Of a DNA stretch of 64,000 bases, positions 1-64,000 are shown in pieces. Source of the DNA: Thermoplasmata archaeon. Lineage in GTDB: Archaea; Thermoplasmatota; Thermoplasmata; GCA-020350865. The notes under the pieces are model-generated. The model had not been told where the DNA came from. It did not search any database and saw only the letters and a program-made list of their open reading frames with translations. The stretch is taken from contig CP070751.1 in assembly GCA_020348445.1 (NCBI GenBank), forward strand, positions 343,772 through 407,771, read 5' to 3'. Both the position numbers and the translations under genes were made by a program. Each line of letters opens with the position of its first letter. Positions within the stretch are counted from its first letter, which is position 1.

Positions 1-405
1 AAGACCTACGACATGTGGAGCGACTTCAACGAAAAGATCGGAGGCCTCATGAACACAATGGGCACGGAATCAGGGTCGCACGTCACGGAAATCTATTCAG
101 CATGGGACAGCTTGTCAGAGAAGTTCGGTGAGACTATGACTGGATTTCTTGACGAGTACAATTACAACTACGATAATGTCTACAACACCTGGATTAGCGA
201 ATCCAGGGAGATCGGCAAGCGCTTTGGTGATGTCATGAAGACTTTTGGATCAGATTACGAGAATCTCTACAAGATATACTTCAACAGGACAACAACACTT
301 CAGAGAAACATGCTTATGTTTCCCTATATCGGTGTTTCAAGCCTTGCAGAAGAGGTCAAGGAACTGAGGAAGAAGATCGAGGACCTAGAAAAGAAATTAA
401 GCTAA
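1..405 (+). CDS. C-terminal part of a PhaE-like/phasin-like helical repeat protein (5'-truncated by window edge)
   Basis: Frame is open from base 1 (KTYDMWSDF...). W/Y recurs every 29 aa as in the adjacent PhaE. Ends in a coiled coil (LAEEVKELRKKIEDLEKKLS). Lies directly upstream of phaE-phaC. Confidence 0.6.
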   Translation, partial: KTYDMWSDFNEKIGGLMNTMGTESGSHVTEIYSAWDSLSEKFGETMTGFLDEYNYNYDNVYNTWISESREIGKRFGDVMKTFGSDYENLYKIYFNRTTTLQRNMLMFPYIGVSSLAEEVKELRKKIEDLEKKLS

Positions 406-553
406 ACTCGACTGAAAAAGACCATTTATCTCAATCGGTTGAGCATCGATATAAAATGAGCTTAAGCCTTAAATCGATTTCATTCAAAAACATGGAATAA
501 ATGGGGATAATAGGTCTGTTGAAAAAAAGGTGAATAAATAAAAGGTGAGTAAA

Positions 554-1378
554 ATGGTAAAAAGCAAAAAGAAAGGGAGTTCAAAGAAGCACTCAGATGT
601 CTATGATAACTGGATCGACTATTCAAGAGATATTAGCGAGAGGATCAACGAATTTACCAACGAGAGTGCTGGTGAATACAAGGAACTCTATTCACTTTGG
701 AGTGATTATGCCCAGAATATGTCGGATAAGATGGCAAAATTCACTCCAGAGGATGAGAGCGCATTCACAGACATACAGAATATGTGGAGAGATTACTCTG
801 AAGAGATGGGTGAGAGGTTCGTTGAGATACTAAAAAATGAGAAAGGGCCGTACAAGGAGCTTTATAAGATGTGGACGGACTATTCGGCGAAGATGGGCGA
901 GCAGCTTTCAGATCTTATGAGCGAAAGCCTGAAAGAGCAGCACGATCTGTACGAGCTTTGGATGGACTCGTTCGGCATCAAGGATAATGGAAACGAAGAT
1001 GACATCTCGGATATGTACAAAGATATTTACCAGTTCTGGCAGAATATGTGGGGAAGATCAAATGATATTATTCCTCCTTTTAACTATAGTGATATGAACC
1101 TGAACACAAATTACAAGGAACTTTCCGAGTTCTGGACAAATACGTATTCCAAAATGGTAAAGAACGTAATAAACAGCCCGGACTTTGCCAAGATGGATGG
1201 CAATATACTCAAGGCAAATCTAGAAGCCCTAAAAATAACTGATGAACTCATAAACCAATATCTTAGTGCAATGGGACTGCCTACAAAAAACAATCTGGAC
1301 GACATATATCAAAAACTTCACGATATGGACAGGAAAATCAGTGAGATTTCTCGGGCCATCAACTCAAAGAAGAAATGA
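554..1378 (+). CDS. phaE: Class III PHA synthase subunit PhaE
   Basis: C-terminal PhaE-type segment MGLPTKNNLDDIYQKLHDMDRKI, helical acidic body, immediately upstream of phaC. ATG at 554 follows AGGTGA; the ORF track starts at GTG 545. Confidence 0.8.
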   Translation: MVKSKKKGSSKKHSDVYDNWIDYSRDISERINEFTNESAGEYKELYSLWSDYAQNMSDKMAKFTPEDESAFTDIQNMWRDYSEEMGERFVEILKNEKGPYKELYKMWTDYSAKMGEQLSDLMSESLKEQHDLYELWMDSFGIKDNGNEDDISDMYKDIYQFWQNMWGRSNDIIPPFNYSDMNLNTNYKELSEFWTNTYSKMVKNVINSPDFAKMDGNILKANLEALKITDELINQYLSAMGLPTKNNLDDIYQKLHDMDRKISEISRAINSKKK

Positions 1379-1428
1379 TTTTCAGATGGGATGACACAAA
1401 AGATCCCATCAATGTCTTGGTGATTTGA

Positions 1429-2580
1429 ATGGTTCCTAATCCAAAAGAAAGCGATAAATCTTCTGCACAAGAATACAGTGATTTAGAGAGAAGGATAGTG
1501 AAGGCATCCCAGCTTCTTATGAATCCTCCAGAAGTTGATGTGGGAACTGCACCCAATGAAATTGTCTACCAGGACGGCAAGATGAGACTTCTTCACTATC
1601 TTCCTGTTGTGGATGAACCTCATCCCGTACCTCTTCTCATTATCTATGCCCTAATAAATAAACCCTATATACTTGATCTTCAACCCAATAAGAGCGTAAT
1701 TAGGAAGCTATTGTCTGCAGGTTTCGATGTTTACATGATAGATTGGGGCACCCCAACTGACGTTGACAGGTATCTTAATCTGGATGACTATGTGAACTGG
1801 TATATAGACGATGTTGTGGATTTTATTAGAATGCGTCATGATTTGGATTCCATAACGGTTTTCGGCTACTGTATGGGGGGGACTTTATCTGTCATGTATA
1901 CGGGAATTCATCCTGAAAAGGTCAGAAACTTCATACTCATGGCAGCACCTTTAGATTTCGAGGCTGACCAGGGTCTTCTGAAAAAATGGTCTAGACCTGA
2001 ATATTTTGATGCCGATGAACTCGTAGAAACAGTAGGTAATGTTCCTGGAGAGTTTCTGAATTTCGGTTTTTTACTTTTGGATCCTGTAAACAATCTCTAT
2101 TCCAAGTATTTGAAATTCATAGACAAGGTGGATGATGAGAAGTTCGTTTCTATGTTCTTCAGAATGGAGAAGTGGATAAACGACGGAATCCCTCTGGCGG
2201 GTGAAGCGTACAGGGAGTTCATCAAGAAATGCTATCAGCAGAATCTCCTTGTTAAAAACAGGTTCACCATAAATGGGCATAAGGTAAAGCTGGATAATAT
2301 AAGAATGCCGCTTCTTTCCATCGTGGCTGAGTACGATCATCTCGTGCCCAAGGAGTCAAGCATGTCGTTTAACGATCTTGTGCCAAGCAGGGATAAGAAG
2401 ATGATAATGTTTCCCACAGGCCATATCGGCCTTTCAGTAAGCTCTGCAACCCATGCCAAGATGTGGCCTGGGGTCATAGAGTGGTTGGCAAAAAGATCTT
2501 ACATAAAAGAGCCTAAGGCCAAGACCACAAAAACCAAAAATAAAACAAAAAAGAAGACCAAGAAAAAGGGCAAAAAGTAA
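1429..2580 (+). CDS. phaC: Class III poly(3-hydroxyalkanoate) synthase catalytic subunit PhaC
   Basis: PLLIIYALINKPYILDLQP motif, DVYMIDWG, lipase-box-like GYCMGG (Cys), YDHLVP (Asp), GHIG (His). Size ~380 aa is typical of class III. Lys-rich C-terminal tail. Confidence 0.95.
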   Translation: MVPNPKESDKSSAQEYSDLERRIVKASQLLMNPPEVDVGTAPNEIVYQDGKMRLLHYLPVVDEPHPVPLLIIYALINKPYILDLQPNKSVIRKLLSAGFDVYMIDWGTPTDVDRYLNLDDYVNWYIDDVVDFIRMRHDLDSITVFGYCMGGTLSVMYTGIHPEKVRNFILMAAPLDFEADQGLLKKWSRPEYFDADELVETVGNVPGEFLNFGFLLLDPVNNLYSKYLKFIDKVDDEKFVSMFFRMEKWINDGIPLAGEAYREFIKKCYQQNLLVKNRFTINGHKVKLDNIRMPLLSIVAEYDHLVPKESSMSFNDLVPSRDKKMIMFPTGHIGLSVSSATHAKMWPGVIEWLAKRSYIKEPKAKTTKTKNKTKKKTKKKGKK

Positions 2581-2616
2581 TTAACGAGCCCCTCATTATC
2601 CCTTGGTGGAATTCCT

Positions 2617-3405
2617 ATGGAAGAAAGCCCTGAGAATCTTTTAATTGATATTGAGGGTGGAATTTGTACCATAACATTGAACAGACCCAAGAATCTGAAC
2701 GTGTTCAATGAAAAAACTTTAGATGAATTTTACAATGTTTTAGAGGATGTCAGCAAGAATGCTGCCGTGAAGGTGGTGGTCTTACTTTCAGCATGCGAGA
2801 AGGCCTTCACAGCCGGGGCCGACATCAAGGAGATGGTGGATAAGGATTCTGACGGCGGAAGAAAATTTGCCCAGCGGGGTCACAGGATCGCGAGAAAGTT
2901 GGAAACTATGCCCCAGCCCGTGATAATAGGTGTGCATGGATACGTGTTGGGCGGAGGGGTAGAATTCTCATGTGCCTGTGACATAAGAATTGCCGCAGAG
3001 GGCTCCATATTCTCCCAACCTGAGATAGACATAGGTGTTATCCCTGGGTGGGGTGGAACGCAGCGCCTTTCGAGGATCGTGGGAATTGCAAAGGCCAAGG
3101 AGATGATTTACACAGGCAAAAGAGTGGATGCAAACGAGGCAAAGGACATAGGATTGGTAAATCATGTTGTACCAAAAGAGAAGCTCCAGGAGGCTGTTAT
3201 GACCATGGCAAAGACCATTGCCAGCAAGGGGAAGCTCGCGCTCTTCGATGCCAAGAAATCCATCAACCAGCTCTATGAATCCTTTATCGAGGAAGGCCTG
3301 AAGTACGAGATCGACAGATGGAGCGAGCTCTTTGAAACCCATGATCAGAAGGAGGGCATGAAGGCGTTTTTGGAGGGGAGGTCGCCTGAATACAAGGATG
3401 AATAA
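2617..3405 (+). CDS. Enoyl-CoA hydratase/isomerase (crotonase family)
   Basis: ITLNRPKNLN, AFTAGADIKEM, GGGVEF and QPEIDIG (both catalytic Glu), IPGWGGTQRL, DQKEGMKAFLE. Confidence 0.93.
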   Translation: MEESPENLLIDIEGGICTITLNRPKNLNVFNEKTLDEFYNVLEDVSKNAAVKVVVLLSACEKAFTAGADIKEMVDKDSDGGRKFAQRGHRIARKLETMPQPVIIGVHGYVLGGGVEFSCACDIRIAAEGSIFSQPEIDIGVIPGWGGTQRLSRIVGIAKAKEMIYTGKRVDANEAKDIGLVNHVVPKEKLQEAVMTMAKTIASKGKLALFDAKKSINQLYESFIEEGLKYEIDRWSELFETHDQKEGMKAFLEGRSPEYKDE

Positions 3406-3579
3406 ACTATTTTGGGAATGAATTCTAGGCTATTTTTTGTGAAAAGTAATTTGGGATAATCCCCCGATTTTCAGCAACTTATCAAAACCAGTAGTCCTTA
3501 TCTGGGCAGATATTATTTACAAAATTTATATAAACAAGCATCTAAATGATTTCCTGACAGTTTTCATGGAGAGGGTACT

Positions 3580-6500
3580 GTGAAACAAGGCTTTATAAGG
3601 AAAATAGAGGGAATCCTTGTTCTTGTATGGGTGCTAATTTGCACGGCCTTTTCGGGAATGTTAATTATAACAGAAAATGCTGAGGCACCACCTCCGCCTC
3701 AAAATCTTATAATCGGCGATGATACTCCAGATGAAATACTGCTTATTGATAATACAGTGTATCATCATTACGGGAATGTTTACGTTTATAATCAAGGAGA
3801 AATCCAGGTAATAAATGGCGGCGAATTTAGAGTATACGGGAACATCTGGATGTCAAATGACAGTAAGATCGTTGTCAATAACAGTATTTTCGGTTTTCTG
3901 TCTGTGACAAAATGGCAGTTTTCTATTAATCTATTCAATGTTTCAGAGCTACAAGTCAAAGATTCGCAAATTTACTCGAACCTATTCCCGAATCTAATAA
4001 ATCCCAACGACAACAGTAAAATCTCATTCAACAATGTCACATTCACAGACTGGTTCAGCTGCAAAATGGCTGATAACTCAACTGTTGATCTGAGAGATTC
4101 ATACGGCCCCAAGAACTGGATCTCGGAATTCTTCTTCATGGATTATGCTACAGGCAATTTCTCCAATCTCGACGGTATTATAAACGTTTTCACTGTATTT
4201 CATGATGGGTCGATAATCGACTATTCCCCCCTTTGGAACGAATATGTTTTTCATTTTGAATTTCCAGCCGATGTTCCATTCTCATCGGGAGTCTATTATT
4301 CATTTGTAATAGATGACTGCCATATTTATGGAAACAGTCCGTTACTTGAAAAGGGATGTGATGTCACAGTCAGAAATTGTATTACCAGTGTAATAATTAG
4401 GCCAACAAACGACGATTCCCTCAATATCTCGGGATTGGTGGCAAATACATACCAATCTGACTGGAATGCCCCACTTTCTGATCGCCAGTTTCGGGCTGTA
4501 AACAGCATTCTAAGAAATTGGCATCTGCACATATTTGATTATTCTTCTGTAAATCTGGTCAATAGCATATTTTCTGAGATATTATGCATATACTGGAACT
4601 GTTCACTTTACATGAGAAACACTATATATAAGGGAGATGCTGGACCATTTTGGGTTTTCGGAGAATCAACAGTTTATGCACAAGAGTGCGTTTTCTTTGC
4701 AGAGGATCCCTGGGGCCTCAATCCCGTGGTATATGTTAAGGACTATGGAACCCTGTGCCTCTATAATTGTTATGTTTACCCTGATTTTACATTGGAAGAT
4801 CTAGCAACTGTCTATCTTTTAAATAGTGAGACATTTCGCGAGCCTTTACTTCTAGACGCCTCTGTTTTATGGGTTGCTAAGATCAACTCACCACCAACTG
4901 GTCTTTCCAATGATTCTGTTCCTATTTTGGGTTCAGCCTATATCGATGGGGCTCCCTATGCCACCACCTCATTTGGCTCATATCAATTTTCCTATGCAGG
5001 CCCACCTTCCTATGATGTCTATACAACAATAGGTCCCGAGCGAACCGAACCTGTAAAAGAAGGTGTTCTGGAATACTGGAACACATCGATGATCCCTCCT
5101 GCAATCTATTATCTTAGAATGGACATGAAGGACAGCGATCTCACAGACAATGTCACCGTGTACTGGGTGATAAATATTCAAAGAAGTGATGTTTTACACT
5201 ACCCTCCTTCTGAACCTCAGACTCTCGCAGCAATTGAAAGCAATGGAAAAATAGAACTTAATTGGGATCCCCCCTCGGATAATGGAAATGCCAGCATATC
5301 AAATTATACTATCTATAGGGGACTTTCCATGGGGGACCTTTCTCCTATTGCAGAAATCGGGAATCTTACACAATTTATTGATGAGAATGTAACACCTAGA
5401 ACCACATATTTCTACAAGGTGTCTGCCACAAACAAAATGGGAGAGGGACCACTTTCGGATTTGGAGATAATCTCGGTAAATCCCCTTGTGGATTTATTAC
5501 TTGGACCAGCCGATATTTCATTTTCAGATTCAACTCCAATTGAAGGTCAAAGGATTACCATATACGGTAATATCCAGGCCCAAAATCTTGCTCAGACCGA
5601 GATGGTTTGGGTGGAGCTTGTTATAGATGGTATACCCGTGGATGTCAAGCCAGTGACGATATCAGCCTCTACAGCACAGATTCAGTTCAACTGGACGGCA
5701 GAGGAAGGGAATCATGACATCACAATGAATGTGGATATTGTAAATACAGTTACTGAATCTAATGAAACCAACAACACCGCGTCAGAACAAATAACTGTTC
5801 TACCAAAGCAACTTCCTGACCTTAGCATTTCAGAGGAGGATATGGTGCTTTCAAAAGAAACACTCAACAAAAGCGAAATCCTCAGTGTATCTGCAACAAT
5901 TTATGCACTCAATCTTACTGAAGATGTTTCACCCATAATTGAGCTTCTTGTGGATGGCAATCCTGTTGATTATATTTCGTCTTCCTTATCAGAAGGCTCA
6001 ACTTATGTACAATTTAACTGGACTGCATCCGAAGGTACACATGACATTTCAATAGAAATAGATTCCACATCATCAATTGAAGAGTCAGATGAGACTAATA
6101 ATGTTGCATCCAGGCAGGTTGAGGTTCTATCTGAACCACAAATAGATTTGTTTATTTCAGAGGATGATATTTCACTTTCAAAAGAAACGCTCAATGAAAA
6201 TGATATGGTGACAGTGACGGCAACGGTTCACGCCCTCAACCTAACCGATAGTCAGTCTGTGATAGTTGAGTTTCTAATCGATGGAACTACTTTAGAGTAT
6301 AAATCAGTCGTACTAAATGGAAATTCAAAGAATCTACAGTTCAATTGGACTACATCCAAAGGAGAGCATGATTTAACTATCGTCATTTATTCGGCAGAGG
6401 TCATTGTGGAATCAAATGAAACAAACAACATTGCCATAAAACATGTTAATGTAAATCAAAGTCCTATTTTAGATTTAAAAATCGAATCAAGTGATATCAC

Positions 6501-7092
6501 ATTCTCAAATGAGACACCCACCGAGGGTGATGTTGTAACAATATTTGCCACAATTTCCGCGATTAACCTCACAGAAAATGTAACTGCAATTGTTGAGTTG
6601 ATTGTGGATGATGTTTCTAAAGCATATTCATATGTTCTGATTTCCTCAGAGACTGCAAATATACAGTTTAATTGGAGTTGCGAAAAGGGGGATAGGACCA
6701 TAGCGATTTCAGTGGATTCAATTGATGCTTTTTTAGAACAAGACGAGACTAACAACCTGGCATCGAAGAATATAGTCGTAGCAGAGCAATCCCAGGAGCC
6801 CACGACAACTACCAAAGAGGAAAAACAGGATGAATTTTCATCTTTTTATATCATATTGGCTATTGCCATGATCCTTATAGGAATAATAATAGGCTTAATT
6901 GTGGGTAGGAACATCTCCAAGAAAAAAGGGGATGATGTGGGAGAGGAAGAGGATACTAAGGGCATAACAGATCAGGCTCAATCCCTAGAAGAGATTCCTG
7001 AAAAGGATTTTGAAGATGATGCAGAGAAAGAGCCTGAAGGGGATGTTTTGGAGGGTAGGCCCCTAGATATCAAGGATGATGATATTTTTTAG
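3580..7092 (+). CDS. Membrane-anchored surface protein: signal peptide, beta-helix-like N-region, FN3, 4 CARDB-like domains, C-terminal TM and acidic tail
   Basis: Hydrophobic N-terminus. FN3 motif LNWDPPSDNG...YTIYRG...YFYKVSA. Four DL-x-I-xx-DI-x-(F/L)S...(I/V)xESxETNNxA repeats. TM FYIILAIAMILIGIIIGLIVG. Confidence 0.8.
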   Translation: MKQGFIRKIEGILVLVWVLICTAFSGMLIITENAEAPPPPQNLIIGDDTPDEILLIDNTVYHHYGNVYVYNQGEIQVINGGEFRVYGNIWMSNDSKIVVNNSIFGFLSVTKWQFSINLFNVSELQVKDSQIYSNLFPNLINPNDNSKISFNNVTFTDWFSCKMADNSTVDLRDSYGPKNWISEFFFMDYATGNFSNLDGIINVFTVFHDGSIIDYSPLWNEYVFHFEFPADVPFSSGVYYSFVIDDCHIYGNSPLLEKGCDVTVRNCITSVIIRPTNDDSLNISGLVANTYQSDWNAPLSDRQFRAVNSILRNWHLHIFDYSSVNLVNSIFSEILCIYWNCSLYMRNTIYKGDAGPFWVFGESTVYAQECVFFAEDPWGLNPVVYVKDYGTLCLYNCYVYPDFTLEDLATVYLLNSETFREPLLLDASVLWVAKINSPPTGLSNDSVPILGSAYIDGAPYATTSFGSYQFSYAGPPSYDVYTTIGPERTEPVKEGVLEYWNTSMIPPAIYYLRMDMKDSDLTDNVTVYWVINIQRSDVLHYPPSEPQTLAAIESNGKIELNWDPPSDNGNASISNYTIYRGLSMGDLSPIAEIGNLTQFIDENVTPRTTYFYKVSATNKMGEGPLSDLEIISVNPLVDLLLGPADISFSDSTPIEGQRITIYGNIQAQNLAQTEMVWVELVIDGIPVDVKPVTISASTAQIQFNWTAEEGNHDITMNVDIVNTVTESNETNNTASEQITVLPKQLPDLSISEEDMVLSKETLNKSEILSVSATIYALNLTEDVSPIIELLVDGNPVDYISSSLSEGSTYVQFNWTASEGTHDISIEIDSTSSIEESDETNNVASRQVEVLSEPQIDLFISEDDISLSKETLNENDMVTVTATVHALNLTDSQSVIVEFLIDGTTLEYKSVVLNGNSKNLQFNWTTSKGEHDLTIVIYSAEVIVESNETNNIAIKHVNVNQSPILDLKIESSDITFSNETPTEGDVVTIFATISAINLTENVTAIVELIVDDVSKAYSYVLISSETANIQFNWSCEKGDRTIAISVDSIDAFLEQDETNNLASKNIVVAEQSQEPTTTTKEEKQDEFSSFYIILAIAMILIGIIIGLIVGRNISKKKGDDVGEEEDTKGITDQAQSLEEIPEKDFEDDAEKEPEGDVLEGRPLDIKDDDIF

Positions 7093-7341
7093 ATAAATTG
7101 GACATGACTTTCGATTTCTTGAATGTGAATTGTGATAGGGATTTTTCCGAGTAGGCCTTTCTTCTTTATCATTTATTGCGCACATATAAATGGAGGATAA
7201 ATCCCAAATAAAAGCAAATTGACTGGGTATTATTTAATATCAACAAAATTTCCGCTAAAATTATATATATGGATAATGATATGAGCCTGAAAGCCTATTT
7301 ACCTCTGAGGAGGTGGTTGGGCAAATTTATGGAGGATTATA

Positions 7342-10300
7342 ATGATGAAAAACGATAATAGAAATTCTGGGCTAGGATTACATATGTTCTCGGTTTTGGT
7401 GATCCTCGTCATGGTTTTTAACGTCACAATCGTGATGATGACTTTCATGGGTGATAATGTAAGTGCAGTGGATATTTACGAACCTGATAATTCATCTGGG
7501 CAGGCAAGTTCCATCCCCACGGATGGTACGGTACAAAGTCACGATTTCGACCCTGCAGGAGATGAGGACTGGATGGTATTCTCTGCCACGGTCGATATGA
7601 TGTACACAATTGAGACCTTTAATCTCGGTGATGCAGATACAGTTATGTATTTATACGATACAGATGGCGTTACAGAGTTGGGTTTTGATGATGACGGAGG
7701 AGATGAGTTATGGGCTTCAAAGATTGAATGGATTGCACCAAGAAGTGATAACTTCTACATTATGGTGTATGAATATGATGGATATGGAGGTTCCACTTAC
7801 ACCTATGACATCAACGTAATAGAATCCACACCACCCGTTGGTGACACTTATGAGCCCGATGGCACTCAGGCAGAGGCGAGCACCATCACAACTGATGGAA
7901 CGATGCAGAACCACACCTTCCACATAGATGACGATGTAGACTGGATTATCTTCAGTGCGACAGACGGTACGACATACACAATCGAGACCCATAACCTAAT
8001 TGATGCAGACACATTCATTGTATTGGTAGATTCGAATGGCATAACTTCTTTGGCCATGGACGACAACAGCGGGGTGGGTTTAGCCTCGAAGATCGAATGG
8101 ACTTTCTCCAGAGACGATAATTACTACGTTGTGGTCGTTGAGAACTACGGTAACAGCGGCCCCACCTATTCCTATGATATCAATATAATTATATCAGGTG
8201 TGTCGCAAGGAGATGCCTACGAGCCTGATAACACCCCTGGTGAGGCAAGCACCATCACAGTGGATGGAACCAAACAGAACCATACTTTTCATATTCCTGG
8301 GGATGAAGACTGGGTACGTTTTTCAGCCACAAGTGGGAACCTTTACACCATAGAAACCCACAATCTAAATCACACGGACACCGTAATATACCTCTATGAT
8401 ACAGATGGAGTAACGATATTAGAATTAGATGACGATGCCGGAGAGGAATTAGCCTCGAAGATCCAATGGATCGCCACAAATACCGCTAATTTCTATGTCA
8501 GAATCATGGACATTAATGGAGAGGGTAATGAGAACTACTCCTATGAATTCAATATAACAGAAACCATACCACCACCAGGGGATGCTTATGAGCCAGACAA
8601 TATCTATACCGATTCCAGTTCTATCCCAACAGATGGAACCAACCAAAGCCACACATTCCATATCCAAGGTGATGAAGACTGGATCACATTTTCTGCCCAG
8701 GCAGGCAACATCTACATAATTGCGACCCACAATCTCACAGATGCAGATACCGTAATATACCTGTACGACACCGACGGTGTGACTGTATTGGAGGCAGACG
8801 ACGATGGGGGAGCGGGATTTGCCTCTGAAATACAATGGTTGGCCCCCAGATCCGATGATTTCTATATCCGGGTTGTCGAATACTCTGATAAGGGCGGCCT
8901 GACCTTTTCCTATGATATCAATGTCACAGAAACGATTCCACCGTCAGGGGATACCTATGAGCCTGACGACACAGCAGGTGAAGCCAGTTTGCTTACAACA
9001 GATGGAACAGTCCAGAGCCACACGTTTCACGTACCGGGAGACGAGGATTGGATAGTGTTTAGTATCACACCGGGAACGATATATACCATAGAAACTTCCG
9101 ATCTCGGCCCATCCTGCGATACGAGAATATATCTTTATACCAGTGATGGAACCACATTAATTGAATTTGACGATGACTCAGGATCTGATTTGGCATCCAG
9201 GATCATCTGGAACTCATCTGGCTATCCTGCAGGCAATTACTATATCAGTGTTCTTGAATTTCAGGAGGGCTTCGGCGACGATTACTCATATAATATAAGT
9301 ATCGTGGAGGGTGCACTCAAAACTTACGAGTTTGGAATTATCATCACGCCTTCTTGGCAGTCAACAAGCGTTGGTAGCCAAGTTCAATTCAATATAGAGG
9401 TTTACAACGACGGTCCTATCACCGATTCCTTTGAGCTTGATGTCATGGGATTTGATCCCAAGTGGATGGAACTGTCCAAGGATCATGTTACCCTGGTTCC
9501 TGGGGAGGAAGAGGATATCACTTTAACAATCGATGTTCCTGTCACGGCAAATCCAGGAAGCTACGATTTCAAGGTAGAGATCTATTCTGTCCACAATAAC
9601 TTCTCAAAATCTGCGTCTGTAACTCTGGATGTGTCCATGGATCCCATCATCACCAATCTGTATCCGCGGAATGGGACGGTGACAGGTTCTCAAGATATTC
9701 TGTTTTCCTGGAGCACGACTATCGAAAGCTCCACCCAGGTTTTCTTGAAGAAGGCAAGCGACAGCACCTATACCCAATATGTTGGTCAAAAGGGAACATC
9801 ACACTCCCTTACCGTTACAGGGCTGGACAGAAATACATGGTACGATTTCTATGTCGTAAGCACATCTGATTATGGCTCATCCACAAGTGCGGTAAGAAGC
9901 TTCCTTATCACGAATGCTATCGTTTTCTCCGAAAGAAGCTATGATTTTACAGTTGAGAGGGATTACAATCAACTGAGAACTATTTCTGTTGTGAACACAG
10001 ACTCGATTCCGTATAAGCTGCTTGTGACAGTGGAGAATCCCGATGATGATCTCATTGCAGGATTCGTGGGCAATGGCTCCCAGGACAAGATAGTCACCCT
10101 AGATCCTGGAGAGTCCATGGACCTGACCCTGGCCATTCATGCCCAAGACACGCTTTCCCTTGATTATCAACTTGTTGTGAATTTGAGCAGCATTCCCACA
10201 AATGGATCCGATGAAATAGTCTATGACTTTGCCAATGTAAATGTGCATATCGCCCATGTCGATGCCAATTTCACAGTGACTGAGATCTTAATATATCCCT

Positions 10301-13300
10301 ATACACTGGGAAAGAAAATGATAATAGAGAATTATGGTGATGCATTAACAGATGTTACTGTGTGGGTCAGCGACGAGTTGAAGGGTAAGGTCAAGTTCTC
10401 ACCCAGGATACATCACGCTTATCTTGGAGTTACAGGATTTATTTCTTTCGTGATCGACCCTGTATTGTCCTTGGATTTTGCGGGGATAAACGGTACATTG
10501 TATGTCCAGGGATACAACAAGATCGTGAATCTCTCCATCAATTTCACACTGCCTCCCGGATCCGATATTTATCTAGGTGATGCTGATTATACTATCTATA
10601 GTTACACAAATAGCAAATATTGTACAAACACTGTTGTTTGGGATACTCCCTCCGAAACACCCGCCGAAGCAAAAAAACGTAAGGGCCCCTTTGAGGCCAT
10701 AATCACGAGAACAACTGGACAGGTTCTCATCAATGGGCAGCCCGTGGTAATTGATCAAGAGGTTTATAAGGACGATGTTATCAAAACTGGGGATGATGGA
10801 GAGGTTGAGCTTGCATTCCCAGACGATGATATCTTGGAATTAGGACCAAATCTAAGTGTGAAACCCAGTGATTTACTCAAAGAAAATGACGATGATTGGT
10901 ATGAAAGGTTGGAATTGGAATTAAAAGAGATATTTAAGAAGTTACCATCTGATCATGATTTTGAAATACGTGCACCTGCAGCTGTTAGCAGCCGAAGGGG
11001 ATCTACCTTAAGACCGAATGTCGCCTCCTACTTTCCCAACTATGGCTCCGACAATTTAAAGTATGCCAGTTATGCCCTTGCAGACGATGTTCATCATACA
11101 GTTTGGCATTATCGTGCAAATGGAATTAACCAGATATATTACCTGAGATGGACAGGTGAGGAGCAGGTAGATGCCAGCCTTAAAAATCTTTCCAATTCCA
11201 CTGAAAACTCATCATGGCCAATGGTCGAGGTATCTGGGGATAAGGTTTACGCAGTCTGGGTCGAAAACGTATCCGGCGACAACGAGATTTATTTTGCAAG
11301 GAGCCTGGATAATGGGACGAACTGGGAGGACCCAATGCCATTAACGAGTGCCGCAGGAGATGTGGACGATCCTGTAATCGCTATAAATTCAAGTGGTACG
11401 ATTCATGTTGTCTGGAAGGACTTCAGGTTCGGTGACAGCCAAATATTTTACATCAATAGCACTGATAATGGAACAACCTGGAGTGCTGTGCAGAATTTAA
11501 CTGAAGCATCGGGAAATTCGGAGTATCCCTCCATCTTAATGGATTCAAATGATGCCATCCACCTCCTCTGGGAGGACTTTCGAAACGGATATGGCCAGAT
11601 ATTTTATATGAACAGTACAAATGGGGGAATAAACTGGAGCAGCCAGCAGGTCATCTCAACTGGATCTGTGGATGCTGGTGAGCCATGTTTTGTAATCGAT
11701 TCCAAGGATGGCATTCATGTAGTATGGCGCGATTCCAGGCACGGGGAAAGCGAAGTGTACTACAGAAATAGCACGGATGGTGGAATCACCTGGGGCATGG
11801 AATTCAGATTGACGAATGATACATCGTATTCTGAGTATCCGGCTATTCTTGATGGTCTGAACGACACCTTCCGTGTTGCCTGGCATGATAATCGGACAGG
11901 AGATAATCTGCTTTATTACTTGGACGGCAAAGGTGGAAACATCTGGGGAGAGATGAGGCGAATTCCGCGAAGAGACCCAAATGTGGAGGATGTCTTTTTA
12001 GTGATAACCTTCGAACTCCAAGATGAGGAAAGCAAATACAGAAAACACGATGTCTATGTGTCTGTAAATGGTTATGAAGTTGCCGCCCTAATAGATACTG
12101 TTCCAAACGGAAGTTATATCTTCGAGGTGGACCCATCCTATGTTAATTACGGCGACGGGGAAGTTGTATTAAACGAGATCAACATAAGAACAGAGAGATT
12201 GGGATACGGTCACTATATCGTCTCAGCAAACAAGGCGCTGATATTCCACTTAAGCTATGTGGATATCCCTGTTGTGGCCATGAACCAAAGCCACGCAGAT
12301 TCCATTGTAAAGAACCTGAACAAAGGTATTTGGCAGGGTGTCGACCCCGCTGTATATGTCAATGACCTAGAGCTCAACACCACCACAATTCCCACCGAAG
12401 GCGATAATATCACCATAAATGCAACCATAAGAAACATGGGCGAGGATGATGTAACTGACGTACAGGTTCAGTTCTTTGATGGAGATCCAAGTTCTAGTGG
12501 CATCCAAATCGGTTCAGATATAATAATCCCAATAATTACCTCCTATGGTATGGAAACCGTCAACATGAGTTGGACCACAGTTGGAGGAACCCATAGGGTA
12601 TTTGTTGTGGTGGATGGCAGCGACTCCATAGTTGAAATCAATCCCATGAACAACATCGCATTCATAACTATATTCACGTTCTCTTCAATTCCACCAGCTG
12701 GCTCCATCATTATAAATGACGATGATCAGTATACAAATAACCTTGATATAATATTGGCTCTATCGGCTGCTGGCGCGAATCCTGTTGTCGAGATGGCATT
12801 ATCTAATGATAACAGTTCATGGTCTGACTGGGAGGAATACATTGAATCGAGGACATGGATCTTGACACCTGGTGACGGTAACAAAACAGTCTATGTTAAA
12901 TACAGGGATTTAGCCTCTCTTGTTTCGCTGATTTATTCAGATAATATAACACTGGATGTTACCCCACCCACAGGTTCAATCTTGATCAACAACGACGATA
13001 CTTATACAAATTCCACCTCAGTCACCCTCACTCTCACAGCCACAGACATCACAAGCGGAATTTACCAGATGGCGTTCTCTGACGATAACTCTACTTGGTC
13101 ACTTTGGGAATCTTATGCACCAACAAAATTGTGGATAATACCAATAGGCGATGGAAATAAGACTGTATATGTTAAATTCTTGGACAATGCCACTGTGACA
13201 TCCTTAGTCTATCACGATGTCATAATCCTGGACAGCACCCCGCCCACAGGTTCGATTGCCATCAATGGTGGTGCACAATACACGAACTCAGCATCTGTTA

Positions 13301-15684
13301 CCCTCACCCTGAACGCAACAGACACGCTTTCTGGTGTCTTTGAGATGGCATTCTCCAACGACAACTCTACATGGACATCCTTAGAAGCTTATTCCACATC
13401 AAAAACCTGGACCCTAACCACAGGGGACGAGAATAAGACTGTCTACGTTAAATTCAGGGACAACATGCAGATGGAATCAGAGGCCTTTTCATCCTGGATA
13501 ATTTTTGACACCGCTGTGCCAACTGGAACCATTACAATTGAAAACGGAGCCGAGTACATCAGTTCAACTGATGTAGTGCTAACACTCTCATCATTTGATG
13601 CAACAAGTGGTATTTCCCAGATGGCATTCTCCCACGACAGCATAACATGGTATCCCTGGGAAAGTTACGCGCCAACAAGGAATTGGATCCTAATATCAGG
13701 CGATGGGATCAAGACTGTGTACATTAGATTCATGGACAACTCATCCTTGGTTTCGGCAGAGTATTCGGACACGATAACCCTGGATACAACCCCGCCTATG
13801 GGCTCGATTTCGATTAACTACGATGATGGGTATGCAACCTCCACCGATACCACCCTCACCATATCTGCTGCCGACATGACAAGCGGCATGTTCCAGATGT
13901 CGTTCTCAAACGACAACACGACGTGGACTGCCTGGGAGAATTATGCCACAACAAAGATATGGATTTTAACAACTGATGATGGATTAAAGACCGTTTATGC
14001 AAGATTCATGGATAACGCACAATTGGTCTCGATGGTGTATTTGGATGATATCATTTTAGATACAACATCACCATCTGTTTCGAGCTTCTCACCCGAGGGT
14101 TCCGAAATCGAGGAGGATGTCACAATAACGATAACATTTAGCGAGGCCATGGACAAATCCTCTGTTGAGAAGGCATTCTCCATAAGACCAAAAGTCGATG
14201 GCATTTTTACTTGGGAAAATAATTATACGCTGACTTTCACCCCATCATCTGCTCTTGCTTATGGTCAGAGTTATAGCGTTTCAATTGGAGTTGGAGCAAC
14301 AGACCTTGCCGGATTGGCTCTTGGAAGAGCGGCAACTACATCTTTCACAATTATTCCAGATACCGACGGTGACGGCATTCCCGATAACGATGATTCTGAT
14401 GATGACAATGACGGAATTCCCGATGACTGGGAGGACGATAACGGCCTGGACAGATTAAATCCAAACGACGCCTCTGAGGATCCGGATTCAGATGGTCTTA
14501 CTAATCTCCAGGAGTTCCTAAACGAAACCGATCCCAATGATCCTGATACAGATGACGATGGAGTAGTGGACGGAGATGACCCCTATCCAACAGACTCATC
14601 GAGGGGGAAGGAGGAGGAACCAACCAATGATATATACATTTATATTATTTTGATCATAATAATAGTAGTGGTGATAGTTGTGCTTCTTTTATTCTTGAAA
14701 GCAAGAGGTCCCAAACCAGAAGAGGAAATCAGTGAATATACACCTCCTTCGGAACCTGAACCGCCTTCTGCTCCCATACCGCCTCAACCTCCATACACAC
14801 CTCCAACATATCCGCCTCCAACACAGCCTCCTACGCAGCCTCCAACTCAGCCCCCTCCTGCACAACCACCTGTTCAACCACCGCCAACTGCACAACCCCA
14901 GGTTCAAGCCCCTGTGCAACCAAGACCCCCTGTATACCCACAAGCTCAAACACCCCCGGTTCCAATATTTCGTCCACAACCAATGGCCCGACAGCCTCAA
15001 GTTCAACCACGACCTCCTGTCCAACAACCAGTTCAACGGCCTCCAGTTCGACCTTATCAGGCCCCACCAATGGCCCAACGACCTCCAGTTCAAGCAAGAC
15101 CACTTGTCCAACAACCAGTTCAACGGCCACCAGTTCGGCCTTATCAGGCCCCACCAATGGCCCGACAACCTCCAGTTCAAGCAAGACCACTTGTCCAACA
15201 ACCAGTTCAACGACCACCAGTTCGGCCTTATCAGGCTCCACCAGTGACTCAACGACCTTCAGTTCAACCACAACCCCCGGTCCAACCACAAGTTCAACGA
15301 CCACCAGTTCGACCTTATCAGGCCCCACCAATGGTCCAACGACCTCCTGTACACCAACCAATTCAACGACCCCCGGTTCAAACAAGACCACCTGCTCAAC
15401 CACAAGTTCAACGACCACCAGTTCGACCTTATCGGGCCCCACCGATGGCCCAACGACCTCCAGTTCAAGCAAGGCCCCCTGTACAACCACAAGTTCAACG
15501 ACCCCCAGTTCAAGCAAGACCTCCAACACAGCAACCCGTCCAACAGCCTCCAGTTCAAGCAACTCCTCCTACACAACCACCTGCTTCCCAGCCTCCAGCA
15601 GGACCAACTGATCAAAAGCCCCCAACAGAACCTGCTGAAAAGCCCCTCAAGAAAAAGCCGCCTGAATCAGAAACGCAAGAATGA
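7342..15684 (+). CDS. 2780-aa surface protein: 5 PPC-like repeats, FecR-like domain, Asp-box repeats, CARDB, 5 Ig-like repeats, SbsA-type Ig, Ca-binding DxDxDG repeats, TM, Pro/Gln-rich cytoplasmic tail
   Basis: Five DxYEPD...HxF...DxDW repeats. Four SxDxGxxW Asp-boxes. Five PPxGSIxIN...MAFSxDN.TW...KTVY repeats. DTDGDGIPD motifs. TM IYIYIILIIIIVVVIVVLLLFL. Confidence 0.85.
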   Translation: MMKNDNRNSGLGLHMFSVLVILVMVFNVTIVMMTFMGDNVSAVDIYEPDNSSGQASSIPTDGTVQSHDFDPAGDEDWMVFSATVDMMYTIETFNLGDADTVMYLYDTDGVTELGFDDDGGDELWASKIEWIAPRSDNFYIMVYEYDGYGGSTYTYDINVIESTPPVGDTYEPDGTQAEASTITTDGTMQNHTFHIDDDVDWIIFSATDGTTYTIETHNLIDADTFIVLVDSNGITSLAMDDNSGVGLASKIEWTFSRDDNYYVVVVENYGNSGPTYSYDINIIISGVSQGDAYEPDNTPGEASTITVDGTKQNHTFHIPGDEDWVRFSATSGNLYTIETHNLNHTDTVIYLYDTDGVTILELDDDAGEELASKIQWIATNTANFYVRIMDINGEGNENYSYEFNITETIPPPGDAYEPDNIYTDSSSIPTDGTNQSHTFHIQGDEDWITFSAQAGNIYIIATHNLTDADTVIYLYDTDGVTVLEADDDGGAGFASEIQWLAPRSDDFYIRVVEYSDKGGLTFSYDINVTETIPPSGDTYEPDDTAGEASLLTTDGTVQSHTFHVPGDEDWIVFSITPGTIYTIETSDLGPSCDTRIYLYTSDGTTLIEFDDDSGSDLASRIIWNSSGYPAGNYYISVLEFQEGFGDDYSYNISIVEGALKTYEFGIIITPSWQSTSVGSQVQFNIEVYNDGPITDSFELDVMGFDPKWMELSKDHVTLVPGEEEDITLTIDVPVTANPGSYDFKVEIYSVHNNFSKSASVTLDVSMDPIITNLYPRNGTVTGSQDILFSWSTTIESSTQVFLKKASDSTYTQYVGQKGTSHSLTVTGLDRNTWYDFYVVSTSDYGSSTSAVRSFLITNAIVFSERSYDFTVERDYNQLRTISVVNTDSIPYKLLVTVENPDDDLIAGFVGNGSQDKIVTLDPGESMDLTLAIHAQDTLSLDYQLVVNLSSIPTNGSDEIVYDFANVNVHIAHVDANFTVTEILIYPYTLGKKMIIENYGDALTDVTVWVSDELKGKVKFSPRIHHAYLGVTGFISFVIDPVLSLDFAGINGTLYVQGYNKIVNLSINFTLPPGSDIYLGDADYTIYSYTNSKYCTNTVVWDTPSETPAEAKKRKGPFEAIITRTTGQVLINGQPVVIDQEVYKDDVIKTGDDGEVELAFPDDDILELGPNLSVKPSDLLKENDDDWYERLELELKEIFKKLPSDHDFEIRAPAAVSSRRGSTLRPNVASYFPNYGSDNLKYASYALADDVHHTVWHYRANGINQIYYLRWTGEEQVDASLKNLSNSTENSSWPMVEVSGDKVYAVWVENVSGDNEIYFARSLDNGTNWEDPMPLTSAAGDVDDPVIAINSSGTIHVVWKDFRFGDSQIFYINSTDNGTTWSAVQNLTEASGNSEYPSILMDSNDAIHLLWEDFRNGYGQIFYMNSTNGGINWSSQQVISTGSVDAGEPCFVIDSKDGIHVVWRDSRHGESEVYYRNSTDGGITWGMEFRLTNDTSYSEYPAILDGLNDTFRVAWHDNRTGDNLLYYLDGKGGNIWGEMRRIPRRDPNVEDVFLVITFELQDEESKYRKHDVYVSVNGYEVAALIDTVPNGSYIFEVDPSYVNYGDGEVVLNEINIRTERLGYGHYIVSANKALIFHLSYVDIPVVAMNQSHADSIVKNLNKGIWQGVDPAVYVNDLELNTTTIPTEGDNITINATIRNMGEDDVTDVQVQFFDGDPSSSGIQIGSDIIIPIITSYGMETVNMSWTTVGGTHRVFVVVDGSDSIVEINPMNNIAFITIFTFSSIPPAGSIIINDDDQYTNNLDIILALSAAGANPVVEMALSNDNSSWSDWEEYIESRTWILTPGDGNKTVYVKYRDLASLVSLIYSDNITLDVTPPTGSILINNDDTYTNSTSVTLTLTATDITSGIYQMAFSDDNSTWSLWESYAPTKLWIIPIGDGNKTVYVKFLDNATVTSLVYHDVIILDSTPPTGSIAINGGAQYTNSASVTLTLNATDTLSGVFEMAFSNDNSTWTSLEAYSTSKTWTLTTGDENKTVYVKFRDNMQMESEAFSSWIIFDTAVPTGTITIENGAEYISSTDVVLTLSSFDATSGISQMAFSHDSITWYPWESYAPTRNWILISGDGIKTVYIRFMDNSSLVSAEYSDTITLDTTPPMGSISINYDDGYATSTDTTLTISAADMTSGMFQMSFSNDNTTWTAWENYATTKIWILTTDDGLKTVYARFMDNAQLVSMVYLDDIILDTTSPSVSSFSPEGSEIEEDVTITITFSEAMDKSSVEKAFSIRPKVDGIFTWENNYTLTFTPSSALAYGQSYSVSIGVGATDLAGLALGRAATTSFTIIPDTDGDGIPDNDDSDDDNDGIPDDWEDDNGLDRLNPNDASEDPDSDGLTNLQEFLNETDPNDPDTDDDGVVDGDDPYPTDSSRGKEEEPTNDIYIYIILIIIIVVVIVVLLLFLKARGPKPEEEISEYTPPSEPEPPSAPIPPQPPYTPPTYPPPTQPPTQPPTQPPPAQPPVQPPPTAQPQVQAPVQPRPPVYPQAQTPPVPIFRPQPMARQPQVQPRPPVQQPVQRPPVRPYQAPPMAQRPPVQARPLVQQPVQRPPVRPYQAPPMARQPPVQARPLVQQPVQRPPVRPYQAPPVTQRPSVQPQPPVQPQVQRPPVRPYQAPPMVQRPPVHQPIQRPPVQTRPPAQPQVQRPPVRPYRAPPMAQRPPVQARPPVQPQVQRPPVQARPPTQQPVQQPPVQATPPTQPPASQPPAGPTDQKPPTEPAEKPLKKKPPESETQE
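15031..15500 (+). repeat. Coding tandem repeat, ~87-bp unit (QRPPVRPYQAPPMAQRPPVQARPLVQQPV), about 5 copies
   Basis: gttcaacggc(c/t)ccagttcg(a/g)ccttatcaggc recurs at 15031, 15118, 15205 and further, less regularly spaced, copies. Confidence 0.9.
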
Positions 15685-15771
15685 TTCTTATTAAGTTGTT
15701 CTTACCCGGCTAGATTATTTTCGTATCCAAACAAAATTATATAGCTTAAGCGCCATTCCTCGGAACAATAG

Positions 15772-16305
15772 GTGATGCAAATGGAGGATTCAGTGGCTTT
15801 TGTGGCAAATCTCATGGCCTTGTCCGCAAAGACGGCACCTAAGGGTAAGGGGGAGGACTTTCTGGAAATCAAGGTGCTTTTAGGAAATGAGAAGGATGAG
15901 GTAGCAAAACAGATGCTAATAATCGCAGATGAGAGGAAACTGCCCCTATTTACGAGGGACGGAAACAACGTAAAAGATTCGCAGGCGCTATTGCTCGTGG
16001 GCTTAAAGGAGCATAAATCTGCTGGGTTGAACTGTGCAGCCTGCGGTTTTGAAAGCTGTGAGGAATTTGACAGGGCACAGTGTGAGGGGGATTTTGTGGG
16101 TCCCAACTGCGCCATAAGGCTTCTGGATTTGGGAATCGCCCTTGGCTCTGCTGTGAAGACCGCGAGCATCCACAATGTGGACAACAGGATCATGTATAGG
16201 GTTGGTGTGGCTATTAGGAGACTGGGGATCATGGAATCCAATTATGTGATGGGCGTACCATTGAGCGTCAGCTCAAAGAGCATTTTCTTCGACAGGAAAA
16301 CTTAA
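15772..16305 (+). CDS. DUF2148-like ferredoxin-domain-containing protein
   Basis: SAKTAPKGKG, LNCAACGFESC, GPNC, DLGIALGSA, NVDNRIMYRVG, GVPLSVSSKSIFFDR match the family pattern from memory. Confidence 0.8.
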   Translation: MMQMEDSVAFVANLMALSAKTAPKGKGEDFLEIKVLLGNEKDEVAKQMLIIADERKLPLFTRDGNNVKDSQALLLVGLKEHKSAGLNCAACGFESCEEFDRAQCEGDFVGPNCAIRLLDLGIALGSAVKTASIHNVDNRIMYRVGVAIRRLGIMESNYVMGVPLSVSSKSIFFDRKT

Positions 16306-16411
16306 AAAAAGGGGAAGATAAGGCATTTCATTTGAAAATCCGTGGTTAATAGAAAAGTTTATGCTAGACCGCGTGATTATCGTAAAAAACGAGATATTAG
16401 GGGGAGCGTGC

Positions 16412-18250
16412 ATGTCGGAACAAATGGAAGAACTTCTTTCAGTATTGGAAACTGAGCAACTCAAAGGAGTGGCAGAAAAGTTCGGGATAGACTGCTCAAA
16501 ATGCAAGCGTAAGGAAGAATATGTCATCACGATATCGGACAGCCAAAAATTTGAAATTGAAGAATTGCGATCATTTTTGGGTTTGGATTCATCGCGGGAA
16601 GACGAGGGTGCAACCAGTTTCGGTGAGGCTGAAAAACTGCTTTCTGAGTCGAAAGCCATATACGATTCTGGGGATTACATAGCTTCGATAAACAAGGCCA
16701 CAGAGGCACTTGATTTGGGTGCCAAGGCTCTGAATGAATTCTATGGAAAGGGTCTGTCTTATGCGATCCGCTCCTCCGAGAAAATGATTTCAAATCTAAA
16801 GGATATGGATATTGACGCATCATCCATAGAGGAAATCCTGACAGAAGCAAAACAATCCCATGAAAACCAGGAATACGAATATGCTCAAAGCGTCGTGATC
16901 AAGCTTAGGGATGCCATAAGCGACCTTATAAATGAGCATGCCCAAAAGATCGCAGATCAAATCGAGGTGGTACAAACCCTAATAGATGGCTCAAAGGAAA
17001 TGGGCGCAGATGTGTCTGCGGCCGAGAGCAAACTTGCGGAAGCAAGACAGCATCATGCTGGCGATTCCCTGCCCTCTGCCCTCGATGCAATAAAGGAATC
17101 AGAACAACTTGCACAGACAGCCCGCGAAGGCAAGGTGCAGGAGATATCTGATACAATATCGCGCTCTGCTAAACTTATCGAAGATGCAAAATATCTGCAC
17201 GCACCAGTCTCAGAAGCAGAGGAATTACTAGAGGCTGCAAAAAGTGCATTTGATGAAGAGGACTACGCATTGGCCCTCAAGAACGCCAATTCTGCTTCTG
17301 ATTCAGCCAATGTCGCAAGAGATGAGCAGATTAAAAGGGCACTGAGCCTCCAGGAGAAGATAAAAGAGGTCCCGTCCGAGGCAGAAGCACCTGAAGTTGC
17401 AGAGGCCGAGGAGGCCGCTTTGCCCTCAGAGGAAGCCGTACCCGCAGTAACTGGCAAGGTATGCCCCAACTGCGGCGGTGAGCCAACCTATGTTGAGCAG
17501 TACGAGAGGTATTACTGCTATCCCTGCAGCGAATATATAGAGCCTGTGGAAAGGGAAGAAGAGGTGGAGGTTGCGGCAGAGCCCGAGGTCGGGGAGGCAG
17601 CCAAGGTATGCCCTGGATGCGGTGGTGAGCCAACCTATGTTGAGCAGTACAAGAAATACTACTGCTATTCATGCGAGGAATATGTGGAGCCTCAGGAGAA
17701 AAAGGTAGAAGAGGAGGCTGCGGTAGAGCCTGAAGCGGGCGAAGCTGCCAAGGTATGCCCTGGATGCGGCGGTGAGCCAACTTATGTTGAACAGTATAAG
17801 AGGTACTACTGCTACGAGTGCGGGGAATATGTGGAGCCTCAGGAGAAAAAGGTAGAAGAGGAGGCTGCGGCAGAGCCTGAGGCGGGGGAAGCAGCCAAGG
17901 TTTGCCCTGGATGCGGTGGTGAGCCAACTTATGTGGAGGAGTACAAGAGGTACTACTGCTACACCTGCAGCGAGTATGTGGAGCCTTCTGAGAAGAAAGT
18001 GGAGAAGGCCGAAGAGGTAATAAAACCAACGAAAGAGGCCAAGGTATGCCCCACTTGCGGTGATGAGCCAACGTATGTAGAGGAGTACAAGAGGTACTAC
18101 TGCTACACCTGCAGCCAATATGTCGAGCCCACCGAGAAATCCGCAAAAAAGGAGCCAGAAGAGAACATCTGTCCCACATGCGGCGAAAAGGGAACATATG
18201 TTGAGGAGTACAAACGGTACTACTGCTACACTTGCAGCAAGTACCTGTAA
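16412..18250 (+). CDS. Soluble helical-repeat protein with six C-terminal tandem zinc ribbons
   Basis: Six copies of CPxCGx(E/K)xTYVE(Q/E)YxxYYCYxCxxY. Two units are near-identical at DNA level (147-bp period, 17678/17825). ATG 16412 follows GGGGGAG; the ORF track starts at 16361. Confidence 0.8.
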   Translation: MSEQMEELLSVLETEQLKGVAEKFGIDCSKCKRKEEYVITISDSQKFEIEELRSFLGLDSSREDEGATSFGEAEKLLSESKAIYDSGDYIASINKATEALDLGAKALNEFYGKGLSYAIRSSEKMISNLKDMDIDASSIEEILTEAKQSHENQEYEYAQSVVIKLRDAISDLINEHAQKIADQIEVVQTLIDGSKEMGADVSAAESKLAEARQHHAGDSLPSALDAIKESEQLAQTAREGKVQEISDTISRSAKLIEDAKYLHAPVSEAEELLEAAKSAFDEEDYALALKNANSASDSANVARDEQIKRALSLQEKIKEVPSEAEAPEVAEAEEAALPSEEAVPAVTGKVCPNCGGEPTYVEQYERYYCYPCSEYIEPVEREEEVEVAAEPEVGEAAKVCPGCGGEPTYVEQYKKYYCYSCEEYVEPQEKKVEEEAAVEPEAGEAAKVCPGCGGEPTYVEQYKRYYCYECGEYVEPQEKKVEEEAAAEPEAGEAAKVCPGCGGEPTYVEEYKRYYCYTCSEYVEPSEKKVEKAEEVIKPTKEAKVCPTCGDEPTYVEEYKRYYCYTCSQYVEPTEKSAKKEPEENICPTCGEKGTYVEEYKRYYCYTCSKYL

Positions 18251-18415
18251 GTCGTATTTTGAAGACCCACGAAAATACCAATTAATCAGCGAAATGAACG
18301 GATTTTTCCGTGAAAATTTTAAATATCCGTAGACTGATTACCAGGGTGTCTTGTTGTTTCGAAAGGACGTGTTATTCTGGAAGATAAAAACAGTAAAAAG
18401 AAAGAGAAGAAGAAG

Positions 18416-18682
18416 ATGATTTTAGAGAGCATCGTCGAAGGCAAAAAGATGGAGCTTTACACGGAAAGGCGAACTGCCGATATGCATTACTGCATCTTTT
18501 GCGAGACCATATGCTACAAAAAGAAACCTGTAAAGATGCTGGGCAACAAGTGGATATGCATCGACTGCCTAAGGCAGCTTAAGGAACTTTTGGACTCGCT
18601 TCGGCAATGGGAAGAGGAGCTGACGTTGGAAGAGGAGATGAAGAAACAACTTGGCGACGGACTGGGGTTGCAAGAGCTATGA
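18416..18682 (+). CDS. Small zinc-finger protein
   Basis: CIFC...CIDC followed by a coiled coil. Stop overlaps the next start (ATGA at 18679-18682). Confidence 0.7.
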   Translation: MILESIVEGKKMELYTERRTADMHYCIFCETICYKKKPVKMLGNKWICIDCLRQLKELLDSLRQWEEELTLEEEMKKQLGDGLGLQEL

Positions 18683-19710
18683 CACAGTATGATGAAATAA
18701 GTACCATATCAGGTGAAAATGAGCACGTGGACAAGATGGTTATTGGAGCCCATAACGCTCTAAAATATATTTTATCCCTAAAAAAGGAGGACAGTCTTCT
18801 TGTCATCACAGACGAGAGCAAAAAGAATATAGGCAAAGCCTTTGAAGCCAGTGCAAGAAAGCTCGGTGCCAAGACTCAGTCATATGTCCTACCTGAAGAA
18901 AGTAGACCGCTTTCAGAGATACCTGAGGACTTGAACCCTTTAATAGGCTCTAGTCAGGTCTTTGTCAATGCCTTTTCCTCCAATGCAAAGGAAACACCCT
19001 TTAGAATCAAATTAGTAAAACTGCAGCAGTCCATAGGTGCCAGGGTGGGACATGCTCCTGGTATCACTGAAGATATGATGGCAGAGGGTCCAATGACTGC
19101 TGATTATGAAGAGATAGTGGGAAATGCCTGGCATCTTATGGAGGCTTTCAAATCCGCATCCAAGGTTCATATCACGACATTAGAGGGTACCGACATCACT
19201 TTGGATATAAAAGACAGGGAATTTGAAACCGATGTCAGCATAAGACCAGGCTGCATAGGCAACCTTCCTGCAGGAGAGATATGGTGCGCCCCCAAGGAGA
19301 ACGGTGCCCAGGGTATGATTTTGGTCAACGGCCCAATAGGTGATATCGGTGATGTGAGGGAACCCTTGAAGATACGAGTAGTAAACGGCAAAATCGAATC
19401 CATGGAATCCGAGGACGCGGCTCTTCTATCCAAGATCAGGGAATTAACCTCCTTGGACGATATGGCAAGCATCGTGGGGGAGTTCGGTATTGGTCTAAAT
19501 CCCAAGGCCAGGCTCACAGGAAACCTCCTTGAAGACGAGAAGGCTGGAGGAACAGCCCACATCGCCTTCGGATACAACGAGAACATGCCTGGGGGAACGA
19601 ACAACTCAAAGACTCACAGGGACTTTCTATTCCACAGGCCAACCCTAGAGGTGGAGTACAAGGACGGAAACAGAAAGGTTATCGTGAAGGACGGAAGCGT
19701 TGTATTATAG
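18679..19710 (+). CDS. Thermophilic metalloprotease / aminopeptidase (M29-like)
   Basis: GHAPGIT, NLPAGE, GEFGIGLNP, EDEKAGGTAHIAFG, HRDF motifs. ATGA coupling to the upstream ORF. Confidence 0.85.
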   Translation: MTQYDEISTISGENEHVDKMVIGAHNALKYILSLKKEDSLLVITDESKKNIGKAFEASARKLGAKTQSYVLPEESRPLSEIPEDLNPLIGSSQVFVNAFSSNAKETPFRIKLVKLQQSIGARVGHAPGITEDMMAEGPMTADYEEIVGNAWHLMEAFKSASKVHITTLEGTDITLDIKDREFETDVSIRPGCIGNLPAGEIWCAPKENGAQGMILVNGPIGDIGDVREPLKIRVVNGKIESMESEDAALLSKIRELTSLDDMASIVGEFGIGLNPKARLTGNLLEDEKAGGTAHIAFGYNENMPGGTNNSKTHRDFLFHRPTLEVEYKDGNRKVIVKDGSVVL

Positions 19711-19713
19711 GTT

Positions 19714-21849
19714 TTAGCCCGTCAAATCCACGGTGTTTACCTCGGTGAGATCGTCTAAGTTGTTTGCTTTTATCATGCTACCCGAGACCGTATAAAGGAC
19801 GTCCTGGATGTAAAACGATCTTTTTATGTAGTAAGGGCCATTGTAATATTGGCTCATATCCTCATCATGTGATATCCTGCCATCCAGGTTGATTCCAGAT
19901 GTAGTGGAGATATCGAACACGTAAGCACCGTAGAAAGTGTATTCACCCCCGGTACTAGGTGGTGGATCGTCAGGATACTTTGATTCGTCTATTTCAGCCA
20001 GTAAAACCGGTATTACCAGAAGATTCTTATTCTTGCTGAACAGGAAAGCGTGGGGATCAGTTAGGGCAAGGGAATCTGTTCCCCTGTCACCCACGATATA
20101 AGTCGAAACTTCCTTTGGATTCTTGACATCAGTTACATCGAAGAGTGAGAGTTTTACTCCCTGGAACCATGCAAAATCTCCCATGTCCACTGCATCCTTT
20201 CCAATTCCTATGACATGGTTTTCATCATAAGGATGCAGGTAGTTGGAAAAGCCTGGTATCTTTAGCTCACCCAGAACCTGTGGGCTTTGTGGGTTGCTCA
20301 AATCGATTACAAAGAATGGATCGATATTTTTGAACGTAACAAGATATGCTCTCTTTCCCATGAACCTTGCTGAGAATATCCTCTCACCTTCAGCCAGATT
20401 TTCCACTGCTCCTATGATTTCCAGTTCCATGTTAAGGACAAACACATGGTTTTTAGATGTCGTATCACCCCAGCCCCAAAGCTGGCCTGTTGTTGTTGCC
20501 ATTCTAAAATAGGAATCGTGCTCGTCCATTGAAAACCTGTTTAGGATATAACCTGGAACGCCACCGCTTGCCATGTATTTTATACTACCTGTGTCTATCA
20601 TGATCCTATGTACAGTGGTGGTCTCGATTTCTTTTTGAAGATCTTCCTGGAATGTAATATATTCCTTTTCCCATGAATCATAGAAGTCCTCTCTATCATC
20701 GCTTTTTAGATCTTCCATGTATCCTCCCACGATCCCGTCAATTTCGTACAGTTTTTCAAATCTCGATTTGTCCGAGTTCTGTACATCTTGGATCTCGCGG
20801 GATGTTGAGGGGGGTACAATATCCAAAACCACAGCTTCAACCATTCTCTCTGTCATCTCGACCCAACTCATCCTCTTCAGATAGGTAAGGTATATATTAT
20901 ATAGGGAAGCGTAAAGATGGGTGGATGAGCCCATGAGTATGACCTGTTTGTTAGGCTCCATTTGGTCATTTTTTATGTTTATTGAGATAATGGATGTAAA
21001 TACATAATAATAGTCGTACTCGTCGGCATAATATATCTCTTGGGCTTTGGTGGGAAGATCAGATTCCTCCTCGATATCATATGCTGGCTGGGTTATGATC
21101 AAATAGAGATAATCTCCAATTGTTCTTGAGTTGAAAAAGCTACCCGCCAGATGGACACTTCTTACTAGATCTGGATTTCCCCTGTCCTCTACATCATATA
21201 CGTTGACGTTTGTTTTAGGGGTTTCGTAATAATAGTCCTCTTCCCAATCTTTCCAGTAGTAATAATCAGATAAATAATTGTTCATCCCCACAACAACTAA
21301 TTTATCGTCGCTTATATACAGCTCTATGATATCCCAGTCCAGTTCGATTGTTGATACGATTTCGGCTCCCTCAGGGGGGTAAACATCAACTATGAACACT
21401 TTGGACCTGTCACTTGAGACTATGTAGGCGTATTTATCGTCGTTTTTTACAATATCTCCCTCGTCCACGCCTTCGACTTGAACGTTGGTCTCGGAGTGAT
21501 CATCTTCACCGCCTGCGGGATGGAAGTCACTTTGAGTGTCAATTCCACCGCCTTCGCCAGTATCACCGCCGAATAATACCTCACGTTCTCCTCGATAATA
21601 TTGGGATCCAGCTGACAAATTCCAATAATAATAATAGCCATCATTTCCAGATAATGCCGCATTTTCATCTAAAAAATCCTCTAGTTCCTGGTACGAATTG
21701 AATTTATTTAGATTGGAATAGCTCACATCGTAGCTCAGGGGGGTAATGTCACCGTTTTTTTCTATGTGCTCCTGCAGGGCATAGAATCCCAGAATTCCAC
21801 CAAATGCCATGGCCACACTCATTACAACCGCAAATAATCTCTTGTCCAT
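19714..21849 (-). CDS. Secreted beta-propeller domain protein (Beta_propel family)
   Basis: N-terminal TM. SETNVQVEGVDEGDIVKND, GYILNRFSMDEH, GERIFSARFMG, TFKNIDPFFVIDLS, LKIPGFSNYLHP, DPHAFLF. Confidence 0.88.
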   Translation of the reverse strand: MDKRLFAVVMSVAMAFGGILGFYALQEHIEKNGDITPLSYDVSYSNLNKFNSYQELEDFLDENAALSGNDGYYYYWNLSAGSQYYRGEREVLFGGDTGEGGGIDTQSDFHPAGGEDDHSETNVQVEGVDEGDIVKNDDKYAYIVSSDRSKVFIVDVYPPEGAEIVSTIELDWDIIELYISDDKLVVVGMNNYLSDYYYWKDWEEDYYYETPKTNVNVYDVEDRGNPDLVRSVHLAGSFFNSRTIGDYLYLIITQPAYDIEEESDLPTKAQEIYYADEYDYYYVFTSIISINIKNDQMEPNKQVILMGSSTHLYASLYNIYLTYLKRMSWVEMTERMVEAVVLDIVPPSTSREIQDVQNSDKSRFEKLYEIDGIVGGYMEDLKSDDREDFYDSWEKEYITFQEDLQKEIETTTVHRIMIDTGSIKYMASGGVPGYILNRFSMDEHDSYFRMATTTGQLWGWGDTTSKNHVFVLNMELEIIGAVENLAEGERIFSARFMGKRAYLVTFKNIDPFFVIDLSNPQSPQVLGELKIPGFSNYLHPYDENHVIGIGKDAVDMGDFAWFQGVKLSLFDVTDVKNPKEVSTYIVGDRGTDSLALTDPHAFLFSKNKNLLVIPVLLAEIDESKYPDDPPPSTGGEYTFYGAYVFDISTTSGINLDGRISHDEDMSQYYNGPYYIKRSFYIQDVLYTVSGSMIKANNLDDLTEVNTVDLTG

Positions 21850-21958
21850 GCAAAACAACTCCTTTTTTCGTGATAATTACGCTTTTTGGATATATATTGA
21901 TTATCTTGACATGTTATTGACATGTCGAAAAAAACCTACATGTCAATGGATTTTGGGC

Positions 21959-23530
21959 TTATTTTAGGGTTTTGGACATAAACGGGCCGGTTCTTTGGTA
22001 TCCGAACTTCCTGTAATATTCCCTTGCCCCGACACCGCTTGTGACAATTAGCCTCTCTGCTTCATCTTCCCCTACGATCTTCTCGCATTCTAAAAGTAAT
22101 CTATGCCCGTACCCCTTATGCTGCCACAGTTTTTCGTTTGTCTTGCCAATTGGTACCATCTCACCTGCCACCTTGAGTTCACGGATTATCATACAAGGTT
22201 GGGCCTTTACGTCCTTTCTTTGGGCCTTATCTGAGGATTTTCTCAGGCGGGCGTAGGCTATCAGGATATCCTTACAATCCTCGAAGCTCAGGAAGTATTC
22301 TTTACCCTTTGAGGCTTCGTATTCGATTCTTCTGAGGGTGACAGATTCCATATCTGGTTCTGTGCCTTTTAGTGAGGATATGCCAACCTCCCTGCACCTT
22401 ATACAATTGCACTTCTTTTCTCTCTCTTTTAGCTTCTCCTGGACTATCTGCCGCAGGTTGCTCTTGTCCACGCCATCAGCAATGAGTTTTACAGGGATGT
22501 CCCTTTGAATTCTCTGTATTCTCACCCATTTAGGTAAGAAATCCTTGATTTGGGCTATAAGTTCGGCATTTTCCTCTGTATTGTAGGGTTTATAGTCCCC
22601 ATTTTCCCACATCTTATGCAATTTGGTGCCTTCTACAACAAGACAGGGATAGATTTTCAGCATATCTGGCCTGAAATCCGGGTTCTCGAAGAGTGTTTTG
22701 AAGGCCGCAATATCCCTCTTAAAATCCGAGCCAGGGAGTCCCGGCATCATGTGGTAGCATACCTTTAATCCTGCATCTTTGGCTAATCTGGTGGCTTCTA
22801 TAGAATCCTTTACTGTGTGCCCTCGTTCTACTCGTTCTAATATATCATCGTATACTGTCTGAACTCCCAATTCCACTCTTGTGGCCCCCAGTCTAAGCAT
22901 CTCGTCTACATGCTCTGATTTACACCAATCTGGTCTTGTCTCTATAGTCAAACCTATACATCTTGAGGGTGCGAACTCGTTTAGGCTGTGTGCATCCTCG
23001 ATTGTGGCTGCCTCTGTTTCATTCATGGCATCGAAGCATCTTTTCACGAACCATTCCTGGTAGTTTTTATCTCTTGCAGTGAACGTCCCTCCCATGATGA
23101 TGAGGTCCACCTTGTCTGTTGGGTGGCCAATTGTGGACAGCTGCTCGACTCTGGATCTGGTTTGCTTGTACGGGTCGAAATCATTTGATCCCGCCCTCAT
23201 GGCTGCTGGTTCATGTCCTGTGTAGCTCTGGGCTGTCCCAAATTCTTTTCCTCCCGGGCAGTATATGCATTTTCCATGGGGGCAGTCTTCTGGGGATGTC
23301 ATGACTGCCACGACCGCAACCCCAGAGGTTGTACGCACTGGTTTGAGTCTAAGAAACGGCTCGATTTCTTCGTATATGTCTGGTGATGCGTTTTCGAGGA
23401 TATCCACATCGCTGGGCAGGTTGGATAGACCGTATTTCTTGCACAGTTTTACCTTGGCTCCGTGGATCTCGTTTTTGGTTCTGATTTCACCTGCGCGGAT
23501 CTGGTTGATTATGTCCTCGTAGAAGGTCAT
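21959..23530 (-). CDS. elp3: Elp3 tRNA uridine(34) acetyltransferase (radical SAM + GNAT)
   Basis: VRTTSGVAVVAVM, CPHGKCIYCPGG, QSYTGHEPA, IETRPDW, ELGVQT, LKIYPCLV, RIQRIQRDIP, QHKGYG, SGVGAREYY. Confidence 0.96.
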   Translation of the reverse strand: MTFYEDIINQIRAGEIRTKNEIHGAKVKLCKKYGLSNLPSDVDILENASPDIYEEIEPFLRLKPVRTTSGVAVVAVMTSPEDCPHGKCIYCPGGKEFGTAQSYTGHEPAAMRAGSNDFDPYKQTRSRVEQLSTIGHPTDKVDLIIMGGTFTARDKNYQEWFVKRCFDAMNETEAATIEDAHSLNEFAPSRCIGLTIETRPDWCKSEHVDEMLRLGATRVELGVQTVYDDILERVERGHTVKDSIEATRLAKDAGLKVCYHMMPGLPGSDFKRDIAAFKTLFENPDFRPDMLKIYPCLVVEGTKLHKMWENGDYKPYNTEENAELIAQIKDFLPKWVRIQRIQRDIPVKLIADGVDKSNLRQIVQEKLKEREKKCNCIRCREVGISSLKGTEPDMESVTLRRIEYEASKGKEYFLSFEDCKDILIAYARLRKSSDKAQRKDVKAQPCMIIRELKVAGEMVPIGKTNEKLWQHKGYGHRLLLECEKIVGEDEAERLIVTSGVGAREYYRKFGYQRTGPFMSKTLK

Positions 23531-23698
23531 TGTATTCCAGAAGGATAATGGGGGTATTTAAAGGGTGTTGTTTATTAAAAATAGGGACTGTATGAAAAGA
23601 GGGTAGGGAGTATAGATAACAAAGCCAAATATGCAAAATTTAATAAAGTACCAATATCATTAACATTCGGGTTAATAAATAGCCCACGAAAGGAGAGG

Positions 23699-24358
23699 GT
23701 GATGAAAATGGCATTTTGTCCTAATTGCGGAAGAGAAATGGGTTACATTGCACAACACGGCCAGTGGTATTGTTATTCATGTCGGCAGTACCGACAGGTA
23801 CCGCAACAGGCTGCTCCTATTGCACCTCAACAACAATATCAACCTCCGCAGCAAGCGCCCCCGGGAAAATCGAACACAGTATTAATTATGGGTGCTGTAA
23901 TTGCCGTGGTTGCTGTTGTGATTATCGCATCATTGGCCTTGATGCTTGGGGGAGATGGTGGTGGTGGAGGCTCGAATAACAAAGATAAAGACGATAAGGC
24001 AAGAACATTAGAGCTCACTATACATTATACTGGTTCTGGAACTGTTGATAGTGACTATAAGATTTTTATTGGAGTTCTAGATGAGGCTGATTTTAGAGGT
24101 GAATATCCTGAACATACAGAAAGTTTATCTTCAAGTAGCGGTACTGTGACAATATCTGGAATCACATTTTCACCTTGTTATGTATTTGTTTCATATGATG
24201 CAGATGGTAGTGGTGGCGATCCCGATTATGGGGATAGTTATGAGATTTATGAGGATGAAAGTATGTATGAAATACCTGCAGATCCTATTGATATAGAAGA
24301 AGGTGAAACAAAAAGCATCACTATTACATTTGATGACAGTTATACAATTGATTGGTGA
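23699..24358 (+). CDS. Single-pass membrane protein: N-terminal zinc ribbon, Gln/Pro linker, TM, acidic extracellular Ig-like domain
   Basis: FCPNCG...YIAQHGQWYCYSCRQY. TM VLIMGAVIAVVAVVIIASLALML. Confidence 0.8.
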   Translation: MMKMAFCPNCGREMGYIAQHGQWYCYSCRQYRQVPQQAAPIAPQQQYQPPQQAPPGKSNTVLIMGAVIAVVAVVIIASLALMLGGDGGGGGSNNKDKDDKARTLELTIHYTGSGTVDSDYKIFIGVLDEADFRGEYPEHTESLSSSSGTVTISGITFSPCYVFVSYDADGSGGDPDYGDSYEIYEDESMYEIPADPIDIEEGETKSITITFDDSYTIDW

Positions 24359-24445
24359 GTTGTTTTCGGCGGTATTAATATATGTGAATAACCCGATAAG
24401 CAATCTGGAGTATGCTTGACCTGGAAAAGCAAGAAGTGAGAAAAA

Positions 24446-24658
24446 ATGGATAATACACACAATAAAAAAACAGTAGATATATCAGTCTTGTGGCTATTTC
24501 TAAAGGGACCTTTTTGGATACTCCTTGGCTTCTGGTATGTGTTTACGAGGACACCTTTTGAGGATAGAATGAATGCACTGTGGCTTTATATTGTCGTTGT
24601 CTTCATTGTTTTTATTATCTGGATAAAACTGCGGCGCATCCGTTTTTTCAGGAAATAA
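24446..24658 (+). CDS. Small two-TM hypothetical membrane protein
   Basis: 70 aa with two hydrophobic stretches and a basic C-terminus (KLRRIRFFRK). Confidence 0.55.
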   Translation: MDNTHNKKTVDISVLWLFLKGPFWILLGFWYVFTRTPFEDRMNALWLYIVVVFIVFIIWIKLRRIRFFRK

Positions 24659-24680
24659 GCGACTGAGAGAAACCTATTTA

Positions 24681-24688
24681 TTTAAAAA
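24681..24688 (+). promoter_or_regulatory. Probable TATA box for the repeat-array/tRNA-Ala transcript
   Basis: TTTAAAAA lies ~25 nt upstream of the first GGGCCGG unit (24713). No suitably spaced TATA was seen directly before the tRNA itself; AATATAAA at 24913-24920 is only ~9 nt away. Confidence 0.5.
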
Positions 24689-24710
24689 GCCCATTGCCAT
24701 ACTTCACTAT

Positions 24711-24928
24711 ATGGGCCGGTAGATATTCGTGGGGGCTTCGTTCCCACTATATCTCCCGCTCATATCACTTGCTTCACTTGTGTGGGCCGGTAGATATTCG
24801 TGGTGGTTTCTCCCCCCACTTACTCTACAGAAATACCCATTCGCATTAACTTTGTGGGCCGGTAGACTCCGTGGCAAGCAAGTTGCCACTCACTCTCCCG
24901 ACCCTCAACTGCAATATAAAATCAATAC
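24711..24928 (+). repeat. Three degenerate ~72-nt tandem units, each starting with a copy of the tRNA-Ala 5' end and containing a 7-bp GTGG..CCAC hairpin
   Basis: GGGCCGGTAGA starts at 24713, 24784 and 24856, and the tRNA at 24929 (spacing 71/72/73). Confidence 0.88.
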
Positions 24929-25001
24929 GGGCCGGTAGATCAGTTGGAAGATCGCAGGCTTTGCAAGCCTGAGGCCACGGGTTCAAATCCCGTCCGGTCC
25001 A
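24929..25001 (+). tRNA. tRNA-Ala (anticodon TGC), 73 nt, CCA not encoded
   Basis: Cloverleaf GGGCCGG/CCGGTCC with G3:U70 and discriminator A. D-stem GATC/GATC. Anticodon arm CAGGC-TTTGCAA-GCCTG. T-arm ACGGG-TTCAAAT-CCCGT. Confidence 0.97.
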
Positions 25002-25197
25002 CTCTAATTTTTATATAATTGTATCTGTGGACCGGACTTTATGTTCGAGTTATAATTGAACATCAATTAGGTCTTAAGCTCGAACATCCCGTCCGGTCCA
25101 CTTTAATTTTTAAATAATTATATCCGTGGACCGGACTCGTGTTTGAGTTATAATTGAATTTAAATTGTTTCTTAAGCTCAAACACCCATCCGGTCCA
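24989..25197 (+). repeat. Two ~98-nt tandem units plus a partial third, each starting with the tRNA-Ala 3' end and containing two hairpins
   Basis: CCCGTCCGGTCCAC at 24989 and 25088, CCCATCCGGTCCA at 25185. Inverted copy GTGGACCGGAC at 25027 and 25126. Confidence 0.9.
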
Positions 25198-25279
25198 TTT
25201 GTTATTACCTTGACATGAAAATTCATTCGACATCAATATATACCCCGGTTGCATACAGGGGCAATGGGGGGACCTTACT

Positions 25280-26221
25280 TTGGATGAAATCAGATCTGCA
25301 ATGGAGAAATTTGGAGTACCTGGCAGAGACCTATACGACCTGCCCACTTCGGATAAAAGTTTTCCGGATGGAGCAAATTACAGAATGGAGATATCAGGAG
25401 TTGAAAGGCTCAGCACCCTAGAAGCTCTGGTGGACGAGATGGAGAAGCGCAACATGCCAATCCACAGGCTCATTTCCACGGTAATGGGCTGCACTCTGCT
25501 TACAGATGATGAGCTTGAGAACTTTGCAAAGCTGGCTGCCGAAAAGAAGGTGGAAGTTATAATTACACCGGGGCCTAGAAGCTCCTGGGATACGGGACGC
25601 CAGCTTTTTACACCAGAAGGAGCCATATCAGGCCTTCGGGTAAGAGGCTCGGATAATCTATCCTACCTGATAGCGGATATAAAGAGGGCAGCCGATTTCG
25701 GCTTCAGAGGCTTTTTAGTGACAGACGAAGGAGCCTTGTGGCTGCTTTCAAAGCTCAGGGAAGAAGGCGTGATTCCAAAGGACGTAGTGTTCAAGGTGTC
25801 AATATTTGCAGGCCACGCCAATGCGGCAGGAGGCAAGGTACTGGAAAGCCTGGGTGCCAACACATTCAACCCTCTGGGAGACCTGAGCCTACCCATGTTC
25901 GCATCTATAAGATCCGCCATCGACATACCAATTGACATCCATATATACCTGTCAGACTCATTTGGGGGATTTAACAGGTTCTGGGAGGCACCCGAACTTG
26001 CAAGGATTGCTTCGCCCTGCTACTTCAAAATCGAGCCAGGCACGGCCTTGGCAGCAGGTGGAGGAATTTACAAGCCCTGGACTGACGAGGGCTTTTTAGC
26101 CAAGTTCGCAAGGGAGAAGGTGAAGCACGCCGAGATCATAAAGGGCATAATAGACAAATACCAGCCGAACCTGAAGCTCTCTGCATTAGGACCAAGTGAC
26201 CTGGCCATTCCAAAACCTTGA
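25280..26221 (+). CDS. Conserved TIM-barrel-like protein of unknown function (often labelled U32 peptidase-like)
   Basis: Resembles the LPTSxKxFPDGxxYRxE family from memory. TTG start after GGGGGGA. First gene of the aldolase-Fae operon. Confidence 0.65.
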   Translation: MDEIRSAMEKFGVPGRDLYDLPTSDKSFPDGANYRMEISGVERLSTLEALVDEMEKRNMPIHRLISTVMGCTLLTDDELENFAKLAAEKKVEVIITPGPRSSWDTGRQLFTPEGAISGLRVRGSDNLSYLIADIKRAADFGFRGFLVTDEGALWLLSKLREEGVIPKDVVFKVSIFAGHANAAGGKVLESLGANTFNPLGDLSLPMFASIRSAIDIPIDIHIYLSDSFGGFNRFWEAPELARIASPCYFKIEPGTALAAGGGIYKPWTDEGFLAKFAREKVKHAEIIKGIIDKYQPNLKLSALGPSDLAIPKP

Positions 26222-26259
26222 TTTCTCCTTCTTTTCAATATTTGTTAGGAGGCTATATT

Positions 26260-27690
26260 ATGTCGGAGTTCAAACTCGAAGGAGTATTTCCAGCGTTAAT
26301 AACACCGTTTAAGAAGGACGAGAGCATAGACGAGGAGGCATTCCGCTCGCTAATTTCGTATGTGATGCCACATGTAAATGGAATAGTTCCCTGCGGGACA
26401 ACAGGGGAGTTCGTCTATCTTGATTTTGAGGAGAGAAAGAGACTGATAGACATAGCAGTAGAGGAGATTAAAGACGGCAGGTACGTTGTCGCCGGAACAG
26501 GGGCATGTTCCACTAAACACGCAATAGAGCTTACCAAGTATGCAAAGGATGCAGGTGCAGATGCCAGTCTTGTTGTGAGTCCCTATTACCTAAATCCTGC
26601 GGACAAAGGCCATTACGAGCACTTCTATCAGATAGCCAAGAACACGGATTTTCCAATTATAATGTACAACATACCCCAATGTACAGGCTCTTTCTTGCCG
26701 AGAAGGGTTATAGAGGACCTCGCAAATATAGACAACATCGTGGGTCTGAAGGACTCCTCAGGAAACTTGACCTTCACATTGGAGGTACTAGAGAAGGTGA
26801 GAGACAAGATCAACGTAGTGATAGGGCACGACGAGGTTGTTCTTCCTGCATTGGCTGCAGGTTGCAAGGGTATGATATTGGCCTCGGCGCAGGTGTTTCC
26901 AGATGTCTGGCAGGAATTATTTTCAGCTGTTAAAGAGGGTAATCTCGAGAGGGCGCAGGAGCTTCAGATGAAGGTGCAGAAGCTTGCACGGATATTCTGT
27001 AGGTACGGTGGTGCAGTCCCAGTGAAAGCTGCTTTACGCATGATGGGATTAAAGATGGGAAGAACAAGAAAACCCATAAGAGAAGGCGGAGTGATCATTC
27101 ACGAGGACAGGGAGGAGATCAGGGTTGAGCTTGAGAAATTAGGAAAAATAGAATCCGCACCTTTCGAGTTTAGTGTACCAGATATCCCCATTAAATCCAG
27201 ATTCGAGGATGTTGGTATTGCAAAGGAGGACATTCAAGGATCAGGTCTTCTCTTAGGAACCGCATCTTCTGGAGAGGGAAAAGAGCAGGTTCATGTTGAT
27301 CTGGTCATGGGAGAAAAAAGCAGTCCCCTTGGGAAAGCCTTTGCAGTTCAGCTCACGCATCCAAGACATGGTCACGAGGCACTGACAACCATCTTAGAAC
27401 CCAATCTAACTGTGAGGCCTTCTACACTTATTGTGCCGGGTATTGAACTTAAGAACCTAAGGCAGGCGAACATGATATATGGACCAACGCAAAGCGCGGT
27501 GGCGAAGGTCATCGTTGATAACATCGAGCAGGGTACAATTACAAATGAAATGGTCAAAAACTACCTCATGATAATAAAAATCCATGTTCCCCCAAATGCA
27601 CTGGATAGACAATTGCTATATGAAAACAATTACCAGGCTGTAGATTCGGCATTAAAAAAAGCATTATCTGGCTCTTCGGGGGGTGATTGA
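26260..27690 (+). CDS. DapA/NAL-family class I aldolase fused to a C-terminal Fae (formaldehyde-activating enzyme) domain, paralog 1
   Basis: GTTGE, MYNIPQCTG, GLKDSSG (Schiff-base Lys). Fae-like VHVDL...LEPNLTVRPSTLIVP...IYGPTQSAVAK...NNYQA. ATG 26260 follows AGGAGG. Confidence 0.88.
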   Translation: MSEFKLEGVFPALITPFKKDESIDEEAFRSLISYVMPHVNGIVPCGTTGEFVYLDFEERKRLIDIAVEEIKDGRYVVAGTGACSTKHAIELTKYAKDAGADASLVVSPYYLNPADKGHYEHFYQIAKNTDFPIIMYNIPQCTGSFLPRRVIEDLANIDNIVGLKDSSGNLTFTLEVLEKVRDKINVVIGHDEVVLPALAAGCKGMILASAQVFPDVWQELFSAVKEGNLERAQELQMKVQKLARIFCRYGGAVPVKAALRMMGLKMGRTRKPIREGGVIIHEDREEIRVELEKLGKIESAPFEFSVPDIPIKSRFEDVGIAKEDIQGSGLLLGTASSGEGKEQVHVDLVMGEKSSPLGKAFAVQLTHPRHGHEALTTILEPNLTVRPSTLIVPGIELKNLRQANMIYGPTQSAVAKVIVDNIEQGTITNEMVKNYLMIIKIHVPPNALDRQLLYENNYQAVDSALKKALSGSSGGD

Positions 27691-27692
27691 TA

Positions 27693-29168
27693 ATGCCCAA
27701 AACAGAATGGTTTAGGGGAGTGTTTCCTGCAATGGTCACACCCTACAACAGGGACGAGGAAATAAATGATGAGGCCTTCAGAAGCCTGATTGCTCACCTC
27801 CTACCCAATGTGAACGGCATAGTCCCCTGCGGCACAACTGGGGAGTTCATGTACCTTTCTGAAAAGGAAAAGATGCACATTATCGATTTGGCTGTAGATG
27901 AAGTAAAAGGGAAGGTGCCAGTTATCGCGGGAACAGGCTGCCCAAGCACGAAACATACCAAAGAGCTCACACAGTACGCAAAGGATGCAGGTGCTAAAGC
28001 TGCGTTGGTTGTCTCACCCTTTTATCTCAAGCCCTCCTTCAAGGAGCTTTATGAGCACTACGACACCCTAAACTCCTTGGACTTCCCCATCATCCTCTAC
28101 AATATTCCTCAGTGTACTGGGATTCATAAAAAATGGTGGACTGCAGAAGGCCTTGCTCAGTTGGAGAATGTGATTGGAATAAAGGACTCCTCAGGCGATC
28201 TGGCCTTCATGATGGCCCTTTTCGAGAAGATCAAAGGAAAAATCTCGATATTCTGCGGCCACGACGAAATTGCAATGCCTGCATTGGCAGCGGGTGCCGA
28301 CGGTTTGATTCTGGCAAGCGCCAATCTGATTCCAGATATCTGGCAGAAAATATTCAAGGCTGTGAATGAACGCGATTTGGCAGAGGCTCAAAAGCTCCAG
28401 GCCGAAATCCAAAAGCTGGTTAGAATTGTGGTGAGAAACGGTGCAACCCAGGCTGTAAAAGAGGGTCTTAATATGATGGGCCTTTCTATGGGCAACTCAA
28501 GACGTCCTATCATGCCTGGAGGACCTTTCAGAAGAGAGGATAGAGAGGAGCTGAGAATACAGCTTGAGAACCTTGGTAAGATTCAGAAGAAGACAGTGGA
28601 GTTCGAGGTCAGTAAGGGGAATGTGATCACCTCAGATTACCCTGCAGTATCGTACACACCATCTCGCATATCTGATTTCACAATGAAGGTTGGAGAGGGC
28701 TTCGCAGGACCACCTGTCTATGAATTGGCTCATATAGACCTGCTTATCGGAGTAAAAGATGGACCCGTTGGAGCTGCTTTAGAGGAGGCATTGGAAAGGG
28801 AGAAGAAAGAAGGGACAGATACTCTGAGGATCATAAACGACAAACCAAAAACACTTTTGGTTCCCACAGTGACGGTTCGAACAAAAAAGCAGGCTGCGCA
28901 CATCTACGAACATGCAACAAAAGGAGTCAATCTAGCAATAGAGAAGAGTATAAAGGACGGGGTGCTGCCCGAGGCTATCCTGGACGATATCTGCATGATC
29001 GCAAATGTATTTGTTCATCCAGCAGCTGCAAACAGACACAGAATCATGTTCAACAACTACAAGGCCATGCTTCATGCAACAAAAAAGGCCTTGGAAGAAA
29101 GACCCACTATAGATGAGCTACTAAATGAGAAGGAGTGCGCAAGGCATCCCTTCAAATACACGCCTTAG
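27693..29168 (+). CDS. DapA/NAL-family aldolase-Fae fusion, paralog 2
   Basis: GTTGE, LYNIPQCTG, GIKDSSG. Fae-like VGEGF...AHIDLLIG..GPVG...VFVHPAA...NNYKA...RPTIDELL...ARHPF. ATG 27693 follows GGGGTGA. Confidence 0.88.
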   Translation: MPKTEWFRGVFPAMVTPYNRDEEINDEAFRSLIAHLLPNVNGIVPCGTTGEFMYLSEKEKMHIIDLAVDEVKGKVPVIAGTGCPSTKHTKELTQYAKDAGAKAALVVSPFYLKPSFKELYEHYDTLNSLDFPIILYNIPQCTGIHKKWWTAEGLAQLENVIGIKDSSGDLAFMMALFEKIKGKISIFCGHDEIAMPALAAGADGLILASANLIPDIWQKIFKAVNERDLAEAQKLQAEIQKLVRIVVRNGATQAVKEGLNMMGLSMGNSRRPIMPGGPFRREDREELRIQLENLGKIQKKTVEFEVSKGNVITSDYPAVSYTPSRISDFTMKVGEGFAGPPVYELAHIDLLIGVKDGPVGAALEEALEREKKEGTDTLRIINDKPKTLLVPTVTVRTKKQAAHIYEHATKGVNLAIEKSIKDGVLPEAILDDICMIANVFVHPAAANRHRIMFNNYKAMLHATKKALEERPTIDELLNEKECARHPFKYTP

Positions 29169-29252
29169 TAATGCACCCCAGTTCTTCGAAATGTATTTAT
29201 ACTCTTGACGCAGTTATTTACCTAGGCTTATCCAGTTCTCAGAGGGATTGAC

Positions 29253-32243
29253 TTGAGGGACATAGATTTCATTAAGGTGGGCTCATTAAAAATGATTTTC
29301 TCTATCACGATTACATTAACTTTGGTTTTACAGGTTTGCTTTTTAAGTTTTTCATGGGAAGTTGCCCTTGGTGAAGGCCCTTCTCCTGATCCTCTGGACG
29401 TCGATCCAACCACCCTCCAGGAGATAATCAACAAGGTTACAGAGCAGGATGTGGAGAAGTACATCACAGATTTACAAAATTTTGGTACAAGATACTTTAG
29501 AACGACCCAATGCAATCTTTCTGCGCAGTACATATATGATGAATTCAGCAATTATTCAGCACTGAGCGTCGAGAGTGATTATTTCTGGTATGACGGTGTG
29601 CTTGTGAGAAATATCATAGCAACCCTTCCTGGATTAAATGAGACAAATCCCAAGATCTATGTTATAGGAGGCCACTACGATTCTGCTACACTGTCTGATC
29701 CATTGAACAATGCACCGGGTGCAGATGATGACGCCAGTGGAACTGCAGTTGCCCTGGAAGCTGCAAAGATACTCAGCCAGTACAGGTTCGACGCCACAAT
29801 AATATTTGCTACCTGGACCGCCGAGGAAGCCGGCCTTGTGGGAAGCGCACGCTGGGCACAAAATGCCGTAGATAACAACATGGACATAGACGCTTACCTC
29901 AATTTCGATATGATAGGTTACGATCCAGACAATAAAATGGGACTTGACATAGGCTACAATTCTGAATCGATATGGATTGCAGATGAGATGGAGACAATCA
30001 ATACAGATTACAGCATCGGACTCAATATTACGACACGTCCAGGAGGGGTAAGAAGTGACCATGCCTCATTTTGGGCCCAGGGATATCATGCTGTGGAGTG
30101 CATAGAATCTGAGTTCAATACTGATAATTATCATACAATCAACGATACAGTGGACAAGCTCAACATGGAATTCGACAAGAAGGTCACACAGCTTGGAATC
30201 GCAACATTGGCAAAACTTGCTGGTCTTCTGACACCTGGTGTGGGTGCAATATATTTGGATTCCACTGCCTACCAACCTGTGGATACAGTGGAAATCAAAC
30301 TCTATGATACAGACCTGAATTCTAATCCCGGTTTGACCGAGCAGGCCATTGTGGAAATCTCAAGCGACACCGAGACATCCCCTGAACCTGTACTCTTGAC
30401 GGAAACAGGCTCCAACACCAGTGTTTTTATGGGAACGATAAACGTTGATACAGGTATTCCTGCCTCAGACGGGATATTACAGGTTTCCGAGGGCGATATT
30501 ATAACTGCAGTATACAATGATGTAGATCCTGCGGGAACAAGAACGGACAAAGCGGAAATTGATGGTATTCCCCCTGTAATCAGCAATGTTGTTGCGACAC
30601 CTGATGTCACCTCGGCAATCATTACCTGGACAACAGATGAACCCAGCGATTCAAGGGTATATTTTGGTATATCATCAACACTCTTTTTGGAAGTGTACGA
30701 TTCTAAAATGGTGACCTCACATTCCATAGAACTTACTGGATTGGAACCCTCCCTTTTGTATTATTATGATGTTGAATCTAAAGATGTGGCAGGTAATATT
30801 AGAAGAGATGACAACTCAAGCGTACATTACAATTTTAAAACCTTGCTTGGATTCTCGATCTCAGCAAATGGGGGTTATGTTGGTTACGTTAAAGAAAGCC
30901 AACCGACTCTCAACTATTTCGATGGTCCAGACATCCTCGTGGGGCACGGGGCCCAGGGAATATACCATGGTGCAGCGCAGTTCAATGTCTCCTGGTTTCC
31001 AAAAGACGCAACCATCACATATGCAACTGTGCAGTTTTATGGCAGTAGGTGGCATTACACTGGATCTGGAGGTAGCTGGTATCTGCGGTTGCTGAACAGC
31101 AGTGTGGATTTAGACTGGCAATCTCTTGGTTATACTGATATCCACAATGCCCAGGCAGAAGATACCATATCACCCACTATGCAGGATGGCGATTTAAAGA
31201 GGAAGCAATGGAACACATTCACGTTTGCCAGCGGACAGTATGAGGCACTGAAAAATCGAATCTTGAACCAAACGATTTCGTTTAGGCTCGACGGTCCGCA
31301 ATCAGGATATTACTTGTTCATTTGGGATACTGGAAATGGGGACGAGAGTTATGGCCCCGAGTATGCGCCTCGTATAACGATACGCTATGATACCGTGGGT
31401 GATACCGATGGACCGGTATTAGCTGATTTACAAGTTACACCAAGTCCCACCTACGGTGTGATTGAGGTGAACCTTTCTGCAGTGATCTCAGATGCTGGGT
31501 ACGGCGGTTCGAACATAACAGAAGCCAGGTATTATGATCCCATCCAAAAATCATGGATAAAAATGGATCCAAAGGACGGCTCTTTTGATTCGTCAACCGA
31601 AAATTTGGAAAAAACAATAGATATATACTCATGGCCTGACGGCACCTATGAAATATTTATTAGAGGATTGGATGAGGCAGGTAATTGGGGAAGCCCAGTT
31701 TCGGTAGTGCTTGAAAAGAAACAGACCTTTGATCTTCAGCTGCAGTACGGCTGGAACCTGATTTCCATTGCCCTAATTCCTTCAGATACGTCGCTTTTAA
31801 AGGTCCTGGAATCCATAGTCGATGATTACGATATTGTGCAGTATTACAGTGCATCTGATTTTGCAGACCATTGGAAACACAACCAAGTTTCAAAACCATC
31901 CCATCTAAATGATCTAGGATTCCTGGATAGCACAATGGGATTCTGGGTGCACATCACAAATCCAAGTGGAGCTCTGCTCCAATGCTCAGGCTCTCCATTT
32001 ACTGAAGACCAGATGGTCACCCTACACCGTGGCTGGAATCTTGTGGGTTATCCTTCTACAGGGAATATGAACAGAACAGAGGGACTGAACATTTTGACTT
32101 TCCCAGATAATGTGAACGCGATCTGGACCTACGATGCATCCAGTCAGAGATGGGAGAGTATGGGCCCTGATGATGATTTTGAGGTGGGCAAGGGTTATTA
32201 TGTCCATTCCAAGGATGATGTTATTTGGGAAGTGCCGCTATAA
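29253..32243 (+). CDS. Secreted M28-family Zn aminopeptidase with FN3-like domain and GWNL-type C-terminal module
   Basis: GGHYDS, GADDDASG, AEEAGLVGS, NFDMIGY, SDHASF, YHTINDT. WTTDEPSDS FN3-like domain. C-terminal GWNLIS...GWNLVGYPS module. Confidence 0.88.
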   Translation: MRDIDFIKVGSLKMIFSITITLTLVLQVCFLSFSWEVALGEGPSPDPLDVDPTTLQEIINKVTEQDVEKYITDLQNFGTRYFRTTQCNLSAQYIYDEFSNYSALSVESDYFWYDGVLVRNIIATLPGLNETNPKIYVIGGHYDSATLSDPLNNAPGADDDASGTAVALEAAKILSQYRFDATIIFATWTAEEAGLVGSARWAQNAVDNNMDIDAYLNFDMIGYDPDNKMGLDIGYNSESIWIADEMETINTDYSIGLNITTRPGGVRSDHASFWAQGYHAVECIESEFNTDNYHTINDTVDKLNMEFDKKVTQLGIATLAKLAGLLTPGVGAIYLDSTAYQPVDTVEIKLYDTDLNSNPGLTEQAIVEISSDTETSPEPVLLTETGSNTSVFMGTINVDTGIPASDGILQVSEGDIITAVYNDVDPAGTRTDKAEIDGIPPVISNVVATPDVTSAIITWTTDEPSDSRVYFGISSTLFLEVYDSKMVTSHSIELTGLEPSLLYYYDVESKDVAGNIRRDDNSSVHYNFKTLLGFSISANGGYVGYVKESQPTLNYFDGPDILVGHGAQGIYHGAAQFNVSWFPKDATITYATVQFYGSRWHYTGSGGSWYLRLLNSSVDLDWQSLGYTDIHNAQAEDTISPTMQDGDLKRKQWNTFTFASGQYEALKNRILNQTISFRLDGPQSGYYLFIWDTGNGDESYGPEYAPRITIRYDTVGDTDGPVLADLQVTPSPTYGVIEVNLSAVISDAGYGGSNITEARYYDPIQKSWIKMDPKDGSFDSSTENLEKTIDIYSWPDGTYEIFIRGLDEAGNWGSPVSVVLEKKQTFDLQLQYGWNLISIALIPSDTSLLKVLESIVDDYDIVQYYSASDFADHWKHNQVSKPSHLNDLGFLDSTMGFWVHITNPSGALLQCSGSPFTEDQMVTLHRGWNLVGYPSTGNMNRTEGLNILTFPDNVNAIWTYDASSQRWESMGPDDDFEVGKGYYVHSKDDVIWEVPL

Positions 32244-32537
32244 ATAATATATATAAAGTATTTTAAGTCAGTGCTAATATCTAACAACAATTATATAATT
32301 CCAATGAAAATATTAAAAAAAAGTCAAAAAAAAAATATAATAATTATCTTATAATAAAAACCTAACAATAAATTTAAATATTTTGAAGACAATAAGCTTT
32401 TGGAGATACAACTTAGGGTAAGCGATTATAGAGGGAGAAGAGAGTCACTTTAGGAATGAAACGGTTCATTGTTGTGAATCTTCCCTATTTTCGCATGCCT
32501 TCGGGTTAGTTAAATCAAATAGATAGGAGGAAAAGAT

Positions 32538-34985
32538 ATGAGGAAATTGACCAAATTATTTGTGTGCGCGAACATTGTGATGATAACTGCTTTGGCTTTT
32601 CTGGTGACAACATCTCCAAGGGCTAGTGCTGGAACTGTTGTGGGTGGCCCCATCGATAGTGACACAACTTGGGACATAGAAGGGAGCCCATATTGGATTG
32701 TGGATGATGTAACTGTTGTCAATGGTGCGAACCTAACAATTGAAATCGGTGTGGATGTTTTATTCAATGGTTCTTTTGGCATATATGTAGAAGAGGGAGC
32801 AATAATTTGGATTGTACAGGGCATATCTCAAAGAAATTATGCTCTATTTTCTTGGAATTCCGATTCGGGAGCACCATACCCGGGTCGATGGCATGGTATT
32901 GAGTTCGAGGATTCGAGCTATGATTACTCTTCAATACGATACTCAGTGATTGAGTATGCTATCTATGGTGTGAAGTTGGAGAGAGCGTCCCCTTTGATCC
33001 GAAATTGCACAATCAGAAACTGCACTTATGGTATCTATTCCTATTACGGCTCCCCAACAATCGAGAACAACACTATTGAGAATTGCACGGAAGAAGGTAT
33101 ATTTATAAGAGGTAAGGATCCTTCTAGTGGGTTTGTAAATATCGAAAATAACATAGTTTATAATAACACAAATCGAGGTATTGTTCTATATCTTACTTCT
33201 AATGTCAGACTCAGAAATAATAGTATTTCTAATAGCAGTTATAATTTCGGTGTATGGGGTATTGCATTTCCGAACTTCAACCATGATATAGACGCAACAA
33301 ATACTGTGAATAAGAAACCCATATATTATTGGAGGAATCATGAGCATGACAATGAACCTATACCCTTCAACGCGGGTTATGTTGGCATCATAAATTCGAC
33401 GAATATCACAGCAGTAAATTTAACTCTAACTAATAATGGGCAGGGTGTTTTGGTTGTTCAATCGAATCATACAAATATAGATAATGTGACCGCATCATTT
33501 AATGAATTTGGTATGTATATGTTATTACCCTCTTACAGCACCGTAAATAACAGTAATGTTACATTTAATAAAAATACCGGCATAGATATTCAATCATCAT
33601 CAAACATCAATATAACTTATAATAATGTTACTTCGAATAATGAGGGCGGTATCTCTATCATTTCATCATCTAACTTAAATATAACTGATAATAATGTTTC
33701 TTTGAACATTGGTAGTGGTATTGGTATTGGGTCTTCATCAGATGTTCATTTAATAAACAACATTTTCACCTCGAACAACGGCAATGGCGTTTCAATTGGA
33801 TCATCATCTAATATTAAAATTCTGGATAACTCAATAATCTCAAACAACGTGGAGGGCATTAATCTCCAAGATTCAAATGATAACATAATAATTAACAATG
33901 ATGTGGAGTCAAATACATTTAATGGCATATACCTCTACCAATCAAGCAGGAACAACCTTTCATCTAACGAGATTATATTTAATTATGATGGAATACTTGT
34001 AAGGGACTCAGACTGGAATAATATAACAGGAAACAACATATCCTCAAACACCAAAGATGGCATCTTTTTTGATTACTTTTCTGATAGAAACAATATTACT
34101 AGTAATAATATTACTTCTAATGACAGATATGGTATATTTATCTGCTGGCTGTCAGATTGGAACAACATTGAAGATAATAATATCTCCTATAACTTTGATG
34201 ATGGTCTCTTAATATTAGACTCTGATTGGAACAATATTACGGGTAACGATATTTTATCAAACAACGGTCATGGTATATTTTTTTGTTATTCATCAAATAA
34301 CATGATTTTGAATTCCTATGTTTCTAACAATGATAACGGTATAAGGTTCCTTTCTTCTGACGATAGTACCGTGTCAAATTGCGAAATGTTGAGCAATAAC
34401 TATGGCATTTATGTTAAGTCTTCATCTAACATCGAAATAACCAAGACAAATATCTCGAATAATAACAATGGTATTCGTTTGGAATCCACGTCAAATATTA
34501 ACACCTCGTTGTGTAATATATCATTGAACAATTATTATGGTGTCAGAGCAGAAGCTGCCGATTGTGTCCTTTACAACGATATAATTGGGTGGAATGGACA
34601 TATTGGTGTTAAATGCGCTGGAAATAGTGATCTAACTATTAAAGACAACATTGTAGTATATAATGAAATTGCAGGCATTAATTGCTCAGGAAGTGCCCCA
34701 ACCATTACCTACAACGATATAGAAAACAATACATGGTATGGTATAGGAAGCAAAGACGGGAGCAACCCGACCATTAACTACAATAATATTTGCAATAATG
34801 GAGGAGGGTCCTCTGGGCCCGGGTATGGAGTTATCAATACTTATTCCTCAATAACGATAGATGCGGAGAATAATTGGTGGAACGCTGCTAGTGGACCATA
34901 CCATCCGGTTGATAATCCCGGTGGTACAGGCGATAAAGTTTCAAGTTATGTAGATTTTGATCCATATTCAAATGCGAGATTTTAA
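32538..34985 (+). CDS. Secreted right-handed beta-helix (NosD/CASH) repeat protein
   Basis: Signal peptide, many N(N/I)I..N...GI repeats, C-terminal DAENNWW.ASGPYHP motif. Confidence 0.85.
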   Translation: MRKLTKLFVCANIVMITALAFLVTTSPRASAGTVVGGPIDSDTTWDIEGSPYWIVDDVTVVNGANLTIEIGVDVLFNGSFGIYVEEGAIIWIVQGISQRNYALFSWNSDSGAPYPGRWHGIEFEDSSYDYSSIRYSVIEYAIYGVKLERASPLIRNCTIRNCTYGIYSYYGSPTIENNTIENCTEEGIFIRGKDPSSGFVNIENNIVYNNTNRGIVLYLTSNVRLRNNSISNSSYNFGVWGIAFPNFNHDIDATNTVNKKPIYYWRNHEHDNEPIPFNAGYVGIINSTNITAVNLTLTNNGQGVLVVQSNHTNIDNVTASFNEFGMYMLLPSYSTVNNSNVTFNKNTGIDIQSSSNINITYNNVTSNNEGGISIISSSNLNITDNNVSLNIGSGIGIGSSSDVHLINNIFTSNNGNGVSIGSSSNIKILDNSIISNNVEGINLQDSNDNIIINNDVESNTFNGIYLYQSSRNNLSSNEIIFNYDGILVRDSDWNNITGNNISSNTKDGIFFDYFSDRNNITSNNITSNDRYGIFICWLSDWNNIEDNNISYNFDDGLLILDSDWNNITGNDILSNNGHGIFFCYSSNNMILNSYVSNNDNGIRFLSSDDSTVSNCEMLSNNYGIYVKSSSNIEITKTNISNNNNGIRLESTSNINTSLCNISLNNYYGVRAEAADCVLYNDIIGWNGHIGVKCAGNSDLTIKDNIVVYNEIAGINCSGSAPTITYNDIENNTWYGIGSKDGSNPTINYNNICNNGGGSSGPGYGVINTYSSITIDAENNWWNAASGPYHPVDNPGGTGDKVSSYVDFDPYSNARF

Positions 34986-35041
34986 TGGAGTTTCAATAAA
35001 TTATAATACGAACTTATATACTTAAAAGGAAATATATATGC

Positions 35042-37138
35042 GTGATGTTAGAAATGAGGAAGTTACTTTCAATCATGGTGATAGTTGTATTTGTAGTCAT
35101 GATTACCAATTCAAATAACAATACTTTGAGCATTAGAGCTGAGACCTTTACTTCAAATATAATTATCGAAAATAATCTATCAGTTCAAGTCCAACCCTCG
35201 ATCACTGTTGATGAGTTTGATAATGTCTACGTTGTCTGGCGTGACTATAGAAATGATCCAAGTCTTCCATCCAATGGTCGCGGTGATATATATTTTGCTA
35301 GATCTATTGATGACGGTTTATCTTTTAACATTTCTCAGAAAGTTAGTGATGACCCAGGAGATGCACAACAAAATATACCTTCTGTTGCAATAGATTCCAA
35401 TGGGGTAATCCACGTTGTATGGGAAGATTGGCGGAACGATGCCGATGGGAGATGGGTGGGTAGCGATGGTGGAATTGATGGTTTGAACAACAGTGATATT
35501 TATTATGCGAATTCATCTGATGGTGGCATAACATGGAGTACAAGTAAAATGATAAACGATGACGGTGGCACAACAGATCAAGGTAGCCCTGATATTACAA
35601 TTGATAACAATGATATGATTCATATAGTATGGGAAGATAGGAGAAGGGTTGACAATTTCGATATCTATTATGCAAATACTACGGATGGAGGAAGAACCTT
35701 TAATGTAAATAAAAAAATCAATGATGTAGATAGTGCTTCGAGAGATCCTGCTATTGATGTTGATCATATGAATAATTTACATATAGTTTGGACAGACTAT
35801 AGAAACACAGGGGTTACAGGTCCAGATATTTATTATGCGAATTCAACAGACAGTGGAATAACTTTTAGTACAAACATTAGGGTAAGTGATGATATAACTA
35901 ACACATATCAATTCTGGCCAGATATAGCGGTTGGTGGTGGCATTATTGGGATTGTGTGGGAAGATCAAAGAGAAACCAGTGTGTATTATGCGAATTCAAC
36001 TGATGATGGAATTACTTTCAGTTCGAATAAAAGGGTCAATGATGTTATTGGTGCATCCAACTGGGATGCGGCAATTGCCATAAATAAAGATGGATATATT
36101 TGCGTAGCTTGGGAAGGTAAGGATAATGATATTTATTTTGCAAATTCTACAGATGGGGGTGCAACATTCAGCCCAGCTCAGAGGGTAAATGATGATATTG
36201 GTTCTAATTTTCAACGTTTAGCTTCAATAGCTCTAAAAAAAAGAACATCTTATATCGTATGGCAGGATAACAGAAACGGTAACTATGATATCTATTTTTC
36301 CCGCTCAAATTATCCTCCATCTATAACTACACCAATTTCTCTACCTAATAATTCCATTATAACGAATGATACGATGACACTGGTGGTCACCTCAGTCACC
36401 GATCTAGACAACGATACAGTCTATTACAATTTCACAATTTCAGATCAACCTGATGCCGAAAGCGGCACTATTTACTATAGTGGTTGGATAAAATCAACGT
36501 CTTGGAAACCTCCCCCACTGCCCGACGGTAAATGGTATTGGCACACATATACATCAGATATGTGGAATACAACTGCTCCGAATTGGGTCTGGAATTTTAC
36601 AATCAATACCACTCTAAGTTATAGCATCCAGCTTTATGAGGGTTGGAACCTGATCTCGATTCCCATTATTCAGATTGATACAAAATTGGAAAGTGTACTT
36701 GATTCTATAAACGGTTCCTACGATGCCATCCAATGGTATAACGCTGGAGATAACTCCGATAATTGGAAACACCACCAAATATCAAAACCATCTGAATTGA
36801 ATGATTTAGGGATTATCGACCATATAATGGGCTTTTGGGTACATGTAACTCAACCTGGCGGAGTTTTATTACGATGTTCTGGGATAATACCGAATGAAAA
36901 TCAGAGTATAACCTTAAAAACAGGTTGGAATCTTGTAGGATACCCCTCATTGAGCAATAAAAGTAGAACCTTGGCCTTAAACAATCTTACCTTTGACACC
37001 GATATAGATGCGATCTGGACATACAATGCCTCTAACCAAAAATGGGAAAAGATAGGTGAGTTCGATTACTTTGAAAAGGGGAGAGGTTATTATATTCATT
37101 CCAAGGACGATGTAATTTGGGAAGTGCCGTTTCAATAA
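35042..37138 (+). CDS. Secreted Asp-box (BNR/sialidase-like) beta-propeller protein with GWNL-type C-terminal module
   Basis: Six (S/T)xDxGx(T/S)(F/W) Asp-boxes, IHxVWEDxR motifs, C-terminal GWNL module. Confidence 0.85.
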   Translation: MMLEMRKLLSIMVIVVFVVMITNSNNNTLSIRAETFTSNIIIENNLSVQVQPSITVDEFDNVYVVWRDYRNDPSLPSNGRGDIYFARSIDDGLSFNISQKVSDDPGDAQQNIPSVAIDSNGVIHVVWEDWRNDADGRWVGSDGGIDGLNNSDIYYANSSDGGITWSTSKMINDDGGTTDQGSPDITIDNNDMIHIVWEDRRRVDNFDIYYANTTDGGRTFNVNKKINDVDSASRDPAIDVDHMNNLHIVWTDYRNTGVTGPDIYYANSTDSGITFSTNIRVSDDITNTYQFWPDIAVGGGIIGIVWEDQRETSVYYANSTDDGITFSSNKRVNDVIGASNWDAAIAINKDGYICVAWEGKDNDIYFANSTDGGATFSPAQRVNDDIGSNFQRLASIALKKRTSYIVWQDNRNGNYDIYFSRSNYPPSITTPISLPNNSIITNDTMTLVVTSVTDLDNDTVYYNFTISDQPDAESGTIYYSGWIKSTSWKPPPLPDGKWYWHTYTSDMWNTTAPNWVWNFTINTTLSYSIQLYEGWNLISIPIIQIDTKLESVLDSINGSYDAIQWYNAGDNSDNWKHHQISKPSELNDLGIIDHIMGFWVHVTQPGGVLLRCSGIIPNENQSITLKTGWNLVGYPSLSNKSRTLALNNLTFDTDIDAIWTYNASNQKWEKIGEFDYFEKGRGYYIHSKDDVIWEVPFQ

Positions 37139-37230
37139 AGAACCATAGTAGATGCTATATACTATGAACGACTTTTTCTGCATGTCAAATCCCAATAACA
37201 ATATAAAGATGATTTCCAGGTGAACAATAA

Positions 37231-38055
37231 ATGAAAGCCATCATAATCTGCAAGCCAGACATCGCGTCCTGCAACATATTCGAGAATCTAAAATCATTAA
37301 GAAATTGGAAGGAGGAAGGTGAATTTCAGGGCAATCCCCTCCTTTTTTACGACGATTTTCTCATGGCCACCATAAATGATGAGCATATTTTCCATGACAA
37401 TGTCGATATCGAGCTTGGGAAGGTACTAAAACAAAAACCAGAGTGCATTATCTACGCATCCAGACATAGAAGCGAATCAGGGAAAAGGAGCCTTACTGTC
37501 CACCCCATTGGCAACTTCGGAAAGGCTGAATTCGGTGGAAAGGAGAAGACATTAATTCCCTCCTCCCCCCATCTGATGACCGAGGCATTGCGGATACTTA
37601 GAAAAAAAGCCAAGGACCTGGACTTCTCAGTATCTTTCGAAGCCACTCATCACGGACCTTTTCTTTCAACTCCAACATTCTTTATTGAAATCGGAAGTGA
37701 CGAGGAGACATGGCGCTATAAAGGAGCGGGAAGGGCCATTGCAGAGACTATTTTAGAGACCCAAACCAGGGAATATGAGGTTGGCATCGGAATAGGGGGA
37801 GGCCACTATTCCCCGCGAATGACAGATGTCGCAATAGAAAGGAAAATATCCTTTGGTCATATCGTACCCACCTATGCCCTCTCGAATCTGACCCCAGATA
37901 TGGCCAGGCAAGTGATATCTCAAACGCAAGATGTCAAGAAGGTGCACTTCCACAAAAAACATTTAAAAGGTGAGGAATACAGGAAGTGGAAGGAGTTCTT
38001 TTTGAAAATCGGAATCACTCCCGTTAAAAGTGCGGATTTGGAATTGCTAAAGTAA
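37231..38055 (+). CDS. dtdA: Archaeal D-aminoacyl-tRNA deacylase
   Basis: ASRHRS, SLTVHPIGN, EATHHGP, FIEIGS, GGGHYSP, FGHI. Confidence 0.92.
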   Translation: MKAIIICKPDIASCNIFENLKSLRNWKEEGEFQGNPLLFYDDFLMATINDEHIFHDNVDIELGKVLKQKPECIIYASRHRSESGKRSLTVHPIGNFGKAEFGGKEKTLIPSSPHLMTEALRILRKKAKDLDFSVSFEATHHGPFLSTPTFFIEIGSDEETWRYKGAGRAIAETILETQTREYEVGIGIGGGHYSPRMTDVAIERKISFGHIVPTYALSNLTPDMARQVISQTQDVKKVHFHKKHLKGEEYRKWKEFFLKIGITPVKSADLELLK

Positions 38056-38120
38056 TTATTGTTCATCCATCTGCTTGCGAAGATAATATATATCTTAACT
38101 CTTTTTGGAGAACGAGAAAA

Positions 38121-38984
38121 ATGGAAGAAGAAAGTGAACAGCAACCCAAAATTAGATCAGATGAGCCACCGCCTCCCAGAAACGGTTTCACACATCCGAT
38201 ATATCCCAAACAAACACCGGAATCCTCAACCCCTTCGCAACCTCTTTATTCCTGGGAGTTGTTACCATGGGAGGCAAGGGAGCATTTAAGGTCCAAAAAG
38301 GGGAGGAACCCAGTTTTTGTTATCATAGGAGTTTTTCTTATTATCATCTTCGCCTTGGAAATCCCCATAGCAGGATTGTTTTTTTATTACGGCTCAACAG
38401 ATGGTTTGGACTTTGGAGGGAATATTACACTTTCTGGAAATGTTCAGGGAGAAGACGGAACCAATCTATCAGGTGCGACAATATCCATCATCGGTACAAA
38501 TCTTACCACGACTTCCGATGAAAAGGGTAAATACACCTTAGAAAACGCCCCAAGAGGTATTTGGAGTGTAAGGGTCTTTCACGTTGGTTACAAGGAGGAA
38601 ACACGCAGGATACTCATACAACAAGGTTTTATAGATTCATTGGATTTCAAACTCGAAGAAGGTGTGGGAAACCGGAAACAAAACGACCTCTGGTATTTCT
38701 TCAGCCTGGCCATACTCATGCTGCTTTTCTCACCTTTCGTTGTGGCTGGTTCATATTACGCTTTTAAAAGAAGGCGTTTTGCTGTTGTCCTGGTGGGGGC
38801 AATTTTGGGTATTCTCACAATGACCCCCTCATTTGTTTTCGAGTTCTCGCTACTCGTTTTCATTCTGGGCTCTTTGGGTTTTATCTTAAGTATATCTGCT
38901 TTGATGATGATCGTTATGAATAGGAGGGCGTTTTTAGAAAGGGAGTATAAAATTATATCTGAAGAAGAGGACAAATCCATCTAA
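38121..38984 (+). CDS. Membrane protein with carboxypeptidase-regulatory-like (beta-sandwich) domain
   Basis: LSGNVQ...LSGATISI...TTSDEKGKYTL...G domain flanked by one N-terminal and about three C-terminal TM segments. Confidence 0.75.
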   Translation: MEEESEQQPKIRSDEPPPPRNGFTHPIYPKQTPESSTPSQPLYSWELLPWEAREHLRSKKGRNPVFVIIGVFLIIIFALEIPIAGLFFYYGSTDGLDFGGNITLSGNVQGEDGTNLSGATISIIGTNLTTTSDEKGKYTLENAPRGIWSVRVFHVGYKEETRRILIQQGFIDSLDFKLEEGVGNRKQNDLWYFFSLAILMLLFSPFVVAGSYYAFKRRRFAVVLVGAILGILTMTPSFVFEFSLLVFILGSLGFILSISALMMIVMNRRAFLEREYKIISEEEDKSI

Positions 38985-39023
38985 TCCGAATGATTCCCCA
39001 AAAGAATGGAGAAACAGGTTTTT

Positions 39024-42000
39024 TTAATCAATGGTGCCTGAAGTTCCGCAATGCGGGCACTCAATCATCCGGGGTCCCGCCATTACCTCGACCATAAATG
39101 ATCTGCCGCAGGAGGGGCATTCTATCTCTTCTTGATCCACCTTGGGTTTTCCTTCATGTCTATCCGATACTTCCTCTTGCTCCTTTGTCTTGATCACTAT
39201 CGTTCCTACCTCAGGTGATGCCTCGCGTTCCTTTCTTTGTGCAGGCGCCCTTTGTGTCACTTTTTGAAATCCCAAATATGCTTCCTCATCACCCAGGACA
39301 GCAGGGGGTTTTCTTTGGGTGATAAACATGAAGATTATCCCGAAAACGATCAGGGCGGTTATTAAAATCCACCACCACCAAAATGGTTCCAAAGACCTTG
39401 ATTTATCAAGAGGATAGTAATCTTTACTGTCGGCGACACCATCGCCATCATCATCCCAATCTGCATTGTTGCCGATTCCATCAGAATCTGTATCCTCCCA
39501 CTCGTTGGGATCGTCAGGGAATTTGTCCTTATTATTTGAATTTAATACACCGTCACCGTCTCTGTCATCGTCTTGGTTGTCCCCCAGCCCATCAGAGTCG
39601 GAATCCCGCCATTCTGAGTTATCAAACGGAAATACATCACGTGAATCAGTTGTTCCGTCGTTGTCGTCATCTGAATCAGTATTGTCGCCGAAGCCATCTG
39701 AATCAGTGTCCCTCCATTCGAGGGCATCATTTGGGAATCTATCATATGTGTTTGCCACCCCATCCCCGTCCTTATCGTAATCTGTTTTATCTCCTATGCC
39801 ATCACCATCCAGATCAGAGGTTTCGCTTGCGTTGTACGGGAATGCATCGTTTGTGTTGAATACACCGTCCCCATCCGCATCCATATCCGAGTTGTCGCCA
39901 ATGCCATCGGAATCGGAATCAGAATATTCATCTGGATTCAGTGGGAATGCATCAGAAAAGTCCATTATGCCGTCACCATCATCATCCAGATCATCATTGT
40001 TACCCTGGCCGTCGGAATCAGAATCCATCCATTCATCATCATCCAATGGAAATTCATCATTTATGTCATATACTCCGTCACCATCGTCATCTAAATCCGC
40101 GTTATTACCAAGACCGTCGGAATCGGTATCCACCCATTCATTTGGATTGGCGGGAAAATCATCCTGTAAATCAGAGACTGCATCGTTGTCATCATCCAAA
40201 TCCATGTTGTCACCTATGCCGTCGCCATCATTGTCTTCCCATTCAGTGTTATCGTAAGGGAATGGATCATCTGGATTGTCCACACCATCGTTGTCTATGT
40301 CGGGATCTGCAAGATCGCCTATTCCATCGGAGTCAAAATCTGTGTTGTCCACGATAACTACAATGGAACCTTGTGCCACATGGCCTGCCAGATCAATTGC
40401 CCTGAACGTTAGTGTATGGCTTCCGTCAGTTTGGAATGTGGTGTCCCAAACAGTGTTATTATCAACCCAGCCCAGGCCATCCACACTGTACTCCACAGAA
40501 TCAATGAATAAATCAAAACCCCTGATGTCCATAACAACATTTCCTTTGACGTAATCCCCACTATGAGGCGAGATTATCGTCAATTGCGGCTGCGTGTTGT
40601 CGATGTTAAATGAAAAAGGTACAGTGGTCTGGGTATGGCTGGGTATTATGTCTTCGCAAGTTGCATATAGGTCATACGTACCGTCTGCGAAAGTAGTTGT
40701 ACCCATTAAAACTTCCCACAAGCCACTTACGCTGTTGTAACCTGTTGCATAATCGTTGCCAGATATCGTTATATACACGTTCGAGACTCCGATACCATCT
40801 GAAGCCGAAATCCCGAAAGTGTAGGTGCCCTGGAGGTACTCGTTGGCCACAGGTGATACGATAGATACAACAGGATAGTCGTTGTCCACTGTTATTGTAA
40901 CACTTTCTGTGACCACATGTCCTATATCGTCGTAAGCTCTGAATGTTATTGTGTAAACACCATATGATCGCGTTGTCGAATCCCATGTTCCAGTCCAACC
41001 CAAGATCTCAGAGCCTGAAAGCGCAGACCAGGCTCCGCTGTCTATTCGGAACTGAACCGTGGGAACAAAGATCCCGGAATCTGTGGAGTTCGCCTCCAAA
41101 GCCACGCTGGGCCCGTATAAAATCTGACTGTTTATTGGCGAGATGACAGACAGTGTGGGGGCGTTGTTGTCTATATAGAAATTGAACGAAATCGTAGTCT
41201 GGGTGTGAATTGGAATACCATCTTTTACTGTTGCGCTTAGGCCGTAAGTTCCATCCGTAATTGCCGTGGTATCTATTGTCACCTCCCATAAAAGGCTTGC
41301 GCTGTTGTACCCCATGACATAGTTGTCGGTATGTATCTGGATGTGCACCTCGGAAACATCCACATCATCAGAAGCCGATACCTTGAAGGTGTACGTACCC
41401 TGGACATATTCATTGGCCACTGGGGACACAACAGAGGCAGCAGGATCGTCGTTGTCCACTGTTACTGTGAGGCTGTCTGTGACCACATGACCGATTTCAT
41501 CGTAGGCTCTGACGGTTATTGTGTGGACACCGTTGGAGTACGCAGTGGAATCCCAGGAAGCAGGAAGTGTAATCCAATTACCACTGTCTATTCTGAACTG
41601 AACAATTAAAACAAAGTCTCCTTCATCTGTGGAATCCACATCCACAACCACATTCTCTCCGTACACAGTTTCCCCTTGCTGCGGTGAATTTATTGAAAGT
41701 GTTGGCTCGTTGTTGTCTATATAGAAATTGACAGAATCAGTAGTCTGAGTGTGACTCGAAATTCCATCCTTTGCAGTTGCAGTGATACTATATACACCAT
41801 CGAAAATCGTGGCGGTGTCCAATTCCATTTCCCACAAACCAGAAACACTGTTGTAACTTGTATTATAATCGTCGCCGTTTATGGTGATAGTGACATTTGT
41901 TATACCCACTTTATCAGAAGCCAGAATTTTGAAGGTGTAAACACCCTGAACAAATTCATTTTTAACAGGCGCAGAAATAGAAACAGTGGGATTATCATTG

Positions 42001-45000
42001 TCCACAGTCACAGTTATACTGTCAGAAACCAAATGCCCGATTTCATCATAGACCCTGAAGGTTATGGTGTGAACACTGTCTGAATGCATGGTTGAGTCCC
42101 ATGTTCCTGTCCATCCTTCGATCTCGGAGCCTGTTAGCGTGATCCATGCCCCACTGTCGATTTTGTATTGAACAACTAGAACAAAGGGCCCTTCGTCAAA
42201 TGAATCAGCATCAATTGAAACTGTGGAGCCGGTCACTGTTACACCGGCAAGAGGTGAATTGATAGATAATACAGGTTCTGTATTGTCCACGTTGAAATCC
42301 AAGGTTGATGTCACCTGGGTGTGACTTGGAATGCCGTCTTGGGCTGTGGCTGTAATTGAGTAATACCCATCTCCTAAAACTGTTGTGTCTATTTCCACCT
42401 CCCACAGACCAGTTACACTGTTGTAACCTGCTGTATAATCGGTACTGTTTATTGTGATATAGACATTTGTTACCCCCACATCATCTGATGCCAGGATCTT
42501 GAAGGTGTAAACACCCTGGACATATTCATTTGCTAGAGGCGCAGAAATAGAAACAGTGGGATTATCATTGTCCACAGTCACGGTTATACTATCCGTGACC
42601 AAATGTCCGATTTCATCATAGGCCCTGAAGGTTATGGTGTGAATCCCATTTGAATAAGCTGTTGAATCCCAGGATCCTGTCCATCCTATGATCTCAGAGC
42701 CTGTTAATGTGATCCATGCCTCGCTGTCGATTTTGTATTGAACAACGGGAACAAAAGGCCCTTCATCATATGAACTTGCATCTATTGAAACTGTGGAGCC
42801 GGTTACTGTTTCACCCGCAAGCGGTGAATTAATAGACAAAACAGGTTCTGTATTGTCCACGTTGAATTCTAAGGCCGATGTTGTCTGGGTGTGGATTGGA
42901 ATACCGTCTTCGGCTGTGGCTGAAATTGAGTAATACCCGTCTCCCATTGCTGTTGTGTCTATTTCCACCTCCCACAGACCACTTGCGCTGTTGTAACCTG
43001 TGGAATAATCATTTCCATTTACTGTGATATAAACATTTGTTATGCCCACATCATCGGAAGCTGATACCTTGAATGTGTAAGAACCGTAAATCCACTCGTT
43101 CCCAATGGGTGCCACTATTGTTACTCTGGGATCATCATTGTCCACAGTTATTGTAACTGTGTCAGAGACCATGTGAACCATGTCATCGTATGATCTTACG
43201 GTTATGCTATGTATCCCGTTAGAGACAGTTGTGGAATCCCACACATCAGACCAATCTAAAAGTTCGGAGCCAGATAAGGTCACCCATGCTCCTGAATCGA
43301 TTCTGTACTGGACAGTGGGAGAAAAGATACCCGGATCAACAGATTCGACGTCTATAAAAATGGTTGTTCCATAAACTGTTACGCCGTTTTCCGGGGAATA
43401 TATCGAAAGTGTAGGTGGTGTGTTATCCACGTAAAATCCTGTGGCTAGAGAGTCCTGTGCACTATTTTTCGCGTAATCCCAAGCCTCGGCACTTAAGGTG
43501 TGAAGACCATCTGATAATGTGGTGGTGTCGATTGCATATTCATAATAACCGCTTGACGGATTGAGAGCTGTTTTATACACTATACCATCCAGAGTGATAT
43601 TCACATACTCAAGTGCATAGTTATCTGTGGCATGAATCTGTATAGTATATGAACCTTCAATGTATTCTAAATCAGTGGGTGAGATTATAGAAATCGAAGG
43701 TGGTATCACATCATTAGATATGTAGACGTCACAGAAGTCGGTGTCTGTATTACCCATATCATCAGTAACTTTTGTTAGAACCCTTGTCATGCCCTCGGGA
43801 TGCAACGTGGTGTCCCAGGAGTAGGTGTATGTATTTCCACCTGCAAATGTCATTGTGTGATAAGTTGCCCCGTAATCAAAGGAAACCTCCACCAAATCCA
43901 CCAAAAAGTCATCCTGTGCAGTTGCTTGGATGATCAGTGTACCTCCAACTGTCTGCCCTTCCTTTGGATAATCCAAGGTTATGGTTGGCGCTATGTTGTC
44001 CGGTACAAGAAGAACATCTACTGAATAAGTATCTGATAGGATCAGAAGGTCCTGCCATGAGCCTGTGGTCCTTCCGTCGTCAGTGTAGTATCCCTGTAAA
44101 CTAAAGACCAGATCATAGGCTGAATTGGACTTCATAGCGATCTGATAGGAGCCATCGGCCTTAGTTTCCGTGCTGACAACGAGATTTCCAAGGGTGTCAT
44201 AGACCTGGACGACCACGTCCTCAAGGGAGTCGCCTGTTATGGAGTCGTTCACATATCCAAATACGAAGTTTCCTGTTTGGGTGAGATATTGATCCCAACT
44301 CTCTATGGTATCTCCGCCTGCGATGTTGATACCAGTATTTGAGTTCGTATCATTTAAAATAGCGTATCCCCAATATGTTGTTGAACTTCCCACTGAAATC
44401 CAATAATCGCCATCGATGGGTGCATCAAGTGCATATTCACCGTCTGGGCTAGTTATGCAATAATCCAGGGGATGGTTGGTTTGCGCAAACATAAAGTATT
44501 TACCTTGTGAATTGATGAAATCGATTACGAAGGTGTGAGGATCAAAGGGTAAAGATGCTGCAATGGAAAATGAAGAGCCCACGTTTAACATGGACTCATC
44601 AGAGAGATCATAATCCTCGTCACAATCAATAAACACTGTTTCGTAGTAACCAGATAGCAGATTGTCCACCACTAATGCATAATAGATGTCGAGCATGTCC
44701 CCATCCTGATTGAGGTTGATTGAAAGAGACGATTCTGAGATAGTGCCATAGTGTATCGCATTGGTCAATGAAATATCGTTTTTCGAGCTTAAAATTATAT
44801 CCAAGAAGGCGGTGATTTTAATGAATGTGCCCGAATCCTCAATATTTATGATTTGGTACATGGTGCCATTAAGATTGACTGTCCCGCTTGTCTCTGTTAA
44901 TCCGAGCACATCCCAGACACCATCGCTTGGATAATCGGTATCGAAATCAGCACAATCAAATATGGAGTCGCCGTCGATATCGCTTAGGAGTACATAGTAG

Positions 45001-48000
45001 GTATCCCCGGAAAGCGGAGGTACCTCGACCTTCCCGAAAAACCAGCTTTCAGTCAAGCCAACACTGGTGCCTGTGGGTTGTATCTCAAAGTACCTGCCTG
45101 AAGAATCGAGGCTCACCAAGGTGTATTGTATCTTCAATTGGCTGCCCTGAAATATGTCAGATGGTTGAAGGGCCATGGCATCCACTCCCACATCCTCGAA
45201 GTCGCCATCATCGTTTAAGTCGATGTACACCTCGTCAAATAGGCCATCTGAATCTAAATCAGAAACTACGGCATCCCGTAAATTCCCCTCCAAAAGTGCA
45301 CTACCTGAGAACCAATGGCTGATCGTTATGACCGTGTCATTTACATCATAATTTACACCATCGTTTACACCTACACCGTCACCTAGATTGTCGTACGATT
45401 GAACATGATATCTGTAGGTGCCGAGGACCACGAATTCTCCTCCCAGATCACGGATTACTTCATCGTTGTCCACTTGGCTTATTTGATCCCCTACATCTCC
45501 GGGAGGTTCGGCAAATATGTCGTCATCTGTGGTAATTTCCATGTAATAGTTATAGAGTCCTTTGGATTTAAAATCAGATAATGCGAATTTCATACCGTCG
45601 ATATTCACAATTCCATCACCATCAACATCTATGGTGAAAGCACCAACATACCACTCAACGCTCAATATCCGAGCATCGTACGAATCCACGATCCCTGGAT
45701 TGTTTCTGAACTCCACACTAAATAACAACGAATCGCCCAGGGTGATGTTGGAGGATGCTGTAATTAGTTCGTCGTTAAGATTATTGGTATCGTCATAATA
45801 GTCCACGATACCGTCCATAAGGGTACCTTCGTCAGTTTCCCTGAATGTGGCGTCGTTTATTGACATGTCCATTGTATCGTAAAGTCCGTCTGAGTTCACA
45901 TCAGTCAGGAAGTAAAGCACTTTGTCATCCTGGATTCCATCGTCATCCTCATCATCGGCATCTATTTCAAATGAGCCATGGTACCACTCGTAAATCAGTA
46001 TCTGCACGTCATTCTCATCTGACTCTGGTGTTGAATCGAAGTTAACTTTGAAAAGCAATGAATCTCCCAATGTCATGCTCGCGTTTTCAGTTACCCGCTC
46101 ATCGTTGTTGTTGTCGTCTGGATTTTGGTAATTTACGATGTCATCTGATAAGGATCCAGAGCCGGTCTCTCCAAAATCCTTATCCTCTATGGAGATGTCC
46201 AAGGTTTCATATATCCCGTTGGAGTCGGTATCTGACAAGACAAAATAAACCTCGTCATCTGCTGCGCCATCGTCGTCTGCATCTATTGTAAATGCTCCTT
46301 CATACCACATACTGCTTCCGATCCTGATATCGTCAGAATCCTGATTGGGGGCGTCGTCGAACTCCACCAAGAATGTATATATATCTCCTAATTTGACGTA
46401 TGCTGATGCTGTTATTTGCTCATCGTTGGTGTTGTCCGATTCATCAAAATCCACATAATTATCGTTTAAATCCCCCTCTCCATAGGTCTCATCCCCTATG
46501 GAGATTTCCAGAACCTCGTACAAACCATCAGAATCTGTATCCACGAGCACAAAATGAACATTGTCATCTGCCAATCCATCATCGTCGCAATCGATTTGAA
46601 GATCCCCTTCATACCATTCTAAGCTTGTGATTCTCGCATCATCAGAATCCAGGTTCGGGCCCGAATCAAATTCACAAGAAAACAAGAAATAAATCCCCAA
46701 TGTGATGTTCGTTGTTGCTGTGATTTGCTCATCATTTGAATTATCGCTTGTTGAAAAATCTACTATGAAATTACCAAGATCCCCTTCCCCGTAAACCTCA
46801 TCACCCATCGATATATCCATGGCCTCGTATATTCCATCTGAATTCGTGTCCGTAAGGACATAGTAGACGTTGTCCGCTTCCACAATGCCGTCTCCATTTC
46901 CATCGATTGTGAAGGTTCCCAAATACCACTCGTTGCTTTTAATTCTCGCATCTTTGGAATCTGTTGGAGGGGCAGCGTCAAAATCAACTGAGAACTCCAG
47001 CAGATCTCCCAAATTAAGGAATTCGGAGGCTGTTATGCGCTCATCATCACCTGTTGTCACATTGTCGTTATCCAGAGTTCCCTGACCATAGGTCGCATCC
47101 AATGATAAGTCCATTGTGTCATATGTACCATTGGAATCTGTGTCCGTCAAAACAAAATAAACCTTATCATCTGCAGCACCGTCGTTGTCTGCGTCGATTG
47201 TGAAGCTGCCTTCGAACCATTCTAGACCCTGAATCTGAGCATCGTTTGTGTCCACATTGGGTGCTGAGTCAAATTCACAGGTGAAATTATAAAAATCACC
47301 CAATTTGATGTTCCTGGAAGTTGTTATTTGCTCGTCATTTATATTGGCAGTTTCGCCAAAATCCACATAATTGTCATTTAAGTCACCCTCGCCATAATCT
47401 TTATCCCCGATTGAAATGTCCATGACCTCATACAATCCTTCAGAATCTGTATCTGAAAGAACAAAATATACATCGTCATCGGCGAGCCCGTCCCCGTCGG
47501 CATCGATTGTGAATGCTCCTTCATACCACTGGTTGCTTGTTATTCTGGCATCCACGCCATCCAGATTCGGGGAGCCATCGAAGGCAACAGTAAATTGGTA
47601 ATGATCACCCAGGATGATTTTTACAGATGAAGTCAAGCGTTCATCGTCCATGTTGTCACTTTCGCTGAAATCCACGGTGGAATTGCTGATCCCTCCCTCT
47701 CCATAAACCTGATCGCCCATTGATATGTCCATAGCCTCGTACATTCCATCTGAATCTGTGTCCGAAAGGACATAATAGACGTTGTTTGCCTCCACTGTTC
47801 CATCACCATTGCCATCTATTGTGAATGTGCCCAGGTACCACTCGTTGCTTGTTATTCTGGCATCATCGGAATCCAAAACCGGTGAGAAATCAAAATCCAT
47901 CTCAAATTCAAAGGAATCGCCAATTGTTACGAATCCAGAGGCTGTTATTTGCTCATCATCAACTGTCGTCACAATATCGTCGTCTAAGGTTCCCTGACCA

Positions 48001-50828
48001 TATGTCATATCAAATGATATGTCCATGGTGTCATAGGTGCCGTTGGAATTGGTATCTGACAAAACAAAATAAACTATATCATCTGCCGCGCCGTCGTCAT
48101 CTGCATCGATTGTGAAAGTCCCTTCATACCACTCTTTGCTCGTGATTTGAGCATCGTTTGTATCTACATTCGGTGCTGCGTCAAATCCCACTGTAAACAG
48201 ATAATAGTCACCTAAAGTGATATCTGTCTGGGTTGTTATGCGCTCATCGTTTGTGTTGCCTGTGGCTCCGAAATCAACAGAATTGTCGTTAACATCACCC
48301 TCATCATATTCTTCGTCTCCAATTGAAATGTCCATGGCTTCATAAAGTCCATCGGAGTCTGTATCAGAGAGGACATAATAAACATCATCATCTACAAAAC
48401 CGTCACCGTCTGCATCCAATGCGAAAGTTCCTTTGTACCATTCGGTGCTCATAATACTGGCATCGTCCGAATCCACATTGGGCCCCCTGTCAAAATCCAC
48501 GAGAAACTGGTAATAGTCCCCTAATGTGATATTTGTGAAGGCCGTAATAAGCTCATCATCAGTGTTGCCTGTGGTTCCGAAGTCAACTATAAAATTGCCG
48601 ACATTCCCCTCTCCATAAACCTCATCACCAATGGAAATGTCCATGGCATCGTAGACCCCGTCTGAATTGGTGTCGGAAAGAACAAAGTAAACATTCTGCG
48701 TCTCCACAGTCCCGTCTCCGTCCCCATCTATTGTGAAGTTTCCTTTGTACCACTCATTACTTTGAATTCTGGCATCGTTCGTATCTACTGTGGGTGAGGA
48801 ATCAAATTCAACTGAAAACTCCAATGAATCACCAAGTGTAAGAAAATCCGAGGCTGTTATTCCCTCATCATTTCCCGTGGTAACGTTGCCGTCGTCCAAA
48901 TCCCCCTGGCCATAGGTGGAGTCCAAAGATAGATTCATTGTATCATATACACCGTCTGAGTCCATGTCAGATAAAACAAAGTAAATTACATCGTCTGGGA
49001 GACCGTCATCGTCGGCATCTATTTCGAAGGTGCCGTTGTACCATTCCTTGATCTGAAGTGTGGCATCAGGATTTGTGGAATTTGGGTTGTTAATAAAATT
49101 TACTATAAAAAGATAGGTATCAAGTGTTGCATTCATTCCAGACATGTCTATTTGCTCATCATTGTCTGTTGAGGTAGCATCATCGTCCAAGGTCCCTTCT
49201 CCAAAGACATCATCGTCAGTGGATAGATCTATTGTGTCGTAGATGCCGTCCGAATCAGAATCTGAAAGCGTATAATTCACGTACTCTGAGCTTCCGATGA
49301 TGCCATCTCCATTTACATCGATGTTAAAGGAGCCTGTATACCATTGGGTGGAGTTAATCCATGCATCTTGGGATGTTGCAGATGGATCTGATGTGAAATT
49401 AACTGTGAAGTTGTAGATACCCAAAATCACGACTTCCTCGTCAGTAATACCCTCGTCATTACCTGGACCCAGGAACTGGTCGCTTCGATCCCCGTCTACA
49501 AAACTCGAAGGATCCTCATAAGAGAGGTTCATTATATCGTAAACCCCAGTCGTTGTATTGTCAGTTAATACAAAGTATATCACATCATCGTAAACTCCAT
49601 CGCCGTCATCATCCCCCTCGATTGTAAACCATCCTACATACCATGTATTAGATTTGCTCCCAGGAGCACCATTAGGCTGTATTCCAGTACTGGTTGTATC
49701 TGTGGAATTTATGGAAATTATAATGGATCCCGAGGGGGATGTTAACGTTGCCGTGGCAACGCTGGTTTGGTTCGTGGGGTATATAAGGCCGTTGGGTTTT
49801 GTGTTGTTTGCCTGGGTATCTGAGGTTTGAGGGGATATAGATGCAGTTGTGCCCGAAGGAGGTGTATTTATATCCTGAGTATCTGACCTCTGGGGATTTA
49901 CAGTTGCAGAACCTGATGGCGCCGAATTTGTAGCAATGGTATCGTTGGTCTGGGGAGTTATGCCCGCAGAGCCTGAGGGCTGCGAATTTGTATCAGAAGT
50001 GTCTGCGGTCTGAGGTGAAATCGAAGCAGTCGAGCCAGATGGATCGGTATTTGTGGGCGTGGTGTTTGAATCCTGAGAATTTATGGTTGCAGTTCCTGAG
50101 GGTGCGGAATTTGTCTCAGTTGTATCCCCGGTCTGGGGATTTATCCCCGAGGCTCCTGTAGGTTGCGAGGCCACTCCAGTTGAATCTGCAGATTGGGGTG
50201 TAATGGATGCAGAGGAACCTAGAGGCTGGGTATTTGTATCGGTGCTGTCTGAGTTTTGAGATGAAATGGTTGCGGTGCTTCCAGAAGGTGGGAGATTGGT
50301 TGCCGTGCTCTCTGTGCTCTGGACGTCGGTTGCGGCGGAGCCAGAAGGCTGGGTCGTCGTCATTAGCGAGTCATTTACCTGGGGGTTGGATAAGGTTATG
50401 CCTGTAAGTGGAGTGTTGAGGGCAATGGAATTGTCGTTTTGATAGTTGTTCGAAATACCCAGATTTGATGGCTTAGTGTTTTGGGCTTCCGAATTGCTGA
50501 AAATTGGTGCTGAATCAGTAACACCTGTTGGTTGCGACAATATGGAGGTGGATGTAGTCCAAGTTCTCTCTGTCTCCATTAGCAAATCGCTTTGGATCGT
50601 GGTAATTACGTTGGGTGTGTCAACATCTATGTAGTTGTATAACTCCACCCTGGCTTGACCCACAGGATAGCCATTGGAATTGTATACTGTTCCTGTGATT
50701 TCGCCCCCTTTTGCGGCGCTTGCTGTTGGTGCAATAGCCATCAACACCACAAGAATTATCGCTCCTATCAGAGAGCCTTTCTTCCCTATTCTAGCAAAAG
50801 CTTCATTCATACCATGATAATTCGCCAT
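39024..50828 (-). CDS. Giant (3934 aa) Ca-binding surface/adhesin-like protein with C-terminal TM and cytoplasmic zinc ribbon
   Basis: Signal peptide, S/T-rich PSG repeats, 14 ~100-aa WYxGxFTIDxDxDG repeats, carboxypeptidase-regulatory-like domain, 13 Ig-like domains, 9 TSP3-like repeats, TM FWWWWILITALIVFGIIFMFI, CPSCG...CPHCG. Confidence 0.9.
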   Translation of the reverse strand: MANYHGMNEAFARIGKKGSLIGAIILVVLMAIAPTASAAKGGEITGTVYNSNGYPVGQARVELYNYIDVDTPNVITTIQSDLLMETERTWTTSTSILSQPTGVTDSAPIFSNSEAQNTKPSNLGISNNYQNDNSIALNTPLTGITLSNPQVNDSLMTTTQPSGSAATDVQSTESTATNLPPSGSTATISSQNSDSTDTNTQPLGSSASITPQSADSTGVASQPTGASGINPQTGDTTETNSAPSGTATINSQDSNTTPTNTDPSGSTASISPQTADTSDTNSQPSGSAGITPQTNDTIATNSAPSGSATVNPQRSDTQDINTPPSGTTASISPQTSDTQANNTKPNGLIYPTNQTSVATATLTSPSGSIIISINSTDTTSTGIQPNGAPGSKSNTWYVGWFTIEGDDDGDGVYDDVIYFVLTDNTTTGVYDIMNLSYEDPSSFVDGDRSDQFLGPGNDEGITDEEVVILGIYNFTVNFTSDPSATSQDAWINSTQWYTGSFNIDVNGDGIIGSSEYVNYTLSDSDSDGIYDTIDLSTDDDVFGEGTLDDDATSTDNDEQIDMSGMNATLDTYLFIVNFINNPNSTNPDATLQIKEWYNGTFEIDADDDGLPDDVIYFVLSDMDSDGVYDTMNLSLDSTYGQGDLDDGNVTTGNDEGITASDFLTLGDSLEFSVEFDSSPTVDTNDARIQSNEWYKGNFTIDGDGDGTVETQNVYFVLSDTNSDGVYDAMDISIGDEVYGEGNVGNFIVDFGTTGNTDDELITAFTNITLGDYYQFLVDFDRGPNVDSDDASIMSTEWYKGTFALDADGDGFVDDDVYYVLSDTDSDGLYEAMDISIGDEEYDEGDVNDNSVDFGATGNTNDERITTQTDITLGDYYLFTVGFDAAPNVDTNDAQITSKEWYEGTFTIDADDDGAADDIVYFVLSDTNSNGTYDTMDISFDMTYGQGTLDDDIVTTVDDEQITASGFVTIGDSFEFEMDFDFSPVLDSDDARITSNEWYLGTFTIDGNGDGTVEANNVYYVLSDTDSDGMYEAMDISMGDQVYGEGGISNSTVDFSESDNMDDERLTSSVKIILGDHYQFTVAFDGSPNLDGVDARITSNQWYEGAFTIDADGDGLADDDVYFVLSDTDSEGLYEVMDISIGDKDYGEGDLNDNYVDFGETANINDEQITTSRNIKLGDFYNFTCEFDSAPNVDTNDAQIQGLEWFEGSFTIDADNDGAADDKVYFVLTDTDSNGTYDTMDLSLDATYGQGTLDNDNVTTGDDERITASEFLNLGDLLEFSVDFDAAPPTDSKDARIKSNEWYLGTFTIDGNGDGIVEADNVYYVLTDTNSDGIYEAMDISMGDEVYGEGDLGNFIVDFSTSDNSNDEQITATTNITLGIYFLFSCEFDSGPNLDSDDARITSLEWYEGDLQIDCDDDGLADDNVHFVLVDTDSDGLYEVLEISIGDETYGEGDLNDNYVDFDESDNTNDEQITASAYVKLGDIYTFLVEFDDAPNQDSDDIRIGSSMWYEGAFTIDADDDGAADDEVYFVLSDTDSNGIYETLDISIEDKDFGETGSGSLSDDIVNYQNPDDNNNDERVTENASMTLGDSLLFKVNFDSTPESDENDVQILIYEWYHGSFEIDADDEDDDGIQDDKVLYFLTDVNSDGLYDTMDMSINDATFRETDEGTLMDGIVDYYDDTNNLNDELITASSNITLGDSLLFSVEFRNNPGIVDSYDARILSVEWYVGAFTIDVDGDGIVNIDGMKFALSDFKSKGLYNYYMEITTDDDIFAEPPGDVGDQISQVDNDEVIRDLGGEFVVLGTYRYHVQSYDNLGDGVGVNDGVNYDVNDTVITISHWFSGSALLEGNLRDAVVSDLDSDGLFDEVYIDLNDDGDFEDVGVDAMALQPSDIFQGSQLKIQYTLVSLDSSGRYFEIQPTGTSVGLTESWFFGKVEVPPLSGDTYYVLLSDIDGDSIFDCADFDTDYPSDGVWDVLGLTETSGTVNLNGTMYQIINIEDSGTFIKITAFLDIILSSKNDISLTNAIHYGTISESSLSINLNQDGDMLDIYYALVVDNLLSGYYETVFIDCDEDYDLSDESMLNVGSSFSIAASLPFDPHTFVIDFINSQGKYFMFAQTNHPLDYCITSPDGEYALDAPIDGDYWISVGSSTTYWGYAILNDTNSNTGINIAGGDTIESWDQYLTQTGNFVFGYVNDSITGDSLEDVVVQVYDTLGNLVVSTETKADGSYQIAMKSNSAYDLVFSLQGYYTDDGRTTGSWQDLLILSDTYSVDVLLVPDNIAPTITLDYPKEGQTVGGTLIIQATAQDDFLVDLVEVSFDYGATYHTMTFAGGNTYTYSWDTTLHPEGMTRVLTKVTDDMGNTDTDFCDVYISNDVIPPSISIISPTDLEYIEGSYTIQIHATDNYALEYVNITLDGIVYKTALNPSSGYYEYAIDTTTLSDGLHTLSAEAWDYAKNSAQDSLATGFYVDNTPPTLSIYSPENGVTVYGTTIFIDVESVDPGIFSPTVQYRIDSGAWVTLSGSELLDWSDVWDSTTVSNGIHSITVRSYDDMVHMVSDTVTITVDNDDPRVTIVAPIGNEWIYGSYTFKVSASDDVGITNVYITVNGNDYSTGYNSASGLWEVEIDTTAMGDGYYSISATAEDGIPIHTQTTSALEFNVDNTEPVLSINSPLAGETVTGSTVSIDASSYDEGPFVPVVQYKIDSEAWITLTGSEIIGWTGSWDSTAYSNGIHTITFRAYDEIGHLVTDSITVTVDNDNPTVSISAPLANEYVQGVYTFKILASDDVGVTNVYITINSTDYTAGYNSVTGLWEVEIDTTVLGDGYYSITATAQDGIPSHTQVTSTLDFNVDNTEPVLSINSPLAGVTVTGSTVSIDADSFDEGPFVLVVQYKIDSGAWITLTGSEIEGWTGTWDSTMHSDSVHTITFRVYDEIGHLVSDSITVTVDNDNPTVSISAPVKNEFVQGVYTFKILASDKVGITNVTITINGDDYNTSYNSVSGLWEMELDTATIFDGVYSITATAKDGISSHTQTTDSVNFYIDNNEPTLSINSPQQGETVYGENVVVDVDSTDEGDFVLIVQFRIDSGNWITLPASWDSTAYSNGVHTITVRAYDEIGHVVTDSLTVTVDNDDPAASVVSPVANEYVQGTYTFKVSASDDVDVSEVHIQIHTDNYVMGYNSASLLWEVTIDTTAITDGTYGLSATVKDGIPIHTQTTISFNFYIDNNAPTLSVISPINSQILYGPSVALEANSTDSGIFVPTVQFRIDSGAWSALSGSEILGWTGTWDSTTRSYGVYTITFRAYDDIGHVVTESVTITVDNDYPVVSIVSPVANEYLQGTYTFGISASDGIGVSNVYITISGNDYATGYNSVSGLWEVLMGTTTFADGTYDLYATCEDIIPSHTQTTVPFSFNIDNTQPQLTIISPHSGDYVKGNVVMDIRGFDLFIDSVEYSVDGLGWVDNNTVWDTTFQTDGSHTLTFRAIDLAGHVAQGSIVVIVDNTDFDSDGIGDLADPDIDNDGVDNPDDPFPYDNTEWEDNDGDGIGDNMDLDDDNDAVSDLQDDFPANPNEWVDTDSDGLGNNADLDDDGDGVYDINDEFPLDDDEWMDSDSDGQGNNDDLDDDGDGIMDFSDAFPLNPDEYSDSDSDGIGDNSDMDADGDGVFNTNDAFPYNASETSDLDGDGIGDKTDYDKDGDGVANTYDRFPNDALEWRDTDSDGFGDNTDSDDDNDGTTDSRDVFPFDNSEWRDSDSDGLGDNQDDDRDGDGVLNSNNKDKFPDDPNEWEDTDSDGIGNNADWDDDGDGVADSKDYYPLDKSRSLEPFWWWWILITALIVFGIIFMFITQRKPPAVLGDEEAYLGFQKVTQRAPAQRKEREASPEVGTIVIKTKEQEEVSDRHEGKPKVDQEEIECPSCGRSFMVEVMAGPRMIECPHCGTSGTID
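39400..40345 (-). repeat. Nine ~36-aa thrombospondin type 3-like Ca-binding repeats
   Basis: DxDxDGxGDxxDxDxDxDGxxDxxDxFPxxxxEW units. Confidence 0.88.
40345..44000 (-). repeat. Thirteen Ig-like domains, mostly alternating A/B types
   Basis: DN(T/N)xPxLSIxSP and DNDxPxxxIxxP units alternate. Near-identical DNA at a 570-bp period (41940 vs 42510). Confidence 0.88.
45330..49650 (-). repeat. Fourteen ~100-aa Asp-rich coding repeats
   Basis: Fourteen W(Y/F)xGx(F/L)xI(D/E) occurrences, each followed by V(Y/H)(F/Y)VL(S/T)DxxSxGxY(D/E)xMD(I/L)S-like motifs (first and last units more divergent). Confidence 0.88.
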
Positions 50829-51059
50829 AATATCACCAGTTTTTCCTATTAATTTCTAACAGTTTGGCGAGTCCTATCTTATGACCCATATGTTGTACCT
50901 AAACTCCGTCCCGTTTCTGGATAGAGAGGGTGATTTGTCCAGAAAATCGCTTTTTTTCCCATATTCTATCCAGTATCCTTCGATAGAGGGTAACACATAA
51001 GGATTTGTATATATATATTTTTATACTCGATTATCCAAAATGTATGAATTATTACATTC

Positions 51060-51482
51060 TCAAATATCGAACAGGACCTGGACCGTATATCCATCGCTTT
51101 TTTCGATCTTAAGAATATGGTGTGTTACAGCCTTCATCTCCGTATGATATGCATGTTTATCCTTGTTGTAATTCTCCCCTTTGGCACTGCCTCTCAAAAG
51201 CCAACTCCCCTCTTTTTCTTCTATTTCTATTTCGAACTTAGAAAACAACACGTTCTTGACAGTGTGGATGAACAAAAGCTCCGAAAGCCAGTCCACGAGC
51301 AACTGCTCCAAGTCTCTGGATTGGATATGGATCTGGTACTCCCCTATTTCCTCCACCTCTTCTATATTGGTAATGATGCTGAACATTCCATAGGCTGCAT
51401 TTTCAAAGGCCTCTGAAAGATCCTTGCCATTCGCCCTGATTCCCACATCCGCGGTGTGCTCTAGAATCTCGTATTTCTTCAT
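51060..51482 (-). CDS. Archease (RtcB tRNA-ligase cofactor)
   Basis: YEILEHTADVGI...AFENAA, LLVDWLSELLF, EMKAVTHH, VLFDI C-terminus. Confidence 0.95.
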   Translation of the reverse strand: MKKYEILEHTADVGIRANGKDLSEAFENAAYGMFSIITNIEEVEEIGEYQIHIQSRDLEQLLVDWLSELLFIHTVKNVLFSKFEIEIEEKEGSWLLRGSAKGENYNKDKHAYHTEMKAVTHHILKIEKSDGYTVQVLFDI

Positions 51483-51842
51483 TACTTTGCATAATTATTT
51501 TCTATTTAATAAACTCTTGCTTTTGTTAATGGTAATATTGTTCCCTCCTCTCTTGCCCTTCCTTTTTTACCCCCACCTCCCTTATCCCCTCCTCCCTTAC
51601 CCCCTCCATCGTGGCCTCTTCCATTTTCTAAATGGTATATTCATAGTCCACTTTGCCCTTAGGTTATGCGATAAAGTGTCGATATCTTAAGCCTAAGGGC
51701 TCCCACCCAAAAATATGTCAGATTAAGATGTTTACTAAAAGAATATTCATTCATTATCGCCAAATTTATATTTTATAACCGCATAACCAGAAATTAGCAT
51801 CAGAAGGAAAGGAATTTACAAAACAACAAAAGGAGATTCTCG

Positions 51843-52649
51843 ATGAACATAGGAATAATTGGATGTGGTGCCATCGGCTCCACCCTGGCCAAGGCTGCCG
51901 AGGATATGGAAGAGGTATCTGAAATATACCTCTTTGACAAGTCCCATGTTTGCTCCCGCGTGCTGGAAGATAAACTCTCCAAGGTAATATCCATATTGAC
52001 ATTCGAGGAGTTGGTAGCAAAATCGGATTTTATCATAGAGGCGGCGTCACAGGAGGCTGTTTCCCTCTTTTGTAAGAAAATCCTGGAAAAAGGAAAGGAT
52101 TTGATGATAATGAGCGTGGGGGCCCTTGTGGATGATGACCTAAGAGAGGATCTTAAAACCACTGCAAAGAAACATGATTGCAAGATATTCCTTCCAACAG
52201 GGGCGCTCTCCGGTGTGGATGGCCTTGCCTCGGCAGCAGTTTTTGGAATCGAAGAGGTGATTCTCACCACAAGAAAACCACCCTCGGCATTTTCAGATGT
52301 GGAATTTATAAAAAAAGAGGGTATTGACTTGGAGAATCTTTCATCCCCGAAAATCCTCTTTGAGGGAACAGCAAAAGAGGCGGTGAAACTCTTTCCCAAG
52401 AACGTCAATGTCGCAGCAACTGTGAGCCTGGCAGGCATGGGTTTTGAGAGGACCAAGGTGAAGATCATAGCTGATCCTTCAACAGAACAGAACCATCATC
52501 AGATAACAGTCAAGGGAGAGTTCGGCTCCATGAATTCCGAGGTTGACAACCTTCCTTTTGAGAGGAACCCAAAGACCAGTAAAATTGCCGCTGCCTCGGC
52601 AATTGCTGCTATGAAGAAAATTGTGAGCACCTACTGGGTAGGTGTTTGA
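51843..52649 (+). CDS. nadX: L-aspartate dehydrogenase (NAD biosynthesis)
   Basis: IGIIGCGAIG, EAASQEAV, MSVGAL, PTGALSGVD, TTRKPP, FPKNVNVAA, NPKTSKIAA. Confidence 0.93.
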   Translation: MNIGIIGCGAIGSTLAKAAEDMEEVSEIYLFDKSHVCSRVLEDKLSKVISILTFEELVAKSDFIIEAASQEAVSLFCKKILEKGKDLMIMSVGALVDDDLREDLKTTAKKHDCKIFLPTGALSGVDGLASAAVFGIEEVILTTRKPPSAFSDVEFIKKEGIDLENLSSPKILFEGTAKEAVKLFPKNVNVAATVSLAGMGFERTKVKIIADPSTEQNHHQITVKGEFGSMNSEVDNLPFERNPKTSKIAAASAIAAMKKIVSTYWVGV

Positions 52650-52667
52650 AACTACGACTTTTTGAGA

Positions 52668-52949
52668 TTATTCTTGGTTTTCCATCTGCTTTGCCAAAAG
52701 AGCCCTTGTTTCCCTGGCCAGTTTTGTGTCGTTTTTTTCAAGCTCTGCATCAAGTTCTTCTATTGAAATCTTCGTATCAAGAAAAACTATGTGATAGCTT
52801 GGTATGTTCTCGACCTGTAAAATCGCAACCTTTGTATCGTCTGTTACCTCAACACCCTTTTGCTGGGCCTGAAAATGCACAAAGGGCATGATTTCCCTTG
52901 TTACTGACGATACCTTTGTTATTGCGACCAACCTTGCTATGTAGGACAT
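52668..52949 (-). CDS. DUF749-family protein
   Basis: PFVHFQA...VAILQVENIPSYHIVFLD..SIEELDAEL resembles DUF749. Lies directly downstream of hdrB. Confidence 0.75.
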   Translation of the reverse strand: MSYIARLVAITKVSSVTREIMPFVHFQAQQKGVEVTDDTKVAILQVENIPSYHIVFLDTKISIEELDAELEKNDTKLARETRALLAKQMENQE

Positions 52950-52978
52950 AGAATTACCCTGTTAAAAATAAAAAAAGA

Positions 52979-53833
52979 TCAGGAGGGGAGGTTAACTGGC
53001 GTTGCATGCATATCAAAGCCCAGTTTCTTTTCGTCCACTCCCAATGCCAATCCATAAAGCTGCGAAAGGTGCAAAACAGGTATGGAATACTCTTCTCCAA
53101 GGTCCTTTTGGCCCCTGTCGTACTGAAGATGGCAAAATGGACAGGGATTGACGATGGTGTTTGCTCCAGCTGCTTTGATATTTTCCAGCTTCTGCTTTGT
53201 CATACCCATTGCCAGCTCTGGCACCCTGGCCCTGACTCCACCACCTGCACCGCAGCAGAGGTTCTTGTCCATGTAATCCACGCTTTCGGCTCCCACTGCC
53301 TCAACGAGCTTGTCCAATATCGTGGGTCTTTCTGGATCCTCGATACCCTTTAACTTGTGGGGTTTTAGAAAGTGGCAGCCGTAGTGCACAGCGATCTTCA
53401 ACTTGTCCTGCTTGTTCTTGACCTTCTCTGCGATCTTCTCGACACCCACCTCGTTCATGAGGACATCAACAAAGTGCTTGACATTTGTCTTTCCCCCGTA
53501 CTTCATGCCTATTTCTGCAAGGTTCTTGTTGATCTCTTCCCTCTTCTTATCGTCGTGAAGTAGATGTGCGGCCTCGAACAAGGAGCCGTAGCAACCGTTG
53601 CATATCACAAGGATATCGTTTCCCCCCTTCTCGGCCAGTGCCAGGTTCCTTGCAGCTATTGTAAGCCATGTATTCTGATCAAAGGAGCGGGTAACTCCAG
53701 GTGCTGGGCAGCATGATGCACCTTCCAGCTCGGCAAATTCTACACCAAGTTCCTTTAATATCTCCCTTGTGGCGCTCTCGACTCCAGGATATCTATTGGG
53801 TGCAACGCAGCCCAGAAACAATGCATATCCCAT
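52979..53833 (-). CDS. hdrB: Heterodisulfide reductase subunit B
   Basis: Two CCG domains: FLGCVAP, SCCPAPG, ICNGCYGSL, HYGCHFLKP, CCGAGGG, PCPFCHLQYD. ATG 53833 follows GGAGGTG. Confidence 0.95.
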   Translation of the reverse strand: MGYALFLGCVAPNRYPGVESATREILKELGVEFAELEGASCCPAPGVTRSFDQNTWLTIAARNLALAEKGGNDILVICNGCYGSLFEAAHLLHDDKKREEINKNLAEIGMKYGGKTNVKHFVDVLMNEVGVEKIAEKVKNKQDKLKIAVHYGCHFLKPHKLKGIEDPERPTILDKLVEAVGAESVDYMDKNLCCGAGGGVRARVPELAMGMTKQKLENIKAAGANTIVNPCPFCHLQYDRGQKDLGEEYSIPVLHLSQLYGLALGVDEKKLGFDMHATPVNLPS

Positions 53834-53834
53834 C

Positions 53835-54356
53835 TTAGGCACCTCCTATGAGCTTGTCGAACTTCGTTTTCTTAATGAGCTTCTGCACCTCTTCTAGGGC
53901 CTTTGGGTCCGATAGCGTTGTTGGGGGTGCTTCGCTCAGACCAACAGCCTTTCTCTTCTCCCTGTACTCCTTGCTCAGAGGGACCAGATGTCCTGTCTTT
54001 ACAAGGTAGCCTGCACCCTTTTTGTGTGTCTCTCCCATGAAACCTTCTGCTACAGCCATGTTCCTCAAGGTCAGGATTATATCAGGAATCTCCACTCCCC
54101 TTGGGCATCTTTCATGACACGTGTAACATGTTGTGCAGAACCAGAGATCGTCTGTTGGCAGGATATCGTCTTTAAAGCCCAACTGTGCCCTTCTGATAAC
54201 CTTTCTCACTCTGAAAGCCGTGAGCCTACCCGAGGGACAGCTTCCCGTGCATGTTCCGCATTGAAAACAGAGGTTCAGTGTGTCTGCTCCCTTAGCAATC
54301 ACCGCATTGGTAAATTCAGGGTTCGGTGTTTTTGGTTTCTTATCAGATTCAGCCAT
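53835..54356 (-). CDS. hdrC: Heterodisulfide reductase subunit C
   Basis: CFQCGTCTGSCP and CTTCYTCHERCP 4Fe-4S motifs. Adjacent to hdrB. Confidence 0.95.
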   Translation of the reverse strand: MAESDKKPKTPNPEFTNAVIAKGADTLNLCFQCGTCTGSCPSGRLTAFRVRKVIRRAQLGFKDDILPTDDLWFCTTCYTCHERCPRGVEIPDIILTLRNMAVAEGFMGETHKKGAGYLVKTGHLVPLSKEYREKRKAVGLSEAPPTTLSDPKALEEVQKLIKKTKFDKLIGGA

Positions 54357-54674
54357 AAATCGTCACCAAAATCCCATAAAAACATTCTCCTATATATAAA
54401 TTCGCAAGTTTTTTGGTCAGTATTACCATTTAGGGTAATACTATAGATTATTTATACTCGATTGCCCCTTTTTATCCTGGGATTTGGCAACATTTGCCAT
54501 TCACGAAAGTTTCAAGTACGCAGAAGGCATTTTACTGAGTGTATTAAGACACAAAGATGTCAGATATGGCCCCACAAAAAAGTGTATGGGAATAATTGAG
54601 ATTTAAATGCACATATCCCTGTATTAAGGGACAATCACCGGGGCTTTGATAATATGAAACGGGAGGCAAGATTG

Positions 54675-55118
54675 ATGACAGAAGAATTAAAGACTTTAGA
54701 GGGATTGCGCGAGAAAGTGGAATCTTTTTTGCGCAACAAAGAACTGAGCTATGAGGTAAGACCTGAAGGGGATTTTTGGCTCCGCCAGGGCTCCACACTT
54801 GTTGTGATTTCGCCTAACCAGTGGGAAGAGCGGACCTTGGTTAGACTGGCGTCGCCTGTAGCAATTAACGTAACGGACGTTTCCCCTGAGCTCACCAAGT
54901 ATCTGGTTGAGATGAACCATCAACTCCTTTTCGGCAAGTTCGCCTTGGATACCGAGGGAAAGACCATATGGTACGAACATGTACTTCTGGGTGATTTCCT
55001 AAACGAGGAGGAGCTTTTCGTTGGATTGGCTGCAGTGGCACTCACAGCCGACGATTTCGATGAAAAGGTATCTGAGATGGCAGGGGGAAAGAGGGTTTCA
55101 GACCTAAAGAAAAAGTGA
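54675..55118 (+). CDS. YbjN/T3SS-chaperone-fold protein
   Basis: LRQGSTLVVI, YLVEMNHQLLFGKFALD, L..VALTADDFDEKVSEMAGGKR. ATG 54675 follows GGGAGG. Confidence 0.75.
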   Translation: MTEELKTLEGLREKVESFLRNKELSYEVRPEGDFWLRQGSTLVVISPNQWEERTLVRLASPVAINVTDVSPELTKYLVEMNHQLLFGKFALDTEGKTIWYEHVLLGDFLNEEELFVGLAAVALTADDFDEKVSEMAGGKRVSDLKKK

Positions 55119-55331
55119 TTCACAATCTGAGGAAAAATTGTGCAGGCAGATACCAAAATTCGAACATTGGCAGTTGGAATGCGAGGCTTTGATTATGCCT
55201 TATTCCCAAAATCAGGCCAATTATTGAAGATCCATTTTAAGAACCCTGTTAATTGGGAATTCGGATTTACGGGAAGAAATAGAAGTAATTAACAATAAAG
55301 TTATATTGATACACTGGAAAAGGTGATTGTT

Positions 55332-56753
55332 ATGGTATACGGCGGCTACAAATATCTTGAATTTGACTACGAGCCAGATTCTGAATCTGACATCGTAGTC
55401 TGGCACTGGGTTTCTGGTTCAATGCCCATCGAGAAGCTCTCGGAGGCCCTGGCAGCAGAATCTTCTGTAGGTACATGGACAGAGCTAAAGACTGTGAACA
55501 TGGAGGTATTTGAAAAGCTCAGGGCCAAGGTGTTCAGGATAGAGAAGGTATCTGAAAATTCGGGTTTTGTGTGGCTCGCTTATCCTTTAGATCATTTTGA
55601 TACAAAGAATATTCTTCAGATACTGGCCTCGATCCGTGGTAACGTATATGGACTTAGCGAACTTGAGGCCCTAAAATTTCTTGACATCACATTTCCCAGA
55701 AAACTCCAGAGGACTTTTTCGGGACCGAGGTACGGGCTCGAAGGTGTGAGAAACAGGCTGGGTACGAACGTTTCGCGAAGACCTCATATGGGCACAATAG
55801 TCAAGCCCAAGGTAGGGCTTGCTCCAAAGGAGTGGGCAGACGTTGCCTATCAGGCTTTTATCGGTGGGGTTGATTTTGTAAAGGACGACGAGAACCTGGT
55901 GGACCAGGAGTTCTGTCCCTGGGAGGAAAGAGTTCACGCTGTTTTAGAGGTAATAGACAGGGTAAAGGACGAGACCGGAAGGACTGTTATTTATTCACCA
56001 AATATCACTGATAGATATTCCAGAATGCTAGAGCGCATGGACAAATTAAAAGAAATTGGGTGGGACGTGGCAATGCTGGATGTCTATATGATAGGCTATG
56101 CCGCCTTGATGGAGATGGTTGAGGAACTGCACAAAAACGGATTCATAATCCATGCCCACAGGGCAGGGCACACTGCAGAGACTAGGGGAAAGTTCGGATG
56201 CGAGTACAGTGTTTTTGCCAAGATATGGAGGCTCATTGGAGTGGACCAGCTTCACACAGGAACTGGAGTTGGAAAGATGGAGGGCGCGCCTCTTACAATC
56301 AACCTATATGGAAAAATTTGCAGGGACAAGAATATCCCAGAGGCTTTGCATCTTCTTTCCCTTGGGTTTGATTGGGACGATACAATCAATCCTCTGATGC
56401 CAGTTGCCTCGGGGGGTCTTGATGCAGGCAAGGTTGATGCATTAGTCGAGATATATGGTAAAGATGTTGTGATTCAGGCAGGAGGCGGAATTCACGGTCA
56501 CCCTGATGGCACCGTGGCGGGAGCCCGGTCCTTGAGATGCGCAGTGGAGGGTGTTATGGAAGGAAAAAGCTCGAAGGAGAAGGCTGAAGAATGCAAGGAA
56601 CTGAAGGTTGCCCTGGACAAGTGGGGATATGTGGAGCCAGAGGAAATAAGAAAGGTTTTTGCCCAGGTCGAGGAAAAAAAGGATGAACTTGATAAGATAC
56701 TACTTAAACAGGGATATGAGATGTTTGATATAGTGGGGGAATTAATCAGTTAA
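55332..56753 (+). CDS. rbcL: Form III ribulose-1,5-bisphosphate carboxylase large subunit
   Basis: AAESSVGTW (E60,T65), GNVYG (N123), GTIVKPK (K175,K177), GVDFVKDDE (K201,D203,E204), HAHRA (H294,R295), LHTGT (H327), GKMEG (K334), VASGG (S379), QAGGG. No small subunit adjacent. Confidence 0.92.
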   Translation: MVYGGYKYLEFDYEPDSESDIVVWHWVSGSMPIEKLSEALAAESSVGTWTELKTVNMEVFEKLRAKVFRIEKVSENSGFVWLAYPLDHFDTKNILQILASIRGNVYGLSELEALKFLDITFPRKLQRTFSGPRYGLEGVRNRLGTNVSRRPHMGTIVKPKVGLAPKEWADVAYQAFIGGVDFVKDDENLVDQEFCPWEERVHAVLEVIDRVKDETGRTVIYSPNITDRYSRMLERMDKLKEIGWDVAMLDVYMIGYAALMEMVEELHKNGFIIHAHRAGHTAETRGKFGCEYSVFAKIWRLIGVDQLHTGTGVGKMEGAPLTINLYGKICRDKNIPEALHLLSLGFDWDDTINPLMPVASGGLDAGKVDALVEIYGKDVVIQAGGGIHGHPDGTVAGARSLRCAVEGVMEGKSSKEKAEECKELKVALDKWGYVEPEEIRKVFAQVEEKKDELDKILLKQGYEMFDIVGELIS

Positions 56754-56790
56754 AACAAACCTTAATAATTGGCATTTAAAATGAGATTTA

Positions 56791-57597
56791 TTATGATATC
56801 CATCCTGATGATCTTGATAATATTATTTTTGGCAAATAATTTTGGTCTAAAACGATAGTTTGTTTAACCCTTCCCCCATAAGCTGCAAGAGGTCCATAAG
56901 TTTCCTCATATTCAAAATTTTGGACAATCAAGTACACATTTGACAAATTCATCTGAGCAAATGTCGTGTTTATAGTAATGATTTCTAGACTATTATTTAT
57001 AAAAATAGCACATTTATAAAAGACCACATCACTTGGATCCTCAGAAATATCAATCAAATATATATCTTCATTGATATAAACTGAATAGGAGTGATTATAG
57101 TAGGTTATTGAAATTTCTGAATATTCTTTTGCTTCTACTTTATAATTTAAATTCACTCTTACAGAAATAAGGGGGTCATTTTTTAATTTTTCAATTTTAT
57201 TTTTGTAAAAATCCAAAGCCTCTTTATCAAATACCCTCGGCCAGACATAGGCGGTAGGTTCTGTAGAAGGACTATCTATCGGTCTAGAATCATATTGATA
57301 GCGGGAAGTATTTAAAATTGTAGCTAAATCCAACTCCTCAGTTATTTTAATCGCCTCCTTTTCACCGTCGTTCGAATATTTTCTTTTAATATTGATCTCA
57401 TAATGATGGCTAAAAACATATGATAAACATCCTAGAACAATTATAACTACTAGTAATAAAGCGATTATTATTATTTTTTTTCTATTTAGCTCATCATTAA
57501 TTTTTGTGGGCATTTCTTTCATATAATAGATTATTCCTATGATTGCTAAAATGATAAGAAAAATAAAAAATATCGGGAATATGCAGATTAAGAACAT
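56791..57597 (-). CDS. Hypothetical membrane protein (two N-terminal TM, AT-rich)
   Basis: 268-aa ORF with two hydrophobic segments. No recognised motif. Confidence 0.6.
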   Translation of the reverse strand: MFLICIFPIFFIFLIILAIIGIIYYMKEMPTKINDELNRKKIIIIALLLVVIIVLGCLSYVFSHHYEINIKRKYSNDGEKEAIKITEELDLATILNTSRYQYDSRPIDSPSTEPTAYVWPRVFDKEALDFYKNKIEKLKNDPLISVRVNLNYKVEAKEYSEISITYYNHSYSVYINEDIYLIDISEDPSDVVFYKCAIFINNSLEIITINTTFAQMNLSNVYLIVQNFEYEETYGPLAAYGGRVKQTIVLDQNYLPKIILSRSSGWIS

Positions 57598-57805
57598 TTT
57601 ATCACTCAGTCAATGATTGTAAATTCCATTAGTTTTCTTTGCATACCGCCTCCTCAGTAAACGTATTTCTAAAAGGGTATATAAACTTATATAGGGGGTG
57701 AGGAGTGACTTTTCATAGGATATTAAAGAATCGAGAAACCCACCAAGTCCCCCCATTACAGAACAAAATCGCAATTTATTTATCTGATTATATCAATAAT
57801 ATATA

Positions 57806-59404
57806 TTGATGAGAAGGAAGGGAGCTGTAATCTGGCTTAGCCTGGTCATAATCTTTACCTCTATCGTAATAGTCATTGAGATCGCTCCAATCATAGAAAG
57901 TGCAGATACGTACTATGTTGACGATGAGCTAGGTGAGGGACCCGGCAATCCCCCTGAGGATTTTACCAGCATCCAGGATGCGATAAATTTCTCCAATAAT
58001 CTAGATACAGTATTTGTCTATAACGGAACCTATTATGAGAATATTGTCGTGGATAAGCAAATAAACTTGACAGGGGAGGATAAGAATAGTACTATAATTG
58101 ACGGACGTGGGAACAAAGAGGTGGTTAGATTAGAAGGAGGATGGGCCAATATCAAAGGATTTACAATCACAAACAGTAGCTCAGAAGATATTTGGGACCC
58201 AGAAGCTGGAGTGTATGTAATATCTCATTATAACACAATTTCTGACAACAATATAATTTTTAACGATGAACATGGTGTCTATCTAGATTCTTCAAATTAT
58301 AACACAATTTCTAATAATAATATCTCCTCAAACCATGAAGGAATCTTCTTAATGACAAGCAATGATAACACGATAATAAATAACTTTATTTTATCTGATA
58401 TTTTTGGAGTTAGGATATGGGAATCCCTACGAAATAACGTTTCTTTCAATGCTTTGACAAATATTAGTTGGGCCATATATTTGGCTGAATCTAGTACCTA
58501 TAATACTATTTTCCATAACAACATATGGGACAATGGTCATGGCATTCGTATTGTCAGTTCATCCAATGAAAACACAATTTCATACAACAACATATTCAAT
58601 AATAGAAGAAGTGGTATCAATATGTCTAGTTCAGATAACAATATTTTTCATCACAACAATTTTGTAAATAATCTTAAACATATTGGATTGTATGGAGGAA
58701 TCGGCAACGTCTGGGACGATGGAAATGGTGAGGGTAATTATTGGGACGACTACAGTGGTTTAGATGATGGGAGCGGGGGAAGAACCAAAGGTGATGGAAT
58801 AGGCGACACCGAAATCCCGCATCCGTATGTTGATCAAGGAAGTGGATACTATCAACTGGATAACTATCCCTTTATGAATCCTATAGGAAATTACCTCTTT
58901 CTTCATCAGGGTTGGAACCTCATCTCTATCCCAAAAATTCAATCAGATACTAACCTGGATACGGTTTTATCCTCTATTTCCGGATCTTACGATTCACTGC
59001 AATGGTATAATGCAAGCGATCCTTATGATCCATGGAAACACCACCATATATCAAAACCACCGCATTTGAATGATTTAGAGGGTATTGACCATTTAATGGG
59101 GTACTGGATTCATGTGACCCAGCCTAATGGGAGTATATTCGAATATTATGGAACAGAGCCAACCCAAAATCAGACCATCACCCTCTATCCTGGCTGGAAC
59201 ATGGTTGGATATCCTTCCCTCACAAGGTATAACAGAACAGAGGGGTTGAACAACATAACCTATGATACAGATGTTGATGCAATAATAAGTTACAATTCTG
59301 CGATACAGAAATGGGAGAAGATGGATGAGACTAATCATTTCAGGATTGGAAAAGGGTATTATATTCACTCAAAGGGAAAGATAGAGTGGGTGGTCCCCCT
59401 CTAA
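57806..59404 (+). CDS. Secreted NosD/CASH beta-helix protein with GWNL-type C-terminal module
   Basis: Signal peptide, FTSIQDAI, GTYYENIVVDK, N-rich repeats, GNYWDDYSG, DNYPFMNP, then the GWNL module. Confidence 0.88.
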   Translation: MMRRKGAVIWLSLVIIFTSIVIVIEIAPIIESADTYYVDDELGEGPGNPPEDFTSIQDAINFSNNLDTVFVYNGTYYENIVVDKQINLTGEDKNSTIIDGRGNKEVVRLEGGWANIKGFTITNSSSEDIWDPEAGVYVISHYNTISDNNIIFNDEHGVYLDSSNYNTISNNNISSNHEGIFLMTSNDNTIINNFILSDIFGVRIWESLRNNVSFNALTNISWAIYLAESSTYNTIFHNNIWDNGHGIRIVSSSNENTISYNNIFNNRRSGINMSSSDNNIFHHNNFVNNLKHIGLYGGIGNVWDDGNGEGNYWDDYSGLDDGSGGRTKGDGIGDTEIPHPYVDQGSGYYQLDNYPFMNPIGNYLFLHQGWNLISIPKIQSDTNLDTVLSSISGSYDSLQWYNASDPYDPWKHHHISKPPHLNDLEGIDHLMGYWIHVTQPNGSIFEYYGTEPTQNQTITLYPGWNMVGYPSLTRYNRTEGLNNITYDTDVDAIISYNSAIQKWEKMDETNHFRIGKGYYIHSKGKIEWVVPL

Positions 59405-59554
59405 TTCTGGCAAAGATTTTATATGGCTCGAATCGCATATATTCCTTTAAGGGAGCCAGATTCTTCGAGGAAGAAGAACTCCAGTGAAAGATTCCATTAT
59501 GGCTTTGAAATCGAAAGGGCTCCCATGACGCGAATTCGGAGGGGGGTTTAGAAA

Positions 59555-62500
59555 GTGCGAAGGAAAATCTCGAGCATTTTTATAAGTGCAGTGCTTGTGA
59601 TGAATATTCTTGGTGTTATTGCTCAGAATGTGGGGGAATCGAGTTTAAGCTTAAATGGAAATCTGACTGGTGAAGATACGGCCCCTACTCCTGAAAATGT
59701 CGATGATCCAAGTCCTTTTTCGGGTGGAACAGGTGGTCTTGCAGATTCTCCATGGCCGATGTTCCGGGGGAATGTCAGGCATACGGGACTCAGTCCATAC
59801 GATACGAGCGCAAACAACGGAAAATTGAAATGGAGCTATAAGGCCAGTGCTGATATATATTCGTCTCCAGCAATTGGTACCGATGGAACAATCTATGTCG
59901 GGTCCGTGGACAATAATCTCTATGCAATCAACCCAAATGGTACTGAGAAATGGATTTTCACAACAAACGGTGAGGTGATGTCATCACCTGCAATTGCCTC
60001 TGATGGTACAATTTATGTTGGCTCTTGGGATAAAAAACTATATGCAATCAATCCAGATGGAACTGAGAAATGGAACTTCACAGCAAGAGGCTATATAGAA
60101 TCATCTCCTGCAATCGGCTCTGACGGAACAATTTATTTTGGTTCAGGTCATATGGATGATAGGTTGTATGCACTCAATCCGGATGGTACTCTGAAATGGG
60201 ATTTCTACACTTATGTTACAATAACGTCATCACCTGCGATTGGACCAGATGGAACGATCTATGTCGGTTCTTTCAATCGCAGACTGCATGCTATTAATCC
60301 GGATGGATCTGAGAAATGGAATTATGCCACTTATAACTATATTCAGTCATCCCCTGCAATCGGATCTGATGGAATGATTTATTTTGGTTCTCGGGACGAT
60401 AAGATTTATGCGTTAAACCCAAACGGTACTCAAAAATGGAGTTACAAGACTGGAAATGACATAACTTCATCACCCGCTATTGATCCCAATGGAACTATCT
60501 ATGTGGGCTCCTACGATGGTAAGCTGTATGCAATAAATCCTAATGGCACTGAAAAATGGAGTTTTACGACACGTGATGATATCCGTCGGTCATCCCCTGC
60601 AATCGGTTCTGATGGTACCATTTTTATCGGTTCTCTTGACAATAATCTATATGCAATAAATTCAGATGGCACAGAGAAATGGAATTTCACAACTGGACAT
60701 GTTTTTGATTCATCACCTGCGATTGGTTCTGATGGAACAATTTATGTGGGTTCTGCAGATGATAACCTGTACGCCATTGGACCACCTCTTCCCAATCTCG
60801 AAGTTAATGTCACCTCACATTTTTCAGAGCTGAATTCAGCCGCACAATCTGCAATCACAGTTCATGTTACTGATGGCACAAACCCAGTTCAAGGTGCAAC
60901 CGTAACTTTATCTTCAGATAATGGGGGAATGTTCAGCCCACTAAGTGGCATTACCGATAGTAACGGCAATTTTAAAAGTATATTCAATGCACCCACCATT
61001 ACGATACAAACAATTTGTAGAATTACAGCTCAAGCAACTAAATCTGGATATGAGAGCGCTTCTGATTATGTTGATATCACTTTAAATCCAATACCATGGC
61101 CGATGTTCCGTCATCATCTCAACCATACTGGTGTTAGCCCGTATGATACGAGTGAAAATCCCGGTAAACTGAAATGGAATTTCTCAACTGGTGCTGGGAT
61201 TAAATCATCACCTGCAATTGGCTTTGATGGTACTATTTACGTAGGTTCTTATGATAAAAATCTATATGCAATCTATCCAAATGGCACAGAAAAATGGAAT
61301 TTTAAAACTGGATCAAGGATATCTTCATCACCAATAATCGGCTCTGATGGAACTATTTACATAGGCTCTGAGGATAAAAACGTTTATGCAATCAATCCAG
61401 ATGGTACCGAGAAATGGAATTATACCACAGGTATGAAGATTGTAGATTTATCTGCCACAATAGGTTCCGATGGAACAATCTATATTGGCTCTTTTGACAA
61501 CAAACTCCATGCAATTAACTCAGATGGCACTCCAAAATGGAGTTACGCAACTGAAGAAAATATACATTCAAAACCAGCAATCGGTACTGATGGAACCATT
61601 TATTTAACTTCAATTGACAATAATCTGTACGCAATCAATCAGGGTAGTACTGAGAAATGGAGTTTCAAAACTCATTCTTATATATATTCATCACCCACAA
61701 TCGGAACTGATGGGACGATTTATGTAGGTTCTGCTGATAGAAAATTTTATGCGATAAATCCAAATGGCACCGAAAAATGGAATTTCGAAACTGGTGGTAT
61801 GGTATATTCAACAGCAGCGATAGATGCCGACGGTACATTATATGTAGGTTCTCATGATAATAAATTATATGCAATCAATCCAGATGGCACTGAGAAATGG
61901 AATTTCACAACTGGTGATGGCATTTGGTTGTCATCACCTGCAATCAGCTCTGAAGGTACGATTTATATCGGCTCCTACGATAATAAATTATATGCAATTA
62001 ATTCTGATGGTACTGAGAGATGGAGCTTTACTACTGGTGACGATGTATGGTCATCACCAGCCATTGGCTCAGATGGCACAATTTATATAGGTTCCCACGA
62101 CGGTAATTTATATGCCATTGGAAAGCCACAAATCCAACCACCAGTAGCAGATGCAGGCCCCGACCAAACCGTAAACGAAGGCGACATTGTCCAATTCGAC
62201 GGCTCAGGCTCCTACGATCCCGATGGCGAGCCTGGAGCATGGATTTTCAAGGCTGACAACCCGTCACCTACATGGGGTTGTGCGGCTGCGACTTTGAATG
62301 GCGAAATATACTATATGGGGGGAATTCCCTGCTATCCCATCGTTAATCCGTCCTCAGTCTTCATGAAATACAATCCTGCAACTGATTCTTGGTTCAGTCT
62401 GCCAGACCTTCCCGCCCCGAGGGCCTATCTTGGCGCGACAGCGGCAAACAACAAGATCTATGCCATTGGGGGTAGTGATGGAGCCAACAGCACAGACTCT

Positions 62501-63976
62501 GTTTTCGAATTCGACCCCTTAACCGATACTTGGATATTAAAATCACCCATACCTGTCCCCATGGAGGCTTTTGGTATCGCTACCGTGAAAGACCGAATAT
62601 ATATAATTGGCGGCATTAGCACCTTGCTCTCTGGGACTCCCTGCGATAATGTTTTCGAGTACGATCCTGCCAATGACAGCTGGATTGCGAAACCAGATAT
62701 GCCATTTATAAGAGCACACCATGCATGTGCCGTCCTTGAAGATAAGATCTACGCAATTGGAGGAGATATGTATGGATCAACTGATGCAGTCGAAATGTAC
62801 GACCCAGTTTTAGAAACGTGGACAAGTAAAGCCAGTATGAACAACGCTCGTTCGGGTCTGTCTGCCGAGGCCCTGCAAGGAAAAATATACGCTTTTGGCG
62901 GAACCGGAAAATGGGGTTTGGCCGCGAATGTGAACGAGATGTACGATCCGGCAACAGACAACTGGACCTTAAAACCCTCAATGTTGGAATCGAGGGTGTA
63001 CTTTGGTTCTGGAGTTGTGGGGAATTGCATATATGCCATGGGAGGAAGTTACGGCCCCCTTATTGTCGATGTTCCAAACAGCACCGAGGAATACTGTGTA
63101 GGGGATGGGCTTGTATATGAATGGGACTTTGATGCCTCTGTGGACTCTGACGGAGATGGAGATAATATCAATGATAAAGATGCAACAGGCCCAAATCCAA
63201 CACATGTATATGGAGATGATGGGAAATATATAGTAACCCTGAAGGTAACAGATCATCAGAATCTATCAGATACGGACATCTGTAATATAACTGTAAAAAA
63301 TGTTGATCCAAATGTCTATATAAAATCAGCAATCATGGAAGTTGAAATCGGCCTTAGAGTTGCAGGTAGAAAGTATAACAATGTCAGTATGGCATTATAT
63401 GAGGAAGGCAACCAGATTGGGTATGTCTCAATAGAACGCCTACCAGGCTCACCTGACGAGCAGATGGCCTGGATTCCTTGCATCCTGGACAAGACAAAAT
63501 CCTATTCTGCAACTGTGACTTACGAACCCGAGGATCCACCGAATGTAGGAGGGAATCCGGTTTGGATTTACATCAAGTTTAAGAATGGGAGCATCAGGAG
63601 AATACACCATACATTCAACGTCCAGCAATCCAAGAAACGAGACAGCGACCACTGGAATCATGTCGAACCTTGGGAAGTGGATTTGAATGGTCATCTAATT
63701 GGATGTCCATTTGAGGTTACTTCTCATATCACTGATCCAGGAAGTGACGATGAAATCCTTTCTTTTACCTATGGGTCTCAGATAAAGACAGTTACTTACC
63801 TTAACAATCCCCCGAATCCAGACCCTTTTCCTTCACCAGAAATAAATCCGATGGACATAACGGACACTACAACTCTGATTTATGAGGGGCCAGGAACCTT
63901 AATTTTAACTGTGAAGGACGATGACAATCTCAGGCTTGGACTGGGTCAGGGTATGGATTCTATCGGTTTGGTATAA
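59555..63976 (+). CDS. Secreted protein with two 8-bladed PQQ-like propellers, an Ig domain, and a PKD domain containing an inserted Kelch propeller
   Basis: 16 SSPAIGxDGTIYxGSxDxxLYAINPxGTxKW-type repeats, two PWPMF...H motifs, six Kelch GG...Y(D/N)P...W repeats between SYDPDG and YEWDFD. Confidence 0.9.
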   Translation: MRRKISSIFISAVLVMNILGVIAQNVGESSLSLNGNLTGEDTAPTPENVDDPSPFSGGTGGLADSPWPMFRGNVRHTGLSPYDTSANNGKLKWSYKASADIYSSPAIGTDGTIYVGSVDNNLYAINPNGTEKWIFTTNGEVMSSPAIASDGTIYVGSWDKKLYAINPDGTEKWNFTARGYIESSPAIGSDGTIYFGSGHMDDRLYALNPDGTLKWDFYTYVTITSSPAIGPDGTIYVGSFNRRLHAINPDGSEKWNYATYNYIQSSPAIGSDGMIYFGSRDDKIYALNPNGTQKWSYKTGNDITSSPAIDPNGTIYVGSYDGKLYAINPNGTEKWSFTTRDDIRRSSPAIGSDGTIFIGSLDNNLYAINSDGTEKWNFTTGHVFDSSPAIGSDGTIYVGSADDNLYAIGPPLPNLEVNVTSHFSELNSAAQSAITVHVTDGTNPVQGATVTLSSDNGGMFSPLSGITDSNGNFKSIFNAPTITIQTICRITAQATKSGYESASDYVDITLNPIPWPMFRHHLNHTGVSPYDTSENPGKLKWNFSTGAGIKSSPAIGFDGTIYVGSYDKNLYAIYPNGTEKWNFKTGSRISSSPIIGSDGTIYIGSEDKNVYAINPDGTEKWNYTTGMKIVDLSATIGSDGTIYIGSFDNKLHAINSDGTPKWSYATEENIHSKPAIGTDGTIYLTSIDNNLYAINQGSTEKWSFKTHSYIYSSPTIGTDGTIYVGSADRKFYAINPNGTEKWNFETGGMVYSTAAIDADGTLYVGSHDNKLYAINPDGTEKWNFTTGDGIWLSSPAISSEGTIYIGSYDNKLYAINSDGTERWSFTTGDDVWSSPAIGSDGTIYIGSHDGNLYAIGKPQIQPPVADAGPDQTVNEGDIVQFDGSGSYDPDGEPGAWIFKADNPSPTWGCAAATLNGEIYYMGGIPCYPIVNPSSVFMKYNPATDSWFSLPDLPAPRAYLGATAANNKIYAIGGSDGANSTDSVFEFDPLTDTWILKSPIPVPMEAFGIATVKDRIYIIGGISTLLSGTPCDNVFEYDPANDSWIAKPDMPFIRAHHACAVLEDKIYAIGGDMYGSTDAVEMYDPVLETWTSKASMNNARSGLSAEALQGKIYAFGGTGKWGLAANVNEMYDPATDNWTLKPSMLESRVYFGSGVVGNCIYAMGGSYGPLIVDVPNSTEEYCVGDGLVYEWDFDASVDSDGDGDNINDKDATGPNPTHVYGDDGKYIVTLKVTDHQNLSDTDICNITVKNVDPNVYIKSAIMEVEIGLRVAGRKYNNVSMALYEEGNQIGYVSIERLPGSPDEQMAWIPCILDKTKSYSATVTYEPEDPPNVGGNPVWIYIKFKNGSIRRIHHTFNVQQSKKRDSDHWNHVEPWEVDLNGHLIGCPFEVTSHITDPGSDDEILSFTYGSQIKTVTYLNNPPNPDPFPSPEINPMDITDTTTLIYEGPGTLILTVKDDDNLRLGLGQGMDSIGLV

Positions 63977-64000
63977 AACCCATATTAAAGATGGTGATGG

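Follow-up and report, generated by a model that had tools for sequence, protein, structure and literature searches.

REP, BIME and REPIN sequences are extragenic palindromes that are mobilised by RAYT transposases of the Y1 HUH type. Integrases classically leave partial copies of a tRNA next to its gene, and in CRISPR arrays and casposon insertions integrases of the Cas1 family duplicate a target of 14–40 bp. Replication template switching between the arms of an inverted repeat gives a precedent for making and maintaining hairpins (PMC8794818, PMC8604942). Here we describe an array beside a tRNA-Ala(TGC) gene of a Thermoplasmata archaeon, found in a window of 64,000 nt (the whole stretch of DNA that was analysed), which shares features with each of these systems and differs from all of them.

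Fold-back units upstream of tRNA-Ala(TGC)

The tRNA-Ala(TGC) gene (24929–25002, + strand) is intact and is called by both ARAGORN and Rfam (RF00005, 71.4 bits). The 11-mer GGGCCGGTAGA begins at its first nucleotide and also at 24713, 24784 and 24856, that is, with spacings of 71, 72 and 73 nt, so that the three units opening with the tRNA-Ala 5′ end lie where a sequence-only reading of this DNA had placed them. Considering the whole 5.16-Mb single-contig genome, the 11-mer occurs 7 times, always at one of two tRNA-Ala loci, while the reversed sequence used as control returned 0 and 1 occurrences.

These units are 71–73 nt long and non-coding. In each of them the copy of tRNA nt 1–11/12 has an inverted counterpart some 40 nt further downstream, with which it pairs around a 7-bp inner hairpin; similarity to the tRNA ends after nt 11–12. 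The three inner hairpins (GTGGGGG/TTCCCAC, GTGGTGG/CCCCCAC with one mismatch, and GTGGCAA/TTGCCAC) are as originally described. The segment once read as a semi-conserved CT.A.TCT.C.G does exist, but it is really the 3′ arm of a longer hairpin, namely the inverted copy of the tRNA 5′ end.

Unit 1 (24713–24783, + strand; −26.7 kcal/mol, z −4.1) comprises a fold-back hairpin at 24713–24761, made of the copy of tRNA nt 1–12, the inner hairpin and the inverted copy, followed by a tail at 24762–24783. Unit 2 (24784–24855, + strand; −14.4 kcal/mol, z −0.5) is a tandem duplicate of unit 1 with a decayed 3′ arm: its first 28 nt are 93% identical to those of unit 1 and most of the 3′ arm has been lost. 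Unit 3 (24856–24928, + strand; −22.7 kcal/mol, z −3.9), with its fold-back hairpin at 24856–24904 and a type-1 tail at 24905–24928, directly abuts tRNA-Ala(TGC). The spacing near tRNA length, which had been pointed out, is a coincidence, since like units at other tRNAs have periods of 77–95 nt.

Neither ARAGORN nor Rfam detected a known RNA family within 24713–24928, and a permissive Rfam scan of 23500–26500 returned the tRNA and chance matches only. An archaeal BHB intron carries two 3-nt bulges on opposite strands with a 4-bp helix between them; judged by eye, the consensus fold of the units is interrupted by a single internal loop and by 1×1 mismatches at positions 4 and 8, and the 3-4-3 motif is absent. 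A C/D box guide would show a K-turn or boxes C/D, and an H/ACA guide would have ACA behind a pocket hairpin; the tails of units 1 and 3 lack ACA, a GA/AG K-turn motif is likewise missing, and Rfam gave no guide-sRNA match for the units at E up to 10 beyond chance matches.

The tails themselves had been taken for freely variable sequences of about 25 nt that might act as guides. They are about 24 nt long and belong to two conserved sequence types, common to units, tRNAs and genomes. Searched as targeting sequences, they matched nothing significantly in the rest of the genome, and none of their 20-mers recurs exactly in viral contigs, exact matching being a search that diverged targets would escape. 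A Cas1 search (PF01867), applied as a probe for the Cas1/Cas2 adaptation genes, was negative in three genus genomes, the source genome G000 and G001 (both closed) and G003, and only one genome of the second family carrying the units (see below) returned a hit. A 9-mer common to type-1 tails and downstream loops seemed enriched (117 vs 27 genome-wide) and was dropped, as most of its copies lie in ordinary coding sequence without shared context.

The neighbourhood is ordinary chromosome, with hypothetical proteins besides the genes named here. An archaeal homologue of Elp3 (radical SAM plus GNAT acetyltransferase), a tRNA wobble-uridine modification enzyme, is encoded on the − strand at 21959–23530, about 1.2 kb upstream of the tRNA-Ala locus, and two tandem paralogues at 26218–27690 and 27687–29168 (+ strand) each fuse a DHDPS-family domain to a formaldehyde-activating enzyme (Fae) domain.

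Downstream units and promoter

The same tRNA is also flanked on its 3′ side by two units (25003–25200). Downstream unit 1 (25003–25101, + strand; −39.3 kcal/mol, z −8.8) opens with a 24-nt AT-rich spacer, in which a TATA-like box and a T5 run are found. Then come the tRNA 3′ end in inverted copy (25027–25037), a hairpin whose loop is conserved, and the 3′ end once more in direct copy (25088–25101). Downstream unit 2 (25102–25200, + strand; −33.1 kcal/mol, z −8.9) has the same layout, with the inverted copy at 25126–25136 and a slightly decayed direct copy at 25185–25198. The inverted copy in these units corresponds to the last 11 nt of the tRNA.

A promoter block (24667–24698, + strand) ends about 15 nt before upstream unit 1 and consists of a BRE-like stretch, a TATA-like box at 24675–24688 and a conserved downstream motif. 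The TATA box proposed upstream of unit 1 is thus real and conserved in relatives: in five genus genomes the block keeps a fixed distance from the distal unit, whatever the number of units (3, 2, 2, 1 and 1). Genome-wide, the AT-rich promoter-like zone lies upstream of arrays and not immediately upstream of the array-bearing tRNAs. This evidence comes from AT profiles and the five-genome alignment, a strict TATA pattern having given too few sites. There is no T5 run within 24713–24928 and there is one immediately 3′ of the tRNA. Transcription through the array is likely and, given the conserved promoter upstream of the distal unit, the array most likely forms a pre-tRNA leader of about 225 nt.

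Covariation and strand neutrality of the stems

An alignment of 23 distinct Ala units from 7 genomes confirms the covarying hairpin, so that the claim stands well past the three copies from which it was made. Pairing holds in 93.8% of the cells of the inner stem, with compensatory (both-sided) changes at 6 of its 7 pairs. The full structure is 80.5% paired, against 38–46% when the partner columns are slid; the covariation score was reached by none of 500 shuffles, and RNAalifold unaided gives an identical fold. Column identity across the units averages 58% and only the first 11 nt are invariant.

Pairing in the outer stem is uneven. Its 5′ arm is invariant and partners are kept in 20–23 of the 23 units, with the exception of two sites. 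Opposite C4 the base is near-random (C in 8 units, T in 7, A in 4 and G in 4), and opposite U8 there is a C in 12 units and an A in 10. The alanine identity pair G3-U70 is replaced by G-C in 21 of the 23 unit hairpins, therefore the real acceptor stem is not copied.

Counts of G-U against A-C oppositions were used as a sign of RNA-level selection, considering that upkeep of a sense-strand RNA should give a large G-U surplus. Alignment-based counts were 12 G-U vs 9 A-C in the upstream-unit stems, while the downstream units, counted over their inner stems, gave 3 vs 13; a cruder count based on MFE structures gave 51 vs 35. Stem arms are about 90% Watson-Crick. Since G-U is not in excess in the alignment-based counts, the stems behave as strand-neutral DNA palindromes.

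Strand-neutral pairing, one-step compensatory changes and occasional flipped loops are the expected output of template switching. The marks of a template-switch hairpin are all found in these units: an arm exactly reverse-complementary to the sequence beside it, double changes that bypass a wobble intermediate, and loop inversion. Template switching is a mutational process and not a family, and the shared modules of the units are unaccounted for by it. Nor is it the whole story for the outer stem, because the site opposite C4 is unconstrained while its neighbours are kept, which indicates a position-specific constraint on the neighbouring positions.

Units at other tRNA genes of the genome

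The feature is peculiar neither to tRNA-Ala nor to 5′ ends, as it had first appeared to be, and both flanks of most stand-alone tRNA genes carry such copies. From about 45 stand-alone tRNA genes, a script applied to all ARAGORN tRNAs found a copy of the gene's own 5′ end upstream and/or of its own 3′ end downstream in about 35; many tRNAs are without upstream units. The inverted 3′-end copy begins 24–29 nt (mostly 25 nt) past the gene in at least 13 stand-alone tRNA genes. The outer stem differs at each tRNA and equals that tRNA's own end. Two upstream units also precede the second tRNA-Ala gene, a tRNA-Ala(GGC) with an intron; in one of the two the outer stem is a perfect 10 bp.

About 37 copies of the downstream hairpin, recognised by its conserved loop, adjoin tRNA genes: 33 in the tRNA orientation and 4 with a flipped loop. 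Downstream units that appeared to be orphans adjoin intron-containing tRNAs missed by ARAGORN and Rfam; an Rfam search of eight regions with such "orphan" units returned nothing. Downstream hairpins are sometimes chained through a short conserved linker, CGCAAAA[T/A]GGCT, with no tRNA-end copies between them, an arrangement that is BIME-like. Such chains are found on the source contig (G000:C1) near tRNA-His (797411–797472), tRNA-Leu (2560531–2560593 and 3218691) and tRNA-Trp (4783849–4784032).

Two tRNAs missed by ARAGORN and Rfam (G000:C1:~668250–668420, minus strand, and G000:C1:~2879640–2879860) have T-loop introns that hold the small hairpin of the upstream units (CGTGG...CCAC) together with the linker motif. 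No hairpin or linker module was found in canonical anticodon-loop introns. This sharing hints at a link between the tRNA-flanking repeats and the gain of non-canonical introns.

A related gene-less dispersed repeat of about 125 nt is present in about 14 genome copies. It shares the hairpin of the downstream units (loop GTTAT...TCTTAAG) and has a fixed left arm of its own. Most copies are not beside tRNAs, 3 of the 14 lying within 260 nt upstream of tRNA genes, and the repeat has no attached gene and offers no clue to an enzyme. One copy lies within the window (51586–51715).

Unlike the dispersed tRNAs, some 25 tRNA genes packed into 3 kb outside the window (G000:C1:4640570–4643566) have no flanking end-copy hairpins. 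This compact cluster may represent a second set of tRNAs, or an array belonging to a mobile element or virus.

Distribution among relatives

An array at tRNA-Ala, which had been suggested as something to look for in related genomes, is present at the orthologous tRNA-Ala(TGC) loci of four further genomes of the genus, which gives 3 upstream units in the source genome and 2, 2, 1 and 1 in the others. A scan of 401 genomes of the class for two 5′-end copies 55–85 nt apart returned 8 matches, with 0 in the controls: all 5 genomes of the genus, 2 out of 3 of a second family (G006 and G020) and one that looks unrelated. That match aside, the two-copy pattern was not found in the approximately 390 other genomes of the class.

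Extending the scan to about 185,000 species genomes, the archaeal matches are Thermoplasmata MAGs, including a closed chromosome labelled Methanomassiliicoccales by its submitters, but for one, labelled Methanobacteriota, which is the unrelated-looking match of the class scan. About 30 matches were bacterial. Two of them were read and neither represents tandem tRNA genes: one is a GC-rich coding coincidence and the other a CRISPR array of a Thermoleophilaceae MAG (L114:1960–2408), whose repeat of about 36 nt contains the 11-mer by coincidence. In a genome from another family of the class (G025), the tRNA-Ala locus shows a partial tRNA copy and a duplicated promoter segment upstream of the intact gene; the copy consists of the 5′ part and the anticodon arm with an insert, and is a duplication of a different kind from the hairpin units.

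One relative is without a downstream unit that another one has, their flanks being otherwise colinear. The ~98 nt by which they differ are made up of spacer, inverted copy and hairpin, followed by a repeat of the last ~13 nt of the tRNA with ~12 nt of trailer. It could reflect insertion with a long duplication or, equally, deletion between direct repeats.

The units are thus a lineage-restricted family, confined to few Thermoplasmata and apparently undescribed: the literature searched for a hairpin architecture that copies tRNA ends returned no published description of it.

Origin and possible role of the units

Our preferred reading, to which we assign a probability of roughly 0.55, is that the units are tolerated, lineage-restricted fold-back DNA repeats copying tRNA gene ends, which would be co-transcribed as a discarded leader, multiplied by local duplication and kept palindromic largely by template switching. 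An upstream unit would then be a spare copy of the first 11–12 nt of the tRNA, a small generic hairpin, the inverted copy and a linker of about 24 nt; as each unit brings its own copy of the tRNA end, the working gene is left intact. RNA polymerase would start about 10 nt before unit 1 and read all three units, producing a structured leader of about 225 nt that RNase P would discard by cutting at the true +1. Unequal recombination or slippage between the 5′-end copies may lengthen and shorten the arrays, units 1 and 2 probably being such a duplicate. Complementarity of the arms would be upheld chiefly in the DNA, through replication template switching with its one-step compensatory changes and loop flips. 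Purifying selection may contribute, so that spare copy and antisense would remain paired together and leave the folding of the tRNA acceptor stem undisturbed. The units would have no guide or targeting role.

Some observations sit uneasily with tolerated repeats. Persistence at the orthologous locus in 5 of 5 genus genomes and in a second family could reflect function instead, as could the conserved linkers and hairpin loops and the co-orientation with the tRNA. Plain template switching should also correct the site opposite C4, so position-specific selection is at work, and the constant 24–25-nt linker and the conserved generic hairpin modules are unexplained by template switching alone.

A first alternative is that of functional pre-tRNA elements: hairpins of the leader and trailer would mimic the acceptor end of the tRNA and work either in cis or, once released, as small RNAs. 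Possible tasks are the recruitment or pacing of RNase P and tRNase Z, protection of the ends of the precursor, and action as tRNA-specific decoys or antisense RNAs. A promoter positioned to transcribe the array would suit such a role, as would copies that begin exactly at the tRNA +1, a structure conserved with covariation across two families, conserved unpaired sites 4 and 8 between kept pairs, and modules co-oriented with the tRNA in 33 of 37 cases. Against it, neither unit type has a sense-strand surplus of G-U over A-C, unlike long-lived structured RNAs; the copy number varies from 1 to 3 among close relatives and unit 2 is decayed; upstream units are missing from many tRNAs and from the whole 25-tRNA cluster; and the replacement of G3-U70 in 21 of 23 units means that the hairpin does not reproduce the acceptor stem. 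Altogether we regard a functional element as unlikely.

Somewhat more doubtful still is insertion as miniature mobile elements, for which a dedicated enzyme would open tRNA gene ends with a long staggered cut. The repetition of the gene end would then be a target-site duplication, and the target would serve the enzyme as template for an arm of the element. Insertion is favoured by generic modules (hairpins and linkers) that units at different tRNAs have in common, together with the related ~125-nt repeat dispersed in about 14 copies away from tRNAs and the hairpin-plus-linker motif inside the T-loop introns of two tRNAs. The filled/empty difference is clean and bounded by direct repeats of about 25 nt, but deletion between those repeats would explain it equally. 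A candidate enzyme should be common to all carriers, and none of the classes searched, Y1 transposase, Cas1 or reverse transcriptase, is: the Y1 transposase (PF01797) is present in three genus genomes and was not found in the second-family carriers G006 (93% complete) and G020 (72% complete), and no reverse transcriptase was found in either closed genus genome. IS200/IS605-type ends in the source genome have hairpins unrelated to the units. Besides, we know of no transposition chemistry that puts an inverted target copy in the middle of an element.

We may nevertheless speculate that an active mechanism inserts a hairpin module at tRNA gene ends with arms templated on the target's terminal nucleotides, which would constitute a new, "target-templated" class of mobile DNA, possibly tied to the non-canonical tRNA introns of this lineage and with hairpins perhaps co-opted for pre-tRNA handling. 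We offer this broader idea tentatively, being more inclined to doubt than to accept it.

Scars of integrative elements (viruses or plasmids) with a tRNA-Ala attachment site, or decayed tandem tRNA duplicates, would agree with partial tRNA copies and with a unit spacing near tRNA length, yet they are very improbable. Attachment would leave repeats of tRNA parts flanking an element, or its remnants, with an integrase; the units at tRNA-Ala(TGC) are 71–73 nt without an ORF, and no integrase is found among the neighbouring genes (Elp3, hypothetical proteins and the DHDPS-Fae fusions). The match to the tRNA is limited to nt 1–12, and the 3′ arm, complementary to nt 1–12 with nt 8–12 included, is not tRNA-like. 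Every unit has an inverted copy, which att scars do not. A tRNA pseudogene or tandem duplicate should retain a residual cloverleaf or similarity along the tRNA, and 24713–24928 shows neither; ARAGORN and Rfam see no tRNA remnant.

A guide- or CRISPR-like array whose variable tails target other nucleic acids is hardly credible, for although a conserved structured head, a tail of about 24 nt and a single promoter are in place, the tails are of two conserved types instead of unique spacers and match neither genome nor viral contigs, Cas1 is missing, and the layout recurs at each tRNA gene, built from a different tRNA's end.

In this small archaeal group most stand-alone tRNA genes are wrapped in hairpins made from their own ends. 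If confirmed by experiment, this would be either an unrecognised route by which tiny DNA elements colonise essential genes without breaking them or a layer of pre-tRNA architecture so far overlooked. In practice, tRNA annotation is confounded by the long structured leaders and trailers to which the units give rise. The family is also a natural test of how far template switching alone makes and preserves hairpins, and the modules common to T-loop introns bear on how archaeal tRNA introns are gained.

Comparison with known systems

Similarly to REP, BIME and REPIN sequences, the units are short gene-less hairpin repeats in intergenic positions, commonly arranged in tandem or in alternation; co-transcription with neighbouring genes is frequent in such repeats and likely for the units. 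REPs, however, have one family-wide sequence that is scattered over the genome, whereas here the outer stem comes from the end of the adjacent tRNA and the units sit exactly at tRNA boundaries; no single palindrome sequence is dispersed, GGGCCGGTAGA being confined to the two tRNA-Ala loci. As to the enzyme of the REP-RAYT partnership, a Y1 transposase is present in three genus genomes and was not found in the two second-family carriers, which are 93% and 72% complete; the IS200-type end hairpins of the source genome are unrelated.

The attL/attR repeats that integrative elements leave in tRNA genes of archaea and bacteria are alike in that an intact tRNA gene is accompanied by direct repeats of its end and remains whole after insertion. 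The insert here is a gene-less 60–100 nt, both 5′ and 3′ ends are used, and the repeats are 11–25 nt long with an inverted copy in each unit.

With CRISPR and casposon insertions the units share a serial array, a short sequence duplicated per insertion and a promoter or leader upstream. They differ in the absence of Cas1 from the genus genomes searched, in "spacers" that are conserved structured modules and not captured unique DNA, and in the degeneracy of the repeats, which have a mean column identity of 58% where a CRISPR array would have near-identical repeats with unique spacers, the latter matching mobile elements.

Template-switch hairpins are sporadic events that do not account for the shared generic hairpin or the fixed 24–25-nt linker of the units, nor for their preference for tRNA ends and the unconstrained site opposite C4. 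The likeness to these hairpins (PMC8794818, PMC8604942) extends from the reverse-complement copy of neighbouring sequence and near-perfect Watson-Crick arms to compensatory double changes free of wobble and an occasional inversion of the loop.

Follow-up and report, generated by a model that had tools for sequence, protein, structure and literature searches.

Direct and inverted copies of local tRNA ends frame small gene-less hairpin modules in an archaeal genus

tRNA genes are classical landing sites of mobile DNA. To our knowledge, the elements that target them need an integrase and carry a fixed copy of one tRNA end. Casposons in Thermoplasmata and Methanosarcina insert at tRNA 3′ ends and duplicate about 14 bp of the gene end. 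Other systems recognize their sites through folded DNA: in CTXphi and other Xer-exploiting elements (IMEX), two inverted copies fold into an attP hairpin that mimics the duplex target; in IS608, a short guide on the immediate 5′ side of a hairpin foot pairs with a target a fixed distance upstream, and insertion occurs 3′ of that target in single-stranded DNA; and in integron attC sites, including those of archaeal integrons, the recombination site is set by the fold rather than by the sequence. Behind Escherichia coli tyrT, finally, lie 178-bp repeats, each with the tRNA 3′ end. We know of no transposon or integrative element for which site-specific insertion is templated by the target itself. 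Here we describe a locus that shares some features with each of these systems and differs from each in others.

Architecture of the tRNA-Ala locus

The window, a 64,000-nucleotide stretch of DNA from a Thermoplasmata archaeon, is part of a MAG (G000) of 5.16 Mb that is about 82% complete and has many contigs joined by runs of N. On its forward strand, to which all positions in this section refer, lies a tRNA-Ala(UGC) gene with G3:U70 (24929–25002; identified by ARAGORN and by Rfam RF00005 at 71.4 bits), followed by two tandem units, A and B, that we delineated by repeat search. The source of the unit copies is the final 14 nt of the tRNA, CCCGTCCGGTCCAC (24989–25002), hereafter X. Unit A continues with a 24-nt AT-rich spacer, S (25003–25026), that contains a TATA-like TTTATATAA and a T5 run (25008–25012), and then with X′ (25027–25037), GTGGACCGGAC, the exact reverse complement of tRNA positions 64–74; S thus forms the loop of an X-S-X′ hairpin, and spacers of its type are seen again behind other tRNAs. 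A second, core hairpin follows (25041–25087), with a 9-bp stem ATGTTCGAG/CTCGAACAT (arms 25041–25049 and 25079–25087), a 29-nt loop TTATA...TCTTAAG and unpaired linkers, TTT and CCC, on either side. An exact 14-nt direct copy of the tRNA end (25088–25101) both closes unit A and opens unit B, which repeats the plan: a spacer (25102–25125) with a T5 run at 25107–25111, the exact inverted 11-mer GTGGACCGGAC (25126–25136) and a core hairpin (25139–25185) with stem GTGTTTGAG/CTCAAACAC (arms 25139–25147 and 25177–25185) and linkers TC and CC. All parts described in the initial annotation, namely the tRNA-end copy, the 11-nt inverted copy 24 nt on and the second stem, were recovered; absent from it was an outermost, degenerate direct copy, CCCATCCGGTCCAT (25185–25198), which differs from the tRNA end at two positions and adjoins the native flank.

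In both units X′ starts 24 nt past its direct copy, and the unit period is 99 nt, then 97–98 nt. Units A and B are 92% identical over X-S-X′ and 81% identical over the hairpin part, with 83% identity between their spacers, and their core stems differ by two double, compensatory changes. Tandem Repeats Finder reported no repeat at this locus, the array being recovered by a separate repeat search, and there is no cassette open reading frame between the units. The two-unit array recurs without differences in contigs from two sediment samples of one study, one of which may be the source of the assembly.

Chance does not account for the inverted copies: GTGGACCGGAC and its reverse complement each occur twice in the 5.16-Mb assembly, against an expectation of 0.44 per strand, and all four occurrences are at the Ala locus. 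The G3:U70 pair also distinguishes the two strands of the acceptor stem, and since X′ reads GGACCGG rather than the GGGCCGG of the 5′ strand, it is a flipped copy of the tRNA 3′ strand; an origin from the 5′ strand is thereby ruled out. We likewise rejected X′ as a primer-binding site for mature, CCA-ended tRNA, as it complements gene base 74 (a T in the related genome G004) and not CCA.

The likeness to tyrT drawn in the initial annotation extends to the tandem arrangement behind a tRNA gene with the 3′ end repeated in each unit, and no further. tyrT is one locus whose units lack an inverted copy and share no hairpin family with other tRNAs, whereas the modules described here occur genome-wide and on both sides of tRNA genes; the tyrT units are co-transcribed with the tRNA, which the T5 run at 25008–25012 makes unlikely here. 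Direct repeats of the tRNA 3′ end at 24989, 25088 and 25185 flank the inserts as attL and attR flank tRNA-targeting integrative elements, yet the 84-nt insert has no integrase gene, and the suggestion that the 14-nt core might serve as an attL/attR-like site elsewhere found no counterpart, there being no distant second copy in the genome. Unlike casposons, the modules have no terminal inverted repeats. Nor are the units the ends of a known MITE, a possibility raised earlier: in place of conserved terminal inverted repeats they have arms that vary and covary between copies, and it is the loop that is conserved.

A mirror-image arrangement precedes the gene. Repeat search and a five-genome comparison delineated three upstream modules of about 72 nt each (24713–24928), built on a different core family, in the order direct copy of the tRNA's first 11–14 nt (beginning at 24713, 24784 and 24856), hairpin, imperfect inverted copy and 24-nt spacer; opposite base 4, the inverted copies always show a C-C or C-A mismatch. 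All five genomes have a conserved promoter-like motif, AAACCTATTTATTTAAAA (24672–24688 in the window), about 28 nt ahead of the outermost copy however many units are present, which places the upstream modules inside the transcribed leader. They must therefore be transcribed, most likely unlike the downstream modules, though the design is identical. Contigs in two sediment samples join 24698 to 24856 through 13 other letters (depth 4–6); this junction belongs to a relative in the same samples that has one upstream unit where the window has three, an arrangement also found in the related genome G002.

A module family at tRNA genes

We wondered how far this design extends, and parsed all tRNA loci in five MAGs (G000–G004) of one Methanomassiliicoccales-related genus of uncultured sediment archaea. 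They contain 53 S-X′-core-X modules, at 46 of 145 tRNA genes (about a third); in G000, these include genes for Ala-CGC, Pro, Leu, Ile, Glu, Gly, Gln and other tRNAs. A spacer with a consensus near CTCTAATTTTTATATAATTATATTC and the loop TTAT...TCTTAAG are common to the modules, while X′ and X match the local tRNA. The extent of X′ is constant across tRNAs, covering positions 64–74 (the ten terminal bases and base 74), with an inner edge that is sharp in 25 of 31 cases; it lies 2–3 nt from the hairpin foot, with X a fixed 24 nt upstream. The direct copy spans the final 13–15 nt of the tRNA, and in 22 of 45 modules its left edge is the start of the T-stem 3′ strand. The core is consistently flanked by linkers that do not complement each other (TTT or TC on one side, CCC or CC on the other), and some module copies are flipped relative to their tRNA.

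The copies follow the gene they accompany. Among related tRNAs with one or two base differences, the variant present in X′ was that of the adjacent tRNA in 46 of 53 comparisons, and the variant in the direct copy likewise in 44 of 50, these comparisons being non-independent. In the tRNA-Gly(GCC) array, every direct and inverted copy has T in G000 and G in the orthologous array of G001, and the module loop is inverted between the two genomes. The G000 gene (C1:4420118–4420228 plus flank; compare L038 in G001) has T67 where its relatives have G, resulting in a U6-U67 mismatch in the acceptor stem, and all four direct and inverted copies near it have the T. Gene end and copies thus appear to be homogenized even at a cost to the tRNA.

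Two simpler descriptions of the module were tried and set aside. It is not a hollowed-out duplicate tRNA gene: module length stays at about 75 nt for short and long tRNAs alike, and upstream modules of tRNA-Gln complement base −1, not the 3′ strand. An apparent better preservation of X′ than of the outer direct copy among 12 modules was gone with 53. An unusually large share of tRNA genes in the whole genus have long introns at the canonical position (genes of 95–162 nt); these introns showed no similarity to the flanking modules.

Other small elements share the neighbourhood of tRNA genes. At least four further gene-less families (~95, 110 and 220–290 nt) lie behind tRNA genes and terminate in a repeat of the tRNA sequence from the T-loop to its end; two of these families also have a tailored inverted copy, which corresponds to the T-stem region instead of the acceptor strand (examples in G000 at C1:4743739, Thr; 5100033, Gly; 5034555, Thr; and 154342, Glu; and L099, Ala, in G002). 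One member of the present family lies away from tRNAs within the window, at 51641–51714 (+), with stem GCCCTTAGG/CCTAAGGGC and loop TTATG...TCTTAAG. It belongs to a seven-copy element of ~115 nt (CCCCCTCCATCGTGGCC ... TCCCACCC) dispersed in unrelated contexts of G000, whose first hairpin is made from its own sequence (GTGGCC/GGCCAC) and not from a tRNA end. About 20 tRNA genes of atypical sequence, densely clustered at G000:C1:4640571–4643566, have no modules at all and look like foreign DNA, of virus or plasmid type, binned with G000.

Comparison with related genomes had been proposed as a way to refute the functional reading of the units, should they not be conserved; at the Ala locus the five congeneric genomes have 2, 1, 1, 0 and 0 downstream modules. 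G000 has the two described above and no other content; G001 has one, together with an unrelated ~170-nt element that also ends in a copy of X; G004 has one and nothing else; G002 has none, carrying two elements of other families that each end in a 17–19-nt copy of the tRNA end; and G003 has neither modules nor other content. As the G003 and G004 flanks align past the outer X, the difference between these two loci is exactly S-X′-core-X, an empty and a filled site. Precise deletion between direct copies would look identical and could equally explain the empty sites, so that gain of an element there is not proven. Numbers of direct copies on both sides of tRNAs vary freely among the five species, and elements of other families are inserted at the tRNA-proximal or the outer copy, depending on the lineage. 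In three genomes a further hairpin of ~75 nt (GGATGAAAGG ... CCTTTCATCC) sits exactly between X′ and the core (L033, G001:C1:1164802–1164966; L051, G003:C197; and G000:C1:151190–151330), which suggests that the hairpin feet are themselves insertion points.

Relatedness among cores is mixed. Core B is 87% identical to cores behind tRNA-Glu genes and 79% identical to core A, while core A shares 94% identity with the core of a different tRNA's module in G001, more than with its own positional orthologues (83% and 80%); over the 47 nt compared, this is suggestive of unit B not being a recent duplicate of unit A. Across all modules, core similarity averages 0.74 for pairs at the same tRNA and 0.66 for others (permutation p < 0.0005), although only 15 of 43 modules have their nearest neighbour at the same tRNA. 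Because same-tRNA cores are more alike on average, much of the family evolves in place, with some exchange; these core similarities do not show recent jumping between tRNAs.

Beyond the genus, a covariance model of the core hairpin searched against 121 genomes of the class returned 28–40 matches in each of the five genus genomes and weak matches in four of six genomes of a second genus, which inspection confirmed as real. In that second genus (L134–L137; G088, G110, G071 and G012) the same core loop stands behind one intron-bearing tRNA with the 3′ end CCGCCTCAGCCCA, in a unit of ~190 nt that comprises a 24–25-nt spacer, a partly complementary X′ with a 3-nt internal mismatch to the tRNA end, the core loop, two more hairpins and a direct tRNA-end copy; in one of the genomes the unit occurs in tandem. 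When 185,579 species representatives were scanned for the exact pattern, 32 matches emerged, 26 of them in the four other MAGs of the first genus (titled Methanomassiliicoccales or Thermoplasmata archaeon); we take the six single bacterial matches to be chance, and nothing convincing was found in that set outside both genera. Viral contigs gave one chance match, inside a phage gene. The family is thus apparently restricted to a lineage and apparently undescribed, a full-text literature search having found no description of these modules.

DNA features or RNA features

The paired elements could act as DNA or as RNA. The initial annotation took the compensatory stem changes to indicate selection on structure and proposed that the first hairpin of unit A, by using the acceptor 3′ strand of the tRNA, competes with cloverleaf folding in the precursor. 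An RNA reading of this kind would have the units transcribed, by read-through or from the TATA-like box of the spacer, and acting in either of two ways: as a trailer they would keep the acceptor 3′ strand sequestered, or they would mimic tRNA minihelices and present an acceptor-like X′/X end to RNase P, RNase Z or the CCA-adding enzyme. We judge it unlikely, although several observations are in its favour.

The competition is sound thermodynamically: a read-through transcript extending to 25037 is predicted to fold with the inverted copy paired to the acceptor 3′ strand, the 11-bp hairpin taking the place of the acceptor stem, as the earlier proposal foresaw. The two-unit stretch folds far better than shuffled sequences (z = −9.9), the borders of the copies match the ends of the mature tRNA plus 1 nt, pairing is retained despite ~28% divergence of the loops, and the upstream modules lie inside the predicted leader transcript. 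The stem changes too are real, both between units A and B and family-wide, where eight of nine stem pairs show double changes (covariation score 0.53, against 0.20 in shuffles).

Transcription, however, probably stops short of the pairing partner. T runs of four or more occur in 44 of 56 tRNA-proximal downstream spacers, between X and X′, and T5 runs reach 15 per kb in downstream spacers against 1.2 per kb in modules upstream of tRNAs. Oligo-T termination is established in archaea, and with a T5 run between its X and X′ the tRNA-Ala transcript most likely ends before X′; the proposed competition would thus be forestalled by this probable terminator between the two arms.

The covariation, for its part, is explained as well by arm-to-arm correction in a DNA palindrome as by selection on RNA, since the changes run almost entirely from one Watson–Crick pair to another with hardly any G-U intermediates and loops are found inverted; the functional reading built on them is therefore not supported. 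The loop flips, seen in some copies and between orthologues, are of the kind expected from recombination between inverted DNA arms, and would scramble a sequence-specific RNA loop. The sense strand shows no G-U excess: its mismatches comprise 11 GT/TG and 27 AC/CA (p = 0.014, under a selection rule symmetric for GT and AC and with non-independent copies), a bias opposite to that expected of a sense RNA helix under selection and too weak to name the folding strand. Folding itself fails to discriminate, as the DNA strand beats shuffles equally well. In Rfam 15 the tRNA alone matched, a sub-threshold permuted tmRNA match of 24.9 bits consisting of the T-arm plus hairpin. Copy number varies, down to zero at the same tRNA in sister species. 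G3:U70 is the identity element for AlaRS, and as the perfect complement removes it, an Ala minihelix would not be charged. Taken together, the pairings are most likely features of DNA and not of the pre-tRNA: selfish or by-product DNA rather than a device for pre-tRNA processing.

A proposed fold-back insertion and its alternatives

We consider it moderately probable that units A and B are separate members of a family of small (~98 nt) non-coding fold-back DNA elements that insert at tRNA gene ends. Placed after a copy of the final 13–14 nt of a tRNA gene, each element would bring a spacer, then the tRNA end in flipped form (11 nt), then the core hairpin, and would close with a new direct copy of that end; every insertion would duplicate the tRNA end, each copy would be a new target, and arrays would follow. 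Complementarity of the arms would be kept by copying between them, through template switching or gene conversion in the palindrome. Gene conversion among X, X′ and the outer X may maintain the copies, which fits the Gly example; it would account for their upkeep and not for how an element first comes by the inverted and direct copies of a new tRNA end.

The most likely mechanism, by analogy with known systems, is movement or recombination as a folded single strand. Such a strand would fold into a dumbbell with the 11-bp X/X′ duplex at its centre as a mimic of the target: if S-X′-core-X were a single-stranded circle, its X/X′ stem would replicate the target duplex, and joining at X would give the observed order. 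Insertion would take place 3′ of an arm of the acceptor stem, on either DNA strand. Modules of the same logic on the opposite strand do stand in front of tRNA genes; they are the only ones able to be co-transcribed, and they are poor in T-runs.

This design resembles that of the folded attP of CTXphi and IMEX, which after integration would likewise leave target, loop, inverted copy, body and target in that order; the modules differ in lying at the adjacent tRNA end and not at dif, in being gene-less and 98 nt long and in having many targets per family, and a PF00589 search found no Xer-type recombinase. It also resembles the ends of IS200/IS605 elements, the PATEs derived from them without genes and the REP/BIME–RAYT systems, which are small non-coding hairpins, with X′ placed 2–3 nt from the foot and X 24 nt upstream as guide and target would be; the pairing in the modules is of 11 nt and not 4, each module ends in a copy of its target, and the hairpins of Y1 transposase genes in these genomes are unrelated. 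Both resemblances are of design only. Like integron attC sites, the modules have variable complementary arms, unpaired bases in the stem and arrays beside an attachment point, yet they have no RYYYAAC or GTTRRRY cores, cassette genes or IntI, and the ends of their arms are the locus-specific X′ and X.

No transposase or recombinase could be linked to the modules. All five genomes have Y1 transposase genes, whose ends bear unrelated GC-rich hairpins without the TTAT...TCTTAAG loop, and none of these genes has a module nearby. For tyrosine integrases (PF00589), G000, 82% complete, gave two weak partial matches only, beside bacterial-type tRNAs on other, probably foreign contigs; Cas1 (PF01867) was absent from all five genomes (80–91% complete), which also sets the modules apart from casposons. 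A reverse transcriptase is present in two of the five. No excised form was seen.

A more specific version of the fold-back reading, possible rather than probable in our judgement, is that the elements tailor themselves. Acting on single-stranded DNA of either strand, the hairpins would recognize the acceptor-stem base of any tRNA gene and, during insertion, copy the adjacent 11–14 nt in both orientations, so that each new copy would be equipped with a guide to its own target and with a spare of it.

That no mobile element exists at all seems to us rather improbable. On such an account the modules are by-products of replication and repair at heavily transcribed tRNA genes, arising by local duplication and snap-back or template-switch synthesis, homogenized by quasi-palindrome correction and sharing spacers and loops through ectopic gene conversion. 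It draws strength from the copies, including inverted ones, that track species-specific tRNA variants, for which templated copying is required; from the purely Watson–Crick stems and the loop inversions; from the symmetry of the pattern on both DNA strands; and from enzyme searches that came up empty. It sits poorly with the 29-nt loop and the spacer, which are unrelated to tRNAs and must have spread between loci, with the non-complementary linkers beside the core, which argue against snap-back copying of a whole arm, and with the seven-copy subfamily away from tRNAs, which occurs in unrelated contexts like a dispersing element.

Most doubtful is that the units are integration scars, left by a plasmid or virus whose integrase acted at the tRNA 3′ part to form attL and attR, followed by internal deletion to ~85 nt and, as for the E. 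coli tyrT repeats, unequal crossing-over: the direct tRNA-end repeats flanking each insert do start at the T-stem/T-loop border, the classical crossover region of tRNA att sites, and a tRNA-end copy also closes several of the other small families found behind tRNAs, yet random deletion would not leave an 85-nt remainder with a tailored inverted copy at a fixed 24 nt at dozens of tRNAs, and the account is further opposed by the want of an integrase beyond the two weak matches elsewhere, by a 14-nt core with no distant second copy, by a unit B that seems to be no recent copy of unit A and by mirror-image 5′-end modules that misfit 3′-end att sites.

What sets these archaea apart is that several unrelated gene-less hairpin cores are wrapped in direct and flipped copies of the local tRNA end, on both sides of the gene, and track changes in the tRNA. 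If the underlying mechanism reads or copies its target, it would be a new route to programmable site-specific insertion and could bear on the origin of guide-dependent transposons. If palindrome dynamics alone are at work, the family would still be a striking example from nature of a gene end evolving in concert with the inverted copies beside it, and a warning that compensatory changes in a stem need not mean a functional RNA.

Follow-up and report, generated by a model that had tools for sequence, protein, structure and literature searches.

The window analysed here is a 64,000-nucleotide stretch of a Thermoplasmata archaeon genome, in which three co-directional ORFs are found at positions 25280-26221, 26218-27690 and 27687-29168 (Table 1). 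The first of them, called here gene X, is not an aldolase-Fae fusion. The other two code for proteins that we named subunits A and B, both composed of an N-terminal aldolase domain of the DHDPS/N-acetylneuraminate lyase (NAL) type followed by a Fae domain. Next to B lies a gene for an M28-family peptidase, whose functional link to the pair is uncertain. In Chloroflexi loci an M28 gene follows subunit B too, and it precedes X in locus L011. M28 peptidase and nitroreductase genes recur near the pair in Chloroflexi but inconsistently in archaea, and we did not retain them as parts of the system. In one archaeal locus the pair is preceded by a ThiF gene, which has no relationship to X. In close relatives a D-aminoacyl-tRNA deacylase gene comes directly after B; here it is found at 37231-38055.

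Table 1. Features of the aldolase-Fae locus (positions in the window)
Feature	Position	Strand	Description
Gene X	25280..26221	+	313-aa conserved TIM-barrel protein, possible distant U32-family relative, putative partner of the pair
Subunit A	26260..27690	+	Aldolase-Fae fusion (Pfam/NCBIfam domain matches); ORF open from TTG 26218, likely start ATG 26260 with GGAGG 8 nt upstream
Subunit A, aldolase domain	about 26275-27084	+	
Subunit A, Schiff-base Lys178 codon	26749-26751	+	
Subunit A, Fae domain	about 27256-27672	+	
Subunit B	27693..29168	+	Aldolase-Fae fusion (Pfam/NCBIfam domain matches); ORF open from 27687, likely start ATG 27693, 2 nt past the A stop
Subunit B, aldolase domain	about 27711-28559	+	
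Subunit B, Lys166 codon	28182-28184	+	
Subunit B, Fae domain	about 28689-29153	+	
Subunit B, His349 codon	28731-28733	+	
M28-family peptidase	29253..32243	+	Pfam Peptidase_M28, E 1e-35; long extracellular-type C-terminal region

Both fusions match Pfam DHDPS and then Pfam Fae, with E-values of 3e-74 and 4e-40 for A and of 1e-78 and 1e-36 for B, and both match the NCBIfam models dapA and one_C_fae. The GTTGE and YNIPQCTG motifs and the lysine of KDSSG are present in the two proteins. These matches and motifs bear out the initial annotation, which had described two tandem, complete aldolases fused to Fae domains. It had also regarded such a fusion as uncharacterized, and indeed our search of the literature for Fae fused with DapA or DHDPS found no relevant paper. 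A and B are the sole DHDPS-family and the sole Fae matches of this 5.16-Mb genome.

In databases such proteins are labelled DapA, the 4-hydroxy-tetrahydrodipicolinate synthase of lysine synthesis, which would make the Fae domain a passenger. The genome offers no other DHDPS-family gene for that function, and the NCBIfam dapA scores of A and B (234.0 and 212.7) are marginally above the cut-off of 206.15, which explains the label. Nevertheless, their scores with NanA-type models are nearly as high. In the alignment with the solved DHDPS 3pud, YNIPQCTG lies opposite YNVPGRTG, and hence the position of Arg138, the residue that binds aspartate semialdehyde, is occupied by Cys in both A and B. The initial annotation took this replacement as an argument against lysine synthesis, and the orthologues strengthen it: the position is V, C or T in A and C, T or V in B, and Arg in 0 of 44 sequences. 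Of the catalytic residues of DapA, which are the Schiff-base Lys161 and the Tyr133/Thr44/Tyr107 triad, the equivalents of the lysine and of Tyr133 show no variation among the 22 A and the 22 B orthologues, and neither does GTTGE. At the Tyr107 position, Tyr is found in all 22 B but in only 6 of the 22 A orthologues, including the A protein of the window. Furthermore, DapB (PF05173) had no match in this one-contig genome (CheckM completeness 81.7%) and was matched in 11 of 14 control genomes, which makes lysine synthesis unlikely. A genuine DapA function for A and B is thus very improbable.

The Fae domains reach Pfam scores of 137.9 (A) and 126.8 (B) for a cut-off of 27, and NCBIfam scores of 141.3 and 144.8 for a cut-off of 118.05. 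We compared the motifs of 24 A, 24 B, five canonical Fae and three single-copy fusion sequences. All four Fae motifs (GEx..AHxDL, PNLxxKP, GPAQ and a C-terminal HPF) are found in a single chain in canonical Fae and in the single-copy fusions, but in neither A nor B. The Fae domain of A keeps the PNLxxRP loop and GPTQ and is devoid of the HPF tail, whereas that of B keeps GEG..AHIDL and an RHPF tail and has neither the PNL loop nor GPxQ. The His and Asp residues of AHxDL are invariant in B. The carrier-contact residues are presumably those marked by motif conservation and by His22 and Asp24 of Fae. The A protein of the window retains the His (H359) and the Tyr107 equivalent, and the asymmetry between A and B is therefore weaker in this genome than in most orthologues.

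Modelling of the two Fae domains together gave an ipSAE of 0.80 against 0.00 for the best control. Of 80 solved complexes 58 attained that mark, as did 2 of 110 mismatched pairs. The pass may reflect likeness to the solved Fae pentamer. Contact agreement between runs was at least 82%, and the partner pLDDT at least 82. In the model, the PNL loop of A (392-400) faces residues 335-339, 351/353, 359-365 and 485-487 of B, and the motifs kept by the two chains meet at this interface. A and B form distinct orthogroups with tightly coupled starts, and in archaea as in Chloroflexota A invariably precedes B. As distinct orthologous subunits with complementary Fae motifs, they are probably parts of one heteromeric enzyme.

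Another reading is that A and B are aldolases or dehydratases for a different substrate, the Fae domains serving as an oligomerization or ligand-sensing module devoid of formaldehyde chemistry. Each Fae domain taken alone is degenerate relative to canonical Fae, and most host genomes lack genes for tetrahydromethanopterin (H4MPT), to our knowledge the only carrier described for Fae. Non-aldolase members of the DHDPS family such as KdgD exist, and distant relatives of X are accompanied by plain DHDPS-family genes. However, across domains of life each paralogue strictly preserves the motifs that the other has lost, and in the model these come together at a single interface. This is what is expected of a conserved functional pocket rather than of a decaying domain. 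The AHxDL His and Asp of B are also invariant, and we consider the reading without formaldehyde chemistry unlikely.

Which carrier the Fae-type site might use was addressed through gene content. The initial annotation had proposed H4MPT and suggested checking the genome for its genes. Searches for Mch, Ftr and beta-RFAP synthase found none of the three in this one-contig genome, although they were positive in control archaea, and the folate C1 set is complete, with FolD, FTHFS and SHMT all found. The carrier here is thus apparently not H4MPT, and gene content points to tetrahydrofolate. Similarly, Mch is missing from 17 of the 18 pair-bearing genomes checked. Canonical Fae is, as far as we know, specific for H4MPT, and the single-copy fusions and one pair-bearing genome co-occur with Mch and Fae-Hps. 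Nevertheless, with all three H4MPT markers missing, use of H4MPT in this organism appears hardly credible.

The A-then-B pair is conserved in Thermoplasmata, in Bathyarchaeia and in 52 of the 201 Anaerolineae genomes sampled, about one in four, which answers the call of the initial annotation for a phylogenetic survey of the fusion. In 47 of those 52 genomes there are exactly two Fae matches. In an even sample across the phylum Chloroflexota, the pair was found in only 3 of 251 genomes.

Gene X has no Pfam or NCBIfam match of its own. Weak matches to PF01136 (Peptidase U32) were detected in 22 of 30 X relatives, with a best E-value of 7.7e-8. The AlphaFold2 model of X (pLDDT 92.4) matches generic TIM barrels, namely CutC, the U32 protein Mk0906 and class II aldolases; the U32 structure 5d88 has a Z score of 14.1, tied with many other TIM barrels. 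Sequence searches with X likewise led to TIM barrels of a generic kind only. The family alignment contains no conserved Cys or His cluster. X is highly conserved, the protein of this archaeon and that of a Chloroflexi bacterium sharing 65% identity. Among the 201 Anaerolineae genomes, the pair co-occurs with X (odds ratio 28, p 4e-18) and is rarer together with PanB (odds ratio 0.19, p 1.5e-6), both statistics being uncorrected for phylogeny.

Twelve Anaerolineae genomes have X but no pair. PanB is encoded in nine of them, directly beside X in at least six. In a quick tree, all 17 of the 17 X-adjacent PanBs fall in one clade, which contains no PanE-adjacent PanB. A perfect exclusion between the pair and PanB, as seen in a set of 51 genomes (the pair in 21, PanB in 10 and the two together in none), was not upheld in the unbiased class sample, where 14 of the 52 pair-bearing genomes also have PanB. 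In two of those 14 the PanB belongs to the X-linked clade, and PanB is of the PanE type in 10 of 13 genomes having both the pair and PanB. Based on this quick tree, the exclusion seems to concern mainly the X-linked PanB clade. PanB (PF02548) has zero matches anywhere in the genome of the window, which does encode a phosphopantothenate synthetase (E 2e-72) and a PanE-like reductase (E 7e-39).

Our preferred reading, to which we give an even chance of being right, is that A and B would form a heteromeric, methylene-tetrahydrofolate-dependent 2-oxo-acid hydroxymethyltransferase, PanB-like in function. In this scheme, the class I aldolase domain of each subunit would hold a 2-oxo acid as an enamine on its Schiff-base lysine. 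The Fae domains would pair A to B and create a composite pterin/formaldehyde pocket, whose PNL-loop side would come from A and whose His/Asp side, together with the HPF tail, from B. The Fae site would release or capture formaldehyde beside the aldolase site, and the C1 unit would be exchanged between 5,10-methylene-tetrahydrofolate and C3 of the 2-oxo acid. The net reaction would be that of a hydroxymethyltransferase, which PanB catalyses with a different fold. Of the C1 chemistry put forward in the initial annotation, the joining of a C1 unit held by a carrier to a 2-oxo acid remains the best fit, with a carrier other than the H4MPT it had named.

X would work with the pair, acting on its substrate or product, and the most likely physiological product would be ketopantoate or a close 4-hydroxy-2-oxo acid. 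More tentatively, A and B together with X might represent an unrecognized route to such a compound, made of a class I aldolase and a split, folate-linked Fae-type site. The usual donor of DHDPS-family enzymes is pyruvate, which counts against a branched 2-oxo acid. Some X-PanB genomes have PanE-like genes and others do not, which bears on X as a possible substitute for ketopantoate reductase. Many genomes harbour a PanB-PanE module alongside the X-linked PanB, and the X module may therefore make a product other than pantoate. X is also not strictly dependent on such a partner, since many Thermoplasmata carry it but have no PanB and no pair.

In those Thermoplasmata, X is found in operons with genes for an aminotransferase, homoserine dehydrogenase and aldehyde:ferredoxin oxidoreductase, which fits a conversion of homoserine to 4-hydroxy-2-oxobutanoate. 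This context suits a catabolic reading of the pair, close to the retro-aldol release of formaldehyde evoked in the initial annotation: a 4-hydroxy-2-oxo acid such as 4-hydroxy-2-oxobutanoate would be cleaved to pyruvate and formaldehyde, which Fae would capture on a tetrahydropterin, feeding C1 units into folate metabolism and avoiding free formaldehyde. The domains and chemistry are those of the hydroxymethyltransferase reading, and in principle the reaction could run both ways. In addition, distant relatives of X are found in catabolic clusters with plain DHDPS-family aldolases, and the organism is peptidase-rich. Nevertheless, in the archaeal loci the genes around the pair have housekeeping functions and are not those of transporters or regulators, and phmmer detected no homoserine dehydrogenase homologue in this genome. 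The place of the pair beside X is taken by a hydroxymethyltransferase of the PanB family, which is a biosynthetic enzyme. This tends to favour hydroxymethyl transfer onto a 2-oxo acid over catabolic formaldehyde release, which we regard as rather unlikely.

Thousands of database entries label such proteins DapA or Fae. Metabolic reconstructions of Thermoplasmata, Bathyarchaeia and Anaerolineae would be led astray by either label, the one implying lysine synthesis and the other a formaldehyde metabolism linked to H4MPT. If the hydroxymethyltransferase reading is correct, the apparent PanB gap of coenzyme A synthesis would be filled in many uncultured archaea and Chloroflexota. The pair would also provide the first Fae-type domain shown to function with folate, extending Fae chemistry from H4MPT, and an aldolase taking formaldehyde directly off a folate carrier would be of interest for the engineering of synthetic C1 assimilation. 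The pair is predicted to be a clear natural example of duplicated genes sharing out an active site that lies between their two products.

Several known systems share features with the pair. The Fae protein of Methylorubrum extorquens (PDB 1Y5Y/1Y60; PF08714, TIGR03126), a homopentamer acting on H4MPT, is matched by the C-terminal domains of A and B, with an E-value of 1.6e-19 to the solved chain. Its AHIDL His/Asp and HPF tail have counterparts in B, and its PNL loop and GPxQ in A. In contrast with this stand-alone protein of about 170 residues, the Fae domains of A and B are fused to aldolases, their motifs are split over two paralogues, and H4MPT genes are missing from their host. In archaeal Fae-Hps (NF009833), a Fae domain is likewise fused to a C-C-bond-forming formaldehyde enzyme, coupling a carrier to an aldol-type reaction. 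Its partner is a 3-hexulose-6-phosphate synthase of the OMP-decarboxylase fold with a sugar-phosphate acceptor, C-terminal to Fae in one chain, whereas A and B are two paralogous chains, each with an N-terminal Schiff-base aldolase of the DHDPS type for 2-oxo acids. A and B match only the Fae part of that model (2-161 of 392), with a score under the cut-off, and have no Hps domain. The DHDPS/NAL family (PF00701; DapA, NanA, KDG aldolases, YagE/YjhH) is matched over its full length, with the Schiff-base Lys, GTTGE and Tyr133, but A and B differ by their lack of Arg138 and of a lysine-pathway context, their C-terminal Fae domain and their obligate pairing. Lastly, PanB (PF02548) depends on a metal and is of the PEP-mutase/isocitrate-lyase type, with no sequence or fold kinship to A and B. 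The resemblance would be functional, in the transfer of a C1 unit from methylene-tetrahydrofolate to C3 of a 2-oxo acid, and the X-linked PanB clade occupies the same place beside X with a complementary genome distribution.

Inspection of the ORFs in the window showed three co-directional ORFs, gene X and the tandem genes A and B, at positions 25280-29168 (see table). The A and B proteins are 46% identical over their full lengths. Each matches nearly the whole Pfam DHDPS profile (E values of 3e-74 for A and 1e-78 for B), followed towards the C-terminus by the Fae profile (4e-40 and 1e-36, respectively), and thus the aldolase-Fae fusion proposed for both genes in the initial annotation is borne out. 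The NCBIfam matches of both proteins are one_C_fae and, barely over the cut-off, dapA. A GGAGG motif is found 8 nt 5′ of the likely start codon of A, and the likely start of B is 2 nt past the A stop codon.

Features of the locus and its surroundings
Feature	Position	Strand	Remarks
Giant ORF	7342-15684	+	2780 aa; flanks the region
tRNA-Ala(TGC)	24929-25002		Within repeat region 24700-25200
X	25280-26221	+	ORF without Pfam or NCBIfam match of its own
A	26218-27690	+	ORF; likely start ATG 26260; DHDPS and Fae matches
B	27687-29168	+	ORF; likely start ATG 27693; DHDPS and Fae matches
Giant ORF	39024-50828	-	3934 aa; flanks the region

Three degenerate copies of the tRNA 5′ end lie ahead of the tRNA gene at intervals of ~72 nt (24709, 24780 and 24852). 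Behind it are two repeats of ~98 nt that each open with the tRNA 3′ end (24987 and 25086), plus a weaker copy (25185). The repeats resemble decayed copies of the tRNA or reiterated attachment sites of integrated elements. Large secreted-type proteins, namely a beta-propeller protein, a NosD-like beta-helix protein, a BNR protein and a 996-aa M28 peptidase, are encoded between the two giant ORFs.

Both A and B harbour GTTGE, YNIPQCTG and the lysine of KDSSG, and across both families neither this Lys nor GTTGE nor the Tyr133 equivalent varies. YNIPQCTG is found opposite YNVPGRTG of solved DHDPS, so that the Arg that binds aspartate semialdehyde is replaced by Cys. The window belongs to a single contig of 5.16 Mb (CheckM completeness 81.7%). 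Its close relatives are MAGs that carry the label Thermoplasmata or 'Methanomassiliicoccales', and the only Fae and DHDPS-family matches in this genome are A and B. Since DapB was not found in it, the diaminopimelate route is unlikely in the host and the 'DapA' label of A and B is wrong. Together with the Arg to Cys replacement in both proteins, this upholds the earlier rejection of lysine synthesis.

We aligned the Fae domains of 24 A and 24 B proteins with five canonical Fae and three single-copy fusion domains. Four motifs are common to canonical Fae and the single-copy fusions: GEAL..AHIDL, PNLxxKP, FGPAQ and a C-terminal KHPF. The A family retains PNLtvRP and GPTQ but is devoid of the tail, and the His is not conserved, although A of the window retains it (H359). 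The B family retains GEG..AHxDL and RHPF, but PNL is deleted and GPxQ is missing. Residues 330-490 of A were modelled with residues 320-493 of B, alongside three controls. The model passed, with an ipSAE of 0.80 vs 0.00 for the best control. Among solved complexes 58 of 80 reach this mark, as do 2 of 110 mismatched pairs. At least 82% of the contacts agree between runs, and the partner has a pLDDT of 82 or more. At the interface modelled with confidence, the PNL loop of A (392-400) contacts B residues 335-339, 351/353, 359-365 and 485-487, which correspond to the GEG motif, the region around AHIDL and the RHPF tail. Thus, in the model, the halves kept by the two proteins join at one interface. 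The model shows compatibility rather than binding, and as Fae has already been solved as an oligomer, its score may reflect likeness to that structure. The Tyr107 equivalent, a residue that crosses the dimer interface in DHDPS, is Tyr in 22 of 22 B proteins and Phe in 16 of 22 A proteins; this split gives another, weaker hint that the pair is asymmetric.

The best 120 matches listed are all full-length fusions with both domains, 62-87% identical, and the named entries among them are labelled dapA or fae only. In two-copy loci of Thermoplasmata, Bathyarchaeia and Chloroflexota, the A orthogroup always comes first and the B orthogroup second. Of 201 evenly sampled Anaerolineae species, 52 gave Fae matches, with exactly two matches in 47 of these, and within a single order such matches occur in 12 of 14 genomes. 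In a sample of the whole Chloroflexota phylum they are rare (3 of 251 genomes). Three Chloroflexi loci (L005, L007 and L008) carry genes for an EcoRV-type restriction enzyme, a D12 methyltransferase and a PhdYeFM antitoxin between A and B; the pair thus tolerates a separation of ~3 kb. Single fusions with equal scores against A and B occur in Theionarchaea and Methanofastidiosia MAGs that also contain Fae-Hps and Mch. They retain all four Fae motifs (L115 and L116, Theionarchaea; L064, Methanofastidiosia) and look like the unduplicated ancestral form, possibly using H4MPT, the usual C1 carrier of Fae.

The initial annotation had proposed H4MPT as the formaldehyde carrier. However, the H4MPT markers Mch, Ftr and beta-RFAP synthase were not found in the host genome by searches in which control archaea were positive, which contradicts that carrier for this organism. 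As FolD, formate-tetrahydrofolate ligase (E value of 4e-261) and SHMT are present, we infer that the C1 carrier of the host is tetrahydrofolate. Mch was found in 1 of 18 genomes with the A/B pair. The best SHMT match (G000:C1:5093612-5094862, outside the window) sits within a 1263-aa open frame, which is much longer than a usual SHMT and may be a fusion. Unexpectedly, a MAG labelled Chloroflexota (G038, locus L071) has a strong Mch match (8e-132), without a Fae domain.

X is 65% identical between the window archaeon and a Chloroflexi bacterium and is present in no fewer than 569 species genomes, among them members of Thermoplasmata, Theionarchaea, Bathyarchaeia, Methanofastidiosia, Chloroflexota, Bipolaricaulota, Fraserbacteria and a Thermotogae MAG. 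Its predicted structure is a confident TIM barrel (pLDDT 92.4) with generic structural matches (CutC, U32 Mk0906, class II aldolases and RuBisCO-like proteins). Weak U32 profile matches were obtained for 22 of 30 relatives, and the family alignment harbours no conserved Cys or His cluster. In pair-less archaea, X is found beside ThrRS or in operons with genes for class I/II aminotransferase, aldehyde:ferredoxin oxidoreductase and homoserine dehydrogenase. An operon combining X with all three is conserved in archaea (L017, L019-L021, L027, L035, L038, L056 and L058), and these partners suggest that X acts on a 4-carbon acid related to homoserine or aspartate semialdehyde. More distant relatives adjoin plain DHDPS-family genes within catabolic clusters.

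X orthologues are present in 37 of 52 pair-bearing vs 12 of 149 other Anaerolineae genomes (odds ratio 28, p 4e-18). Nine of those 12 genomes have PanB (ketopantoate hydroxymethyltransferase), directly adjoining X in at least six. Among the 201 Anaerolineae, 14 have both the pair and PanB, 38 the pair only, 99 PanB only and 50 neither, a negative association (odds ratio 0.19, p 1.5e-6, not corrected for phylogeny). In a quick maximum-likelihood tree of 64 PanBs, all 17 X-adjacent PanBs fall in one clade of 35 (SH-aLRT 90), which includes none of the 22 PanBs adjacent to PanE (ketopantoate reductase). Where pair and PanB co-occur (13 genomes examined), PanB is PanE-type in ten, X-type in two and unresolved in one. 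Thus, based on tree, co-occurrence and synteny, X has two alternative, mostly mutually exclusive neighbours, namely PanB of a dedicated clade, or A and B. Across the PanB loci of Anaerolineae and further bacteria (L117-L176), PanB falls into two types, PanE-adjacent and X-adjacent. One PanB of each type is common to many genomes, and the X-linked PanB may therefore not be an ordinary pantoate enzyme. A possible role of X in place of ketopantoate reductase was also considered: PanE-like genes occur in some genomes with X and PanB and are missing from others.

The most probable function of A and B, at about even chances, is that of a heteromeric, folate-dependent 2-oxo-acid hydroxymethyltransferase in which a composite Fae site would pass formaldehyde to the aldolase site or accept it from there; we infer the direction, the substrate and the carrier. 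Ketopantoate is the leading candidate product, as the host requires pantoate but is without PanB: its genome codes for archaeal phosphopantothenate synthetase (2e-72) and a PanE-like reductase (7e-39), and no PanB was detected in it by Pfam profile or bacterial PanB query. Nevertheless, many bacteria hold a PanB-PanE module plus an X-linked PanB, which leaves room for another 4-hydroxy-2-oxo acid, such as 4-hydroxy-2-oxobutanoate on a homoserine-related route. The putative heteromer, X and the relation to PanB are additions to the initial annotation, whose broad notion of linking C1 chemistry to a 2-oxo acid was right. PanB transfers the C1 unit of methylene-tetrahydrofolate to a 2-oxo acid, and by analogy a Schiff-base aldolase combined with a Fae-type site would be a chemically sensible route to the same reaction.
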